DNA of 59,504 bases from Acidocella sp. (lineage in GTDB: Bacteria; Pseudomonadota; Alphaproteobacteria; Acetobacterales; Acetobacteraceae). The number at the start of each line of letters is the position of its first letter. Within the stretch, counting starts at the first letter, position 1. Shown here in pieces: positions 1 through 59,504 of the stretch. The stretch lies in assembly GCA_052326845.1 (NCBI GenBank), contig JBKQJR010000005.1. One strand, given 5' to 3'. Made by a program: the position numbers and the translations under genes. The notes beneath the pieces are model-generated. The model worked only from the letters and a program-made list of their open reading frames with translations, did not search any database and was not told where the DNA came from.

Positions 1-127
1 CGACTACATCGAGCGCTTCTATAACCCGAGACGACGCCATTCCAAGCTAGGCTATCTCAGCCCCATGGAATTCGAAGCCAAGGCCGTGCTAGCTTAACTT
101 ACTGTCCACGAAACCGGCAGCAGCTCA
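1..127 (+). mobile_element. Right end of an IS3-family insertion sequence: 3' end of OrfB (2..97) plus right terminal inverted repeat (103..127)
   Basis: Frame 2 reads DYIERFYNPRRRHSKLGYLSPMEFEAKAVLA*, the typical IS3 OrfB C-terminus. 103..127 (TGTCCACGAAACCGGCAGCAGCTCA) ends in CA and is the exact reverse complement of 59378..59402. Confidence 0.93.
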
Positions 128-760
<633 letters not shown>

Positions 761-969
761 ACCACTTTTACCGAACTCAAGAACAAATCGCGATCAGCCT
801 CGTCCCTCGCGGCGGAAGGTATTGAAAAAACTGGCTTGTCGCCCAGCCTAACCACCGCCGTAAACGCTGTGTCTGCTTGTGAACGTCTGGCTTTTGTTAC
901 GACTTTTGGCGTTTGAGGTGTTTTATACCAGCCCGCCTTGATTCTGACTCTCTGTAGGGGGATTCCCAA
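761..969 (-). pseudogene. Possible remnant of a gene cut by the IS at 760
   Basis: Lower-GC open frame (track 685..969) that runs straight into the IS right end. No family recognised. Confidence 0.25.
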
Positions 970-1041
970 GGATCGGTATTTCCGATTCGATAGAGGGAAA
1001 CAGGCGTTGGAGCCAGAACACTAGGTGCCGAGACCTCCACA

Positions 1042-2157
1042 TCACAGATGCACGAACGGAAGCACGATTTCCAACCCGATCAGCACCACCACGAGGATTT
1101 CCAGAAGCTCTCCCCGTGCGCTCGAGGCTTCGTCATGCAAAGCCGCATAGGTATCGCGGATGATCGCCAGCTTTCGGTCCACGGCAGCACCTACAGCGTG
1201 CACGCGGAACAGGTCCAGTGCGGCGGCATAGATGCGGGCTAGATACACGTCGCCGGTGGCCTGCAAGGCGTTGTCGAGTTTTTCTGTGAGTTCCGTCACC
1301 TCCGCGACCAGCGTGTACAGGCGGCGGGCCAAGGTGGAGAAACGGCGCGGAGCGAGCATGACATTGGTGCGGCGCACGTCGTTGATCAAGTCATACATAC
1401 GCGGCAGCTCGGCGTCCAGGAGCTCATCATAGTAGCGGGTTTCCAAAAGCCGTGCGTTCGCGACTTCCAGAACGTCCATCACGTCGGCGTCGCCGCGCGG
1501 CTCGTAGATGAAGGCGCGGGCCCAGGTCAGCACCACCAGATCGTCGGTGTAGTAAGAGAAGCGCTGACGCATCAAGTCCAGGCGTGCGCCCTCCGAGAGC
1601 GGGCGCTGGTCGCCGGAGAGTAGCGGCACCAGGTCGATGCGCTCAAGCAATGTGGCAGCCGCCAGCTCCTCATCGAAACCGTGCACCAGGCCGATGAGAT
1701 AGTCTTCCTCGATCGGCGACAGGGCAGGGCGGAGCAGCGCCGGTGCCAACAGGCCGCGCACATGCCGTAGCAGGTCAGCCCAGATGGTGGTGCCAGAGGC
1801 TTGCCCGACTGCGCGGTCCACAGCGCGGAACTGGGTCAAGAACAGCGGCCAGTGCACCTCCTTGATAGGCACGCGTAACGCAAAGGAAATGGCGCCGAAA
1901 TCATAGACGCGCGCCGTCACCTCCGCGGCAATTTTTGCGCCCTCCAGTTCCAGCGTGACCGGATCAAGCGGCAGCGCCACTGGTGGCACGCCGAACGCCA
2001 TTGCCTTGGGCGGCGTGGTGGTCAGCCGGCCTCGGTGGGCGGCGCGGGCTTGGCTGGCCCACAACGCCTCCACCTGCTTCAGGTCGATTTCATGGGCGAT
2101 ACCAAACATTCGGAACGCAACGATCGCGCCGTCGCGGATGATCAGGTCAGGCGGCAT
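1042..2157 (-). CDS. RMD1/YagE (DUF155)-like protein with a C-terminal membrane anchor
   Basis: 371 aa with GGAG before the ATG. Motifs VYDFGAI and DVYLARIY, and the ending ELLEILVVVLIGLEIV, resemble the RMD1 family C-terminus. Confidence 0.65.
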   Translation of the reverse strand: MPPDLIIRDGAIVAFRMFGIAHEIDLKQVEALWASQARAAHRGRLTTTPPKAMAFGVPPVALPLDPVTLELEGAKIAAEVTARVYDFGAISFALRVPIKEVHWPLFLTQFRAVDRAVGQASGTTIWADLLRHVRGLLAPALLRPALSPIEEDYLIGLVHGFDEELAAATLLERIDLVPLLSGDQRPLSEGARLDLMRQRFSYYTDDLVVLTWARAFIYEPRGDADVMDVLEVANARLLETRYYDELLDAELPRMYDLINDVRRTNVMLAPRRFSTLARRLYTLVAEVTELTEKLDNALQATGDVYLARIYAAALDLFRVHAVGAAVDRKLAIIRDTYAALHDEASSARGELLEILVVVLIGLEIVLPFVHL

Positions 2158-2233
2158 TGGATCTCCAAGGACGGTGACGACGCACGCAGCGAAGCCCGGT
2201 CTGCGTCGTCATGTCAACGGCGGCGGGCTTGGC

Positions 2234-2723
2234 TCATGGCAGCCGCCATAAATGCCGCAAACACACAGGCGGCTTTACGCTGAGCGCAAATAGCTGCCCT
2301 TCGTCCGGGCTGAGATCTTGCCCGTACCCAGCCCCGACCTTTCCTGTCGAATGACCAAAAATCTTGTCCGCCAGCTCATCGCCAATGTTGCTCGCCCAGA
2401 GCATCTGCCGGAAGCTATGCCGCAGCGAATAGAGCACGACCTGCAGGTCATTGCTGACCGTGGCATTCAAATACTGGTTCAACCATTTCGACCATGCGCG
2501 GCGGTTCTTGGCTCAGCGCCGGGCTGAACAAGGGTGTGCCACTGGCGGCTTGCTTCTTCGCCCAGTCGAGCAGCCCCATCTTGATCAGGTCCGGCAGGAT
2601 TGGAACCAGCCGTGGCGCGGCGCTCGTCTTGCGTCCGCCGGCAATGGCCGCGATATCCAACGGCACCCACACCCGGAAATAGTACCTGCTGCCCCGCCTT
2701 TCGACGTACGAACAACCCGACAT
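2234..2723 (-). pseudogene. Internally deleted, frameshifted tyrosine integrase (DUF6538-type N-terminus)
   Basis: YVERRGSRYYFRVWVPLDI is fused directly to KTSAAPRLVPILPDLIKMGLLDW. A second frame gives YSLRHSF...IFGHS...AGYG (HxxR-like box, GH and catalytic Tyr region). Starts 85 bp downstream of the tRNA-Glu 3' end. Confidence 0.85.
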
Positions 2724-2733
2724 ATGGCTTCCC

Positions 2734-2757
2734 GCTATGACACAAAGCTATGTCACA
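2734..2757. repeat. 11-bp direct repeat, candidate integrase arm-type sites
   Basis: GCTATGACACA (2734..2744) and GCTATGTCACA (2747..2757) lie between the tRNA 3' end and the integrase start. Confidence 0.5.
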
Positions 2758-2808
2758 TTCGCGGGACGACACCAAAAATATCTAGCGATATCAATATGTT
2801 GGAAGTGA

Positions 2809-2884
2809 TGGCGTCCCCAAGGGGATTCGAACCCCTGTTACCGCCGTGAGAGGGCGGTGTCCTAGGCCTCTAGACGATGGGGAC
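2809..2884 (-). tRNA. tRNA-Glu(CTC)
   Basis: Minus strand GTCCCCATCGTCTAGAGGCCTAGGACACCGCCCTCTCACGGCGGTAACAGGGGTTCGAATCCCCTTGGGGACGCCA. Anticodon CTC, CCA encoded. Confidence 0.97.
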
Positions 2885-2922
2885 TAAAGGTGGACGCCTG
2901 CTACGCTGCTCCGCGTGATCAG

Positions 2923-4695
2923 TCAAGCGGGGGCGGCGTCGGTAATGAAAAAACCAGCCGAAACACGGCCCTGCCAGCTTTCTGCGCGCAGATATCCAGC
3001 CAGGTGCAGCGGTGCGCCGCCTGCGCGGTCCAGGGCTTCGGCCAGCGGGCCATCCTTGGCGCGGAACAGCAGCGCTTTCAGCCGCCCGCCGCCTTCGCCC
3101 TCGACCATGGCGCGAATCGTGCCACCATCCTTGCCGATGCGGTCGGACTTCACCACCCGCGCGCGCGGCAGCACGAAGAGCGGCTCTGTATTGCCGGTGC
3201 CGAAGGGGCCCAGCCTGGCCACCATCTGCGCCAGAGCCGCGTCGGCTCCGGCCACGCCCAGCACGCCGTCCAGCATCAGCTCGGCCGTGGCGGGCAATTC
3301 GGCGGCCTTGGCCAAGCGGGCGCTCAGGAACTCGTGCAACTCGCCCAGCGCCGTCTCGGGTGCCGAGAACCCCGCCGCCATGGCATGGCCGCCGCCGGTG
3401 GCCAGGAGCCCGCTCTGCCGCGCCGCGATGACCGCTGCGCCGAGGTCGATGCCGGGAACCGAGCGGCCTGAGCCCTTGGCCATGCCCTCGGTAATGCCGG
3501 CGACGAGGGCAGGGCGGTTGAACTTCTCCTTCACCCGGCCCGCGACAATGCCGACCACGCCCGGGTGCCACCCCTCCTGCGCGAGCAGGATAACCCCGTG
3601 CCCGGCCTCGACCTGCGCCTGGGCCTGGGCCATGGCGTCGGAGGTAATGCCAGCCTCCACCGCTTGGCGTTGGCGGTTCACCACGTCCAACGCCTGGGCC
3701 AGCTCGGCGGCCAGAGCCTCGTCCTCGGCCAGCAGCAGGCGCAGCCCCATATCGGCCTCGGCAATGCGGCCGGAGGCGTTGATGCGCGGCCCCAGGGCGA
3801 AGCCGCAATGCATGGCGTTCGGCGCCTCGGTAAGCTTGGCGACATCCAGCAGTGCCGCGATGCCCGGCCGGGACCGGCGCGCCATCACCCGCAGGCCTTG
3901 CGTCACGAAGGCGCGGTTGAGCCCGGTCAGCGGCATCACGTCGCACACTGTTGCCAGCGCCACCAAGTCCAGGAACTCGCGCAGATCCGGTTCCGGCCGG
4001 CTCTCGAAGAAGCCGCGCTTGCGCAGGCTGCGAAGCAGCGCCACGCAGGCGATGAAGGTGACGGCGGCGGCGCAGATATTGTGCAGGCCGGAGGTGCAGT
4101 CGAGCCGGTTCGGGTTCGCCGTGGCGCGGATCGGCGGCGGCGGACCCTCGGATTTATGGTGGTCGAACACCAGAATGTCGGCGGCGTTGTGCAACGGTGC
4201 GAAGGCCGCATGAGCCGCCGTGCCGCAATCCACGCAGATCAGCAGCCGCGCACCGCGCTCCACCATGCCGCGCAGGGCGTTGGTGTTGGGGCCGTAGCCT
4301 TCCAGTATGCGGTCCGGCACATGGTACACCACGTTGCAGCCGAGCTGGCGCAGCAATGTGACGAGCAGGGCCGCGCTGCAGGCGCCATCCACGTCGTAAT
4401 CGCCGAACACGCCGATGGTCTCGCCATCCATTATCGCATCGGCGAGGCGCGCGGCGGCGGCGTCCATGTCCACGATGCTGGACGGGTCGGGCAGCATGGC
4501 CCGCAATGTGGGGTCGAGGAAATCGGGGACATGCTCGGCGCTCACGCCCCGTGCGGCGAGCAGGCGGCCCATCAACTCGGGCATGCCCAGCTGCTGTGCA
4601 AGTCCTTGCCCCACCCGCTCCTCATGGCGAGTGCGCCACACCCAGCGCTTGCCCGTGAGGCTCTGCGTTATCCCAAAGGCGTGGTCATCCATCAT
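2923..4695 (-). CDS. recJ: Single-stranded-DNA-specific exonuclease RecJ
   Basis: GDYDVDG, CVDCG, DHH, ATVCDVMPL, GPRINASGR, GSGRS and GGHAMAAG motifs. Start lies between 4692 and 4707. Confidence 0.96.
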   Translation of the reverse strand: MMDDHAFGITQSLTGKRWVWRTRHEERVGQGLAQQLGMPELMGRLLAARGVSAEHVPDFLDPTLRAMLPDPSSIVDMDAAAARLADAIMDGETIGVFGDYDVDGACSAALLVTLLRQLGCNVVYHVPDRILEGYGPNTNALRGMVERGARLLICVDCGTAAHAAFAPLHNAADILVFDHHKSEGPPPPIRATANPNRLDCTSGLHNICAAAVTFIACVALLRSLRKRGFFESRPEPDLREFLDLVALATVCDVMPLTGLNRAFVTQGLRVMARRSRPGIAALLDVAKLTEAPNAMHCGFALGPRINASGRIAEADMGLRLLLAEDEALAAELAQALDVVNRQRQAVEAGITSDAMAQAQAQVEAGHGVILLAQEGWHPGVVGIVAGRVKEKFNRPALVAGITEGMAKGSGRSVPGIDLGAAVIAARQSGLLATGGGHAMAAGFSAPETALGELHEFLSARLAKAAELPATAELMLDGVLGVAGADAALAQMVARLGPFGTGNTEPLFVLPRARVVKSDRIGKDGGTIRAMVEGEGGGRLKALLFRAKDGPLAEALDRAGGAPLHLAGYLRAESWQGRVSAGFFITDAAPA

Positions 4696-4747
4696 CCCCC
4701 GCTTCAATCGGAGATGCCGAGTCGAGGCAAGCTTTTGCAGCGATCTC

Positions 4748-5596
4748 TTATGGCACGAGCTGATAATGCACCGTGTAGTCCACGGTCACATGGTCGTCCT
4801 TGGCGTCCGCTGGGAAGGGCGGCAGCTGGTTGTCGGAGAACAGCAGTTCCCAGGCCTGGTCCAGGAAGGTGGAGTCCGCCGAGCGCAGCAGGCGCAGCCC
4901 GGTCACATGGCCGTTGCGGTCCACGGTGAATTCCACCTCCGCGGTCCCCTGCTGGTTCTGTGCGATCGCGGCCTGCGGGTAATAGGCGTGCTCGCTCACC
5001 CATTTGGTGAGTGCTGCGTCCCAGTCCGATCCGGCATCGCCATGCACAGCGAAATCCGCACCGGTGACGGCCTGTGTGTCGTTTTGCGGAAGGCTGAGAT
5101 TCATTGCCCGGCCATGCGTGGGGGCGGGCGCCGCGCTGGCCGAGGGGCTGCCATAGGACATGTCGTTCATCACGATATAGCGCTGCGGCGGGGCAGGGCG
5201 GGGGTGCGGGCGGGGCTGCGGCGGCGTGGGCTGCGGCTTCGGCGCGCTGGGTAGCGAGGCCAGCGGGTTCTCCGGCATGTTGAGATTCACCTCGGCCTGG
5301 GTCTGCGGCGTGGGAGGCGGTGGTGGTGGCGGCGGGGTGGCAGGCGTTTCGGCCTGCTGGGGCTGGCCCTGCCGCACGATGGGCGGCGCAGTACTTTCTG
5401 GGCTGCCGCCATTCTCGAACACCACTGACACACCGGGCGGGCTCTGCTCCTCCTGCACCGGGGGACGGGTGCGGACGAACAGCACGATGCAGAGCGCCAG
5501 CACGTGCAACAGCAACGCGGCACCCCAGGCCCAGGGGTGCCAGCGCGGGCGGCCTTCCGGCGCGGCCAGGCGATCGCCTGCCGCGAAATCGGCTAT
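4748..5596 (-). CDS. tonB: Energy transducer TonB-family protein (start uncertain)
   Basis: TM segment LLLHVLAL, Pro-rich spacer, and C-terminal YP..A...QQG...FTVDRNGHV...LDQA domain. There is no ATG/GTG/TTG in frame between the upstream stop and the TM segment. Confidence 0.82.
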   Translation of the reverse strand: MADFAAGDRLAAPEGRPRWHPWAWGAALLLHVLALCIVLFVRTRPPVQEEQSPPGVSVVFENGGSPESTAPPIVRQGQPQQAETPATPPPPPPPPTPQTQAEVNLNMPENPLASLPSAPKPQPTPPQPRPHPRPAPPQRYIVMNDMSYGSPSASAAPAPTHGRAMNLSLPQNDTQAVTGADFAVHGDAGSDWDAALTKWVSEHAYYPQAAIAQNQQGTAEVEFTVDRNGHVTGLRLLRSADSTFLDQAWELLFSDNQLPPFPADAKDDHVTVDYTVHYQLVP

Positions 5597-5615
5597 GTCG
5601 GACGAGGCGCTGGCC

Positions 5616-6125
5616 TCAATAAGGAGCGTAGTAAGCGGGCGGAGGCGGGGCTGCGTAATATCCCTGGGCCGATGCGTAAGGACCTTGCTGAATCGTCTCG
5701 CCATTTCCCACCATGCACTGTGCATAGGCCACGTCATAGCGGCCTTGGAGGGAATCCGCAGTAGCCTGGGCGTTATTACCTGCCACGGAGGCGCCGCCAA
5801 GCAAACCGGCCCCCGCGCCCACGGCGGCACCAGCCCCCACATTGCCAGCCAGCGAGCCCAGCCCGGCACCGACGGCGGCGCCGAGCAGCGTGCCTGCCAC
5901 GGCCGTTTTGGCAGAGTTGTTTTGCGTGTCGGCCGACACCTGGCCAGAATTGGAGATCCGCGACTGCGCGTAGTTGCGGCAGTTGTAGTCATCCTCCTGG
6001 AACTGCGGCCAGCTCTTGCCCGGGGCAGGCATGGCCACCACGGTAGGTCCGCTCGGCGGCGCCACGCTGCAGGCGCCCAGCGCCAACAGCGGCAGCATGG
6101 CGAGGCCCAGAATGTCCTTTCTCAT
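5616..6125 (-). CDS. Glycine-zipper lipoprotein
   Basis: MRKDILGLAMLPLLALGAC lipobox, GAAVGAGLG/GAGAAVGAGAG zipper, YAQCM..G motif, GGAG RBS. Confidence 0.85.
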   Translation of the reverse strand: MRKDILGLAMLPLLALGACSVAPPSGPTVVAMPAPGKSWPQFQEDDYNCRNYAQSRISNSGQVSADTQNNSAKTAVAGTLLGAAVGAGLGSLAGNVGAGAAVGAGAGLLGGASVAGNNAQATADSLQGRYDVAYAQCMVGNGETIQQGPYASAQGYYAAPPPPAYYAPY

Positions 6126-6309
6126 TGTCGTACTCCTGCGTGCTGTGCACAGCCTTGTCTTGGCACCGACATTAAGTCCCGGGGCGGCACGCCGCAACGC
6201 AAACCTCCCCAGGTCTTACAATTCGTATCCAAAACTTAAGTAACGCCGGATTACGGCAATAAAATGCCAGTTCGTGACGGCCACCGGAGTAGACTTGTGG
6301 AGCAGCCGT

Positions 6310-7440
6310 TCAGTTCCGTCCCTCGAAGAAGTCCTTCACCTTGGCGAAGAAGCCCTCATGCTCCGGGCTGCCGGCTTTGTGGCCGTGCGCCTCGCGCGCG
6401 AACTCCTCCAGCAACTCGCGCTGGCGGCGGGTGAGGTTCTGCGGCGTCTCCACGGCGACCTGGATATACATGTCGCCGCGCTGCGTGCTGCGCAGCACGG
6501 AGAAGCCCTTGCCGCGCAAGCGGAACTGGTCGCCCGACTGCGTGCCAGCCGGGATCTTCACCTTGGAAGCCGTGCCGTCGATGGTCGGCACCTCGATCTC
6601 GCCGCCCAGCGCCGCCTGCGTCATCAGCAGGGGCACGCGGCAGAAGATGTTGGCGCCGTCGCGCTGGAAGATGGGGTGCGGACGGACGGAGACATGCACG
6701 TACAGATCGCCCGGCGGTGCGCCGCGGGCTCCTGCCTCGCCCTCGCCGGAGAGGCGGATGCGCGTGCCGTCTTCCACGCCGGCCGGGATCTGCACAGCCA
6801 GCGTCTTCTCGCGTGGCACGGTGCCGGCGCCGACGCATACCCGGCACGGGTTGCGCACCACGCGGCCGGAGCCGCCGCAGGTGGGGCAGGTGCGCTCGAC
6901 CAGGAAGAAGCCCTGTTGCGCGCGGATGCGCCCGGCGCCGCCGCAGGTGCCGCAGCTTTCCGAGCCGCTCTTGTCAGCCGAGCCGGAACCGCCGCAGGCA
7001 TCGCAGGTCATGCGGGTGGTCACGCGCACATTCGCCTTGGTGCCGGTGAAGGCTTCCTTCAGGTCGATCTCGACGGCGGCCTTGATGTCCGCGCCCGATT
7101 GCGAACCACCGCTGCGGCGCCCGCCGCCGCCGAACATCTGCTCGAAGATATCGCCGAGCCCGCCCTCGAAGCCGAAGCCGCCGCCCATGCCGCCACCCGC
7201 GCCCATGCCGCCATTCTCGAAGGCGGCGTGGCCGAAGCGGTCATAGGCGCCGCGCTTCTGGTCATCCTTGAGGACGTCGTAGGCCTCGTTGATTTCCTTG
7301 AATTTCTCTTCCGCTTTCGCATCACCGGGGTTGCGGTCCGGGTGATACTGCATGGCCAGCTTGCGGTAAGCCTTCTTCAATTCATCGGCGCTGGCGCCGC
7401 GCTCAACCCCGAGCGTGGCGTAGTAGTCCTGTTTGGCCAT
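6310..7440 (-). CDS. dnaJ: Chaperone DnaJ
   Basis: J domain with HPD, G/F region and four CxxCxGxG repeats. Confidence 0.98.
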
Positions 7441-7471
7441 GGCGGCGCTATGTTCCTAACTCTGCGAATCG

Positions 7472-7503
7472 AAAAAAATCCCGGGGCGAACCCCGGGATT
7501 TTC
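7472..7503 (-). terminator. Intrinsic terminator between dnaK and dnaJ
   Basis: Minus strand AAAATCCCGGGG-TTCG-CCCCGGGATTTTTTT. Confidence 0.8.
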
Positions 7504-7526
7504 ATGTGTTGATTTGAAACCCGGGA

Positions 7527-9431
<1,905 letters not shown>

Positions 9432-9561
9432 ATGTTTTCGCTCCTTTGCAGCGGATCGCGCCAGCCCGAAGCACCGGGGCGATCCCTTTGAACAATGCCC
9501 AATATGTATTCAAACCCCCCGCCGGACACAAGGGTCTTGTGGCGCCCGGCGGGGAGGCCTC

Positions 9562-11136
9562 TTAAGCAGACAGGGCTTCCGGCGCGGTGCGGGCGCGCTT
9601 GGTGATCAGCTTGTTCAGCGCATGGATATAGGCGCGCACGGCGGCCACGATGGTGTCCGTGTCCGCGCCCTGGCCGTCCACGGTCTTGCCGTCTTCCTCC
9701 AGGCGCACGGTGCAGCGGGCCTGGGCGTCGGTGCCCTCGGTCACGGCGCCCACCGAGAACAGCTGCAGCGCCGCCGTGTGCGGGAAGATGGCGTGGATGG
9801 CGTTGAAGGCCGCGTCCACCGGGCCGTCGCCGCGCTCGTCGGCAACCTTTTTCTCGCCGTCGATCTCCAGCTCCAGCAAAGCGCGGGGCTTGGCCTTGGA
9901 ACCAGCCCAGACTTCCAGCGACACAAACTTAATGCGCTGATGGCCACGCACCACCTCGTCATCGACCAGGGCCACGATGTCCTCGTCGTAGACGATCTTC
10001 TTGCGGTCGGCCAAATCCTTGAAGCGATTGAAGGCGTCGTTCAGCGCGTTGTCGCCCAGGTCGCCATAGCCCAGCGCGCTCAGCTTGTCGCGGAAGGCGG
10101 CACGGCCGGAATGCTTGCCCATCACCAGAGAGGTCTTCTGCCAGCCCACCGATTCGGGGGTCATGATCTCGTAGGTGGCGGCGTTCTTCAGCATGCCGTC
10201 CTGGTGGATGCCCGATTCGTGCGCGAAGGCGTTGCGCCCGACGATGGCCTTGTTCGGCTGCACGTCGAACCCGGTGATGGTGGACAGCAGCTTCGAGGTG
10301 CGCAGGATGCGCGTGGTCTCGATGTTGTGGTGGTAGGGGTTGGCGTCCGGGCGGGTGCGGATGGCCATCACCACCTCTTCCAGCGAGGCATTGCCCGCGC
10401 GCTCGCCGATGCCGTTGATGGTGCACTCGATCTGCCGCGCCCCGCCGCGCACGGCGGCCAGGGTGTTGGCCACGGCCAGGCCCAGATCGTTATGGCAATG
10501 CGCGGACAGGATCACCCGGTCCGCCCCCGGCACGCGCTGGCGCACGGTGGAGAAGATGCGCAGCATGTCCTCGGGCACGGCATAGCCCACCGTGTCGGGG
10601 ATGTTGATGGTGGTGGCGCCAGCCTTGATGGCGGCTTCCACGCAGCGGCACAGGAAGTCGATATCCGTGCGGGTGCCGTCCTCGGCCGACCACTCAACGT
10701 CATCGGTGAAGCTGCGCGCCAGGGTAACGGAGGAGGTGACATGCTCCAGGACCGTCTCCGGCTCCATGCGCAGCTTGTACTTCATGTGCAGCGGGGAAGT
10801 GCTGATGAAGGTGTGGATGCGCTTGCGCTCGGCGGCGCGGATGGCCTCGCCGGCGCGGGTGATGTCGTTGACGGCGGCGCGGGCCAGGCCGGTGATGACC
10901 GGGCCCTTGATGCTCTCCGCGATGCGGGTCACCGATTCGAAGTCGCCGGGCGAGGCGGCGGGGAAGCCGGCCTCCATCACGTCCACGCCCAGCGCGGCCA
11001 GAGCCTCGGCCATGCGCAGCTTCTCGTCGATGTTCATCGAGAAGCCGGGGGACTGCTCGCCGTCGCGCAGCGTGGTGTCGAAGATGATGACGCGCTTGTC
11101 GTCCATCGCGCCGAAATTGGGGTGGTTTATGGTCAT
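9562..11136 (-). CDS. leuA: 2-isopropylmalate synthase
   Basis: IFDTTLRDGEQSPG, HCHNDLG, GIGERAGN and HESGIHQDG motifs plus the regulatory domain. ATG 11136 follows GGAAGAG; an alternative ATG is at 11181. Confidence 0.97.
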   Translation of the reverse strand: MTINHPNFGAMDDKRVIIFDTTLRDGEQSPGFSMNIDEKLRMAEALAALGVDVMEAGFPAASPGDFESVTRIAESIKGPVITGLARAAVNDITRAGEAIRAAERKRIHTFISTSPLHMKYKLRMEPETVLEHVTSSVTLARSFTDDVEWSAEDGTRTDIDFLCRCVEAAIKAGATTINIPDTVGYAVPEDMLRIFSTVRQRVPGADRVILSAHCHNDLGLAVANTLAAVRGGARQIECTINGIGERAGNASLEEVVMAIRTRPDANPYHHNIETTRILRTSKLLSTITGFDVQPNKAIVGRNAFAHESGIHQDGMLKNAATYEIMTPESVGWQKTSLVMGKHSGRAAFRDKLSALGYGDLGDNALNDAFNRFKDLADRKKIVYDEDIVALVDDEVVRGHQRIKFVSLEVWAGSKAKPRALLELEIDGEKKVADERGDGPVDAAFNAIHAIFPHTAALQLFSVGAVTEGTDAQARCTVRLEEDGKTVDGQGADTDTIVAAVRAYIHALNKLITKRARTAPEALSA

Positions 11137-11182
11137 GTTTCTGCTCTTCCGTACAAATGCCGTTGCGGTGGTGGTGGGCATT

Positions 11183-11283
11183 CCCCTGAGCGGCGGCGGC
11201 GTTTTAAACGCGCGAAAGGGACTTAACGCTCAGGGGCGGATAAGTCGAAGGAGCAGCCCAGCAAGGGTGGGGGCATAAGCCAT
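11183..11283 (-). promoter_or_regulatory. leuA leader: Leu-rich leader peptide (11230..11283, MAYAPTLAGLLLRLIRP) plus a 10-bp stem
   Basis: 17-codon uORF with 5 Leu codons (three consecutive). Its stop lies in CCCCTGAGCG (11227..11236), which pairs perfectly with CGCTCAGGGG (11183..11192). Confidence 0.8.
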
Positions 11284-11341
11284 GGCCCGGAAATTAGGAG
11301 AATTTCTTACCCGGCGCAAGAAGTTTGCCGGGTCTTGCTCC

Positions 11342-12271
11342 TCATGGCGCGCGGGTCAGCTCGTACAAGGCGACGGCCCCGGCGGCGGAGACGTTCAGGC
11401 TCTCCATCCCGCCCGGCATCGCCAGGGCGCAGACTTCGTCGCAGGTCTCGCGCGTCAGGCGGCGCATGCCCTCGCCCTCGCTGCCCAGCACCAGCGCCAC
11501 TCGCCTTCCGGCGAAATCCTCGCTGCGAAGGCGGCTGGGAGAATGGCCGTCCAGCCCCACCACCCAGACATCGGCGGATTTCAACGCGATCAGCGCGCGC
11601 GCGATGTTAACGATTCGCAGCAGCGGGATCGTCTCCAGCGCGCCGGAGGCCGCTTTTGCCAGCGCGCCGGTTTCCTCCGGGGCGTTGCGGTCCTGGGTGA
11701 TGACGGCGCAGGCGCCGAAGGCCTGGGCCGTGCGCATCAGCGCGCCGACATTGCGTGGATCAAAAATCTGGTCGAGCACCAGAATCGGGCCGGGACGCTT
11801 CAGCGCGTCCAGCAGGGCAGGGGCGGTGAGCTGGTCGGTGAGCAGGGCGATGCCCTGGTGCACGATGCCCGAGCCGGGCCGGGCGCCGAGCAGCGCGTCG
11901 ATTCGGTCGCGCGGGGTGATCTCGGGCTGGATCGGCCATGGCTGCGGGCATTCCGCCGCCAGCGCGGCCTGCGCCTCTTCGGTAATCACGAGTCGGCGGA
12001 AGCGCCGCTGCGGGTTCTTCAGTGCCGCGCCCACCGCATGGGTGCCATACAGCCATACCGCCCCGGCCGGGGTGGCGGCTTGGCCGCGGCTTCCCCCGCG
12101 TCCGTGTTCGCCGCGCGGCGGGCGGGCGCCTTGCGGGTGCTCGGGCTTTTGCTCGCCGCGTCCGGCCAAGCTCAAGCGGTTATCTCCGCCCTGTGCCGGG
12201 CGGCCGGAAATCGGGCGGTTCTGGTCGCCTTGGCGGCCGAATTTGCCGCGGGGAGGGCGGTTCTGGGTCAT
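11342..12271 (-). CDS. rlmB: 23S rRNA Gm2251 2'-O-methyltransferase (TrmH/SpoU family)
   Basis: LYGTHAV, HQGI, DPRNVGA, LGSEGEG and ESLNVS motifs. Divergent from tRNA-Tyr, as usual in alphaproteobacteria. Confidence 0.9.
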   Translation of the reverse strand: MTQNRPPRGKFGRQGDQNRPISGRPAQGGDNRLSLAGRGEQKPEHPQGARPPRGEHGRGGSRGQAATPAGAVWLYGTHAVGAALKNPQRRFRRLVITEEAQAALAAECPQPWPIQPEITPRDRIDALLGARPGSGIVHQGIALLTDQLTAPALLDALKRPGPILVLDQIFDPRNVGALMRTAQAFGACAVITQDRNAPEETGALAKAASGALETIPLLRIVNIARALIALKSADVWVVGLDGHSPSRLRSEDFAGRRVALVLGSEGEGMRRLTRETCDEVCALAMPGGMESLNVSAAGAVALYELTRAP

Positions 12272-12340
12272 GGGCTTTCACTATATCTCCACCCTTGCGT
12301 TGACAACCAAGCCAGTTTCAGAGAAATGAGCAGCCCATAC

Positions 12341-12426
12341 GGAAGGGTGCCCGAGTGGCTAAAGGGGACGGACTGTAAATCCGTTGGCGTGCGCCTACGT
12401 TGGTTCGAATCCAACCCCTTCCACCA
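12341..12426 (+). tRNA. tRNA-Tyr(GTA)
   Basis: Cloverleaf with anticodon arm ACGGA-CTGTAAA-TCCGT, long variable arm and CCA end. TTGACA at 12300..12305 upstream. Confidence 0.97.
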
Positions 12427-12570
12427 AAACCATTCCAAAATGCTACTAGGCTGGCAGTCTGACGCGCATTTTCTGCGCTCCGGTGCTCGCGTACATTAAG
12501 TACGCTCCGCTCCGGTGCTCGAAACTGCACGCCAGCCGACTCAGCCTAGCGCATTTTGGAATGGTTTTGG
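12424..12570. repeat. ~147-bp palindromic (MITE/RPE-like) element, copy 1
   Basis: Perfect 20-bp terminal IR CCAAAACCATTCCAAAATGC / GCATTTTGGAATGGTTTTGG. Its core matches the copy at 26865..27007 in the opposite orientation. Confidence 0.9.
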
Positions 12571-12654
12571 CCGAACGCCTCAAATACATGGGGTTTACTC
12601 GCCCACCGGTATTGTCCTAACCATGGGCTGCCCGGCAACGGGTAGTGCTTGCAC

Positions 12655-12728
12655 GCGGGTGTAGCTCAACGGTAGAGTCCCAGCCTTCCAAGCTGGTTGT
12701 GCGGGTTCGATTCCCGTCACCCGCTCCA
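12655..12728 (+). tRNA. tRNA-Gly(TCC)
   Basis: GCGGGTG...CCAGC-CTTCCAA-GCTGG...TTCGATT...CACCCGCTCCA. Confidence 0.97.
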
Positions 12729-12821
12729 TTTTGCCAGACGCAAAACGTCAGGCTAAAGGGTGCAAACACTTGACAGCGGACGCGCCAGAGTGTGGAAGGC
12801 GCTTTCCGTGCTGGTACGGAT

Positions 12822-12898
12822 AGGGGCGTAGCTCAATTGGTTAGAGCGCCGGTCTCCAAAACCGGAGGTTGAGAGTTCGAGACCCTCCGCCCCTGCCA
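12822..12898 (+). tRNA. tRNA-Trp(CCA)
   Basis: AGGGGCG...CCGGT-CTCCAAA-ACCGG...CGCCCCTGCCA. Precedes secE. TTGACA at 12770..12775. Confidence 0.96.
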
Positions 12899-12940
12899 TC
12901 CCTTCCCAGCACATCATTCGCTGTTTCTCGGAGTTTGGTT

Positions 12941-13135
12941 TTGGCGTTCAACCTGGTGAAATTTGCGCGCGATGTGCGTGCCGAGGCGGCGAAAACCACC
13001 TGGCCCTCGCGCAAGGAGACCCTGCAGACCACGGGGCTCGTGCTTGCCATGGTGATCGTCACGGCCCTGTTTTTCCTGACCGTTGATCAGATCATCGGCG
13101 CTGTCATGCGCGCGCTGTTCGGCGTCGGAAGTTAA
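12941..13135 (+). CDS. secE: Preprotein translocase subunit SecE
   Basis: F.RDVRAEAAKTTWPSRKET plus a TM helix. TTG start after GGAG. Lies between tRNA-Trp and nusG. Confidence 0.93.
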   Translation: MAFNLVKFARDVRAEAAKTTWPSRKETLQTTGLVLAMVIVTALFFLTVDQIIGAVMRALFGVGS

Positions 13136-13146
13136 GGAATTTTTTG

Positions 13147-13677
13147 ATGGCCAAGCGCTGGTACGTCCTGCACGTCTATTCGGGTTTCGAGAAGAAGATC
13201 TCGCAGCAGATCAAGGAACAGGCTGATCTGAAGGGGCTCGCTGATCATATCGGCGAGATCGTGGTGCCGACCGAGGAAGTGACCGAGGTGCGCCGCGCGC
13301 AGAAGGTGAACACCGAGCGCAAGTTCTTCCCCGGCTATGTGCTTATCCACATGGACATGACGGATGACGCCTGGCACCTGGTGAAGGACGTGCCGAAGGT
13401 TACCGGCTTCCTGGGCTCCCGCAACAAGCCGAGCCCGATCACGGACTCCGAGGCCGAGCGCATCATGAAGCAGCAGCTGGAAGGCACGGAAACGCGCCGC
13501 CCCGCCGTGATCTTCGAGATCGGCGAGCAGGTCCGCGTGTCGGACGGCCCGTTCACCAGCTTCAACGGCGTGATCGAAGAGGTGGACGAGGAGAAGGGCC
13601 GCGTGAAGGTCATGGTCTCCATTTTCGGCCGCCCCACGCCGGTGGACCTGGAATACGCCCAGGTCGAGAAGCTCTGA
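13147..13677 (+). CDS. nusG: Transcription factor NusG
   Basis: WYVLHVYSGFE, FFPGYV, KOW motif DGPF.SFNG and VSIFGRPTPV. Confidence 0.98.
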   Translation: MAKRWYVLHVYSGFEKKISQQIKEQADLKGLADHIGEIVVPTEEVTEVRRAQKVNTERKFFPGYVLIHMDMTDDAWHLVKDVPKVTGFLGSRNKPSPITDSEAERIMKQQLEGTETRRPAVIFEIGEQVRVSDGPFTSFNGVIEEVDEEKGRVKVMVSIFGRPTPVDLEYAQVEKL

Positions 13678-13737
13678 CGCACTTGTAATCTCCGCCGCGT
13701 CCCTTACGTTCCGCCTTAATAAGGGGAGAGGGACAAA

Positions 13738-14751
13738 GTGGCTGACGTGAATTCATCCAAGAAACCGCCGCGCTGGGCTCTGTTCGGCGCGGCTGTTGTT
13801 AATGCCATTGCACTCCTGTCCTGGATCGCGAGTTACCTGTTGGTCGGGCAGTATCTCGTCAGCACCGATGACGCTTATCTTGCCGCCGATTCCAGCCTGA
13901 TCGCCGCCAAGGTCGGCGGCTATGTCACCGAGGTCGCGATCGATAACGGCCAGGCGGTCAAGCCGGGCCAGCTTCTCGTAGTCATCGACCCGCGCGACTA
14001 CCAGAACGCCCTGGCCGCGGCCAAGGCGGAAGCCGCCAATGAAGAGGCGGCGCTGGTCCTGCAACAGGCGAAAATCGCCGCGGCCAAGGCGGCAGTACAG
14101 GGCGATATAGCGCGCCTAGCCTTCGCCGAACGCAACCAGATGCGTTACGCCAGCCTCTCCGCCAAGGGCGCCAGCCCGGAGCAGGAGACCGAGCAGGCCA
14201 CCACCGACCTTGCCGCCGCCCGCGCCCAGCTTGATGCCGATAACGCCAATCTTCAGGCCGCCATAGCCGAGGTGGAGGTGCTGAACGCCGCCCTGGCCCG
14301 TGCCAAGGCAGAGGCGGCGCAGGCGGCGCTGGACCTGACCCATGCCGAGATTCGCGCCCCGATGGCGGGCATCGTCGGCAACAAGAGCGTCTCGGTCGGC
14401 GATTATCTGCAGCCAGGCACGCAGATCATGGCCATCGTGCCGCTTGCTCAGGTCTATGTGCTGGCCAATTACAAGGAGACCCAGATCACCCACATGGTCC
14501 CCGGCCAGAAGGTGACGGTGCATGTCGATGGCTTCCCCAGCCTGGACGTGCGGGGCTATGTCGATGCTATCTACCCTGCTTCGGGGCAGACCTTCGCCCT
14601 GCTGCCGCCAGATAACGCTACCGGCAACTTCACCAAGATCGTGCAGCGCGTGCCGGTGAAGATCCTGCTCGACCTGACGCCGGATGAAATTGGCAAGCTG
14701 CGGCCCGGCATGTCGGTGGAGCCGGAAATCGACACGCGCAGCCAGCCGTGA
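13738..14751 (+). CDS. EmrA/HlyD-family membrane fusion protein
   Basis: STDDAY, ANYKETQ and LLPPDNATGNFTKIVQRVPVKI motifs. Confidence 0.93.
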   Translation: MADVNSSKKPPRWALFGAAVVNAIALLSWIASYLLVGQYLVSTDDAYLAADSSLIAAKVGGYVTEVAIDNGQAVKPGQLLVVIDPRDYQNALAAAKAEAANEEAALVLQQAKIAAAKAAVQGDIARLAFAERNQMRYASLSAKGASPEQETEQATTDLAAARAQLDADNANLQAAIAEVEVLNAALARAKAEAAQAALDLTHAEIRAPMAGIVGNKSVSVGDYLQPGTQIMAIVPLAQVYVLANYKETQITHMVPGQKVTVHVDGFPSLDVRGYVDAIYPASGQTFALLPPDNATGNFTKIVQRVPVKILLDLTPDEIGKLRPGMSVEPEIDTRSQP

Positions 14752-16310
14752 CGGCGCCCGAGAAAGTCCCGCTGCGCAACATTGTCGCCGTGGCGGGCGG
14801 GCTGATCGGCGCGTTCATGGCGGTGCTCAACATCCAGGTGGTGAATACCTCGCTGCCCGACATCCAGGGCGGCATCGGTGCCGGGCTCGATGACGGCGGT
14901 TGGATCTCCACCGCCTACCTGATCGGTGAGATCGTCGTCATCCCGCTCTCGGGCTGGCTGACCACGGTGTTCTCGCTGCGCCGCTACCTCATCGCGAATA
15001 CGGCATTGTTCCTGCTGTTTTCGGCCGCCTGCGGCCTGGTCACCACCTTCCCCGAGATGGTGGCGCTGCGCGCCCTGCAGGGGTTCGCGGGCGGCGTGCT
15101 CATCCCGCTCGGCCTGCTCTGTGTCATGACGCTGTTGCCTGAGCGGACCCGCCCCGTCGGCTTCGCCGTGTTCGCGCTCTCGGCCACCTTCGCCCCGGCC
15201 ATAGGCCCCACCATTGGCGGCGCGATCACCGACCTCTACGGCTGGCGCTATATCTTCTTCCTCAACCTGGTTCCCGGGGCGCTTATGCTCAGCGCTCTCG
15301 TCTGGGGGCTGAAGCCCGCGCCTATGCAGCTGGAGAAATTCTGGCAGGGGGACTGGCTCGGCGTCATCACCATGAGCGTCGGGCTGAGCACGCTGCAGGT
15401 GGTGCTGGAGGAGGGCAACAAGGATGACTGGTTCGGCTCGCCGCTCATCCTGCGGCTTTCCATCGTCTCCGCCATCTCGCTAGTCGCCTTCCTGGTGCAG
15501 GAACTGCGCCCCGGCAACAAGGCGCCGCTGGTGAATCTGTATCTGTTCACCCGGCGCAATTTTGCCTTCTCCAGCATCGCCAACTCCATGCTCGGCTTCG
15601 TGCTGTACTCGGCAGTGTATCTTATCCCGCTCTACCTCGCGGTGGTGCATGGCTACAGCGCGGAGCAGGCTGGCTTGGTCATGGCCTGGATCGGCCTGCC
15701 GCAACTCCTCATCATCCCGTTCAGCCCGTATCTGATGCGCCGGATCGACCCGCGCCTGCTGCTCGGGGCGGGGCTCCTGCTGTTCACCATCAGCTCGTTC
15801 ATGAACATGAACCTGGGGCCGGACGATAGCGGGCCGCAGATGCTCGTGCCCAATCTCATCCGCGCGATCGGCCAGGCGTTGGTATTCCCGTCGATGACAC
15901 TCATCGCCACGGCGGGGATTCCGCTGAAGGATGCCGGGTCCGCCTCGGTCCTGTTTAACATGCTGCGCAACCTGGGCGGGGCCATCGGCATCGCCGTGGT
16001 GCAGACCTTCCTCACCAACCGCGAGAAGTTCCACTCGGCGATCATCACCCCCGACATCAGCCTGCTCAATCCCGCGACACAGCAGCGCCTCCAAATGTTG
16101 CAGAATTATTTCATGGCGCATGGGATGAATGACCCCAGTGCGGCGCAGGCCCAGGCGGTTCAGCTGCTCGGCGTTACGGTGCGCCTGCAGGCGGATTATT
16201 TCGCCTATGGCGATGCCTTCGCCCTGCTGGGCGCGGCCATGCTCGTCTCCATCGCCGCCACGGCATGTCTGCAAAAGGTCACCGGCCACGCGGCGCCCGG
16301 GGGGCACTAA
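14748..16310 (+). CDS. EmrB/QacA (DHA2) MFS efflux permease
   Basis: GAFMAVLNIQVVNTSLPDI, WISTAYL, FAPAIGPTIGG, VLEEG..DDWF and LRNLGGAIG motifs. GTGA overlap with the upstream gene. Confidence 0.93.
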   Translation: MTAPEKVPLRNIVAVAGGLIGAFMAVLNIQVVNTSLPDIQGGIGAGLDDGGWISTAYLIGEIVVIPLSGWLTTVFSLRRYLIANTALFLLFSAACGLVTTFPEMVALRALQGFAGGVLIPLGLLCVMTLLPERTRPVGFAVFALSATFAPAIGPTIGGAITDLYGWRYIFFLNLVPGALMLSALVWGLKPAPMQLEKFWQGDWLGVITMSVGLSTLQVVLEEGNKDDWFGSPLILRLSIVSAISLVAFLVQELRPGNKAPLVNLYLFTRRNFAFSSIANSMLGFVLYSAVYLIPLYLAVVHGYSAEQAGLVMAWIGLPQLLIIPFSPYLMRRIDPRLLLGAGLLLFTISSFMNMNLGPDDSGPQMLVPNLIRAIGQALVFPSMTLIATAGIPLKDAGSASVLFNMLRNLGGAIGIAVVQTFLTNREKFHSAIITPDISLLNPATQQRLQMLQNYFMAHGMNDPSAAQAQAVQLLGVTVRLQADYFAYGDAFALLGAAMLVSIAATACLQKVTGHAAPGGH

Positions 16311-16405
16311 CCACCGGCGGAATTGTGGCGGCGGCTTGATCTACGTCATTTCATAAAACTGTTTTAAATTGAAAACAGTGCGCACTAGATTGGATGCGGC
16401 ACTTG

Positions 16406-16441
16406 TGGATAGTTTCACATTGCTGGATAGTTTCACATTGC
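16406..16441. repeat. Perfect 18-bp tandem duplication upstream of phbB
   Basis: TGGATAGTTTCACATTGC x2 (16406..16423, 16424..16441). Confidence 0.95.
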
Positions 16442-16500
16442 GGCTTATAACCGGCCGCGATTCAGTCTAGCGTCGTGAAAACCCTGGAGGAACACTTAAT

Positions 16501-17223
16501 ATGTCTCGCGTAGCATTGGTCACCGGCGGCACTCGTGGAATTGGCGCGGCTATCAGCATCGCCCTCAAAGAGGCGGGCCGCACCGTCATCGCCAGCTATG
16601 CTGGCAACACCGCCGCGGCTGAGGCCTTCACCAACGAAACCGGGATCGAATCGATCAAGTTTGACGCCGGCAATTATGAAGAATCTGTTGCGGCGGTGAA
16701 CGACATCACCGCCCGCCACGGCGCCATCGAGATCCTGATCAATAACGCTGGCATCACCCGCGACTCCGTGCTCGGCAGGATGACCCGCGACATGTGGGAT
16801 GCGGTGATCGATACGAATCTCGGCTCCTGCTTCAACCTGTGCAAGGCCACGTTCGATGGCATGAAGGCGAAGAAGTTCGGCCGCATCGTCAATATCGGCT
16901 CGATCAACGGCCAGGCCGGCCAGTACGGCCAGGTGAACTATGCCGCCGCCAAATCCGGCATCCATGGCTTCACCAAGGCCCTGGCGCAGGAAGGCGCGCG
17001 CTACGCCATCACGGTGAACGCCGTCGCGCCTGGTTATGTCGATACCGACATGGTGCGCGCCGTGCCGCCCGACGTGCTGGAGAAGATCATTGCCAAGATC
17101 CCCCGCGGCCGTCTTGGCACCGCCCATGACATCGCCCGCGGCGTGGCGTTCCTCACCGCCGACGACGCGGATTTCATTACGGGCTCCACCCTCTCCATCA
17201 ACGGCGGCCAGCACATGTACTAA
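16501..17223 (+). CDS. phbB: Acetoacetyl-CoA reductase
   Basis: TGGTRGIG, NNAGITRD, SINGQAGQYGQVNYAAAKSG and TLSINGGQHM motifs. GGAGG RBS. Confidence 0.93.
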   Translation: MSRVALVTGGTRGIGAAISIALKEAGRTVIASYAGNTAAAEAFTNETGIESIKFDAGNYEESVAAVNDITARHGAIEILINNAGITRDSVLGRMTRDMWDAVIDTNLGSCFNLCKATFDGMKAKKFGRIVNIGSINGQAGQYGQVNYAAAKSGIHGFTKALAQEGARYAITVNAVAPGYVDTDMVRAVPPDVLEKIIAKIPRGRLGTAHDIARGVAFLTADDADFITGSTLSINGGQHMY

Positions 17224-17250
17224 TCCCGGGCGGGGTAGCCTGGGATACGG

Positions 17251-17284
17251 AAAGGCCAAGGGGCACTGCCCCCTGGCCTTTTTT
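17251..17284 (+). terminator. Intrinsic terminator between convergent phbB and the DinG-family gene
   Basis: AAAGGCCAAGGGGCACTGCCCCCTGGCCTTTTTT. Confidence 0.8.
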
Positions 17285-17292
17285 ATTGGCTG

Positions 17293-20010
17293 CTATCCCT
17301 CCTGGCTCAGGAACCTGCGGATGCCGGTGATGGCCTCCGCAAGACCGGAGCGGATGATGGGCGCGTGTTCGGGGAAGGCGGAGAACAGGCGCGAGGGCAC
17401 CTGCCGGTCCATCAGCACGAACACGCCCCGGTCGTCGGCCCGGCGGATGAGGCGGCCGAAGGCTTGGCGCAGGCGCAGGCGCACGATGGCGTCGTCGTAG
17501 TCCTTGGGTGCGCCGTGGGAGAGATGCGCGCGGCGGGTGCGGTGCAGGATGTCCGGGCGCGGCCAGGGCGTGCGCTCGAACACCACCAGGCGCAGCGCGT
17601 TGCCGGGGATGTCCACGCCGTCGCGCATGGCATCGGTGCCGAGCAGGCAGGAATGTTCCTCGGCGCGGAAGATGTCGACCAAGGTGGCGTTGTCCATCGC
17701 GTCCACATGCTGGGCGTAGAGCGGGATGCCGGCATCCTCCAGCTTCGGCGCGATGCGCGCATGCACGGCCTTGAGGCGCGAGATGGCGGTGAACAGCCCC
17801 AAGCCCCCGCCGCCCGCGGCCTGGAATAGCGCCTGATACGCCCCGGCGAGCGCGCCGATATCCTGCGTGTTCACATCCGAGACCAGCACGATGCGCGTGC
17901 GCTCGGCATAGTCGAACGGTGAGTCGAACGCCGCGCGGATGGCGGGCGCGGCGAGATGCACGGCCCCGGTGCGGGCCTCGGCATTCTCCCAGGCGGTTTC
18001 CGTATCGGTGCCGTCGCGCAGCGTGGCGGAGGTGATGAGCAGCCCGTGCGCCGGGGCGGCGATGCTCTGGATGAAGGCTTCCGTCGGGTCCAGCATATGC
18101 GAGAGCAGCGCGACATCGCGGTCGGTCCCGGCCTCGCGGTCCAGGCGCAGGAACTCGATGCGCGCCGGGCGTTCGCCGGGGGCGGGTTCGGCGGCCAGCC
18201 CGTCGAGGATGCGCCGCCAAGCGGCGAGCGGGTCGATGCCCCGGCGTTTCAGGCCACGGGCGATGCCCTCCAGACGCTGGCGGGTGGTTTCCTCGATGTC
18301 CGGCTCAGTCTCCAGCCGCTCCAGCATATGCTCGCGCAACGTCACAAGGGGAGTGCGCAACTGCTCCAGCGCCTGCGAGAGGGCCTGTGCTGCCGGGAGG
18401 ATGTCCGGGTTCAGCGGGTGCAGATCAGCCTCGAACCCGGCTGCGCCATTCAGCTCGTTCTCGGTGGCGCGGGCACGGAGCTGGACGCGCAACGCGCGCA
18501 GCAGCGCCTCCGCAGGGTTTTTATCCGGCTCCAGCTCCGGGTCGAGCCGCGTGGAGAACATCGGCGCGGGAAGGGATTTCGCGGCCTTCAGCGCTGCGTC
18601 GACGTATTTCAGCGTCTTGTCGTCGGTGGCGGTGATGTCCTCCAGCCGCCGGGCCAGCCCACGGGCGCGCGAGCGCGTGCCCTCGGCGCCGAGCAGCCAG
18701 CGCCGTAGCTCGGCCATGGCGGTGCCGGAAAGCTCCACCGAGAACGCGCTGTCCGCCGCGTCGAAAATGTGGTGGCCTTCGTCGAACACGTAGCGGGTTG
18801 GCACGTAGTCGTCATCCAGCCCGCCCCACACGGCCTGGGCCATCACCAGCGCGTGGTTGGCGATGACGAGGTCCGCCTCGCGGGCGTTGCGGACGACGCG
18901 CTCGATCACGCAGGTGGAGAAATGCGGGCAGGCGGCATGGATGCATTCGCCGCGCCGGTCGGCGATCTGCGCGAGTAGCGCGCCGCCAAAGAGTTCGGCG
19001 AACCAGCCGGGCAGGTCGCCGCCGAACAGGTCGCCATCGGCGCTGGCCATGGCCCAGCGGGCGATCAGTCCGAGCGGGGTGGCGTAGCGCTCTACGCCGC
19101 TCGCATCCTCGAAATTCAGCAGGCAGAGATAATTCTCCCGCCCCTTGCGCAGCACCACCTTGGTGCCGGCGGGCAGGCGGCTTGCCTCCTGCTCGATCTG
19201 CCGCTGCAAATGCCGTGTGTAGGTGGAGATCCACACCGCGCCCTTGTTCTGCTCGGCCCAGAGCGAGGCAGGGGCAAGGTAGCCGAACGTCTTGCCCGTG
19301 CCGGTGCCGGCCTCGGCAATGACGACATGCGGGCTCCCCTCCGCCAGCCGCGGGGCGAAGGCTTCCGACACGGCGGAGGCGTAGTCGGCCTGGGCCGGGC
19401 GCTGTTCTGCGCCGGGGCCAAGCAGGGTGGCGAGCCGGGCGCGGGCCTGGGCCGAGGTGACAGCGAAGGCGGATGGTGGCGGGCGGGGGGCGACTTCCTC
19501 CCATTTCGGCAGGCGCTTGCCCAGCCGCATCGCCATGCCGTCCGGCCTTGCATCGGGCTGGCCCAAAGCCGCCAGCACATAGGGCGCCCAGCCCCAGCCT
19601 GCAGCCCCCATGCGCGTGGCAAGGCCAGGGGCGTCGCGGTTGGCCGGGGTGTTCTTGCCCGCGGCCAGCCGTGCGAGCAGCGCCTCGGCCATGTCCGCCA
19701 GGGCTAAGGCGGCGGAGTCCAGGCTGTGCGGCACGTCCATGTCCAGCGCGCGGGCGAGTCCGGCGGGGGTGGGGGCCAGCGTTTCCGCCGGGCAGATGAA
19801 GGCGAACAGCTCCAGCAGGTCCAGCACCTGGATGGCCGGGTTGCCGAGGCGTTTCAGTGTCGCCGGGCCATGCACCACCAGGGCCGTGGCCTCGCCGAGC
19901 TGGCGCGCCACGCCGCCTTGCTTCACCGGCGCGACCACGCCATCCACCCCCAGGATGACGGCGCGGCCGTGACCGGCGACCAGAGCGGGCATGGACGGAA
20001 GAATCGGCAT
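17293..20010 (-). CDS. ATP-dependent DinG-family helicase
   Basis: EAGTGTGKT, KGRENYLC, Fe-S cysteines (ECIHAACPHFSTC), ANHAL, DEGHH, TSATL, SPFDY and QAFGRLIR motifs. Confidence 0.92.
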   Translation of the reverse strand: MPILPSMPALVAGHGRAVILGVDGVVAPVKQGGVARQLGEATALVVHGPATLKRLGNPAIQVLDLLELFAFICPAETLAPTPAGLARALDMDVPHSLDSAALALADMAEALLARLAAGKNTPANRDAPGLATRMGAAGWGWAPYVLAALGQPDARPDGMAMRLGKRLPKWEEVAPRPPPSAFAVTSAQARARLATLLGPGAEQRPAQADYASAVSEAFAPRLAEGSPHVVIAEAGTGTGKTFGYLAPASLWAEQNKGAVWISTYTRHLQRQIEQEASRLPAGTKVVLRKGRENYLCLLNFEDASGVERYATPLGLIARWAMASADGDLFGGDLPGWFAELFGGALLAQIADRRGECIHAACPHFSTCVIERVVRNAREADLVIANHALVMAQAVWGGLDDDYVPTRYVFDEGHHIFDAADSAFSVELSGTAMAELRRWLLGAEGTRSRARGLARRLEDITATDDKTLKYVDAALKAAKSLPAPMFSTRLDPELEPDKNPAEALLRALRVQLRARATENELNGAAGFEADLHPLNPDILPAAQALSQALEQLRTPLVTLREHMLERLETEPDIEETTRQRLEGIARGLKRRGIDPLAAWRRILDGLAAEPAPGERPARIEFLRLDREAGTDRDVALLSHMLDPTEAFIQSIAAPAHGLLITSATLRDGTDTETAWENAEARTGAVHLAAPAIRAAFDSPFDYAERTRIVLVSDVNTQDIGALAGAYQALFQAAGGGGLGLFTAISRLKAVHARIAPKLEDAGIPLYAQHVDAMDNATLVDIFRAEEHSCLLGTDAMRDGVDIPGNALRLVVFERTPWPRPDILHRTRRAHLSHGAPKDYDDAIVRLRLRQAFGRLIRRADDRGVFVLMDRQVPSRLFSAFPEHAPIIRSGLAEAITGIRRFLSQEG

Positions 20011-20106
20011 ACCTGGCTGTTATACGGCGCTGTTCACGCTTTGTCTCGTCTGCTGAACGCAGGCCCTGTTGCGGGCGTGCAAATCCGGTTCTAGAGCAGG
20101 CGCATC

Positions 20107-21678
20107 ATGAGCGAAAACACACTTACCTCTCTGTCCTGGCCCTTCCGTGAAGCTGAACGTATCGCCGAGCGCCTGAAACAGAAAGGCAAAGACCACGCGT
20201 TGTTCGAGACCGGCTACGGCCCCTCCGGCCTGCCGCATATCGGCACGTTCGGCGAGGTGGCGCGCACCACCTGGGTGCGGAAAGCCTTTACCGACCTCAC
20301 CGGCATGCCCTCGCGCCTGCTGGCCTTCTCCGACGACATGGACGGCCTGCGCAAGGTGCCGGACAACGTGCCGAACAAGGACATGCTGCGCCAGCATCTC
20401 GGCAAGCCGCTGACCAAAATCCCCGACCCGTTCGGCAAGTTCGAGAGCTTCGGCGAGCACAACAACAACATGCTGCAGGACTTCCTGCGCGCCTTCGACT
20501 TTGAGTTCGAGTTCGCCTCGGCCTCCGACTATTACGCCTCCGGCCGTTTCGATAACGCGCTGCTGCACGCGCTCGCGCATCACGACGAGATCGTGAACAT
20601 CATCCTGCCCACGCTGGGCGCGGAGCGTAAGGCCACGTACTCGCCCATCCTGCCCATCCACCCGCGCACCGGCGTGGTGATGCAGGTGCCTATCGAGCAG
20701 GTGGATGTGGATAACGGCACGGTGGTGTGGACCGACCCCGAGACCGGCACCCGGTTCGAGACCTCGGTGCTCGGCGGCAATGCAAAGCTGCAGTGGAAGG
20801 CCGATTGGGCCATGCGCTGGTACGCGCTGGACGTCGACTACGAGATGTCCGGCAAGGACCTCATCCCCAGCGTGAAGCTCTCCTCGGATATCGTGCGCGC
20901 GCTGGGCAAGGAGCCGCCGGTGACGCTCACCTACGAGCTGTTCCTGGACGAGAAGGGGCAGAAGATCTCGAAGTCCAAGGGCAATGGCCTGTCCATCGAC
21001 GAATGGCTGACCTATGCGCCCAAGGAGAGCCTGGCGCAGTTCATGTATCATGCGCCGCAGCGGGCCAAGCGCCTGTTCTTCGATGTCATCCCCCGCGCCA
21101 CGGACGACTACATCAACAGCGTCGCCGCCCTGCCTACGGCCGAGAAGCCGCATGACAACCCGGCCTGGCACATTCATGCCGGCAAGCTGCCCGAGCATGC
21201 CGGGTCGCCGATCGGCTTCACCATGCTGCTCAACCTGGCCTCGGTCATCAATGCCGACAGCCCGGAGATGCTGTGGGGCTTCATCCGCGCCTATATCCCA
21301 GGCGCGAATGCCGAGACCTACCCGTTCCTGGCCAAGCTGGTGCATCACGCCATCGCCTATAACCGCGACTTCGTGCAGCCCACCAAGCAATACCGCGCGC
21401 CAACCGATGTCGAGCGCGGCGCGCTGGTGGACTTGGCCGAGAGCCTGAAGGCGGGCGAGCAGACCACGCATAAGGGCGATAACGAGGCGGAGAAGCTGCA
21501 GAACCTCGTCTATGAAGTCGGCAAGCGCCACCCGTTCGCGCCGCTGAAGGCGTGGTTCGACTGCCTGTACCAGGTGCTGCTCGGCACCACGGAAGGCCCG
21601 CGCTTCGGCGGCTTCATCGCCCTCTACGGCGTGGAGCGGACCGTGGCGCTGATCGAAACCTCCCTGGCGCGCGACTAA
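20107..21678 (+). CDS. lysS: Lysine--tRNA ligase, class I
   Basis: ETGYGPSGLPHIGT, KISKSKGN and GPRFGGF motifs. Confidence 0.96.
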   Translation: MSENTLTSLSWPFREAERIAERLKQKGKDHALFETGYGPSGLPHIGTFGEVARTTWVRKAFTDLTGMPSRLLAFSDDMDGLRKVPDNVPNKDMLRQHLGKPLTKIPDPFGKFESFGEHNNNMLQDFLRAFDFEFEFASASDYYASGRFDNALLHALAHHDEIVNIILPTLGAERKATYSPILPIHPRTGVVMQVPIEQVDVDNGTVVWTDPETGTRFETSVLGGNAKLQWKADWAMRWYALDVDYEMSGKDLIPSVKLSSDIVRALGKEPPVTLTYELFLDEKGQKISKSKGNGLSIDEWLTYAPKESLAQFMYHAPQRAKRLFFDVIPRATDDYINSVAALPTAEKPHDNPAWHIHAGKLPEHAGSPIGFTMLLNLASVINADSPEMLWGFIRAYIPGANAETYPFLAKLVHHAIAYNRDFVQPTKQYRAPTDVERGALVDLAESLKAGEQTTHKGDNEAEKLQNLVYEVGKRHPFAPLKAWFDCLYQVLLGTTEGPRFGGFIALYGVERTVALIETSLARD

Positions 21679-21699
21679 ACCAGCCTTAAGGCGCGGGGC

Positions 21700-22659
21700 A
21701 TGAGGCGCAAGGCGCTGAAATACCTGCCGCCGGCGCTCGGCGTGCTGGTGCTGGCTGGCGCCGCGTTGGGCCTGCGTGGCGCGCTGAAGAAGCTCAGCCT
21801 GGGCGATATTCTCGCGGCACTTGAGGCTACGCCGCGCGAGCATGTCTTTCATGCCGTGGTGATGCTGGGGTTCAGCTGCTGCATCATGTGCGCCTATGAC
21901 CTGCCGGGCGTGATGTTCGCGCGGCGGGTGGCGAAATTCCCCCGGCTCGGGCTGCGCCGGGTGGGGCTCGCCTCGTTCTGCGCCTATACGCTGAGCCATG
22001 TGCTCGGCGCGCCGGCCTTGTCCGCCGCCGCTATCCGCGTGCGGCTCTACGCGCAATGGGGCGTGCCAACGGCGGGCATCACGCGCATCGTCGCGCTCTC
22101 GGGCAGCAATTTCACCCTTGGGTTTGCCGCCATGCTGGGGGTGTTTCTGCTGCTGCAGCCCGGCGTGTTGCCGGTGTTCGGCAATATCGCGCCGGATCTG
22201 CTGCGTTTGGCAGGGCTGGCCCTGATCGGCATTCCCGCCGCCTATATCGCGGCGGCGCGGGCGCGGGAGTCCGTGCGGCTGCTCGGGCGCGAGATCGCGC
22301 TGCCCGGCGCGCGCCTCGCCATGGCGCAGATCCTTCTCTCCTGTGCGGACATCGCGACGGCGAGTACCATACTCTACGCCGTGCTGCCCGCCACACCAGG
22401 GTTGAGCTTCCCGCTGCTGCTCAGCCTCTACCTCGCCGCCTACGCCTCCGGCGCCTATTCCGGGCTGCCGGGCGGGGTGGGGGTGTTCGACTCGCTGCTT
22501 CTGCTCGGCCTCTCCGCATATCTATCCACCGCCGAGGCGCTGGGGGCTATTCTATTGTTCAGGGTCATGTATTTTTTGGCGCCGGCGTGCTTAGGCGGAC
22601 TCTGCTACGCCGCACACGAATTGTGGGCGCAGACGCAAGCGCCGGGAGAAACAAAATGA
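21700..22659 (+). CDS. MprF flippase-like membrane protein (LPG synthase TM/YbhN-like) lacking the aminoacyl-transferase domain
   Basis: Highly hydrophobic. YD, R.RLY..WG, SGLPGGVGVFD and LLFRVMYF motifs match the MprF/YbhN N-terminal domain. Only 319 aa. Confidence 0.8.
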   Translation: MRRKALKYLPPALGVLVLAGAALGLRGALKKLSLGDILAALEATPREHVFHAVVMLGFSCCIMCAYDLPGVMFARRVAKFPRLGLRRVGLASFCAYTLSHVLGAPALSAAAIRVRLYAQWGVPTAGITRIVALSGSNFTLGFAAMLGVFLLLQPGVLPVFGNIAPDLLRLAGLALIGIPAAYIAAARARESVRLLGREIALPGARLAMAQILLSCADIATASTILYAVLPATPGLSFPLLLSLYLAAYASGAYSGLPGGVGVFDSLLLLGLSAYLSTAEALGAILLFRVMYFLAPACLGGLCYAAHELWAQTQAPGETK

Positions 22660-24047
22660 GCATGCAACAGACAATCACGCCGGTGAATGGCAACGTCTAT
22701 GCCGAGCGCCCCTTCGCCGGGGAGAACCATATCAACGCGGTGCTGGACAACGCGGTGAAGGCCCAGCGCGCCTGGGCGTTGACGCCCCTGGAGCAGCGCG
22801 CCGCGTATTGCTCCAGCTTCTGCGACGCGCTGCTGACGCATATCGACGAGATCGCGCTGGAACTGGCCTGGCAGATGGGCCGCCCGGTCTCCCAGGCGCC
22901 GAACGAGGTGCGCACCTGCATCGACCGCGCCCGCTACATGATCGCCGAAGCCCCGGCGGGTCTGGCGCCGCTCGACCCCGGCCCGAAGGAAGGCTTCAAG
23001 CGCTACGTGAAGCGCACGCCGCTCGGCGTGGTGTTCGTCATCGCGCCGTGGAACTACCCGCTGCTCACCGCCGTGAACTCCATCATTCCCGCGATCATGG
23101 CCGGCAATGTGGTGGTGCTGAAGCACGCGGCGCAGACGCAGCTGGTGGCCGAGCGCTTCCAGCAGGCCTTCGACGAGGCCGGGCTGCCGGACGGCGTTTT
23201 CCAGCACATCCATGTGGCCGGTTCCACCGCCGAGCAGTTGGTGAGGGACACCCGCATCGCACATGTGAACTTCACCGGCTCGGTGCCGGTGGGCCATGCC
23301 GTTTCCCGCGCCGCGTCGGAGCGGTTCATCTCCGTCGGGCTGGAGCTGGGCGGCAAGGACCCCGCCTATGTCCGCGCCGATGCCGATGTCGGCTTTGCGG
23401 TCGATAACCTCATCGACGGCGCCTTCTTCAACTCCGGCCAGTCCTGCTGCGGCATCGAGCGCATCTACGCGCATGAGAGCGTGTTCGAAGAGTTCGTGGA
23501 GCGCGCTGTGGCGTTCACCAACACCTATCGCCTTGGCGACCCGACCAACCCCGAGACCAATATCGGCCCGGTGGTGTCCGCCAAGGCGGCGGCCTTCATC
23601 CGCAGCCAGGTGGACGAGGCTGTGGGCCAAGGCGCGCGCGCCCTCATCAACCCGGCTGCCTTCGCGGCGGACAAGGCGGGCACGCCGTACATGGCGCCGC
23701 AGATCCTCATCAACGTGGACCACTCGATGCGCGTGATGACCGAGGAAACCTTCGGTCCCGTGGTCGGCATCATGAAGGTGAAGGATGACGAAGAGGCCAT
23801 CCGCCTGATGAACGACAGCGAATACGGTCTCACCGCCGCGATCTTCACCCGGGACGTGGAGGCGGCGGAGCGCATTGGCGACCGCGTGGAGACGGGCACC
23901 GTGTTCCTCAACCGCTGCGACGCGCTGGACCCGGCGCTGCCGTGGGTTGGCGTGAAGGATACCGGCCGCGGCTACACCCTCTCGCGCTGGGGCTACGAAA
24001 CCCTGACCCGTCCGAAGAGCTACCATCTCCGCCTGCCGGCGGGCTGA
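22656..24047 (+). CDS. NAD(P)-dependent aldehyde dehydrogenase
   Basis: PWNYP, FTGS, LELGGKDP, FNSGQSC and EETFGP motifs. ATG at 22656 overlaps the upstream stop. Confidence 0.93.
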   Translation: MSMQQTITPVNGNVYAERPFAGENHINAVLDNAVKAQRAWALTPLEQRAAYCSSFCDALLTHIDEIALELAWQMGRPVSQAPNEVRTCIDRARYMIAEAPAGLAPLDPGPKEGFKRYVKRTPLGVVFVIAPWNYPLLTAVNSIIPAIMAGNVVVLKHAAQTQLVAERFQQAFDEAGLPDGVFQHIHVAGSTAEQLVRDTRIAHVNFTGSVPVGHAVSRAASERFISVGLELGGKDPAYVRADADVGFAVDNLIDGAFFNSGQSCCGIERIYAHESVFEEFVERAVAFTNTYRLGDPTNPETNIGPVVSAKAAAFIRSQVDEAVGQGARALINPAAFAADKAGTPYMAPQILINVDHSMRVMTEETFGPVVGIMKVKDDEEAIRLMNDSEYGLTAAIFTRDVEAAERIGDRVETGTVFLNRCDALDPALPWVGVKDTGRGYTLSRWGYETLTRPKSYHLRLPAG

Positions 24048-24050
24048 AAC

Positions 24051-24084
24051 AAAAAGGCCAGGGGAAATGCCCCTGGCCTTTTTT
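24051..24084. terminator. Bidirectional intrinsic terminator
   Basis: AAAAAGGCCAGGGG-AAATG-CCCCTGGCCTTTTTT between convergent genes. Confidence 0.85.
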
Positions 24085-24106
24085 AATGGCGCCGATCCGG
24101 CCCGGC

Positions 24107-25687
24107 TTACTGGCCGCTGGAATCGCCGGAGCTGTCACCCTGTCCGCTCACCGCGATGCCCACGAACAGCGCCTGCCCCTGGCGGATGATACGCAGCGCC
24201 AAGGCGCCGTTGCCGCTCTTGCGCGCAGCCGAGATGGCGGCCACCGCGTCGTCCGGGCTGTTCACGTTGGTGGCCCCGACGCCGACCAGCAGGTCGCCCG
24301 GCTCCAGCCCGGCCTGGTCCGCCAGTGAGTTCGGCTTCACCGCTGTGATCACCGCGCCGGTGGCGCTGTCGGGCAGGTTGAGCTGGTCGCGCGCATCCGG
24401 GGTGAGTGGCGCCAGGGTGAGGCCCAGCGCGCCCTGCTGCGGCGCGGTGCTGGAGCTGCTGTTGCCGCCCTGCTGGAATGCCGCATCCGGGTTCGCCGGC
24501 ATGGTCGCCACGGCGACGGAAACCGTGTTCTGCTTGCCGTTGCGCAGATACACGATGTCCGCCTTGTGGTTGGGGTCCACATTGGCGACGTCGCTGGCGA
24601 GATCGCCAGGGTTGGTCACGGACTGGCCGTTGACGCTGATGATCACGTCGCCTGCCTTCAGCCCGGCCTTCTCGGCGGGGCTGCCCGGCGAGATGGCGGC
24701 GACGAGCGCGCCATCCTTGGCCGGATCATCCGTCGGCAGGCCCAGCGCCTGCGCCATCTGCGGCGAGATTTCCTGCGCCGCGACGCCAAGATAGCCGCGC
24801 ACCACCTTGCCGCCGCTGATCAGTTGCGTGACCACGCGCTTGATCATGTCGGACGGGATGGCGAAGCCGATGCCGACCGAGCCGCCGGAGGGGGAGAGGA
24901 TGGCGGTGTTGACGCCGATCACCTCGCCCTTCTGGTCGAAGAGCGGGCCGCCGGAATTGCCCTCGTTGATCGGCGCGTCGATCTGGATGAACTTGTCATA
25001 CGGGCCGTCGCCGATATCGCGCCCGAGGGCGGAGACGATACCCGCCGTCACCGTGCCATCCAGCCCGAACGGGTTGCCCATGGCCACCACCCATTCGCCC
25101 GGCTCCACCGAGGATGAGGGGCCGAGATCGACATACGGGAGCGGATGCCCTGCGGAGATCTTCAACACGGCAAGGTCGGTCTTCGGGTCAGTGCCGAGGA
25201 TCTTCGCCGGATAGGTATTGCCGTCGGAGAGCGTGACGGTGACCGTGCGCGCATCCTTCACCACATGGTTGTTGGTGACGATGATACCGCTCTGGTCGAT
25301 GATGAAGCCGGAGCCCTTGGCTTCGACCGCCTGCGGCTGTTGCGGCGTGCCAAAGCCGAATGGGAAACCCGGGATCTGCGGGAAGCCCGGCGGCAGGCCG
25401 TTCTGGCCCTGGTCCTGGCCGCCATTATCGCCCTGGCCCCCATTATCGTCCTGGTCGTCGGAGGTCTGGTTAAGCTTCAGATGCACATCGACGGACACCA
25501 CCGCCGGGGCCACGTGCTTCACCAAGCCAGAGAAGTCCGGCACCGGGGCGAAGCCCTGCTGCACGGCCGCGGTTTCGTCCAGCGATGAGTCCGCTGCGCG
25601 TGCCGGGGCGGCTGGTAGGCCGGCCAGGGCGGTAGCGCCGAAAAGAGCCAGCGTGAGCGCGGTGCCACGGGTGAAGGTTTTACGCAT
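24107..25687 (-). CDS. Periplasmic serine protease, DegP/HtrA (Do) family
   Basis: Signal peptide, GSGFII, TNNHVV, TDLAV and GNSGGPL motifs, two PDZ domains. Confidence 0.94.
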   Translation of the reverse strand: MRKTFTRGTALTLALFGATALAGLPAAPARAADSSLDETAAVQQGFAPVPDFSGLVKHVAPAVVSVDVHLKLNQTSDDQDDNGGQGDNGGQDQGQNGLPPGFPQIPGFPFGFGTPQQPQAVEAKGSGFIIDQSGIIVTNNHVVKDARTVTVTLSDGNTYPAKILGTDPKTDLAVLKISAGHPLPYVDLGPSSSVEPGEWVVAMGNPFGLDGTVTAGIVSALGRDIGDGPYDKFIQIDAPINEGNSGGPLFDQKGEVIGVNTAILSPSGGSVGIGFAIPSDMIKRVVTQLISGGKVVRGYLGVAAQEISPQMAQALGLPTDDPAKDGALVAAISPGSPAEKAGLKAGDVIISVNGQSVTNPGDLASDVANVDPNHKADIVYLRNGKQNTVSVAVATMPANPDAAFQQGGNSSSSTAPQQGALGLTLAPLTPDARDQLNLPDSATGAVITAVKPNSLADQAGLEPGDLLVGVGATNVNSPDDAVAAISAARKSGNGALALRIIRQGQALFVGIAVSGQGDSSGDSSGQ

Positions 25688-25919
25688 GTCTTGTGTGGTC
25701 TCCTGCGGAAAAATCTTTGACTTATCGCGGTAGAAAATCTGTACTGTGGCATAAATGCCACAATAATCTCTCGCTCTCAATGTCCGGCGTTTGGAGGTTA
25801 CATTTTTTCACCGGTTGCAAAACTATGCCGCGCCATGGGCGAGGCGAAGAGACGGATATCAATCATCATGTACCGGAGATAGGCGTGGCTCGCGGCGAAA
25901 GTAAGGCCGGGGCTCTTAA

Positions 25920-26789
25920 TCATCGGTTCATCAGCACCGGCAGCTGCGCATTTTCCAACACGTGGCGCGTGGTGCCACCCAGGATGAGCTGGCGCAGGCG
26001 CGAGGCGGTGGAATACGCGCCCATGGACATCAGGTCCGCACCGAACTCCGCCGCTGCCGCCAACAGCCCGGCGCCGGCGACGCGGTTGATGGCATGGAAC
26101 CGCACGACATCGGCGGTCACGCCATGATGTGAGATGTATTCCGCCACCTCCGCCCCGGTGGGGCCGGGCTTGGCGTAATCTTCGGAGACCAGGATGCGCA
26201 CCGCCTCCGCCTGGCGCACGAAGGGCATAACCGAGCCCAGCGCCGAGGCCGCGTTGGCCGTGCCGTTCCAGGCAATGGCGATGCGCTTGCCGATGCTCTT
26301 GGGCGGTTCAAGCGGGGCCAGCAGCACCGGCCGCCCGGAATCGAACAACACGGCATGCAGCGCATCCGCCGTGGCCACATCCTCGCCCGCCTGCGGATGG
26401 GGCACGATGGTGAGGTCGGCGAGCCGCGCCTGAAACGCGATCAGCTGCTCCTCCCGCCCGGTGAGCGTGGTGAAGCTGGCGCTGGGCTCGTTTCGACCTC
26501 GCATCGCATTGCCCGCCGGGACCTCCGCCGCTTCAGTCGCTGCCTCGAACAGTTCGCGCAGATGCCGCGCCCGCGTGCCGCCTTCGCGTTCGGTGGCGTT
26601 GAGCATGTCCTCGATCAGCGCGCCGGAAAGCCCTTCGCCGGCAAACGGGGCGATGTCATGCGCATCGGAGCGGATGTGCAGCACCTGCAGATGCGCATTC
26701 CACATCTTGGTCAGCATCAGCCCGGTTTGCAGGGCGGTGCCGGCCGAGGCTGAACTGCTGACCGGCAGCAGGAATTTGCGCACCGACAT
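25920..26789 (-). CDS. Universal stress protein (tandem Usp domains)
   Basis: SGRPVLL, IAIAWNG and MGAY...LILGGTTRHVL...PVLM motifs. Confidence 0.88.
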   Translation of the reverse strand: MSVRKFLLPVSSSASAGTALQTGLMLTKMWNAHLQVLHIRSDAHDIAPFAGEGLSGALIEDMLNATEREGGTRARHLRELFEAATEAAEVPAGNAMRGRNEPSASFTTLTGREEQLIAFQARLADLTIVPHPQAGEDVATADALHAVLFDSGRPVLLAPLEPPKSIGKRIAIAWNGTANAASALGSVMPFVRQAEAVRILVSEDYAKPGPTGAEVAEYISHHGVTADVVRFHAINRVAGAGLLAAAAEFGADLMSMGAYSTASRLRQLILGGTTRHVLENAQLPVLMNR

Positions 26790-26864
26790 TGTGTTCCCCC
26801 TCCTGGGCTCAGTTACCGATATTGGCCCCGCCGCGGGGAAGAATGCAACGGTTTCCTGGAGTTA

Positions 26865-27007
26865 GAGTTCCGTTCAAAACCCGCTAGGCCGAGCCGAATG
26901 GCGGCGTATTGCGAGCACCGGAGCGGAGCGTACATGAAGTACGTGAGCACCGGAGCGCAGAAATGCGGTGCCAGGCGGCCGGCATAGTAGGGTTTTGAAC
27001 GGGACTC
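26865..27007. repeat. 143-bp palindromic (MITE/RPE-like) element, copy 2, flanked by TTA...TTA
   Basis: 18-bp terminal IR GAGTTCCGTTCAAAACCC / GGGTTTTGAACGGGACTC with one G-T wobble. TTA at 26862..26864 and at 27008..27010. Confidence 0.9.
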
Positions 27008-28264
27008 TTAGAGCATGTCGCGCAGGCGGAACCAGGTGGTGGCGGCCAGCAGGGCAGGGGTGCGCAAGGCCCGCCCGCCGGGGAAGCGGGCATGTGGGAT
27101 ACGGGCGAACACGTCGAACCGCTCGGCCTGCCCGGCAATGGCCTCCGCCGCCAGCTTGCCGGCCAAGCCCGTGAGCGCCACGCCATGGCCGGAGAAGCCC
27201 TGCGCGAACAATATGTTAGGCGTTAGATGCCCGAAATGCGGGGCGCGGTTCACGGTGATGTCCACATTCCCGCCCCAGAGGAATTCCACCTTCGCATCCT
27301 TCAGCTGCGGAAACACCCGGGTGGCGCGCTTGAGCATGGAGGGGCCGAGGCTCGGCGGCGGCAGGGTGGAGTAGGAGACGCGTCCGCCGAACAGCATGCG
27401 GTCATCGGGCGAGCGGCGGAAATAATCGAGAACGAAGTTCAGGTCCGCCACCGCCTCGTTGTGCGGGATCAGCGAGGGCACGTCCGCGCGCGGCTCGGTC
27501 GCCATGATGTAGGTGCCGACCGGCATGACGTAGCCGGAGAGGTCGTCCACCAGCCCGTTGAGATACGCGCCGCCCGCCACCAGCAGGAACTTGGCGCGGA
27601 CCTTGTGCGGGCCTGCATGCAGGGTGAGCGTCGTGCCTTCCTCGACGCGCGAGATCTTCGCCCCGGCATAGAGTTTCGCCCCTGCCGCCTGAGCCGCCTT
27701 GGCCAGACCCAGCGTGTAGTTGAGCGGGTGGATATGGCCGGAGATACTATCCTCAAGCGCCGCCAGATAGCGTGGGCTGTCGAGGCGCGCGCGCAACTCC
27801 GCGCCTTCCAGCAGCCGCCCGACCGGCGCGCCCAGGGCCGCCAGCTCCTCCTGCTCCATGCGCAAATCGCGCACATGGCGCGGCTTGATGGCGGCGTGCA
27901 GATAGCCGCGCACCGGGTCTGCGGGGATGGCGAAGCGGGAGATCTGCGCGTACAGCAGCTCCACGGCCTCTACCGACATGTCCCACAGCCGTTTCATCGT
28001 CTCTGCGTCGGTAAGGTTCTTGAGCTGGTGCAGCGAGCAGCCGAAACCCGGCAGCACCTGCCCGCCATTGCGCCCGGAGGCCCCCCAGCCGATGTTCTGC
28101 GCCTCCAGCAGGGCCACGGAATAGCCCCGCTCGGCCAGATGCAGCGCCGCGGAAACGCCGGTGATGCCGCCGCCGATGATGGCAACATCCACAGCTACAT
28201 CACGCGCCAGTGTGTTGGCGACGAAATTCACACGCCGTGTGGCGTGGTAGTAATTGTTCAGCAT
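27008..28264 (-). CDS. puuB: FAD-dependent oxidoreductase, gamma-glutamylputrescine oxidase-like
   Basis: GGGITG, GASGRNGG, HPLNY and QGFSGHG motifs, plus the puu/pot context. Confidence 0.82.
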   Translation of the reverse strand: MLNNYYHATRRVNFVANTLARDVAVDVAIIGGGITGVSAALHLAERGYSVALLEAQNIGWGASGRNGGQVLPGFGCSLHQLKNLTDAETMKRLWDMSVEAVELLYAQISRFAIPADPVRGYLHAAIKPRHVRDLRMEQEELAALGAPVGRLLEGAELRARLDSPRYLAALEDSISGHIHPLNYTLGLAKAAQAAGAKLYAGAKISRVEEGTTLTLHAGPHKVRAKFLLVAGGAYLNGLVDDLSGYVMPVGTYIMATEPRADVPSLIPHNEAVADLNFVLDYFRRSPDDRMLFGGRVSYSTLPPPSLGPSMLKRATRVFPQLKDAKVEFLWGGNVDITVNRAPHFGHLTPNILFAQGFSGHGVALTGLAGKLAAEAIAGQAERFDVFARIPHARFPGGRALRTPALLAATTWFRLRDML

Positions 28265-28278
28265 AATTCGCCGTCCGG

Positions 28279-29631
28279 TTAGACGTTCAGCAGCAGGTGC
28301 TCGCGCTCCCAGGAGGAGATGACGCGCAGATAGGTTTCGTATTCGATCCGCTTCACCGCTACCAGCACATCCACGAGCTTCTCGCCGAGAATCTCACGCA
28401 AGCCCTCGCTCGCATCCATCAGGTCGAGCGCGTGGGAGAGCTCGCGCGCCAGCGTGTATTCGCCGGAATAGGCGGAGCCGACCTGTTCGGGGGTCGGTGT
28501 CAGCCCTTCCACCATGCCGAGATAGCCGCAGGCGAGCGTCGCGGCGAAGGCGAGGTACGGGTTGGCATCGGCGCCGGGCACGCGGTTTTCCACGCGCATG
28601 GCGGACGGGTCGCCAAATGGTATCCGCAGCCCGCAGGTGCGGTTGTCGTAGCCCCATTGCAGGTTGATCGGGGCGTTGGAGAAGCGCGTGAGGCGGCGGT
28701 AGGAATTCACGTTCGGGGCGAAGATCGGCATCGCCGCCGGAATGTATTTCTGCAGCCCGCCGATATAGGAGCGGAACAGTTTGCTCGCCTTGCCATCCGG
28801 CCCCGCGAACAGGTTCTGCCCGGTCTTCGGGTCCACGATGCTCTGGTGCACATGCATGGCCGAGCCGGGCTCGCCGCCCATCGGCTTGGACATGAAAGTG
28901 GCGTAGATGTTGTGGCGCAGCGCCACCTCGCGCACCGTGCGCTTGAACAGGAACACCTGGTCCGCGAGATGCAGCGGGTTGCCATGCAGGAAGTTGATCT
29001 CCACCTGCGCAGCGCCTTCCTCATGGATCAGCGTGTCGAGGTCCATTTCCTGCAAATCGCAGAAATCGTACATTTCCTCGAATAGCGGGTCGAACTCGTT
29101 CACCGCATCGATGGAGTAGCTCTGCCGTCCGCTCTCCTGCCGGCCGGAGCGCCCCACGGGCGGCACCAGCGGGTAGTCGGGGTCCGTGTTGCGGGCCACG
29201 AGGTAGAATTCAAGCTCCGGCGCCAGTACCGGCTTCCAGCCCTTATCCTCGTAGAGCTTGAGCACGCGCTGCAACACTTGCCGAGGCGCCATCGGCACCG
29301 GTGTGCCGTTCGCGTATTGGCAATCATGGATGATCTGCGCGGTGGGCTCATGCGCCCAGGGCACGAGGCGGACGGTGCTTACGTCCGGGATCAGCTTGAT
29401 GTCGATAATCGCGGGGTCGGTGAGCTTGTCTTCGGGGTCTTCCGGGTACTCGCCGGTTACGGACTGGATAAAGATCGCTTCCGGCAGGCGCGGCGCGCTG
29501 CCCTGGAAGAATTTCTGCGCCGGCATGATCTTGCCGCGCGGGATGCCGGTGAGGTCCGGCACCAGGCATTCGACTTCAGTGATCCGATGTTCGTCGAACC
29601 AGTCCTTCAGGTCGATTGTTTCATTGCTCAT
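28279..29631 (-). CDS. puuA: Glutamine-synthetase-like gamma-glutamylpolyamine synthetase
   Basis: RGKIMP, PELEFYL, HEEGAAQ.EINF.HG, GSAMHVH, WGYDNRT and ENRVPGADANPY motifs. Downstream of polyamine ABC genes. Confidence 0.82.
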   Translation of the reverse strand: MSNETIDLKDWFDEHRITEVECLVPDLTGIPRGKIMPAQKFFQGSAPRLPEAIFIQSVTGEYPEDPEDKLTDPAIIDIKLIPDVSTVRLVPWAHEPTAQIIHDCQYANGTPVPMAPRQVLQRVLKLYEDKGWKPVLAPELEFYLVARNTDPDYPLVPPVGRSGRQESGRQSYSIDAVNEFDPLFEEMYDFCDLQEMDLDTLIHEEGAAQVEINFLHGNPLHLADQVFLFKRTVREVALRHNIYATFMSKPMGGEPGSAMHVHQSIVDPKTGQNLFAGPDGKASKLFRSYIGGLQKYIPAAMPIFAPNVNSYRRLTRFSNAPINLQWGYDNRTCGLRIPFGDPSAMRVENRVPGADANPYLAFAATLACGYLGMVEGLTPTPEQVGSAYSGEYTLARELSHALDLMDASEGLREILGEKLVDVLVAVKRIEYETYLRVISSWEREHLLLNV

Positions 29632-29771
29632 ATTGTCCTCGATTGGCTGGCGGCGCCCGGGATTGAGCGCCGCCGAGTGTCCCGAAGTGGACACTCGTAA
29701 AATCAACAGATTAGCGGCCCGCTTATCCCTGAAATTCACCTGCGAATTTCAGGGGCGGGACGCTAGCCGGT

Positions 29772-30836
29772 TTATTGGAGTACGCTGGTCCAGATCTGGT
29801 TGAACAGCTTGTAGTCGGCGCCGCGCAGCGGGGCGAGGAATTGCAGTTTCTTCATGTCAGCATCGGTCGGGACGATCAACTCGGTGGCCATGATGCCGGT
29901 GAGCTGCGGCTGCGCTGACTGGTTGGGGCTGGCATACTGGTTGAAGTTGGACAAAGCCGCGCCGACATTGGTCTCGAGGATGTAGTTGATGAACTCAATG
30001 GCGAGATCCGGATGCGGTGCGTGCGCGGGAATCGCCATGGTATCCACCCAGATCTCCGTGCCCTGATCCGGCAGGAAATATTTCAGCTTCGCGCAGCTGC
30101 CGTCAGCGTAGCAGCTGGCGATATCACCATTATACGCCATGGAGACGGCGATCAGCCCGCTCTTCATCTGGTCGCGCGCCGGGGTTTCATCGACGAAGCC
30201 GGCGAAATTCGGCCGCTTCTTGGTCTGTTCGATCAGCTTGGCTGCGGCAATCCACTGGCTCTTATCGGAGCAGTTGAAGCCGTAGCCGAGATAGGCGCAG
30301 GCCGCGCCGATCTGGTCGCGCCCTTCGCCTTTAGGCAGCACGAACGGGTAGTTCGGGTTCACCGTGGGGTCGAACAGAAGAGCCCAGCCGGTGCCGGGGT
30401 TCTTGATCTTCGCGGGATCGTACACGATGCCGGTGGTGCCCCACTGGTAGGGGACCGAGTATTTATCGCCGGGGTCGTAATCCGGGTTCTGGAATTTGGG
30501 AAACAGATTGCCGAAATTCGTCAGCTTGCTGTGGTCGAGCGGCTGGATCAGCCCTTCATCGGCCAGCTCCGGCACATAATAGGAGGAGGGCACCACCACG
30601 TCGTATTGCGAATCTCCGCCCGCCTTCAGCTTGGCGGACATTTCCGCGTTGCTCTCGTAATCGGTCTCGACCACCTTGCAGTTGCACTCAAGCTCGAAGC
30701 CGTCAATGATCGATTCGGAAATATAGTCGGACCAGATGAACAGGTTCAGCGTCGGCTGCTCGGCGGCGCGGGCCATCTGCGGCGCGGCAAGCCCAAGGGC
30801 CAGCGCTCCAGCGGCGACAAAGGACAAGAACTTCAT
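29772..30836 (-). CDS. potD: Spermidine/putrescine ABC substrate-binding protein
   Basis: WSDYI, YESNAEM.AKL, PYQWGTTGI and IWVDTMAIP motifs. Confidence 0.88.
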   Translation of the reverse strand: MKFLSFVAAGALALGLAAPQMARAAEQPTLNLFIWSDYISESIIDGFELECNCKVVETDYESNAEMSAKLKAGGDSQYDVVVPSSYYVPELADEGLIQPLDHSKLTNFGNLFPKFQNPDYDPGDKYSVPYQWGTTGIVYDPAKIKNPGTGWALLFDPTVNPNYPFVLPKGEGRDQIGAACAYLGYGFNCSDKSQWIAAAKLIEQTKKRPNFAGFVDETPARDQMKSGLIAVSMAYNGDIASCYADGSCAKLKYFLPDQGTEIWVDTMAIPAHAPHPDLAIEFINYILETNVGAALSNFNQYASPNQSAQPQLTGIMATELIVPTDADMKKLQFLAPLRGADYKLFNQIWTSVLQ

Positions 30837-31672
30837 ACAACATTCCCCCTTGCTGAAAATTGAGCGCCGCGCTCGCGGTGCCTAGAGATAAAAAAATGAA
30901 CCAGCGCCATAATGATGATCGTGCCGATCATCAGCGTGCCGAGGGCGTTGATTTCGGGCGAGATACCTTTGCGCGCGATGGCGGAATAAATATAGATCGG
31001 CAGTGTCACGCTGCCCGGCCCGGCGGTGAAGAAGCTGATGGTGAAATCGTCGATGGAGAGGGTGATGCCGAGCAGGAACCCGCCGATAATGGCCGGCTCC
31101 ACCACAGGGATGATGAGATGGAAAAAGCTCTTGAAGCTGTCGGCGTAGAGGTCGTTGGCGGCGTCGAACAGATACGGGTCGAGCCCGGCGAGGCGCGCAA
31201 AAACGGTGAGCGCGACATAAGGCACCTGGAAGGTGATGTGCGCGATGATCATCGTCTGCAGCCCGGCGCCGAGAAACCCCGTGGCGCTGTGCACGAAGTT
31301 GAAGAAAATCAGCTCCGAGATGCCGAATACCAGGCCGGGCATGATGATCGGCGTATAGATGATGAGGCTGGGGATATGCGCGAGCACGCCCTTGGCGTTC
31401 GCGTTACGGAACCGGCACAGCCCATAGCCAAGCAGCGTCCCGAGCGCGGTGGACGTGATGGCCGAGCCGAAGGCGAGGATCAGCGAGCGTTGCAGCGCGG
31501 TGAACACCGCGCCATCGTGCAGCAGCACGCCGTAGGCGTGCAGCGAATGCCCGGCTTGGTTCGGCGCCGGGGCGAAGGAGTAGAACGCGACCAGCGCCAG
31601 CGGCGTGTACAGCAGCGCATAAAGCGGCCAGGAAATGCCGGAGAGGGCGTAGCGAACCCCGCGCGGGATCAT
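30833..31672 (-). CDS. potC: Polyamine ABC permease
   Basis: AHITF, DAANDLYA, LSIDDF and TLPIYIYS...PEINAL motifs. Confidence 0.87.
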   Translation of the reverse strand: MIPRGVRYALSGISWPLYALLYTPLALVAFYSFAPAPNQAGHSLHAYGVLLHDGAVFTALQRSLILAFGSAITSTALGTLLGYGLCRFRNANAKGVLAHIPSLIIYTPIIMPGLVFGISELIFFNFVHSATGFLGAGLQTMIIAHITFQVPYVALTVFARLAGLDPYLFDAANDLYADSFKSFFHLIIPVVEPAIIGGFLLGITLSIDDFTISFFTAGPGSVTLPIYIYSAIARKGISPEINALGTLMIGTIIIMALVHFFISRHRERGAQFSARGNVV

Positions 31673-32586
31673 ATCGTCGCCTCCTCGGCGCCGCCGAGCT
31701 TCCGGGTGAGGATGCGGAACCCGACCAGCCCCATGCCGGTGAACACCAGCATGATGATGGTGAGCGCCGCGCCATAGGGCCAGTCCGGCGTCTCGGTGAA
31801 CTGGTTGGCGATCAGCGAGCCGATCATCAGCGCCTTGTCGCCGCCGAGCAGTTGCGGCACCACGTAGTCGCCGAAGGCCGGAATGGCGACGAAGATGACG
31901 CCGGAGAGCAGCCCCGGCAGGGTTTGCGGGAACACCGTGTGCCAGAACAGCCGCGCGCCGGAGGCGTAGAGATCCCGCCCGGCTTCCACCAGCGTCCAGT
32001 CCAGCTTCTCCGCCGAGGCGTAGAGCGGCACGATCATGTAGGGCAGGTAGTTATACGCCAAGCCGGTGGTCACGGCGAAGCTGCCCGGCGCCAGGCCGAG
32101 ATCCGGCGGGACCGCGTGCAGCAGATGCGCGACCCAGGAGACCGGCGCGTTGGGACCAAGCAGCTCCATCCAGGCATAGGTGCGCACGACTTGGTTGGTC
32201 CAGGAGGGCAGCACGATGAACAGCAGCAGCAGCGGGCGCACCGATTCCGGGCGGCTGAGGATGAAGAACACCAGCGGGTAGGAGAGCGCCGCCGACACCA
32301 GCGTGGCGATGCCCGCCTGCTTCAGCGAGCGCAGGAAGATGATGATATTGCCCGGGTCCCAGCCGAGCAGCGAGTACCCCGCCACCTGCTGGAAAGACTG
32401 CACGGAGAGCGGCAGCACGGGGCTGCCATAGTCGTTGGAGGAGAAGAAGGCGATGCCGAGCAGCACGGCGCTGGGGATCAGCAGGAAGATCATGATCCAG
32501 ACCAGTCCCGGCCCGGAGGTCACCCAGAGCCGCAGGCGCTGCCGCCCGGTCTCGATTTCGGCTTCGGTTTTTACCCCGGCGCTCAT
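31669..32586 (-). CDS. potB: Polyamine ABC permease
   Basis: VRTYAW, YLPYM.PLY, EAGRDL and NQF...DWPYGAA motifs. Confidence 0.87.
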   Translation of the reverse strand: MSAGVKTEAEIETGRQRLRLWVTSGPGLVWIMIFLLIPSAVLLGIAFFSSNDYGSPVLPLSVQSFQQVAGYSLLGWDPGNIIIFLRSLKQAGIATLVSAALSYPLVFFILSRPESVRPLLLLFIVLPSWTNQVVRTYAWMELLGPNAPVSWVAHLLHAVPPDLGLAPGSFAVTTGLAYNYLPYMIVPLYASAEKLDWTLVEAGRDLYASGARLFWHTVFPQTLPGLLSGVIFVAIPAFGDYVVPQLLGGDKALMIGSLIANQFTETPDWPYGAALTIIMLVFTGMGLVGFRILTRKLGGAEEATI

Positions 32587-33698
32587 GGCGAGATCAGCAT
32601 GATGTTGTCGGGCTTCATCTCCACGGCCACGGCCTCGCCGGGGCGCCAGCTGCGCTCGGCGGCCTGGTTGTTGGTGTCGAATGCCAGCACCAAATGCCCG
32701 CCTGCAAGCTCGATGCGGTATTGGGTCGAGGCGCCCATGTAGATGGCCTCGCGCACTGTGCCGAAGAACAGGTTCACACGGTCCTTTGGCGCCGCTGTGT
32801 CGTTGTAGATCCAGATCTTCTCCGGCCGGATCATCGCCAAGGTCGCGCCGGCAAGCGGTGCGTCGATGGTCAATTCGCCGATCGGCGACGCGGCGGTATT
32901 TGTGCCGGTGGGCGTGACCGGCCAGATGTTGGAGAGGCCCAGGAACTCCGCGACGAACACGTTTTTCGGCTTCTCGTACACGTCCAGCACCGGACCGACC
33001 TGCTCCAGCTTGCCTTTGCTCATCACGCCGATGCGGTCGGACATCACCAGCGCCTCGTGCTGGTCGTGGGTGACGAAGATGAAGGTCATGCCCAGGCGCT
33101 TCTGCATGCGCAGCAGCTCGATCTGCAGTTCAGCGCGCAGCTTGGCGTCCAGTGCCGAGAGCGGCTCGTCCAGCAGCACCACATCCGGTTCGTTCACCAG
33201 CGCGCGGGCCAGGGCGACGCGCTGGCGCTGCCCGCCGGAGAGCTGTGCCGCGCTGCGCGTGGCGAACTGGCCAATCTGCAGCAGTTCCATGATGGCATCG
33301 ACCCGCTTCTTGCGTTCCGGGCTCTTGATGCCGCGCATGCGCAGGCCGAAGCCGATATTCTGTTCCACATTCAGGTGCGGAAACAGCGCGTAGGACTGGA
33401 ACACGGTGTTCACCGCGCGCTTATGCGCCGGCACGTCCTCCACGTCCTTGCCGGAGATGAAGATCCGGCCCTCATCGGGTGTCTCGAACCCGGCGATCAT
33501 GCGCAGCAGGGTGGTCTTGCCGCAGCCGGAGGGGCCCAGCAAGGTGAAAAATTCCCCGGCATGAATTTCGAGATTTACATGGTCCACGGCCGGCGCTGAC
33601 CCGTTGAAAATCCGGGTAATGCCGCGGATGGAAATGGCGCCGCGCTTGGCCGAGGGGGCGGCTACTGCGGCCGCGGGGCTGGTAGAGGCAGACATCAT
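32583..33698 (-). CDS. potA: Polyamine ABC ATP-binding protein
   Basis: GPSGCGKT, NTVFQSYALFPH, LSGGQ and LLDEPLSALD motifs, TOBE tail. Confidence 0.9.
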   Translation of the reverse strand: MMSASTSPAAAVAAPSAKRGAISIRGITRIFNGSAPAVDHVNLEIHAGEFFTLLGPSGCGKTTLLRMIAGFETPDEGRIFISGKDVEDVPAHKRAVNTVFQSYALFPHLNVEQNIGFGLRMRGIKSPERKKRVDAIMELLQIGQFATRSAAQLSGGQRQRVALARALVNEPDVVLLDEPLSALDAKLRAELQIELLRMQKRLGMTFIFVTHDQHEALVMSDRIGVMSKGKLEQVGPVLDVYEKPKNVFVAEFLGLSNIWPVTPTGTNTAASPIGELTIDAPLAGATLAMIRPEKIWIYNDTAAPKDRVNLFFGTVREAIYMGASTQYRIELAGGHLVLAFDTNNQAAERSWRPGEAVAVEMKPDNIMLISP

Positions 33699-33888
33699 GC
33701 GCCTGCCGGGCTGGCTTGGTTAAGGATGTCAGCTCCAAGCCGCTCGATGGTCCACAGCACGCAAAACCCCAAAAATATTGCTGGGCGAGTGTGGCTTACG
33801 GCCCCTTAATACGTCAAGAATAATTGGATGATCTTTTTCTCGTGATGCGTGTTTTTCGTTGCATGCGAGTAGCTTGCCCGCGTAGCAT

Positions 33889-33906
33889 TGTTGAAAATCC
33901 TAAACG
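33889..33906. promoter_or_regulatory. Candidate PuuR/PauR-type operator
   Basis: Imperfect palindrome TGTTGAAAATCCTAAACG in the divergent potA/puuR intergenic region. Resemblance to the family operator is from memory only. Confidence 0.3.
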
Positions 33907-33917
33907 TGAAGATCATA

Positions 33918-34505
33918 ATGGAGAACATGTCGGCAGCCCTCGAGAACGATGACATGTCGGCCGATATCGGCACCCGGCTGAAGCTGGTGCGGCAGATTTT
34001 CGGGCTGACGCAACGTGAGTTGGCACGCCGGGCCGGGGTGACGAACGGGGCGATCTCGCTGATCGAGCAAAACCGTGTCAGCCCGTCGATCTCCTCGTTG
34101 AAGAAGATTCTGGACGGCATTCCGCTCTCGCTGGCGGACTTCTTCACGCTGAACTTCTCGCCGTCCGACAACGTGTTCTTCACCGGGGAGGAGCTGACTG
34201 AAATCTCCTACGACCCGGCGATTTCCATGCGCATGGTCGGCCGCAAGGTAAAGGACCGGACGCTGCAAATGCTGCGCGAAACCTACCAGCCCGGTGCCGA
34301 TACGGGGGATGCGATGCTCCGCCACGACGGCGAGGAATGCGGTGTCGTCGTCTCAGGCTGCCTTATCGTCACGGTTGGCCTGCAGGAGCGGCTGCTCAAC
34401 CCGGGCGATGCGTATTATTTCCGCTCCGATATTCCGCACCGCTTCCGCAATCCGGGGGCAGAGCCCTGCGTGCTGATCAGCGCCAACTCGCCGCCCTCGT
34501 TCTAG
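33918..34505 (+). CDS. puuR: XRE-cupin transcriptional regulator PuuR
   Basis: LTQRELARRAGVTNGAISLIEQNRVSPS HTH plus cupin H.GEE.G...PHRFRN. Divergent from the pot-puu operon. Start lies between 33918 and 33954. Confidence 0.88.
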   Translation: MENMSAALENDDMSADIGTRLKLVRQIFGLTQRELARRAGVTNGAISLIEQNRVSPSISSLKKILDGIPLSLADFFTLNFSPSDNVFFTGEELTEISYDPAISMRMVGRKVKDRTLQMLRETYQPGADTGDAMLRHDGEECGVVVSGCLIVTVGLQERLLNPGDAYYFRSDIPHRFRNPGAEPCVLISANSPPSF

Positions 34506-34507
34506 CC

Positions 34508-34918
34508 ATGGTGGTACATCTCACCGGCGGTTGCCTCTGCGGTGCCATCACCTACAGTCTGGACTATGAACCCGGCGATGTCGCGGATGTCTGCTTCTGC
34601 CGTGAATGCCGCAAGGCGAGCGGTGCCGCGGCGGTGCCATGGGTGCAGGTGCCGCCGGGGCGCTTTTGCGTCACCAAGGGGGCGGCGCGGGGCTATGCTT
34701 CCTCGCCCCAGGCCATGCGCTGGTTCTGCGGCGATTGCGGCAGCCCGCTCTACATGACCGATAGCGAGGGCCGCTCCGTCGGCGTCATGCTTGGTTCGCT
34801 GGATGAGCCCGAGGCCATCCGCCCCACCGTGCAGGGCTGGGTGTGCGAGCGAATCTCCTGGCAGGCGTTGGATGAATCCCTGCCCGCGTACGACAAGGCG
34901 CCGCCCTACGACCTCTGA
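34508..34918 (+). CDS. GFA/CENP-V family Zn-binding protein
   Basis: GGCLCGAI, C.CRECRK and R.FCGDCGSPL motifs. Confidence 0.88.
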   Translation: MVVHLTGGCLCGAITYSLDYEPGDVADVCFCRECRKASGAAAVPWVQVPPGRFCVTKGAARGYASSPQAMRWFCGDCGSPLYMTDSEGRSVGVMLGSLDEPEAIRPTVQGWVCERISWQALDESLPAYDKAPPYDL

Positions 34919-36483
34919 ACCCGGCGTTTGCCCTCGGCGGCGATCACCACCGGCGCGGCCAGCACCAGCGCCACGACGTTCCAGATAATGAAATCCAGGT
35001 TGCTGGGCCCTTCAATGACCATGTCGGCCAGCGCGAGCACCGCCAGGCTGAAGCCCGCGAGCAGCTCTTCCCAGCCCATCCGCTGCGGCTTGTCCTTGGT
35101 CCAGAAGCGCAGCACCGTGGCGATGACGGGGACGATGAACACCGGCATTGGGGCGTCGCGGTAGCGGCCGCCGAAGACCAGCAGCGCCTCGAACACAGCG
35201 GCGGAGGCCAGGAAGATGAACCACAGCCCGTCATAGTTCAGGGGCAGGCGGAAGTGGCGCGCGCTGGCCAGAACCATCGCCCCGGTGGTGACCGGCGGCA
35301 CCGGGCGCTTGGCGAGCAAGGCATCGGCCCGGCGGATGGCCAGAACTGCGAACAGCGCCTGCAAGGGTAGGTTCACCAGCGCGTCCAGCCGCAGCCAGTT
35401 GTCATAGAGCATGGGCAGCGTGCCGGAGCAGGCCAGGGCGATGCCGTTGCCCAGCGCGAAGGCGGGCAAAGCGAGGCGCAGGTTGCGGAACCCAACGGCG
35501 GCGAACAGCAGCACACCGGCCAGCGCGCCTAAGCCGGCGTACCAGGGCCAGTCCGGGGTCTCGACCACCGGGCCGTTGAGCGGGAATTTTGGCTGCCGGT
35601 CGGCGGTCCAGATGCCCCAGTTGGCCCCGGCCACGCCTTCGTCCTCGTATTTCCAGTTCTGGTCGAAGGCCTCGATCAGGTTGTAATCTACGCCCTCCTG
35701 GTTCGCGAGGGTGACGAAGCGGCGGAGGAACACCGCCTCTTCCACCCGGCCGGTGGCGGCGGGGCCGCGCCAGCGCCCGCGCGAGGGCCAGCCTGTCTCG
35801 CCGATGGAAATCTGCTTGCCGGGGAACATCCGCTTGAACTGGTCGGTGGTGGACTGGATCTCGGCCAGCGCGTCGTCCACGGAGAGCGGTTTGTCTTCCC
35901 AGTAGGGGAGGAAATGGATCATCACCACGTCCACATGCGGTGCCACCTGCGGGAACTGTTTCCAGAAATCAGTGACGTCCGCGTACGCAACAGGCTGCTT
36001 CACCCGGGCGTGGACGTAGTCGATATCGGCGATCAGGTCGTCCACCGAGAGGTCGCGGCGTAGCAGCACTTCATTGCCGACGATGACGCGGGTGATGGTG
36101 TTAGGGTGCGCGTTGGCCTCGGCGATGCCGGCTGCGATCTCCTTGGCGTTGTCCTGCGGGTTGCCGCTGAGCCAGATGCCGAGCCAGACCTTCAGCCCCG
36201 CCTGCTTGGCGAGCGCGCCAATGTCGTAATCGCCCTCAATGGCGGAATAGGTGCGGATGCCGTTCGCCTGGGTCGCCACCAAAGCGAGGTCCTTCGCCAC
36301 CTCGGCGCCCGTGGGATAGTCCTTGGAGAGCGGGCTCTGCCAGGCCTGATACGGCGCGTAGGACAGGCTGTTGAACTTGCCCGCCGGCATGGTCACATCC
36401 CCCGCCTGAGGCCGGTTGGGATTCGCCCACATGGCGAAGGTCAGCAGACTCAGCAGCACACAGGCGATAAGGGGTTTGATCAT
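34906..36483 (-). CDS. GH17 beta-glucan transglycosylase with C-terminal TM region (NdvC-like)
   Basis: SYAPY, IRTYS, VGNEVLLR, HFLPYWED, IGETGWPS.G and IEAFDQ.WK motifs, followed by TMs with LVFGGRYRD.P. Confidence 0.8.
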   Translation of the reverse strand: MIKPLIACVLLSLLTFAMWANPNRPQAGDVTMPAGKFNSLSYAPYQAWQSPLSKDYPTGAEVAKDLALVATQANGIRTYSAIEGDYDIGALAKQAGLKVWLGIWLSGNPQDNAKEIAAGIAEANAHPNTITRVIVGNEVLLRRDLSVDDLIADIDYVHARVKQPVAYADVTDFWKQFPQVAPHVDVVMIHFLPYWEDKPLSVDDALAEIQSTTDQFKRMFPGKQISIGETGWPSRGRWRGPAATGRVEEAVFLRRFVTLANQEGVDYNLIEAFDQNWKYEDEGVAGANWGIWTADRQPKFPLNGPVVETPDWPWYAGLGALAGVLLFAAVGFRNLRLALPAFALGNGIALACSGTLPMLYDNWLRLDALVNLPLQALFAVLAIRRADALLAKRPVPPVTTGAMVLASARHFRLPLNYDGLWFIFLASAAVFEALLVFGGRYRDAPMPVFIVPVIATVLRFWTKDKPQRMGWEELLAGFSLAVLALADMVIEGPSNLDFIIWNVVALVLAAPVVIAAEGKRRVQRS

Positions 36484-36524
36484 GGCCAAAGGCTTAGCCG
36501 GGCGTGCATTTTTGGGGAAGAGAG

Positions 36525-36941
36525 ATGAGTGACGAAGAGATCCGCCGTATCCTGACACAGACGAAGCGCATCGCCCTGGTCGGGGCCTCGGCCAAGCCGG
36601 AGCGTGCCTCGTACGAGGTGATGCGCTTTCTGCTGGAGAACGGGTTCGATGTGACGCCGGTAAATCCGGGCCTCGCCGGGCAGGAGATATTGGGCCGCAA
36701 GGTGGTGGCAAGCTTGGCCGAGGCCGCGCCGCTGGACATGGTGGACCTGTTCCGCCGGGCGGAGGATGTAGACGCCCCGGTGGAGGAGGCGATTCGCCTG
36801 GGCGCGAAGACGGTATGGATGCAGCTCGGCGTGGTCAACGAGGCAGCGGCGGCGAAAGCCCGCGCGGCTGGTCTGGCGGTGGTGATGGATCATTGCCCCG
36901 CGATCGAGATGCCGCGTCTGGGACTGTCGCACGGGCACTGA
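36525..36941 (+). CDS. CoA-binding protein (YccU-like)
   Basis: IALVGAS.KPERAS, PVNP, DMVDLFR, WMQLG and MDHC motifs. Confidence 0.92.
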   Translation: MSDEEIRRILTQTKRIALVGASAKPERASYEVMRFLLENGFDVTPVNPGLAGQEILGRKVVASLAEAAPLDMVDLFRRAEDVDAPVEEAIRLGAKTVWMQLGVVNEAAAAKARAAGLAVVMDHCPAIEMPRLGLSHGH

Positions 36942-37024
36942 CGGCAAAACTTCGATTGACTTTTCGACTCCTGGAGTTCTAGCGTCATTGTCTCATAACC
37001 GGAATAAAAAACGGGGGATGTCCG

Positions 37025-37648
37025 ATGCAACGGGTTGTCCATACAATACTTGGCGCCGTTTATGGCGCCATTCTTTGCTTGGCCGCTGCTCCGGCATTCG
37101 CCGGTACGCCGGTGCTCTCCGACCCTCTGACCAACTGGCCGCTGAATTTGGGCCCGCAGGGGGCGTCGGTACACATGGAAAACGGCGCGGTGCATATCAC
37201 CGCCCCGGCCAATGGTGCGGGCTGGGTTACCTATAGCGGTTTCGACTTCACCGACATGGATGCCAGCGTCACGGTCGCGCCGAACAACGGTAATGGCAAC
37301 GCCTGCGGGTTGCTGTTCTGGTCCACCGGCCCCAGCGATTTCTTCGACTTCGCGATCTCCGACACCGCGGGAACGTTTGGCGTGTTCAAGCACGTTTCCA
37401 CGCCGGCCCCGCACTGGGAGACAATCGTGCCGTACACGAAGACCAGCCTAGTGAAATCCGGCGCCCCGAACACGCTGCGCCTGGTCACCAAGGGCAATTA
37501 CGTGACGCTGTATATCAACGGTCAATCGGCGGGGGCGCTATCCCTTCCGGCGCCGCAAGGTGGTGGTGCGGTCGGGTTCGAGGGGGAGGGCAATGCCAGT
37601 GGCGCCTCGGATTATACTGTCTCCAACCTGAGCGTGAGCCAGCCGTAA
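37025..37648 (+). CDS. Secreted beta-sandwich (ConA/lectin-like) hypothetical protein
   Basis: Signal peptide ending APAFA. GLLF and NTLRLVTKGNYVTLYING...GAVG resemble DUF1080-like jelly rolls. Confidence 0.6.
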   Translation: MQRVVHTILGAVYGAILCLAAAPAFAGTPVLSDPLTNWPLNLGPQGASVHMENGAVHITAPANGAGWVTYSGFDFTDMDASVTVAPNNGNGNACGLLFWSTGPSDFFDFAISDTAGTFGVFKHVSTPAPHWETIVPYTKTSLVKSGAPNTLRLVTKGNYVTLYINGQSAGALSLPAPQGGGAVGFEGEGNASGASDYTVSNLSVSQP

Positions 37649-37655
37649 CCGGCCC

Positions 37656-37997
37656 TCAGGCGGCGGGCGGGGAACCCAGCGCCAGCCGATACAGGGCCGG
37701 GGCGTTCCACAGCAGCAGGCGCTGGCGCCGCCAAGCCACGATGCCCTCTTCCAGCCAATGCGCCAGCAGCAGCCCGGCCGTGTGGCTGGTGCCGCCGGCC
37801 AGGGCGGCGAGTTCGTCGAGCGTGACCGACGGGGTGATGAACAGTTCCACCCCGGGTTCCACCTCAAACCGTTCGGCGAGGTTCAGCAGGGTCAGCGCCA
37901 AGCGCTCCACTGTGGTGCCGAGCACGGGCGGCGCCGCGCAATCCGGGGTTAGCGGGGCGGTGTGGGCGGAAGACCGGGGGCTCGGGCTGACCTGCAT
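37656..37997 (-). CDS. Stand-alone Crp/Fnr-type HTH domain protein
   Basis: VERLALTLLNLAERF...VTLDELAALAGGTSHT...W.EEG...LLLWN is the Crp C-terminal domain. No sensor domain. Confidence 0.65.
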   Translation of the reverse strand: MQVSPSPRSSAHTAPLTPDCAAPPVLGTTVERLALTLLNLAERFEVEPGVELFITPSVTLDELAALAGGTSHTAGLLLAHWLEEGIVAWRRQRLLLWNAPALYRLALGSPPAA

Positions 37998-38095
37998 GGC
38001 GCGACCTTTCAAACCATAAAGCCTATCATTATAGTAGAAGTTATAGTCACGCAAGTGTAAAATGGGGCCGCCCATAGGGCAGCCCCGCGGGAATT

Positions 38096-38809
38096 TTAGC
38101 CCAAAGCCGCCTTCTGCGCGGCGAAAAGCTCTGTCGTGCCCTTGCGCGCCAGCGCCAGCAGCGCCTGGAAGGAGGCGTCGTCGAAGGTGGATTTTTCCGC
38201 CGTGGCCTGGATCTCCACGATACCGCCGCCTTGCGTCAGGATGAAATTGGCATCGGCGTCGGCGCTGGAATCCTCCTTGTAGTCGAGGTCCAGCACCGGG
38301 TTGCCCTGGAAGATGCCGCAGGAGACCGCCGCCACGTGCCCGGTGATGGGGAAGGCCTTCAGCACGTTGTTGGCCTGCAGCTTGCGGAAGGCCAGCGCCA
38401 TGGCCACGTAGGCCCCGGTGATGGAGGCGCAGCGCGTGCCGCCATCAGCGTTCAGCACGTCGCAATCCAGCGTCACGGTGATCTCGCCCATGGCCTTGCG
38501 GTCCACCACGGCGCGGAGCGAGCGGCCGATCAGGCGCTGGATCTCCTGCGTGCGGCCGGACTGCTTGCCGCGCGCGGCCTCACGGTCGCCGCGGGTATGG
38601 GTGGCGCGGGGCAGCATGCCGTATTCGGCCGTTATCCAGCCCTCGCCCTGGCCGCGCATGAAGCCCGGCACCTTGCCCTCGACGCTGGCGGTGCACAGCA
38701 CCTCGGTCCCGCCCATGCGGATCAGCGCCGAGCCCTCGGCATGGTGGGAGAACCCGGTCTCGATGGACACTTTCCGGAGTTCGTCGAAAATTCTGCCTGA
38801 GGGCCGCAT
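38096..38809 (-). CDS. rph: Ribonuclease PH
   Basis: [32 protein letters not shown] and LDLDY.EDS motifs. Confidence 0.97.
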
Positions 38810-38857
38810 GATATCTCTCCTGATCGATTTGCCGTGCTATTATCCGAGACTGTGACC

Positions 38858-39925
38858 ATGGACCATAGAGGCAAATCCGTTCCGCCCCGCCTGCCGCCGG
38901 GGCTCGATGTCCGCTCCGCCGCCGTGTTGCGAGAGATCGTGGAACAATACGTGGAAACCGGCGAGCCCGTAGGCAGCCGCACGCTCTCGCGCCTGCTGCC
39001 GCAGCGTCTCTCCCCCGCCACCATCCGCAACGTGATGGCGGACCTCACCGATGCCGGGCTGCTGTTCTCGCCGCACACCTCGGCCGGGCGGCTGCCGACC
39101 GAGCGGGGCTTGCGCCTGTTCGTGGACGGACTGCTGCAATTCGGCGAGCTTTCCGAGGAAGAGCGCAGCACCATCAACCAGGCGCTGGTGCAGTCCGGGC
39201 GCAGCATGCAGGACATGCTGGCCCAGGCCAGCTCCATGCTCTCCGGCCTCTCCGCCGCCGCTGGGCTGGTGCTGGCGCCCAAGGGCGAGGGGGCGGTGAA
39301 GCATATCGAGTTCGTGCCGCTCTCTCCCGGGCGGGCGCTGGTGGTGCTGGTCTCGGCCGATGGCCAGGTGGAAAACCGCATCATCGAGACGCCGCCCGGC
39401 CTGCCACCCAGCGCGCTGCAGCGGGCGAGCAACTACCTCAATGCCCGGCTCTCGGGCCTCACCATCGCCGAGCTGCGGCGCCGCGTGGGGGATGAGCTGG
39501 TGGCCGACCGCACCGAACTGGACACCCTGACCAGCGCCGTGGTGGAGGCGGGGTTGGCCGATTGGGGCAGCGAGGGCAGGGGAGGTTCGCTGATTTTGCG
39601 CGGCCAGGGGCGTCTGCTGGAGGATGTGGACCAGCTGGAGAAGCTCGCCACCATCCAGGCGCTTTTCGAGCGGCTGGAGGCCGAGGAGACCATGCTGCGC
39701 CTGCTGGAGCTGGCCGAAACATCGGACGGCGTACGCATCTTCATCGGCGCCGAATCCGGGCTGTTCGGCGCGGCCGGCATCTCCATGGTGGTGGCCCCGG
39801 CGCGCAATGCGCAGGACCGCATCGTTGGCGCCATCGGCGTGATTGGCCCCACGCGGATCAATTATGGCCGGATCATCCCTGTGGTGGACTATACGGCCCG
39901 GGTGATTGGGCGTCTTTTGGGATAA
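38858..39925 (+). CDS. hrcA: Heat-inducible transcription repressor HrcA
   Basis: GEPVGSR, SPATIRNVM, PHTSAGR.PT and GVIGPTR.NY motifs. Confidence 0.97.
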   Translation: MDHRGKSVPPRLPPGLDVRSAAVLREIVEQYVETGEPVGSRTLSRLLPQRLSPATIRNVMADLTDAGLLFSPHTSAGRLPTERGLRLFVDGLLQFGELSEEERSTINQALVQSGRSMQDMLAQASSMLSGLSAAAGLVLAPKGEGAVKHIEFVPLSPGRALVVLVSADGQVENRIIETPPGLPPSALQRASNYLNARLSGLTIAELRRRVGDELVADRTELDTLTSAVVEAGLADWGSEGRGGSLILRGQGRLLEDVDQLEKLATIQALFERLEAEETMLRLLELAETSDGVRIFIGAESGLFGAAGISMVVAPARNAQDRIVGAIGVIGPTRINYGRIIPVVDYTARVIGRLLG

Positions 39926-39997
39926 TGTGCGCCTGCGCGGCAGGGGGTGGTTGCAGCGGGGCGCCGGCTTCGATATAGGCTCCTTCGCCCCGGTTAA

Positions 39998-40072
<75 letters not shown>

Positions 40073-40631
40073 TTTTAGCGTTATAAATCAATAAATTGGC
40101 TGCGGCGCGAAAGTGATTCCGGGAGTTATCCAATTAAATGTCCGGCTGGTGTCCGGGTTGGATCGACCCTCGGCGAATTGCCACTATCCCTCGCCGCTCG
40201 GCCAGGGCAAAGTGAAGGGGGCTGACTCCGCCCCCGCCCCCCCCCTTTTTTTGTCCACCAATTCCGTTGTCGAAAACGTCTTTGCCCCAGCGCCGATAGG
40301 CAGCGTTACCCGCGCATGGCGGCTCTGTCCGTCTGCCGAATGCAAACAGCCGCGCTCATTAAACGCCAGCAGTGCCTGTTCAGCCTTGCCAGGGGCCAGT
40401 TGGCTGACCACCTCCTGAGCCCACGCCTCATTCTGCCGGCGGTTGGTATCAACCCCGGACGGAGGCCGCCTGCGCCGCGACGATGCCCAGACTGTGAAGC
40501 GGCGTCGCGCTGTGACCCCATAAAACCCAGCTAAATCTAATGGTTGACGCGCCGATCGTGCCGAAACCCCTTGTCGATTCACACGCGGTCGGCCGCGCAG
40601 AGCTTGCCTAATTAAATAGTTTACAAATATA

Positions 40632-40650
40632 GTATATATTAGTAATAGGA
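40632..40650. promoter_or_regulatory. Degenerate copy of the island operator box upstream of the ABC exporter pair
   Basis: GTATATATTAGTAATAGGA keeps the TAT-N7-ATAG spacing. Confidence 0.4.
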
Positions 40651-40790
40651 AATATGCGATAGTCGGCGCCATCCCCCTCCAGGCAGTCTTCACGCGCGCC
40701 CAAGGTTGGCCTATCGCCAGTCCTCCGCGTTTGACCCCAACCCGACCGGACTTGCCCCGCGCGTCGCCAACTCCCAACCGAGAGAAGACC

Positions 40791-42611
40791 GTGCCCGATC
40801 CCCAAATCTCTCCCCTCCGCGTGCTGGACATCGCCAACGCCCCGCGCATCCTTGGCCGCGTGCTGAGTTACGCCTGGCAGTACAAGGCGCGCTTTGCCCT
40901 CGCCGGTGCCGCCAGCCTCGCCGCCACGCTGTTCAACCTCGCCATTCCGCGCCTGCTCGGCTGGTCGGTGGACCAGGCCCATGCCCTGCTATCGCATCGC
41001 GGTGCACCGCCCGACTCCATTCTTACCCAGCTTGCCCATATGGGGCTGTTCATCATCGCCGCCGCCGCCGGGCGCGGACTTGCCCAGATGATCGCCGGCT
41101 ACCAGGCCCAGCATATCGCCCAAGCCGTGGGCCGCGACCTGCGCCTGCAATTCTTCGAGAAACTCCAGCGCCTGTCCTTCGACTTCCACGACCGCATCCA
41201 TTCCGGCGACCTCATCACACGCGGCATGCTGGACCTTGAGGGCGTTCGCGGCTTCATCGAGAACGCGCTGCAGGCTTGTCTCTCGCTCGTGCTGCTGGTG
41301 AGCATTGGGGCCACCATGCTGGTGCTGCAAAACCCGCTCATGGCCCTGCTGGCCATGAGCTTTGTGCCGTTTGCCTTATGGCGCGCCGGGCGCATGGGGC
41401 TTACGCTGCGTCTGGCCTGGACGCGCCTGCAGGAGAAAATGTCCATCCTCACCCGCGTGATGGAGGAGAACCTGCAAGGGATGCGCGTGGTGCGTGCCTT
41501 CGCTGCCAAGGATTTTGAGATCAAGAAATACGACGAGGCCGGTGATGAGGCCCTGCGACTGTCCAACCGGCGCATCTTCATCCGTTCCGGTGCCATGGTA
41601 CAGATCAACACCAGCTACTTCCTGGCCATGGGGCTAGTGGTGTGGGTGGGCGGGCAGCAGGTGCAGGCGCATCACTTCACGGTGGGCCAGCTAACCGAAT
41701 TCCTCACGCTCATGACCATTTTGCAGCTTCCCGTCCGCCAGATGGGCATGATCATGAACGCCTCCTCGCGTGCGGTCTCCTCGGGCAAGCGTTTGTTCGA
41801 AATCCTCGACAAGCCCACCACCATCCGCGATGTCGCCGGGGCGCAGGTGCTGCACAGTCCGCGGGGCGTGCTGCGCTTCGACGACGTCTCCTTCTCCTAT
41901 GACAGCACCGCGCCCGCCATCGAGCACATCTCCTTCACTGTCCAGCCCGGCCAGACGCTGGGCATCGTCGGCCCCTCGGGCTCGGGCAAATCCACCATCG
42001 CCCAGCTCATCCCGCGCTTCTATGACGTCACCTCCGGGCGCATCACGCTGGACGGCAAGGACATCCGCGAGGTCACGCTGGACAGTCTGCGCGAGGCGGT
42101 GGGGCTGATTGCTCAGGACGTCTTCCTGTTCGACGACGGCATAGACGCCAACATCGCGTACGCCGACCCGGAGGCCGAGATCCACGAGCTCATCGACGCC
42201 GCTCGTACCGCGCAGATCCACGATTTCGCGGCCAGCCTGCCCGCCGCTTATTCCACGCGCATCGGCGAGCGCGGCATGGGGCTCTCGGGCGGCCAGCGCC
42301 AACGCCTTTCCATCGCCCGTGGCATGGTACCCGACCCGGCGGTGCTGGTGTTCGACGACGCCACCTCGGCCGTGGACGCCGCCACCGAGCACCAGCTGCG
42401 CGCCGCCCTGCGCGCCGCCACCCATGCGCAGGCCACCATTATCATCTCGCACCGGCTGGGCTCGCTGCTGCACGCCGACGAGATCATCGTGCTGGAGGCC
42501 GGGCGCATCATTGAGCGCGGCACGCATGAGAGCCTGCTGGCGGCAGGTGGCTATTACGCGGCGCTGTTCACGGCGCAGAGCCAGAGCGGAACGGAAGGAG
42601 TGGCGGCATGA
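40791..42611 (+). CDS. Type IV ABC half-transporter (TMD+NBD) with degenerate Walker B
   Basis: 6-TM domain, GPSGSGKS, LSGGQRQR and VLVFDDATSAVD (Asp for the catalytic Glu). GTG start at 40791. Confidence 0.92.
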   Translation: MPDPQISPLRVLDIANAPRILGRVLSYAWQYKARFALAGAASLAATLFNLAIPRLLGWSVDQAHALLSHRGAPPDSILTQLAHMGLFIIAAAAGRGLAQMIAGYQAQHIAQAVGRDLRLQFFEKLQRLSFDFHDRIHSGDLITRGMLDLEGVRGFIENALQACLSLVLLVSIGATMLVLQNPLMALLAMSFVPFALWRAGRMGLTLRLAWTRLQEKMSILTRVMEENLQGMRVVRAFAAKDFEIKKYDEAGDEALRLSNRRIFIRSGAMVQINTSYFLAMGLVVWVGGQQVQAHHFTVGQLTEFLTLMTILQLPVRQMGMIMNASSRAVSSGKRLFEILDKPTTIRDVAGAQVLHSPRGVLRFDDVSFSYDSTAPAIEHISFTVQPGQTLGIVGPSGSGKSTIAQLIPRFYDVTSGRITLDGKDIREVTLDSLREAVGLIAQDVFLFDDGIDANIAYADPEAEIHELIDAARTAQIHDFAASLPAAYSTRIGERGMGLSGGQRQRLSIARGMVPDPAVLVFDDATSAVDAATEHQLRAALRAATHAQATIIISHRLGSLLHADEIIVLEAGRIIERGTHESLLAAGGYYAALFTAQSQSGTEGVAA

Positions 42612-44422
42612 GCGGGGCGGCATTTGGCGGCGGACACGCCGGCGTGGGCGGCGAGGTGGATGAGGACATCTACGCACCGTTCAACTCCTCCGTTCTCAAG
42701 CGCGTCGCGGCCTTCGTGGCCCCGTACAAGGCCGGATTCTTCGTGGCGCTCAGCGCGGTGATGTGCTTCGTCGCCGCCCAACTCGCCATCCCCTATGTCA
42801 TCCGCGCCGCCGTGAACGCCGCCGTGCACAAACCCGGCGCGCTGCCCATCAACACGGTGGGCGTCATCTTCCTCGCGGTCATCGGCTTCAACGCCGCCGC
42901 CTCTTATTCCCAGGAGGTGCTATCGGCGCGGCTCGCCCAGCGGGTCATCTTTGACATGCGCCGCGCCATGTTCGCGCATCTGCAGGACGTCTCGCTCTCG
43001 TTCCTCGACAAGACCCATGTCGGGCGCATCATGTCCCGCCTCCAGGGCGACGTGAATGCGCTGCAGGAATTCTTCGAGACCTCCATCCAGGCCACCGGTG
43101 ACCTCGTGCTGCTCGTCGGCATTATCGCCGTGCTGCTGGTCATGGAATGGCGCCTGGCCCTCGTCACGCTCACCGTGCTGCCGGTGATGATCTTCATCCG
43201 CGCGCTGTGGCTGCCGCAGGCCAAGATCAAGTTCCGCCGGGCGCGCGACGCCTCCTCCATCGTGAACGGCGCACTGGCTGAGAATATTGCCGGCGTGCGG
43301 GTGGTGCAGGGGGCGCGGCGCGAGCGCGTCAACCTCGCCGACTTCGCGCAGAAGGCCAACAACAATTTGGAGGCGCAGGTGGCCGTCTCCTGGACCTCTC
43401 AGATCATGGTCCCCACGGTGGACGTGCTCACGGGCCTAGCCATGGCGGCCATCGTGCTCATTGGCGGGCAGTTCGTGCTCAAGGGCACCATGGACCTCGG
43501 TATCATGGTCGCCTTCATCTTCTATGTGCAACGCTTCTTCGACCCCATCCGCACGGTAAGCCAGCAATATACCATGATGCAGCGGGCCACGGCGGCCAGC
43601 CACCGAATCCTGGAGGTCATCGACGTGCCGCTGCAGATCGAGGACAAGCCCGGTGCGCAGCCGCTGGAAGCCAAGGAGTTCTCGATTGAGTTCGACCACG
43701 TGAAATTCGGCTACAAGCCCGGCCAGATTGTGCTCAAGGACCTCAGCTTTACCGTGCCCGCCAACAGCACGGTGGCGCTCGTCGGCCCCACCGGTTCTGG
43801 CAAGACCAGCGTCTCGGCACTCATCCACCGCTTCTACGATGTGAACGAGGGGCAGGTGCACATCGGCGGGCAGGACGTGCGCGACGTCACGCTGGCGTCG
43901 CTGGGGCGGCACATCGCCATTGTGCTCCAGGAGCCCTTCCTGTTCACCGGCACCATATTGGAAAATATCCGCTATTCCTCGCACTGGGCCAGCCGCGAGG
44001 ATATCATAGAGGCGGCCAAGGCCACTCAGGCGCATGAGTTCATCTCGCGCCTGCCGCTGGGTTACGACACGCTGCTGGAGCAGCGCGGCCAGAACCTCTC
44101 CATCGGCCAGCGCCAGCTGCTCAGCTTCGCGCGCGCCCTGGTGGCCGACCCGCATATCCTCATCCTGGACGAAGCTACGGCCAGCATCGACAGTTTCGTG
44201 GAGGCGCAGATCCAGCAGGCGCTGCGCGTGCTGCTGGAAGGACGCACCAGCATCGTCATTGCCCACCGCCTGGCCACGGTGCGCGACGCCGACAACATCA
44301 TCGTGCTGCGCTCGGGCGAGATCCTGGAGCAGGGCAATCACGAGCAGTTGCTCGCCGCGGGCGGGCTGTATGCCATGCTGTACCGCAAGAATTTCTCGTC
44401 CTTTGACGAGGCGGCGGAATAG
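42608..44422 (+). CDS. Type IV ABC half-transporter (TMD+NBD) with degenerate signature
   Basis: GPTGSGKT, LSIGQRQ, ILILDEATASID and IAHRL motifs. ATGA overlap with its partner. Confidence 0.92.
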   Translation: MSGAAFGGGHAGVGGEVDEDIYAPFNSSVLKRVAAFVAPYKAGFFVALSAVMCFVAAQLAIPYVIRAAVNAAVHKPGALPINTVGVIFLAVIGFNAAASYSQEVLSARLAQRVIFDMRRAMFAHLQDVSLSFLDKTHVGRIMSRLQGDVNALQEFFETSIQATGDLVLLVGIIAVLLVMEWRLALVTLTVLPVMIFIRALWLPQAKIKFRRARDASSIVNGALAENIAGVRVVQGARRERVNLADFAQKANNNLEAQVAVSWTSQIMVPTVDVLTGLAMAAIVLIGGQFVLKGTMDLGIMVAFIFYVQRFFDPIRTVSQQYTMMQRATAASHRILEVIDVPLQIEDKPGAQPLEAKEFSIEFDHVKFGYKPGQIVLKDLSFTVPANSTVALVGPTGSGKTSVSALIHRFYDVNEGQVHIGGQDVRDVTLASLGRHIAIVLQEPFLFTGTILENIRYSSHWASREDIIEAAKATQAHEFISRLPLGYDTLLEQRGQNLSIGQRQLLSFARALVADPHILILDEATASIDSFVEAQIQQALRVLLEGRTSIVIAHRLATVRDADNIIVLRSGEILEQGNHEQLLAAGGLYAMLYRKNFSSFDEAAE

Positions 44423-44424
44423 AC

Positions 44425-44949
44425 TTACGGCGCTTCCAGGACGGCCCTGATGAAGGGCGTCTTGGCGGCGGTGTAGGCGTCTCTGTCGGTCTGGTGGGCA
44501 ACCGCCAGACCGCGCTTGAGGGCGGCATAGGCGCTGGCAAGGTCCGCGTCAGCCCGCAGCCGGCTGCGGAAGGCGAGGTGATCCCGCCAGAAAACGCTGC
44601 CGGCGGGCACGGCATGGATATGCGACAGCCGGTGTTCACGCGCCGCGTCGGCCCAGCGCACGAAAAACAGCCGCTCGGAGCGGTCAGGGTCTTCGTACCA
44701 TTGGGCATAACCAAGCCGCTCCAGCGCCGCCACCACCTCCGCGGTGTGGCGGAAATCATCCAGCCCCACCATAATGTCGATGACCGGTTTGGCAGCCAAC
44801 CCCGGGACCGAGGTGCTGCCAATATGCTCGATGCGCGGCGCCAGCGCCTCCAACGCCGTGGCGATGCGGCGGGCCTCAGCCGCAAACTGATGCGGCCATT
44901 CGGTACTGTAATCGTGGATATGGATCGTGTCGTTCATGTCCGCCGCCAT
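44425..44949 (-). CDS. GrpB-family (UPF0157) nucleotidyltransferase-fold protein
   Basis: IEHIGSTSVPGLAAKPVIDI, HLAFR..LR, YAALK and YTAAK motifs. Confidence 0.9.
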   Translation of the reverse strand: MAADMNDTIHIHDYSTEWPHQFAAEARRIATALEALAPRIEHIGSTSVPGLAAKPVIDIMVGLDDFRHTAEVVAALERLGYAQWYEDPDRSERLFFVRWADAAREHRLSHIHAVPAGSVFWRDHLAFRSRLRADADLASAYAALKRGLAVAHQTDRDAYTAAKTPFIRAVLEAP

Positions 44950-44955
44950 TTGGTG

Positions 44956-45972
44956 TTACCAGCGGTAAAGGCTGGGGCCGAACCGGGCCTCGTAGAAGGG
45001 AGATACGTGCGTACCCGGGGGAATGATCTCGTCGATGCGCGCCAGATCCTCCTTGGTCAGGGTGATCTCGGCGGCTTTTAGCGCGTCCTCGAATTGCTCC
45101 TCGGTGCGCGGCCCGATGATCGGCGCGGTGACGCCGGGCGCCTGGATGGCCCAGGCCGTGGCGAGTTGCGAGAGCGGGAAGCCCTTCTCGGCGGCAAGGA
45201 GCGTGAGCGGCTCGATGACATCATAGATGTGGTCGGTGAGGCGCCGTGCCTGCGGGCGGTTGGCGTTCACCGCGTAGCGGCTGTCGGCCGGCAGGGGCTC
45301 GCTGCGCTTGTACTTGCCGGTGAGCAGGCCGCCACCCAGCGGGCTCCAGGGAATGACGCCCAGGCCGAAAGTCTGCGCGGCGGGCAGCAGCTCGCGCTCA
45401 ATGCGGCGGTCCAGCAGATTATAGGGCGGCTGCTCGGAGACGAAGCGGTTGAGCCCCAGCTCCTTGGCGGCCCACAGTGATTCCACGAGCTGCCAGCCCG
45501 CGAAGGTGGAGGAGCCAATATAGCGAACCTTGCCGGAGCGCACGAGGTCGTCCAGCGCGCGCAGGGTTTCGTCGATGGCGGTATCGGGCTCCGGGCGATG
45601 GAGCTGGTAGAGGTCCACATAGTCGGTGCCCAGGCGCTTCAGGCTGGCCTCGGCCTGGGCGATGATGTGCCGCCGCGAGGAGCCGCGCAGATTGGGGGCG
45701 GTGTCGTGCATCGGAAGATGCACCTTGGTGGCCAGGAACACATGGCCGCGCTTGCCATTGCGCTTGAGCGCCTCGCCAGTGACCTCCTCCGACTTGCCGC
45801 GCGAATAGACATTGGCGGTATCGATGAAATTGATCCCGGCATCGATGGCGCGGTCGATGATGCGCACCGATGTCTCAAGATCGGTACGGCCGCCAAACAT
45901 CATGGTGCCGAGAACAAGGGGCGAGACCTTGACGCCGGTGCGGCCAAAGGGGCGGTAGTCGGATATTGCCAT
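44956..45972 (-). CDS. Aldo/keto reductase
   Basis: GINFIDTANVY, ATK, SLKRLGTDYVDLYQLH, GKVRYIG and PWSPLGGGLL motifs. ATG at 45972. Confidence 0.93.
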   Translation of the reverse strand: MAISDYRPFGRTGVKVSPLVLGTMMFGGRTDLETSVRIIDRAIDAGINFIDTANVYSRGKSEEVTGEALKRNGKRGHVFLATKVHLPMHDTAPNLRGSSRRHIIAQAEASLKRLGTDYVDLYQLHRPEPDTAIDETLRALDDLVRSGKVRYIGSSTFAGWQLVESLWAAKELGLNRFVSEQPPYNLLDRRIERELLPAAQTFGLGVIPWSPLGGGLLTGKYKRSEPLPADSRYAVNANRPQARRLTDHIYDVIEPLTLLAAEKGFPLSQLATAWAIQAPGVTAPIIGPRTEEQFEDALKAAEITLTKEDLARIDEIIPPGTHVSPFYEARFGPSLYRW

Positions 45973-46009
45973 TACGTGGAAAACTCCCTGTTGTTGGATG
46001 ATGGGCTGG

Positions 46010-47209
46010 TTATGAATCCTGGGCCAGCTTGCGCACGGGCTTGCCGGGCAGTTTTTGGTTGAGCAGGTAGTCGCCCGCCACGTGGTAGCGCCAATGGTTG
46101 GCATCGTGCACCGAATGGGTGCGGATGTTGCGCCAGTGACGGTCTAGGTTGCGGGCGCGCTCGGTGGACGAGGTGCCGGAGAGCGAGAAGATGTCGGTGG
46201 CGATGGCCAGCGCCACATCCTCGGCATAGGCCTTGGCCTCGGCCACCGCGACGGTGGCGGCAGCGGCGTTTTCCTCGGTCAGATTGGCGCGGGCGGCATC
46301 CAGCGCGCGCCCGGCGCGGGCGAGCAGCAACTCGGTGGCGTGGAGCTGCGTGACCAACTGGCCGAAGCGCAGGATGACATGCGGGTCCTCGGTTGCCGTG
46401 GCCACCGCCGCCCCCAGGCGCGGACGCTTACGCGCACGCACGGTCGCGACAGCATCGGCCAGGGCGTTCTGGGCGATGCCGACATCAATGGCCGTGTGCA
46501 AAAGCTGAGCGTAGGAGTGGAAAATGGCGGTGCGCTCGAACAGCTTGTAGTGCGGAATGACCTGGCTGGCCGGAACCGCGACATCGGTGAGGATGGCGGT
46601 GCCGCTATAGGCGACGCGCTGGCCAAAAGAATCCCAGTCGTCCAGCACCTGCACGCCGGGGGCCTGACGCGGCACAAAGGCCAGCACAAAGCGGTTTTCC
46701 TCGTCGAAGGCCGCCACCGGCAGCCAATGCGCCAGCAGCGCGCCGGTGCAGTAGTATTTCTTGCCGTTCAGCCGGTAGCCGCCCGCGCCGTCGGGCAGCA
46801 GGCGGGTGGCAAGGTTGAGCGCCGAGCTTCCGCCTATTTCGGCCTGGGCGTTGCCCAGCCGCGCGCCGGCCAGAATCTCGCCGAAGAAATGCGCCTGCTG
46901 TTCGGGGGTGCCGTCCTCGCCCACGGCCTCCAGAAAGAGGTAGTGGCTCTGCACCATCTGCGCCACGGCCGGATCGCCCGCCGAGAGCAATTGAAACACG
47001 CGCGCGATCGTCTCATACGAGACGCCGGCGCCGCCAAACGCGCGGGGAATGGTGATGGCAAGAATGCCACTGGCCGAAAGCCAGTCGAGTTCCGCCTGGG
47101 GTGGGGTGGGGGTGCGGTCGCGTCCGGCGGCGCCGGACTCCAAAAACAGCCGAAGCTCGTCGGCAACCTTCAGGGCTTCTTCTTCCGAGGCGATGATATG
47201 GGCGGTCAT
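46010..47209 (-). CDS. SfnB/DszC-like acyl-CoA-dehydrogenase-fold flavin monooxygenase
   Basis: LNGKKYYCTGAL, DDWDSFGQR and NLDRHWRNIRTHSVHD motifs. ATG at 47209. Confidence 0.88.
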   Translation of the reverse strand: MTAHIIASEEEALKVADELRLFLESGAAGRDRTPTPPQAELDWLSASGILAITIPRAFGGAGVSYETIARVFQLLSAGDPAVAQMVQSHYLFLEAVGEDGTPEQQAHFFGEILAGARLGNAQAEIGGSSALNLATRLLPDGAGGYRLNGKKYYCTGALLAHWLPVAAFDEENRFVLAFVPRQAPGVQVLDDWDSFGQRVAYSGTAILTDVAVPASQVIPHYKLFERTAIFHSYAQLLHTAIDVGIAQNALADAVATVRARKRPRLGAAVATATEDPHVILRFGQLVTQLHATELLLARAGRALDAARANLTEENAAAATVAVAEAKAYAEDVALAIATDIFSLSGTSSTERARNLDRHWRNIRTHSVHDANHWRYHVAGDYLLNQKLPGKPVRKLAQDS

Positions 47210-47267
47210 GGTCCTGTACCGTGTTAAAATGGTTTGGCGGCCGGAGAGGCCCCGGCCGCCGTTTCGC

Positions 47268-48758
47268 TTATTCAGCGGCGGAGTCGGCCGCCGCGCGTTC
47301 CCTGAATTCGTGGTGCGAGAGTTCCAGCCCCGCGTCATTGTTCTGCTCGGGAATGGCCAGTGGCTCCGTGGCCTTGCCGAAATTGGCGGGGTCGCGGAAC
47401 TGCGCGCCGTAATGCTCGGACAGCAGGCGGGCATTGCCCGCACCTAGCAGACGCTCGCGCAGGGTCTCGCCCGGGTTGTATGTCTCGCGGAAGCGCCCGC
47501 GCCGGCGCAGCTCGGGCACCACCAGCTCGATGAAGTCGCGCGCCGTGCCGGGCGTGAGGTACTGCACCAGGTTGATGCCGTCGATGTCATCGACATCCAG
47601 CCATTCCTCGATGCGGTCGGCGACGATGTCCGGCGTGCCGGCGACAAAGAAGCGGCCATAATTCACCGAGCGCAGCTCGGCCAGAATCTCGCCCACGGTC
47701 TGCTCGTCGCGGTAGCGCGGCGGGATGAACTCGTAGCCGCTCACCTCGCGCTTCTTCAACTCGCCGATGGTCACGGTCTCGGGGAAGGCGGTGTAGTCGA
47801 TACGCGACTGCGAATGTGCCAGACGCGCCTCGGCGCTGATGTAGCGCTTGTAGTTGTCAAATTTGGCGGAGACTTCGTCCGCGTCTTTGCCCACGATAAT
47901 GCCCGCCCCGGCCAGAAACTTGATGTTCTGCGGGTTGCGGCCATAGCGCGCGGCGCGGGCGCGCATGTCGGCCACGTTGGCCCGCACTGCCTCGGGCGAG
48001 CCACCGCCGGTGAACACCACCTCGGCATGGCGCCCGGCGAATTCCTTGCCCGCATTGGAGCCGGTGGCCTGGAACAGCACCGGCGTGCGCTGGCGCGAGG
48101 GCTGGCTGAGATGCGGGCCCTTGACCCTGAAGTGCGGCCCGGAATGGTTGATGTAGTGGACCTTTGAGGGATCGGTATAGACCCGGTGCTCGAGGTCCTG
48201 GATCACCGCGTCCTCTTCCCAGGAGCCTTCCCAGAGCTTGTAGAGCACGTCCAGATACTCGTTGGCGATGCGGTAGCGCTCGTCATGCGGCATTTCGGCG
48301 TCCAGGCCGTAATTGGCGGCCTGGTTGGGCAGATAGCTGGTCACGATGTTCCAGCCCACGCGACCCTTGGTGATGTGGTCGAGCGTGGAGAGACGGCGCG
48401 CGAAGCTGAAGGGCGGCTCGTAGGTGGTGGACGAGGTGGCGCCAAAGCCGAGATTCTTCGCTACCTGCGCCATGGCCGGGATGATGAAGAACGGGTCGTT
48501 ATTAGGGATCTGCAGCGCCTCGCGCAGCGCCGTCTCCGGCCCGCCACGGTATTGGTCATAGGCGCCCACCACGTCGGCCAAAAAAATGCCGTCGAACGTG
48601 CCGTATTCCAGGAGCTGGGCCAGCTCGGTCCAGAATTCGATGTCGTTGAACCGGTGGCGGTTGTTGTCTGGATGCACCCACAGGCCGTGGATGATGTGAC
48701 TGACGCAGTTCATCTCGAACAAGTTGACGTGCAGTTGTTTCTTTTCCTTGTCGGCCAT
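47268..48758 (-). CDS. NtaA/DmoA/DszA-family FMNH2-dependent monooxygenase (luciferase-like)
   Basis: NLFEMNC.SH...GLW, FDGIFLAD, ARRLSTLDH.TKGR.GWNIVTS, KLWEGSWE and QRTPVLFQA motifs. Confidence 0.92.
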   Translation of the reverse strand: MADKEKKQLHVNLFEMNCVSHIIHGLWVHPDNNRHRFNDIEFWTELAQLLEYGTFDGIFLADVVGAYDQYRGGPETALREALQIPNNDPFFIIPAMAQVAKNLGFGATSSTTYEPPFSFARRLSTLDHITKGRVGWNIVTSYLPNQAANYGLDAEMPHDERYRIANEYLDVLYKLWEGSWEEDAVIQDLEHRVYTDPSKVHYINHSGPHFRVKGPHLSQPSRQRTPVLFQATGSNAGKEFAGRHAEVVFTGGGSPEAVRANVADMRARAARYGRNPQNIKFLAGAGIIVGKDADEVSAKFDNYKRYISAEARLAHSQSRIDYTAFPETVTIGELKKREVSGYEFIPPRYRDEQTVGEILAELRSVNYGRFFVAGTPDIVADRIEEWLDVDDIDGINLVQYLTPGTARDFIELVVPELRRRGRFRETYNPGETLRERLLGAGNARLLSEHYGAQFRDPANFGKATEPLAIPEQNNDAGLELSHHEFRERAAADSAAE

Positions 48759-48861
48759 TTGGCGGGTCCTGTGTTGGGCGGCAGGGAGGTGCGCCTGTCC
48801 GCTGCTGTTGCGTGATGTCCCTGTGGTGGCGGTCGACCCAAACCGGGCAGATCGACAGGTC

Positions 48862-48898
48862 GCCCATAGATTAGATAAACTCTATAGACAAGATAGAA
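48862..48898. promoter_or_regulatory. Operator box(es) in the divergent monooxygenase promoter
   Basis: CTCTATAGACAAGATAGAA (48880..48898), preceded by a weaker tandem copy CCCATAGATTAGATAAA. Matches 56842..56860. Confidence 0.7.
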
Positions 48899-48993
48899 AA
48901 AGATATTTAGGACTCTGAGGACAGAAGATTTTCACGCCGGTCCGCGCAAGGCGAGGGGCGGGAGAAAGAGTTTCTACCCTGGGGTACACAAAC

Positions 48994-50301
48994 ATGAATG
49001 CATCGGTGCGGCCGGAAAACCGGTCTAGCGGAGTCTTCCACCAAGCGGCGGTCGAGTACGAGGCGCTGGCCGCACCGTTCCGGCCCATTTTCCCGCAGAT
49101 CGCCGCTACGGCGGTGGAGCGGGAGCTCAGCCGCACACTGGCCTTCGAGCATATCGCCGCCCTGCGCGAAGCCGGGTTTGGCAAGGTGCGCATCCCGCAC
49201 GAGCTGGGGGGCTTTGGTGCGACCATCCCGCAATTCTTCCGCCTGCTGGAGGAACTGGCCACCGCCGACTCCAATGTGGCCCATGCCTTCCGCGGGCATT
49301 TCGCCTTCCTGGAAGAGCGGCTGCTGCAACGTGACGAGGCGGCGATCGCGTTCTGGTTCCCCAAGGTGCTGGACCACAAGCTCATTGGCTACGCCATGGC
49401 CGAGCGCACCGAGGAGACCGGCAATTCCACGCTGCTCACGCGTGACGGCGAAGGCTGGCGTCTGAACGGCACCAAATATTATTCCACCGGCACCATCTAC
49501 GCCGACTGGATTGTGGCTGCGGCCAAGGACGGTGACGATTTCCTCTCGGTGGCGGTGGCCGCGGATGCCGAAGGCGTGGAGCGCATCGACGACTGGGACG
49601 GATTCGGCCAGCGCCTTACCGGCAGCGGCACCACGCATTTCCATAACGTGCGCATAGAGGACAGCCAGATCATCCGCCGCTTCTCGCCGGACGATGAGCG
49701 CGAGGACAGCTATAACCTTTCCTTCCTGCAGATGATCCTGCTCACCGCCATGGCCGGTGTGGGCCGCGCGGCGGTGCGCGACATTGTGGAGTTCGTGAAG
49801 CCGCGCACCCGGGCGTTTGGCATTCCCGGCAAATCGTCACCCAAGGACGACCCGCTGGTGCAGCGCGTGGTCGGCCGCGTGGCCAGCCTCTCCTACGCGC
49901 TGGACTCGATCATCGAGAACAATTCCCGGCATTTGCAGGAGCTCTACGAGGCGAAGCTGGCCGGGGTGGCGGCGCCCGAGGATTTCGTGCAGGCCAATGT
50001 GCGCACCTTCGAGGCTCAGCAGATCGTCATCGACCTCGTGCTGCAGCTGACCTCGCAGGTCTTCGAGGTCGGCGGCGCTTCCGCCACGGCCGAGAGCCGC
50101 CGCCTGGACCGCCACTGGCGCAACGCCCGCACGGCGGCCTCGCACAACCCTGCGATTTTCCGCGAGCGTGCCATTGGCGACTACCTGCTCAATGGCACCG
50201 CGCCGGTCACACGCTGGGCGCTGCAGCGCAAGCAGGCGGCGGAAGGCGAGACCACGGACGCCAAGCCGCCCGCACATGAGCGTGAACTGCCTTCTCTTTA
50301 A
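48994..50301 (+). CDS. DszC/SoxC-like acyl-CoA-dehydrogenase-fold flavin monooxygenase
   Basis: ADSNVAHAFRGH, LNGTKYYSTG, DDWDGFGQRLTGSG and LDRHWRNART.ASHNP motifs. Confidence 0.88.
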   Translation: MNASVRPENRSSGVFHQAAVEYEALAAPFRPIFPQIAATAVERELSRTLAFEHIAALREAGFGKVRIPHELGGFGATIPQFFRLLEELATADSNVAHAFRGHFAFLEERLLQRDEAAIAFWFPKVLDHKLIGYAMAERTEETGNSTLLTRDGEGWRLNGTKYYSTGTIYADWIVAAAKDGDDFLSVAVAADAEGVERIDDWDGFGQRLTGSGTTHFHNVRIEDSQIIRRFSPDDEREDSYNLSFLQMILLTAMAGVGRAAVRDIVEFVKPRTRAFGIPGKSSPKDDPLVQRVVGRVASLSYALDSIIENNSRHLQELYEAKLAGVAAPEDFVQANVRTFEAQQIVIDLVLQLTSQVFEVGGASATAESRRLDRHWRNARTAASHNPAIFRERAIGDYLLNGTAPVTRWALQRKQAAEGETTDAKPPAHERELPSL

Positions 50302-50319
50302 GCAAGAAAGATCAAAGCC

Positions 50320-51669
50320 ATGTCAGACCGCAAGCAGCTTTCCATTGGCATGAATATTCTGGGCCTGGGCGGGCACCAAGCCGCCTGGCGCCTGGGCGAG
50401 GTGCCGTCCACTTCGATCAACAACCCCGATTACTACGTCAACATCGCCAAGATTTCCGAACGTGGCACACTCGACGCCATCTTCCTCGCCGACGGCCCGC
50501 AGCTTGGCGGTGATGTCGCCAAGGGCCCGGCTGGGCGCCCGGAGCCGACCATCCTGCTCACCGCCGTGGCGGCGGCGACCACGCATATCGGCGTGATCTC
50601 GACGCTCTCCACCACCTATAACGAGCCCTATAATCTGGCCCGGCGCGTGGCCTCGGTGGACCAGATCAGCAGTGGCCGCGCCGCCTGGAACCTCGTCACC
50701 AACGCGGGCGACGGGGCAGCGCAGAATTTCGGGCTGGACGAGGCGCCGCTGCATGTGAGCCGCTACGACCGCGCCGCCGAATTCGCCGAAGTGGTCATCA
50801 AGCTCTGGGACTCCTGGGAGGATGACGCGATCCTCGGCGATTGGAAGGGCGGCCACTACGCCGACCCGGCCAAGGTACATGAGATCAACCATCACGGCCG
50901 CTTCTTCAGCGTCAAGGGCCCGCTCAACGTCTCGCGCTCGCCGCAGGGCCGGCCGGTGATCTTCCAAGCTGGCGGCTCCGAGGGCGGCAAGGCCGTGGGC
51001 TCGCGCTATGCCGACGCGATCTTCTGCACCCAGACCACGCTGGAGGCGGGCATCGAGTTCTATAACGAGATGAAGACCCGCGCGCGTGCCTGGGGCCGCA
51101 ACCCCGATCACCTCAAGATCATGCCCGGCATTTCCACGGTCGTCGGCTCCACCGAGGAGGAGGCCGAGCGTCGGCGCGAATATCTCGACAGTTTCGAGGG
51201 CAATCGCGGCCTGATTGCGCAGATCGCCGGGCGCATCGGGATCAAGCCCGAGGAGCTGGACATCGACGCGCCGCTGCCCTGGGACAAGCTCGATGACCTC
51301 ACGCCGCCCGAGAAGGGCTCGCACGGGTTCTTCGAGGCACAGATCAAGCTCGCCCAAGCCGAGAACCTGACCGTGCGCCAACTCGCCCGGCACATCCGCT
51401 CGGGGCATCGCCTGGTGGTGGGCGCGCCGGAGCAGATCGCCGATACGATTGAGGAATGGTTCCGCGCTGGGGCGGCAGATGGCTTCAACCTGATGCCGGA
51501 CGCCTTCCCTTCGGGCGCCGAAATCTTCGTGGACCATGTGGTGCCCATCCTGCGCAAGCGCGGCATCTTCCGCCACGAATACACCGGCACGACCCTGCGC
51601 GAGCATCTGGGGCTGCCCAAGCCGGTGAGCCAGTTCGCCGCCGGGGCGGCTGAGGCCATCCGCGCATAA
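50320..51669 (+). CDS. NtaA/DmoA/SnaA-family FMNH2-dependent monooxygenase (luciferase-like)
   Basis: IFLAD, STTYNEPYNLARR.ASVD.IS.GRAAWN, WDSWEDDA, GPLN..RSPQGRPV.FQAG and TLREHLGL motifs. Confidence 0.92.
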   Translation: MSDRKQLSIGMNILGLGGHQAAWRLGEVPSTSINNPDYYVNIAKISERGTLDAIFLADGPQLGGDVAKGPAGRPEPTILLTAVAAATTHIGVISTLSTTYNEPYNLARRVASVDQISSGRAAWNLVTNAGDGAAQNFGLDEAPLHVSRYDRAAEFAEVVIKLWDSWEDDAILGDWKGGHYADPAKVHEINHHGRFFSVKGPLNVSRSPQGRPVIFQAGGSEGGKAVGSRYADAIFCTQTTLEAGIEFYNEMKTRARAWGRNPDHLKIMPGISTVVGSTEEEAERRREYLDSFEGNRGLIAQIAGRIGIKPEELDIDAPLPWDKLDDLTPPEKGSHGFFEAQIKLAQAENLTVRQLARHIRSGHRLVVGAPEQIADTIEEWFRAGAADGFNLMPDAFPSGAEIFVDHVVPILRKRGIFRHEYTGTTLREHLGLPKPVSQFAAGAAEAIRA

Positions 51670-51691
51670 AGCGCGGCGGGGGAGTGGCAAG

Positions 51692-53356
51692 ATGCTAACA
51701 AGATCAGCTTTCCTGCGCGGCGGAGCAGGGGCGGCGGCGTTACTTGCGGCGGGCGCGGCCCGCGCCGATGCGCCTCTGGGTCTGCCCTCCGGCGGCTATC
51801 GCGAGACACAGCCCGGCCGCCCCGGCGGCACGCTGCGCGCCTCTGTGGCCCTCGACATCGGAGCGCTGGACCCGCACGCCCTCTACGCCACCAACGTGGA
51901 GTGGATCGGCCGGCTGTTGTTCGACAATCTCGTCTATCTCGACGAGCAGGGCCGGCCCGCCCCCTGGCTGGCCACATCCTGGACCATCTCGCCCGACGGC
52001 AAGACCTACACCTTCTCGCTGCGCGACGATGTCACGTTCAGCGATGGCGCCAAGTTCAACGCCGAGGCGGTGCTGCTCAACCTGGAGCACATGCGCGCCC
52101 CGGCCACCAAATCGCCGCTGGCGGCGACGTATATCCAGCCTTACGCTAGCGGGCGGGTGGTGGACGAATACACCTTCGAGGCCACGCTGCACGCGCCCTA
52201 TTCGCCGTTCCTCTACGTGCTGGCGCAGGCCTGGCTGGCCATGGAATCGCCCAAGGTCATCAAGGAGCGCCCGCTCAGCCTCAACACGAATCCCATCGGC
52301 TCCGGGCCGTTCATCCTGGATAGCTACATGCCGCAGCTGGGCATGAGCTTTACCCGGCGCCCGGACTACAACTGGTCACCGCCGGTCACCGGCCATAAGG
52401 GCCCGGCCTATCTGGACCGGCTGGAATTCGAATTTGTCCCCGACGCCTCGGTGCGCTATTTCTCGCTGGCCTCGGGCGAGTACGACTTAACCATCGACCT
52501 GCCGCCCCAGGCCGGAGCGGCGGCGCTCGCCAACCCGGCGCTCGCCGTGACCAACCGCGTGCGCATGGGCTGCCCCAACCGCGCCATCGCCTTCAATGTC
52601 GCCGCGCCACCCTTTGACGACATCCGTGTGCGCCGCGCCGCCGCTCTGGCCATGGATCGCAGCGGCATCGCGCAGATCGCCGGCTTTGGCCTCTACCGGC
52701 CCATCGCCAATTTCCTCTCGGAGACAACGCCGTTCTACGATGCCTCGGCGGCAGGTGCGCTGGCCTACGACCCCGCCCATGCTAACGCGTTGCTGGATGA
52801 AGCCGGCTGGACCGGGCGAGACGCCGAAGGCTACCGCACGAAGGCGGGCACGCGTCTGGCGGCGAGCGTCGCCATTGCGGTGGGTGTCACCTCCATTCCA
52901 GTAATGGTGGAAATCCAGTCAGACATGCGACGGGTGGGCTTTGACCTGCAACTGGAAGCGCTGCCCACCGGCATGCTGCTGCAGCAGCGCATTGCCGGCC
53001 AGTATCAGGCCATGAGCGGCGGCGTGTGGCACACCAACACGCCCGACGCGCTGTACATCAACTATCATGGCAGCCAGATCCCGACCTTTCACGAGGGCGG
53101 GCAGAACACCTCGCGCCTCAACGATCCGGCGCTGAACGCGCTGCTGGAGCAGGCCCGCGAGGCCACCGACACAGCGGCGCTGACGGCGCTCTACGCGCAG
53201 GCGCAGGCGCGGCTCATCGAGTTGGTGCCCGCCGTGCCGCTCTACGACAACCAGTCGCTGATCGGCTTTGGCACCCGGGTGCGCGGCGTCATCTACGATA
53301 CCTCGCATGAAACCCCCCATTTCGAGACCATCTGGCTACAGGAGAGCGCGGCATGA
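51692..53356 (+). CDS. Family-5 (peptide/nickel-type) ABC substrate-binding protein
   Basis: GGTL, PWLA.SW..S.DGKTYTF.LR.DVTFSDG, PIGSGPF and PFDD.RVRRA motifs. Tat-like leader TRSAFLR. Confidence 0.9.
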   Translation: MLTRSAFLRGGAGAAALLAAGAARADAPLGLPSGGYRETQPGRPGGTLRASVALDIGALDPHALYATNVEWIGRLLFDNLVYLDEQGRPAPWLATSWTISPDGKTYTFSLRDDVTFSDGAKFNAEAVLLNLEHMRAPATKSPLAATYIQPYASGRVVDEYTFEATLHAPYSPFLYVLAQAWLAMESPKVIKERPLSLNTNPIGSGPFILDSYMPQLGMSFTRRPDYNWSPPVTGHKGPAYLDRLEFEFVPDASVRYFSLASGEYDLTIDLPPQAGAAALANPALAVTNRVRMGCPNRAIAFNVAAPPFDDIRVRRAAALAMDRSGIAQIAGFGLYRPIANFLSETTPFYDASAAGALAYDPAHANALLDEAGWTGRDAEGYRTKAGTRLAASVAIAVGVTSIPVMVEIQSDMRRVGFDLQLEALPTGMLLQQRIAGQYQAMSGGVWHTNTPDALYINYHGSQIPTFHEGGQNTSRLNDPALNALLEQAREATDTAALTALYAQAQARLIELVPAVPLYDNQSLIGFGTRVRGVIYDTSHETPHFETIWLQESAA

Positions 53357-54288
53357 GCGGCAGGTACCGGCATCTGCTCTGGCGCCTGGGGGCGGGCGCG
53401 TTGGTGCTCTGGGGCACCGTCACGCTCGTCTTCCTGGCCATCAACCTCACGCCGGGCGACCCGGCCATCACGCTGCTCGGCGGGCCAGATGCGCTGCCCA
53501 CACCGGCCATCCTGCATCAGGTACGAGCCGAATACGGGTTCGACGCGCCACTGCACGTGCAGTATCTGCGCTATCTGGGCCGCCTGCTGCAGGGTAATCT
53601 CGGCACCTCCTACCGGCTGCACCAGCCGGTGGCGGCGCTAATCGCCGGGCAAATCGGCGCCACCGCCACGCTCGCAGTTTCGGCCATGACGCTGGGGGTA
53701 GGGTTGGCGCTGATGGTGGCACTGGCCACCGCCAAGCGGGCACGCTGGCTCACTTCGCTGTTCAACGGCATCGAGGTCACGCTCTCCTCGGTACCCAGCT
53801 TCATTACTGGCCTCATCCTGCTGCTGGGCTTCTCCTTCAGCCTGCACCTGTTTCCCTCCTCCTCCACGCGCGGCTGGACGGCCAACATCCTGCCGACAAT
53901 CACCATGGCCATGCCCATCGCCGCCGTGCTGGCCCAGGTGCTGCGGCGAGAGCTGGAGGACATTCTGGAGCAGCCCTTCATCGTCACGGCGCACACCCGT
54001 GGCCTCTCGGAGGCCGGCGTGCGCCTGGGCCATGCCCTGCGCCATGCGCTAGTGCCCGCCCTCACCATCGCCGGCATGATGTTCGCCGGGCTGCTGTCCT
54101 CGGCCGTGGTGGTGGAGACCGTGTTCAACCGCCAGGGGCTGGGCCGCATGATGACGGACGCCACTGCCAACCGCGACGTGCCACTGGTGCTGGGCATCGC
54201 CCTGCTCGCCACCTCGCTCAACATTCTCATCAATATCGCCATCGACCTCATCAACGCGGTGATCGACCCCCGCACGGAGCGCTCATGA
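53353..54288 (+). CDS. DppB-like ABC permease
   Basis: PGDPA, G.D.PL.VQY, GNLGTS, HALRHA, VETVF.R.GLG and IDPR motifs. Confidence 0.9.
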   Translation: MSGRYRHLLWRLGAGALVLWGTVTLVFLAINLTPGDPAITLLGGPDALPTPAILHQVRAEYGFDAPLHVQYLRYLGRLLQGNLGTSYRLHQPVAALIAGQIGATATLAVSAMTLGVGLALMVALATAKRARWLTSLFNGIEVTLSSVPSFITGLILLLGFSFSLHLFPSSSTRGWTANILPTITMAMPIAAVLAQVLRRELEDILEQPFIVTAHTRGLSEAGVRLGHALRHALVPALTIAGMMFAGLLSSAVVVETVFNRQGLGRMMTDATANRDVPLVLGIALLATSLNILINIAIDLINAVIDPRTERS

Positions 54289-55142
54289 GCCAGCTGACCA
54301 CCACCCTCGGCAGCCTGGAGGCCCCGCACCCCTGGCTGCGTGACCTCCGTCCCGGCTTCATCCTGGCGGTGGCGTTTTTGCTGCTGCTGCTGCTGGCGGC
54401 GGCGTTTCCCGCCACGTTGGCGGGCACCGACCCGCTGGCCACCAATGCCCACAACCTGTTCGCACCGCCCAACACCGCGCATTGGCTGGGCACCGACGAA
54501 GACGGCCGCGACGTCTGGTCGCGCATTGTCTATGCGGTGCGACCCTCGCTGCTGCTGGGCACCAGCGCGGCGCTGTTCAGCGCCCTGGCCGGGGCGGCAC
54601 TGGGGGTGGCGGCCGGGCTGGGCACGCGCCTGGCCGACAACGCGTTGATGCGCTTTGCCGACATGCTGCAATCCTTCCCCGAGATCCTGCTGGTGCTGGT
54701 GATCATCTCCTTTTGGGGCGCCACCGACACCACGCTGGTTTTCGCCCTGGGCGTTGCCGGGGTGCCGCGCGCCGCGCGCCAGGTGCGGGCCCAGGCGCTG
54801 GGGCTGCGCCGTGCCGGATTTGTCGAGGCCGCGCTCACGCTGGGCCTGACGCACGGCACCGTCATCCGGCGCCACGTGCTGCCCAATGCCATAAAACCGG
54901 TGCTGGTTCTGCTGCCGCTCGACATCGGCTGGAAGATCGCCGCCGTCGCCACGCTCTCCTTCCTGGGCGTGGGCGCGCCGCCGCCCGCCCCGGACTGGGG
55001 CTCGATGCTGGCCATCGACCGTGATTACGTGCTCAACGGCTGGTGGCTTACAGCCTTCTCGGCGGGTATCATTACCGCGACCGTGCTGGCCGTTAACGCG
55101 CTGGGCCGCGAGCTGGTCCGCCGCAGCGAGGGCCGCGTCTGA
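54285..55142 (+). CDS. DppC-like ABC permease
   Basis: HWLGTD..GRD.WSR, RHVLPN, LSFLG.G and PDWG.M motifs. Confidence 0.9.
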   Translation: MSQLTTTLGSLEAPHPWLRDLRPGFILAVAFLLLLLLAAAFPATLAGTDPLATNAHNLFAPPNTAHWLGTDEDGRDVWSRIVYAVRPSLLLGTSAALFSALAGAALGVAAGLGTRLADNALMRFADMLQSFPEILLVLVIISFWGATDTTLVFALGVAGVPRAARQVRAQALGLRRAGFVEAALTLGLTHGTVIRRHVLPNAIKPVLVLLPLDIGWKIAAVATLSFLGVGAPPPAPDWGSMLAIDRDYVLNGWWLTAFSAGIITATVLAVNALGRELVRRSEGRV

Positions 55143-56809
55143 TGCGCCCGCTGCTGAACGTGCGCGATCTGCGCGTCGACTTTCCCGGCGGGCGCGAGCA
55201 GGTGGTGAAGGGCATCTCCTTCACGCTCAACCGCGGCGAATGCCTGGCGCTCATTGGTGAGTCTGGCTGCGGCAAGTCCGTGACGCTGCGCACGCTGGTG
55301 GGTCTGCCCGGCACAGGGGGCGTGGTGCGCGCCGAGGCGCTGGAGTTCGACGGCGCCGATACGCGCCGCTTCTCCCCGGCCCAGTGGCGCGACATACGCG
55401 GCGGGCGCATCGGCTTTGTCCTGCAGGACGCGCTGCTCTCGCTCGATCCGCTGCGCAAGGTGGGCGAGGAGATCGCCGAGCCGCTGCGCCTGCACCGCGC
55501 CCTTACCCGCCCGGCGCGCGAGGCCCGCATGCTGGAGCTGTTGCGCGCCGTGGGCGTGCCCGAACCCGAGCTGCGCGCCGCGCAATATCCGGCCCAGCTT
55601 TCCGGCGGTCTGCGCCAGCGCGCGCTCATCGCCTCGGCCATCGCCTGCCAGCCTGAGCTGCTAATTGCCGACGAACCCACCACCGCGCTGGATGCGCTGG
55701 TGCAGACGCAAGTGCTCGACCTGCTGGCCAGCCTGCGCGACGGCAATACCGCCATGCTCATCGTCAGCCACGACCTGGCCGTGGCGGCGCGCCTAGCTGA
55801 CCGCGTGGCGGTGATGCGCGCCGGCGAGATTGTGGAAGCCGGCCCCACGCAAGAGATCTTGCGCCGTCCGCAGCACCCCTACACGCGCGAGCTGCTGGCC
55901 GCCGCCACCACCGTGCATGCCCACGATTCGGCTCCATCCGTGCCTGCGGCGCGCCGCTCCACACCAGTGGAGGTCGCCGCAATCGGCGTGACCAAGAGCT
56001 TCGCCAGCCCCGGCGGCGGCAAGCGCCTGGCCTTAGCCTCCTCCTCTGTCACGCTGCGCGCCGGCCGCACGCTGGGCATCGTTGGCGGCTCAGGTTCGGG
56101 CAAAACCACGCTCACCCGCATCATCCTGGGGCTGGAGAAAGCCGATTCCGGCGAGGTCCAGTTTCAGGGCCGTCCTTGCCTGACCCTCTCCCCCGCCGAG
56201 CTCCGCGCCGCCCGCCGTCGCGTACAGCCGGTGTTCCAAGACCCGCTCAGCTCCTTCGACCCGCGCTACACGGTGGAGGCCGTCCTGGGCGAGGCGCTGA
56301 ACGTGGCGGGCTACAAGCGCGGCCCCGAGCGCCGCGCCCGCGCGCTGGAGTTGCTGCATCTGGTGCGCCTTGATGAGTCGCATCTGCCGCGCCGGCCCAT
56401 CGAACTTTCCGGCGGCCAGCGTCAGCGCGTCGCCATCGCCCGCGCCCTGGCGCCTGAACCCGCCGTGCTCATCTGCGACGAACCGGTTTCAGCCCTCGAC
56501 ATCCCGGTGCAGGCGCAAATCCTCACGCTGCTTGCCGAACTCAAGCGCGACCTCAACCTCGCTTGCCTGTTCATCTCGCATGATCTCGGCGTGATCCGCC
56601 GCGTGAGCGACGACATCGCCGTGATGAAGGACGGCCATATAGTGGAGACGGGCGAGGCCAGCGACATTTTCCGCGCCCCGCGTCACCCCTATACGCAGGC
56701 CCTCCTCGCCGCCATCCCGGATGTGGAATTTCATACCGATGCCGCGTCATCTCCGATGGATAATAGTTGCGATCAGGAAGCTGGTCGTGGAATGTTTTTT
56801 GTATACTGA
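55142..56809 (+). CDS. Fused DppD/DppF-like double-domain ABC ATPase
   Basis: Two Walker A (GESGCGKS, GGSGSGKT), two signatures (LSGGL, LSGGQ) and two HPYT motifs. Confidence 0.92.
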   Translation: MRPLLNVRDLRVDFPGGREQVVKGISFTLNRGECLALIGESGCGKSVTLRTLVGLPGTGGVVRAEALEFDGADTRRFSPAQWRDIRGGRIGFVLQDALLSLDPLRKVGEEIAEPLRLHRALTRPAREARMLELLRAVGVPEPELRAAQYPAQLSGGLRQRALIASAIACQPELLIADEPTTALDALVQTQVLDLLASLRDGNTAMLIVSHDLAVAARLADRVAVMRAGEIVEAGPTQEILRRPQHPYTRELLAAATTVHAHDSAPSVPAARRSTPVEVAAIGVTKSFASPGGGKRLALASSSVTLRAGRTLGIVGGSGSGKTTLTRIILGLEKADSGEVQFQGRPCLTLSPAELRAARRRVQPVFQDPLSSFDPRYTVEAVLGEALNVAGYKRGPERRARALELLHLVRLDESHLPRRPIELSGGQRQRVAIARALAPEPAVLICDEPVSALDIPVQAQILTLLAELKRDLNLACLFISHDLGVIRRVSDDIAVMKDGHIVETGEASDIFRAPRHPYTQALLAAIPDVEFHTDAASSPMDNSCDQEAGRGMFFVY

Positions 56810-56841
56810 AATCCTGGAATTCGCCCCTGAATGCGCAAAAT

Positions 56842-56860
56842 CTCTATAAAGTAGATAGAA
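56842..56860. promoter_or_regulatory. Operator box upstream of the TonB-dependent receptor
   Basis: CTCTATAAAGTAGATAGAA is 16/19 identical to 48880..48898. Confidence 0.7.
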
Positions 56861-56939
56861 TTGATATTGATAAAAATCGCAGCTTTGAATATCGGTTGTC
56901 CTGCTTCCGTTTGGGTCTAAAATTCAAGGACAAAATGAA

Positions 56940-59258
56940 ATGACTTATCGTACCGCCGGGCAGCGCCAACGCCCGAATAGCCGTCATTTTTGGGTGAACG
57001 CCCCGCTGGCGCTGGGGGTTGTGGGGCTGGTGCTGCACGCGGGCGCGGCGCGTGCGCAAACGCCGCCGCCCCCGCCGGTCAATGGCTCGCAGCTCACCGC
57101 CGTGATTGTTAAAGGCAAAACGCCTGCCCAGGCCGCGCGTGCCAAGCTCAGCAAGATTCCCGGCGGCTTCTCGGTGGTGGACAGCGCAGAGGTCGCCAAG
57201 GGCCGTGTGCGAAGCAACGCCGACCTGCTGAAGCTGCAGCCGGGTGTCATCGCCGCCGCCACGGGCGCCGGCGGCTTCGACTCGATCAAGGTCTCGATCC
57301 GCGGTTCGGGCGTGAATAACGGCGTCGGCTATTTCCGAAACGGCATCAAGTACGAGTTCGACGACCTGCCGGTGACCACGCCTTCTGGCACGCCCTATGA
57401 GCTGTTCGATCCTCAGGGCCTCGACTACACGGAAATTCTGCGCGGCGACAACGCTTTCACCACCGGTGACCTCGCCCTTGGCGGCACCATCGACTATCAT
57501 ACGAACACCGGCCGCACCGCGCCGTATAGCGAAATACGCACCGAATTCGGCAGCTTTGGCTATATAAAGGGCTCGGCAGCCACCGGCGGCGTGGTTGGCC
57601 CCTGGGACTATTACATCAACGTCATCGGCGAGAGCCAGAACGGCTGGCAGCAGCACTCCAACGCCTCGGCCCAGCACGTCATCGCCAATCTTGGCTACCA
57701 GATCAACGACAACGCCGAGACACGTGTGTATTTCCGCTACGGCAAGGAATTGTTCTACGGTCCCGGCGCGCTCACCCGCGGGCAGATCGAGAGTTCCACA
57801 CCGGACCAAGCCCAGCTCGCCTATTTGGAGACCAACTACAAGCGCAACCAGCCGGGTTCCGAGCTGATTGGTGACGTGACCAAGCTGCGCTTTGCCGATA
57901 ACCAGTCCGTTGAGCTTGGCCTCGCCTACCAGAACTTCCCCATCGTCATTGGTCCGAGCAGCACCTCCGCGCCGATCCTGGCGAAATGGGATTACGGCAA
58001 TATCGCCGCGCAGGTGAAGTACGAGAACACCTCGCGGCTATTCGGTCATGGCAACGACTTCACCGCCGCCGCTTATTGGTCCGACGACATCTACGGCGAC
58101 GCCAAGGAAGAGGCGATCGCCGCCGACGGCGCCAACCCCTACGGTACGAGCTACAGCTACCTGGGCGCGACCTATAAGATCGCCCCCACCTCCTACTACA
58201 ACATTCCCGGCGTAACGGCCGGCGAACGCCTGTACTGGAACAAGTTCAACGGCTCTACCGACCAGACCGCGCTGCTCTCCGACGATTTTGAGCTCATCCA
58301 TAACTTGTGGCTCACGCTGGGCGGCGCGGTCGTCAACACCCCGCGTAACTTCAACACCATAGGCAACACCTACGTGACGGGTACCACGATCCCGGTCGTG
58401 CAGACCCCGAGCTTCCGCAGCTCCGAGACGAACCTCATTCCGCGCATCGGCCTGCTTTGGGATGTGAGCCAGGACCTGCAGCTCTTCACGTCCTATGGCG
58501 GCAATATCGAGCCGCGCGAGGACTGGGCGGGCGGCTACGGCCCCTATAGCGGCACCACGGCCTCGACCTACCCGAATTACGGCATCCTGAACCTGAAGAA
58601 CCAGGAGGCCGACACGGTGGAGGTTGGCTTCCGCGGCCGTTATGGTATCTTCCAGGGCAGCACCGATTACTACTACGCGCAGGTTTCCGACGAGCTGCTG
58701 ACCATCTACGATGCCTCGATCGACGCCAACACCACCATCAACGCGCCGCACGCCACGCATCAGGGTGTTGAATCGGAGCTGGACACGGTGCTGTGGCAGG
58801 ATGGCGGCAGCTTCTGGGGCGACACCACCGGCGTGAACCGCGTGCATCTGGTGCAGACCTTCACCTGGAGTGACTTAACCTTCAACAGCAATGGCGGCGC
58901 CCTGAGCAACAAAACAGAGCCAGGCCTGCCGCCCGAATACTACCAGGGCGAGCTGGCCTTTGACGCCGCGAATGGCATCTACGCCAATTTCGACGCCACG
59001 GCGGCTTCTGGCACTTACGTTGACTATCTGAACACCTGGAAGGCGGCACCTTACGTTGTCTACGGCCTCACCGTCGGGTGGCAGCAGCAGCGCGCGGACA
59101 AAAAGGGCTGGCAGGTGTCGCTCAGCGTCGACAACCTGACCGACACCAAATACGCCGTGGCCATCGCGCCGACCTACAACGCGAACCATGCCGACTACGC
59201 CAACGAGTACCCCGGCGCTGGGCTGGGGGTGTATTCGGCGGTGGACTACAAATTCTAA
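56940..59258 (+). CDS. TonB-dependent outer-membrane receptor
   Basis: Signal peptide ending AARA, TonB-box-like LTAVIVKG, plug motifs SIRGSG and EILRG...LGGTI, NLTD.KY, and C-terminal YKF. Confidence 0.93.
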   Translation: MTYRTAGQRQRPNSRHFWVNAPLALGVVGLVLHAGAARAQTPPPPPVNGSQLTAVIVKGKTPAQAARAKLSKIPGGFSVVDSAEVAKGRVRSNADLLKLQPGVIAAATGAGGFDSIKVSIRGSGVNNGVGYFRNGIKYEFDDLPVTTPSGTPYELFDPQGLDYTEILRGDNAFTTGDLALGGTIDYHTNTGRTAPYSEIRTEFGSFGYIKGSAATGGVVGPWDYYINVIGESQNGWQQHSNASAQHVIANLGYQINDNAETRVYFRYGKELFYGPGALTRGQIESSTPDQAQLAYLETNYKRNQPGSELIGDVTKLRFADNQSVELGLAYQNFPIVIGPSSTSAPILAKWDYGNIAAQVKYENTSRLFGHGNDFTAAAYWSDDIYGDAKEEAIAADGANPYGTSYSYLGATYKIAPTSYYNIPGVTAGERLYWNKFNGSTDQTALLSDDFELIHNLWLTLGGAVVNTPRNFNTIGNTYVTGTTIPVVQTPSFRSSETNLIPRIGLLWDVSQDLQLFTSYGGNIEPREDWAGGYGPYSGTTASTYPNYGILNLKNQEADTVEVGFRGRYGIFQGSTDYYYAQVSDELLTIYDASIDANTTINAPHATHQGVESELDTVLWQDGGSFWGDTTGVNRVHLVQTFTWSDLTFNSNGGALSNKTEPGLPPEYYQGELAFDAANGIYANFDATAASGTYVDYLNTWKAAPYVVYGLTVGWQQQRADKKGWQVSLSVDNLTDTKYAVAIAPTYNANHADYANEYPGAGLGVYSAVDYKF

Positions 59259-59377
59259 TCCCCAAAGGCAGGCCCGTGGACCGCGCGCTTACATGCCCGG
59301 TCTGCGAGCCCGTCGCCCCGCTTTGCCGTATGGCCATAACGAGGGCTATACTCCACCTTTTTTAAATCGATATAATT

Positions 59378-59504
59378 TGAGCTGCTGCCGGTTTCGTGGA
59401 CACGACGATAAGATCGTGATCGAGGAACCGGAGAGAGGACATGACGAGACGGAAGTTTGGCAGTGAGTTCAAGATTGAGGCTGTGAAGCTGGTGACGGAG
59501 CGGG
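59378..59504 (+). mobile_element. Left end of an IS3-family element: left IR (59378..59402) and start of OrfA (59441 to the window edge)
   Basis: TGAGCTGCTGCCGGTTTCGTGGACA, then GAGGAC-ATG giving MTRRKFGSEFKIEAVKLVTER, a typical IS3 OrfA N-terminus. Confidence 0.93.

What the first reader, a model, noticed from the sequence alone, without database searches (positions are those of the whole stretch)
56940..59258. A 772-residue TonB-dependent receptor with no sulfur-containing residue after the initiator Met
Seen: reading the whole translation I find no Cys and no Met other than residue 1, so the mature protein is sulfur-free. Cys absence is normal in beta-barrels, but zero Met in 771 positions is not; at an assumed 1.5% Met the chance is about 1e-5. 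The promoter carries the island operator rather than an obvious Fur box. Established: sulfur sparing in abundant sulfur-starvation proteins. Inference: a highly expressed receptor for an organosulfur ligand, not a siderophore receptor as automatic annotation would probably suggest.
Basis: partly seen in the sequence, partly recalled or inferred. Interest (0 to 1): 0.8.

Follow-up and report, generated by a model that had tools for sequence, protein, structure and literature searches.

The report
Sulfur-free outer-membrane organosulfur importer
This bacterial outer-membrane importer is built with no sulfur-containing amino acid after its first residue and sits in a gene set, conserved in distant bacteria, that likely takes up and breaks an organic sulfur compound when sulfur runs short; related importers outside such gene sets carry ordinary amounts of methionine.

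Summary
In detail: the 772-residue ORF has Met only at position 1 and no Cys, and it is the longest sulfur-free protein of 2,513 called genes. The 1e-5 chance is overstated. TonB receptors are Met-poor, and 6 of 85 controls were sulfur-free over their last 600 residues.

The protein is a predicted 22-strand TonB-dependent transporter. Its nearest solved relative is YncD/PqqU, but it lacks the PQQ-binding arginines. It ends a module of a family-5 ABC importer, a DszC/SfnB-like and a CmoJ/DszA-like monooxygenase, which recurs at 50-69% identity in a distant genus. There, 18 paralogues in such loci carry 0-3 Met and 6 elsewhere carry 4-10, with same-genome pairs in 6 genomes.

A TCTAT-N7-ATAGA operator lies upstream. 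A matrix trained without this site ranks it 5th of 1,607 regions and also recovers cysK, cysD, a sulfite reductase and an Rrf2 gene, the likely regulator.

Verdict: likely a sulfur-starvation importer of an organosulfur compound, probably a thioether conjugate. Ligand, regulation and high expression are untested. Sulfur-regulated receptors and sulfur sparing are both known; my ten literature searches did not find this subfamily or the paralogue contrast.

The parts
56940..59258 (+). TonB-dependent transporter, 772 aa, no Met or Cys after residue 1; predicted signal peptide about aa 1-39, TonB-box-like QLTAVIV about aa 52-58, plug 70-183, 22-strand barrel, C-terminal Phe
   Evidence: AlphaFold pLDDT 91.4, pTM 0.89, 22 barrel strands counted by hand from DSSP; signal peptide and TonB box read by eye
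56843..56859 (.). Palindromic operator TCTAT-N7-ATAGA, about 96 nt upstream of the receptor, just before a -35-like TTGATA
   Evidence: rank 5 of 1,607 with this site left out of training; partly conserved at the same place in L001
48881..48897 (.). Second copy of the operator, in the divergent promoter of the island
   Evidence: conserved in L001
48994..50301 (+). DszC/MsuC/SfnB-like flavin monooxygenase (below the SfnB cut-off); predicted S-oxidation step
   Evidence: orthologues 50-55% identical beside the receptor in genus g249
50320..51669 (+). NtaA/DmoA-family luciferase-like monooxygenase, nearest solved relatives YtnJ/MoxC, NtaA and DszA; predicted C-S cleavage step
   Evidence: orthologues 66-69% identical in genus g249
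51692..53356 (+). Family-5 (peptide/nickel-type) ABC substrate-binding protein; 10 Met and 1 Cys, not sulfur-spared
53353..55142 (+). Two ABC permeases (53353-54288, 54285-55142)
55142..56809 (+). Fused double ABC ATPase; a terminator-like hairpin at 56767-56800 suggests the receptor has its own promoter
47268..48758 (-). NtaA/DmoA-family monooxygenase, nearest solved relatives alkane monooxygenase 3B9N and dimethyl-sulfide monooxygenase
46010..47209 (-). SfnB-family sulfur acquisition oxidoreductase (above the curated cut-off)
44956..45972 (-). Aldo/keto reductase; would handle the aldehyde released by C-S cleavage (inference)
40821..44422 (+). Heterodimeric MsbA-like ABC pair with a weaker operator upstream; possibly part of the island
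   Evidence: (rank 20); similar pair with operator-like sites near the receptor in L001

Best explanation
The gene encodes a TonB-dependent outer-membrane transporter with no sulfur-containing residue after the initiator Met, and it likely imports an organosulfur compound, probably a thioether conjugate of cysteine or glutathione, during sulfur starvation. Shown: the composition, the predicted fold, the conserved gene module and the operator's presence at sulfur genes. Inferred steps: (1) when cysteine or sulfate is low, a repressor, likely the Rrf2 protein at G000:C99:19388, leaves TCTAT-N7-ATAGA sites and frees this gene, the island, cys and ssu genes and a dedicated tonB-exbBD operon on C109; (2) the receptor, energised by that TonB, brings the ligand to the periplasm; (3) the family-5 ABC importer takes it to the cytoplasm; (4) the DszC/SfnB-like enzyme oxidises the sulfur and the CmoJ/DszA-like enzyme cleaves the C-S bond, giving cysteine-level sulfur or a sulfinate/sulfonate for SsuD; (5) because the protein is made only when sulfur limits growth, selection has removed Met and Cys from it.
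For: Context: an NtaA/DmoA monooxygenase lies beside the receptor in 6 of 6 same-family relatives and an SfnB-like enzyme in 5 of 6 (32 of 79 ORFs scanned). L001 has the whole island plus MetQ/MetI. Plasmid relatives lie beside ssuD and sfnG plus tonB-exbBD. In genus g249, 14 of 20 hand-picked regions hold orthologues of the window's own enzymes and ABC parts. Composition tracks context: 18 intact receptors in those 14 regions have 0-3 Met in the last 600 aa (mean 1.2), and 6 in the 6 marker-free regions have 4-10 (mean 7.0), with same-genome pairs in 6 genomes. 29 closest homologues including the query average 1.0 Met against 5.8 for 85 control receptors. Full-length representatives drop from 1.7-1.9 (45 top hits) to 5.3-5.6 (84 more distant hits). 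29 hand-picked sulfur-regulon genes of the genome have 1.12% Met+Cys against 2.97% for the rest. Operator: rank 5 of 1,607, with untrained hits at a NirA/CysI-like reductase (rank 10), Rrf2 (16), cysK (17), two SfnB-cluster promoters (21, 22) and cysD (36); the heme-type receptor C155 ranks 206. Precedent: P. aeruginosa receptor PA0192 rises log2 8.2 (mRNA) and 8.85 (protein) and tonB2 6.5 under sulfur starvation (PMC12581299 supplements).
Against: No ligand, expression or binding data. The marker-free, Met-containing g249 paralogues show that the subfamily is not purely sulfur-linked. The six marker-free members placed in the tree form one clade, so the contrast may be a single evolutionary event. 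Five members in sulfur loci keep 4-8 Met. Some genomes have Met-poor receptors throughout (means 1.4-2.7), and 6 of 16 control receptors with 0-1 Met had no sulfur marker. The partner binding protein is not spared (10 Met, 1 Cys). Codon adaptation is only at the 66th percentile. The operator was not found upstream of the receptor in the 6 other-genus relatives or the 2 sulfur-linked plasmid loci. The exact pattern CTAY-N7-RTAG is only modestly enriched genome-wide (19 hits, shuffle mean 10.1, maximum 17). The regulator assignment is circumstantial: the site also fits a LysR T-N11-A box, and 7 of 12 Rrf2 homologue loci lack a site.
Confidence: 0.72

Rival explanations
1. Same sulfur-starvation role, but the ligand is an aromatic or hydrophobic sulfide, sulfone or sulfonate (a dibenzothiophene-type substrate) handled by a DszC+DszA-like pair, not a peptide-like conjugate.
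For: The two enzymes resemble DszC/TdsC (E about 1e-34) and DszA (E 3e-88). The PqqU arginine R304 position is Tyr or Phe in 56 of the 72 top-scoring rows, which suits a less anionic ligand.
Against: The importer is a family-5 peptide-type ABC. YtnJ/MoxC scores above DszA. A gamma-glutamyltranspeptidase lies near one g249 locus and MetQ/MetI follow the receptor in L001.
Confidence: 0.13
2. The receptor is sulfur-regulated and sulfur-spared, but it imports a sulfur-free molecule needed by the module (a flavin, a PQQ-like cofactor or a metal chelate).
For: The nearest solved relative is the cofactor importer PqqU. Family-5 binding proteins also carry metal chelates, and NikA is the top PDB hit. 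Sister receptors lie beside copper genes, and one subfamily clade lies outside sulfur loci.
Against: Two of three PqqU signature residues are absent. The receptor is tightly co-located with the ABC importer and the catabolic enzymes across distant genera.
Confidence: 0.08
3. An ordinary iron or metal receptor whose lack of Met is drift, lineage composition, or avoidance of oxidation in an exposed protein of an acid-soil bacterium.
For: Two porin-like proteins of this genome are also sulfur-free (478 and 475 aa). Some relatives have Met-poor receptors throughout. A Fur half-site look-alike overlaps the promoter.
Against: Same-genome paralogues differ in Met according to sulfur context. The operator is shared with cys and ssu genes. 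Two other receptors of this genome have 7 Met each.
Confidence: 0.07

Closest known systems
YncD/PqqU (E. coli PQQ importer; PDB 6V81, 9C4O)
   Same: Nearest solved relative by profile (E 4e-83, against 3e-37 for the next) and by Foldseek (E 5e-39, 19% identity). It is a non-iron, Fur-independent receptor (PMC7193533, passages seen).
   Different: NCBIfam PqqU score 74.7 against a cut-off of 1200. R304 maps to F333 and there is no Arg near the R365 position. The context is organosulfur catabolism; a separate receptor of this genome lies in the pqq cluster (read by eye).
Sulfate-starvation TonB receptors: P. putida SftP (recalled) and P. aeruginosa PA0192 with TonB2
   Same: Receptor linked to desulfurisation genes and a sulfur-specific TonB; PA0192 and tonB2 are strongly induced by sulfur starvation (PMC12581299 supplements; PMC3377617 passage).
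   Different: SftP serves sulfate esters with a sulfatase and the LysR regulator SftR (recalled) and is listed in a cluster with FhuA/FpvA-type receptors (PMC3400609 passage). This protein is YncD-related and linked to thioether-type monooxygenases. No direct sequence comparison with SftP or PA0192 was possible.
Bacillus subtilis S-alkyl-cysteine salvage (CmoO/CmoJ) and the Dsz 4S pathway
   Same: An S-oxidising flavoenzyme followed by a C-S-cleaving luciferase-like monooxygenase (PMC10863075 abstract and opening). The window enzyme's best solved hit is YtnJ/MoxC, E 5e-98; that YtnJ is CmoJ is recalled.
   Different: Here the system is Gram-negative, with a TonB receptor and a family-5 ABC. 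The S-oxidase is of the DszC/SfnB fold. No acetylase, deacetylase or DszB was seen in the island.
Elemental (sulfur) sparing in sulfur-assimilation proteins
   Same: Met and Cys depletion in proteins used under sulfur limitation (PMC4357790 passages citing Mazel and Marliere 1989, Baudouin-Cornu 2001, Fauchon 2002; those three papers not read).
   Different: Here it is complete over 771 residues and visible as a contrast between same-genome paralogues of one receptor subfamily.

Membership tests
TonB-dependent transporters | N-terminal plug domain | tested here: met
   PF07715 47.4 bits, cut-off 23.9
TonB-dependent transporters | 22-strand barrel with C-terminal aromatic residue | tested here: met
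   PF00593 79.1 bits; 22 strands counted by hand in a model of pLDDT 91; ends in YKF
TonB-dependent transporters | TonB-dependent uptake of a ligand | not testable with these tools
   needs an uptake assay
PqqU/YncD | Aromatic residue at Y99 | tested here: met
   maps to Y131 through the profile alignment, by hand
PqqU/YncD | Arg at R304 | tested here: not met
   F333; Tyr or Phe in 56 of 72 top-scoring rows
PqqU/YncD | Arg at R365 | tested here: not met
   no Arg in residues 381-391; register approximate
PqqU/YncD | NCBIfam NF041535 cut-off | tested here: not met
   74.7 against 1200 bits
Siderophore/heme receptors | Curated family score | tested here: not met
   TIGR01786 56.3 against 323.75; TIGR01783 not among the hits at E 0.001
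Siderophore/heme receptors | Fur, Irr or RirA-type box and iron-gene context | tested here: inconclusive
   only a half-site look-alike to recalled Fur, ICE and iron-Rhodo consensuses; no iron genes in the island; this lineage's Fur box is unknown
SftP/PA0192-type sulfate-ester receptors | Sequence orthology to SftP | not tested
   no tool gave the SftP or PA0192 sequence
SftP/PA0192-type sulfate-ester receptors | Linked sulfatase and LysR regulator | tested here: not met
   none among the island genes scanned
Sulfur-starvation-induced proteins | Low Met+Cys content | tested here: met
   0 of 771 residues
Sulfur-starvation-induced proteins | Operator shared with cys and ssu genes | tested here: met
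   (prediction only; binding untested)
Sulfur-starvation-induced proteins | Measured induction under sulfur limitation | not testable with these tools
   needs expression data for this organism
CymR (candidate regulator G000:C99:19388) | NCBIfam CymR cut-off | tested here: not met
   73.7 against 195 bits; Rrf2 superfamily met, 116.9 against 73.3

The most novel reading that the evidence does not exclude
This is a widespread, uncharacterised YncD-related receptor subfamily that imports thioether S-conjugates of cysteine or glutathione for a conserved DszC/CmoJ-like salvage module, here under an undescribed Rrf2 sulfur regulon. Methionine count alone is a usable sequence tag for finding sulfur-scavenging receptors among the many that are auto-annotated as iron receptors.
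Probability: 0.35. Interest if true: 0.7.

Novelty: new variant of a known kind. Interest (0 to 1): 0.5.

Why it matters
Most TonB receptors have no known ligand and default to 'iron receptor'. This gives a specific subfamily a testable organosulfur substrate class. A match was found in 194 of 301 genomes of a Pseudomonas-group genus (counting the non-sulfur paralogues), so cultivable hosts should exist. Organic sulfur is the main sulfur pool in soils (own knowledge), and high-affinity outer-membrane uptake of thioethers is not mentioned in the sulfur passages of a 2024 review of these transporters. The same-genome paralogue contrast is a clean test case for elemental sparing, and the predicted Rrf2 operator would be a new route of sulfur regulation in this lineage.

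Tried and rejected
- A single-sequence PDB search found nothing; the profile was needed.
- The search for related loci gave only 1 locus. A class-wide search at E 1e-170 found only the own genome in 401, with 2 candidates scored per genome.
- A first reading that the whole subfamily is sulfur-linked was rejected: 6 of 6 top phylum-level hits lay outside sulfur loci and had 3-6 Met.
- Low Met as a strict tag was rejected: 10 of 16 control receptors with 0-1 Met had a sulfur marker within about 8 kb, against 3 of 22 with 2 or more (Fisher p 0.004, kin not independent). Pfam showed no clear sulfur enzymes beside the marker-free ones, and 2 of 14 sister receptors had 0-1 Met with no marker.
- PqqU membership was rejected.
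- My first guess of a LysR (CysB/Cbl) regulator was demoted but not excluded; the 23 LysR matches were not scanned for CysB.
- The codon-bias test gave no sign of constitutive high expression.
- Sequencing runs: no RNA holder listed; 5 soil-metagenome DNA rows from 2 studies hold most of the stretch, one possibly the source; none were laid.
- The maximum-likelihood tree did not finish; FastTree was used instead (midpoint root, local supports only).
- Earlier scan notes returned nothing.
- Tralau 2007 was not held. The X. citri paper had no TonB passage.
- No complex prediction was run, since no protein-protein binding is claimed.

Full report
OBSERVATION. Window 56940-59258 (+) encodes 772 aa with one Met (residue 1) and no Cys. 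Using a codon-model gene caller of my own (2,513 genes; Met 2.06%, Cys 0.90%), it is the longest of 46 sulfur-free proteins. It is the only one of 188 proteins over 600 aa with no Met in the last 600 residues. Pfam searches found three other whole receptors and one fragment. They carry 3 Met (C109, inside an ssu/tonB island), 7 Met + 2 Cys (C155) and 7 Met + 5 Cys (C25). The right null is other receptors. Of 90 receptor loci fetched from 10 same-family genomes (best 30 of each of three searches), 3 partial ones and 2 family members were set aside. The other 85 average 5.8 Met per last 600 aa, with 9 of 85 Met-free and 6 of 85 sulfur-free. The feature is therefore unusual (about 6e-4 binomial), but much less so than 1e-5.

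WHAT THE PROTEIN IS. It has plug and barrel domains and an AlphaFold model of pLDDT 91.4 in which I count 22 barrel strands. The nearest solved relatives are YncD/PqqU by profile (E 4e-83) and by fold (19% identity). Munder et al. define PqqU by Y99, R304 and R365 (PMC12124388, passages seen). Mapping by hand through the profile alignment, Y99 is kept as Y131, R304 becomes F333 (Tyr/Phe in 56 of 72 top-scoring rows), and no Arg lies near R365. It is a separate, well-supported clade (67 of 89 rows, local support 100; FastTree, midpoint root). Some members of its sister clade lie beside copper genes. Source names for close homologues are 'iron complex outermembrane receptor'.

CONTEXT. In the window the receptor follows a DszC/MsuC-like monooxygenase, an NtaA/DmoA-family enzyme nearest YtnJ/MoxC and DszA and a family-5 ABC importer. 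Divergently lie a second NtaA/DmoA enzyme, a true SfnB and an aldo/keto reductase. The receptor is patchy: 2 of 63 same-genus and 7 of 201 same-family genomes, both counts including this one. Island GC equals flank GC (0.65-0.66). L001 keeps the whole island and adds MetQ/MetI. All 6 same-family relatives have an NtaA/DmoA enzyme beside the receptor, 5 an SfnB-like one, 2 an SsuD and 1 an ssuABC set. Komagataeibacter and Methylocalor plasmid members lie beside ssuD and sfnG/tonB. In genus g249 (Pseudomonas group, judged from a 99% match to P0024) the receptor lies with orthologues of the window's binding protein (52-56%), permeases, DszC-like (50-55%) and CmoJ-like (66-69%) enzymes.

DOES MET LOSS TRACK SULFUR? 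The 29 closest homologues (query included; 3 weak hits left out) average 1.0 Met, and 14 of 29 are sulfur-free in the last 600 aa. Among full-length representatives the 45 best average 1.7-1.9 and the next 84 average 5.3-5.6. The sharpest test is within genomes. Of 20 g249 regions that I picked to span identity bands, 14 held sulfur-enzyme markers; their 18 intact receptors (one broken copy left out) have 0-3 Met. The 6 marker-free regions have receptors with 4-10 Met. Six genomes hold both kinds. The 30 best g249 loci all have 0-3 Met, 14 of them none. Against this: the six marker-free members placed in the tree form one clade, so this may be one event; five sulfur-linked members keep 4-8 Met, though three of them lie below their genome means of 8.3-9.5; three genomes have Met-poor receptors throughout; 6 of 16 low-Met control receptors have no sulfur marker; and the partner binding protein has 10 Met. 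Genome-wide, 29 hand-picked sulfur genes have 1.12% Met+Cys against 2.97%, as expected from known sparing (PMC4357790 passages).

OPERATOR. TCTAT-N7-ATAGA occurs twice in the window, at the divergent promoter and 96 nt before the receptor. Both are partly conserved in L001. I trained a matrix on six other sites (divergent promoter, ssu, tonB island, metY-like, a TauE-like gene recognised by eye, choline sulfatase). It ranks the receptor site 5th of 1,607 upstream regions, behind training sites only. Untrained hits include a NirA/CysI-like reductase, cysK, cysD and the C200 SfnB cluster, along with unrelated genes (for example ranks 8, 13, 18, 19); the sulfate-binding protein ranks 56. So it is a genome-wide sulfur motif, not an island motif. 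One of three Rrf2 genes, C99:19388, carries the site in its own promoter (rank 16). Its 82%-identical orthologue in G098 has sites scoring 13.7 and 18.9 and lies between ssuC-like and ssuA-like genes, and three other homologues precede a sulfate-binding-protein-like gene (neighbours recognised by eye). It fails the CymR cut-off. Seven of 12 homologue loci have no site, and the motif also fits a LysR T-N11-A box, so the regulator is a candidate only. The motif is absent before the receptor in other genera. No clear Fur box was found; one Fur-family gene is present.

MECHANISM. Shown: composition, predicted fold, module conservation, motif distribution. Inferred: sulfur starvation lifts repression; a tonB-exbB operon on C109 under the top-scoring site energises uptake, as TonB2 is thought to in P. 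aeruginosa; the ligand passes the ABC importer; S-oxidation and then C-S cleavage follow as in CmoO/CmoJ (PMC10863075) or DszC/DszA; SsuD and an FMN reductase elsewhere in the genome would complete it. I favour a thioether conjugate because the ABC is of the peptide type, the cleaving enzyme is nearest YtnJ, and the receptor has lost the cationic clamp. This is the weakest link. I put about 0.85 on a sulfur-starvation organosulfur importer of some kind, and less on the exact ligand class.

KNOWN OR NEW. Sulfur-induced TonB receptors are known (PA0192, log2 8.2 in mRNA and 8.85 in protein; SftP, recalled and listed), and so is sulfur sparing. Ten searches of the open library (terms combining TonB-dependent, sulfur or sulfate starvation, sparing, SftP, sfnB, PqqU, Rrf2, CymR, CmoJ) listed no paper on this subfamily, on Met-free receptors, or on this operator. 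I saw only listings for most, and subscription papers, including Tralau 2007 and the SftP paper, were not available. Seen as passages: PMC12581299 (main text and supplements), PMC4079955, PMC3400609, PMC3377617, PMC12124388, PMC11658791, PMC4501297, PMC4357790, PMC7193533; abstract and opening: PMC10863075. Supplements of the PqqU and YncD papers, which list homologue clusters, were not read and may include members of this clade.

VERDICT. A real feature and a largely correct first reading. It is a new variant of a known kind, with a testable ligand hypothesis and a useful paralogue contrast. Interest 0.5.

Noticed in passing
window 56935-56943 (+): A two-codon ORF (Met-Lys-stop) overlaps the receptor start codon, with its ATG 5 nt closer to the AAGGA ribosome-binding site; it could tune translation.
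   Followed up: no
G000:C99:19388-19849 (L148:1889-2350): Rrf2-family gene with the sulfur operator in its own promoter; homologues lie beside ssuA-like and sbp-like genes. Candidate global sulfur regulator of this lineage.
   Followed up: partly
G000:C109:2984-24915: A second sulfur island: ssuABCD, a family-5 ABC, hydrolases, a Met-poor TonB receptor (3 Met), tonB-exbB-exbD-exbD, and ssuA-like and tauD-like fragments.
   Followed up: partly
G000:C200:2286-11646: A third cluster with three SfnB-family enzymes (one wholly sulfur-free, 395 aa), an NtaA/DmoA enzyme and an amino-acid permease, beside a transposase-like gene.
   Followed up: partly
window 40821-44422 (+); L001:15070-18713 and 19522 onwards: A heterodimeric MsbA-like ABC pair travels with the island and has a weak operator, yet is Met-rich (18 and 13 Met); perhaps an exporter of the desulfurised product.
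   Followed up: partly
G000:C35:2-1438 and C45:20358-21785: Two related porin-like proteins (478 and 475 aa as called) are also sulfur-free; no family search was done.
   Followed up: no
L248:5949-13781, L249, L258: Tandem or divergent arrays of two or three Met-poor paralogues of this receptor around one enzyme module in genus g249, suggesting several related ligands.
   Followed up: partly
L204, L206, L211, L108: Sister-clade receptors lie beside CopC/CopD, PCuAC and methanobactin genes, pointing to an unnamed copper-linked YncD-like group.
   Followed up: no
window 59441-59504 (+): Start of an ORF resembling an IS3-family transposase at the contig end (resemblance recalled), so the island may continue on another contig.
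   Followed up: no
G000:C201:2248-2865: A C-terminal fragment of a TonB receptor with no plug, apparently a remnant.
   Followed up: no
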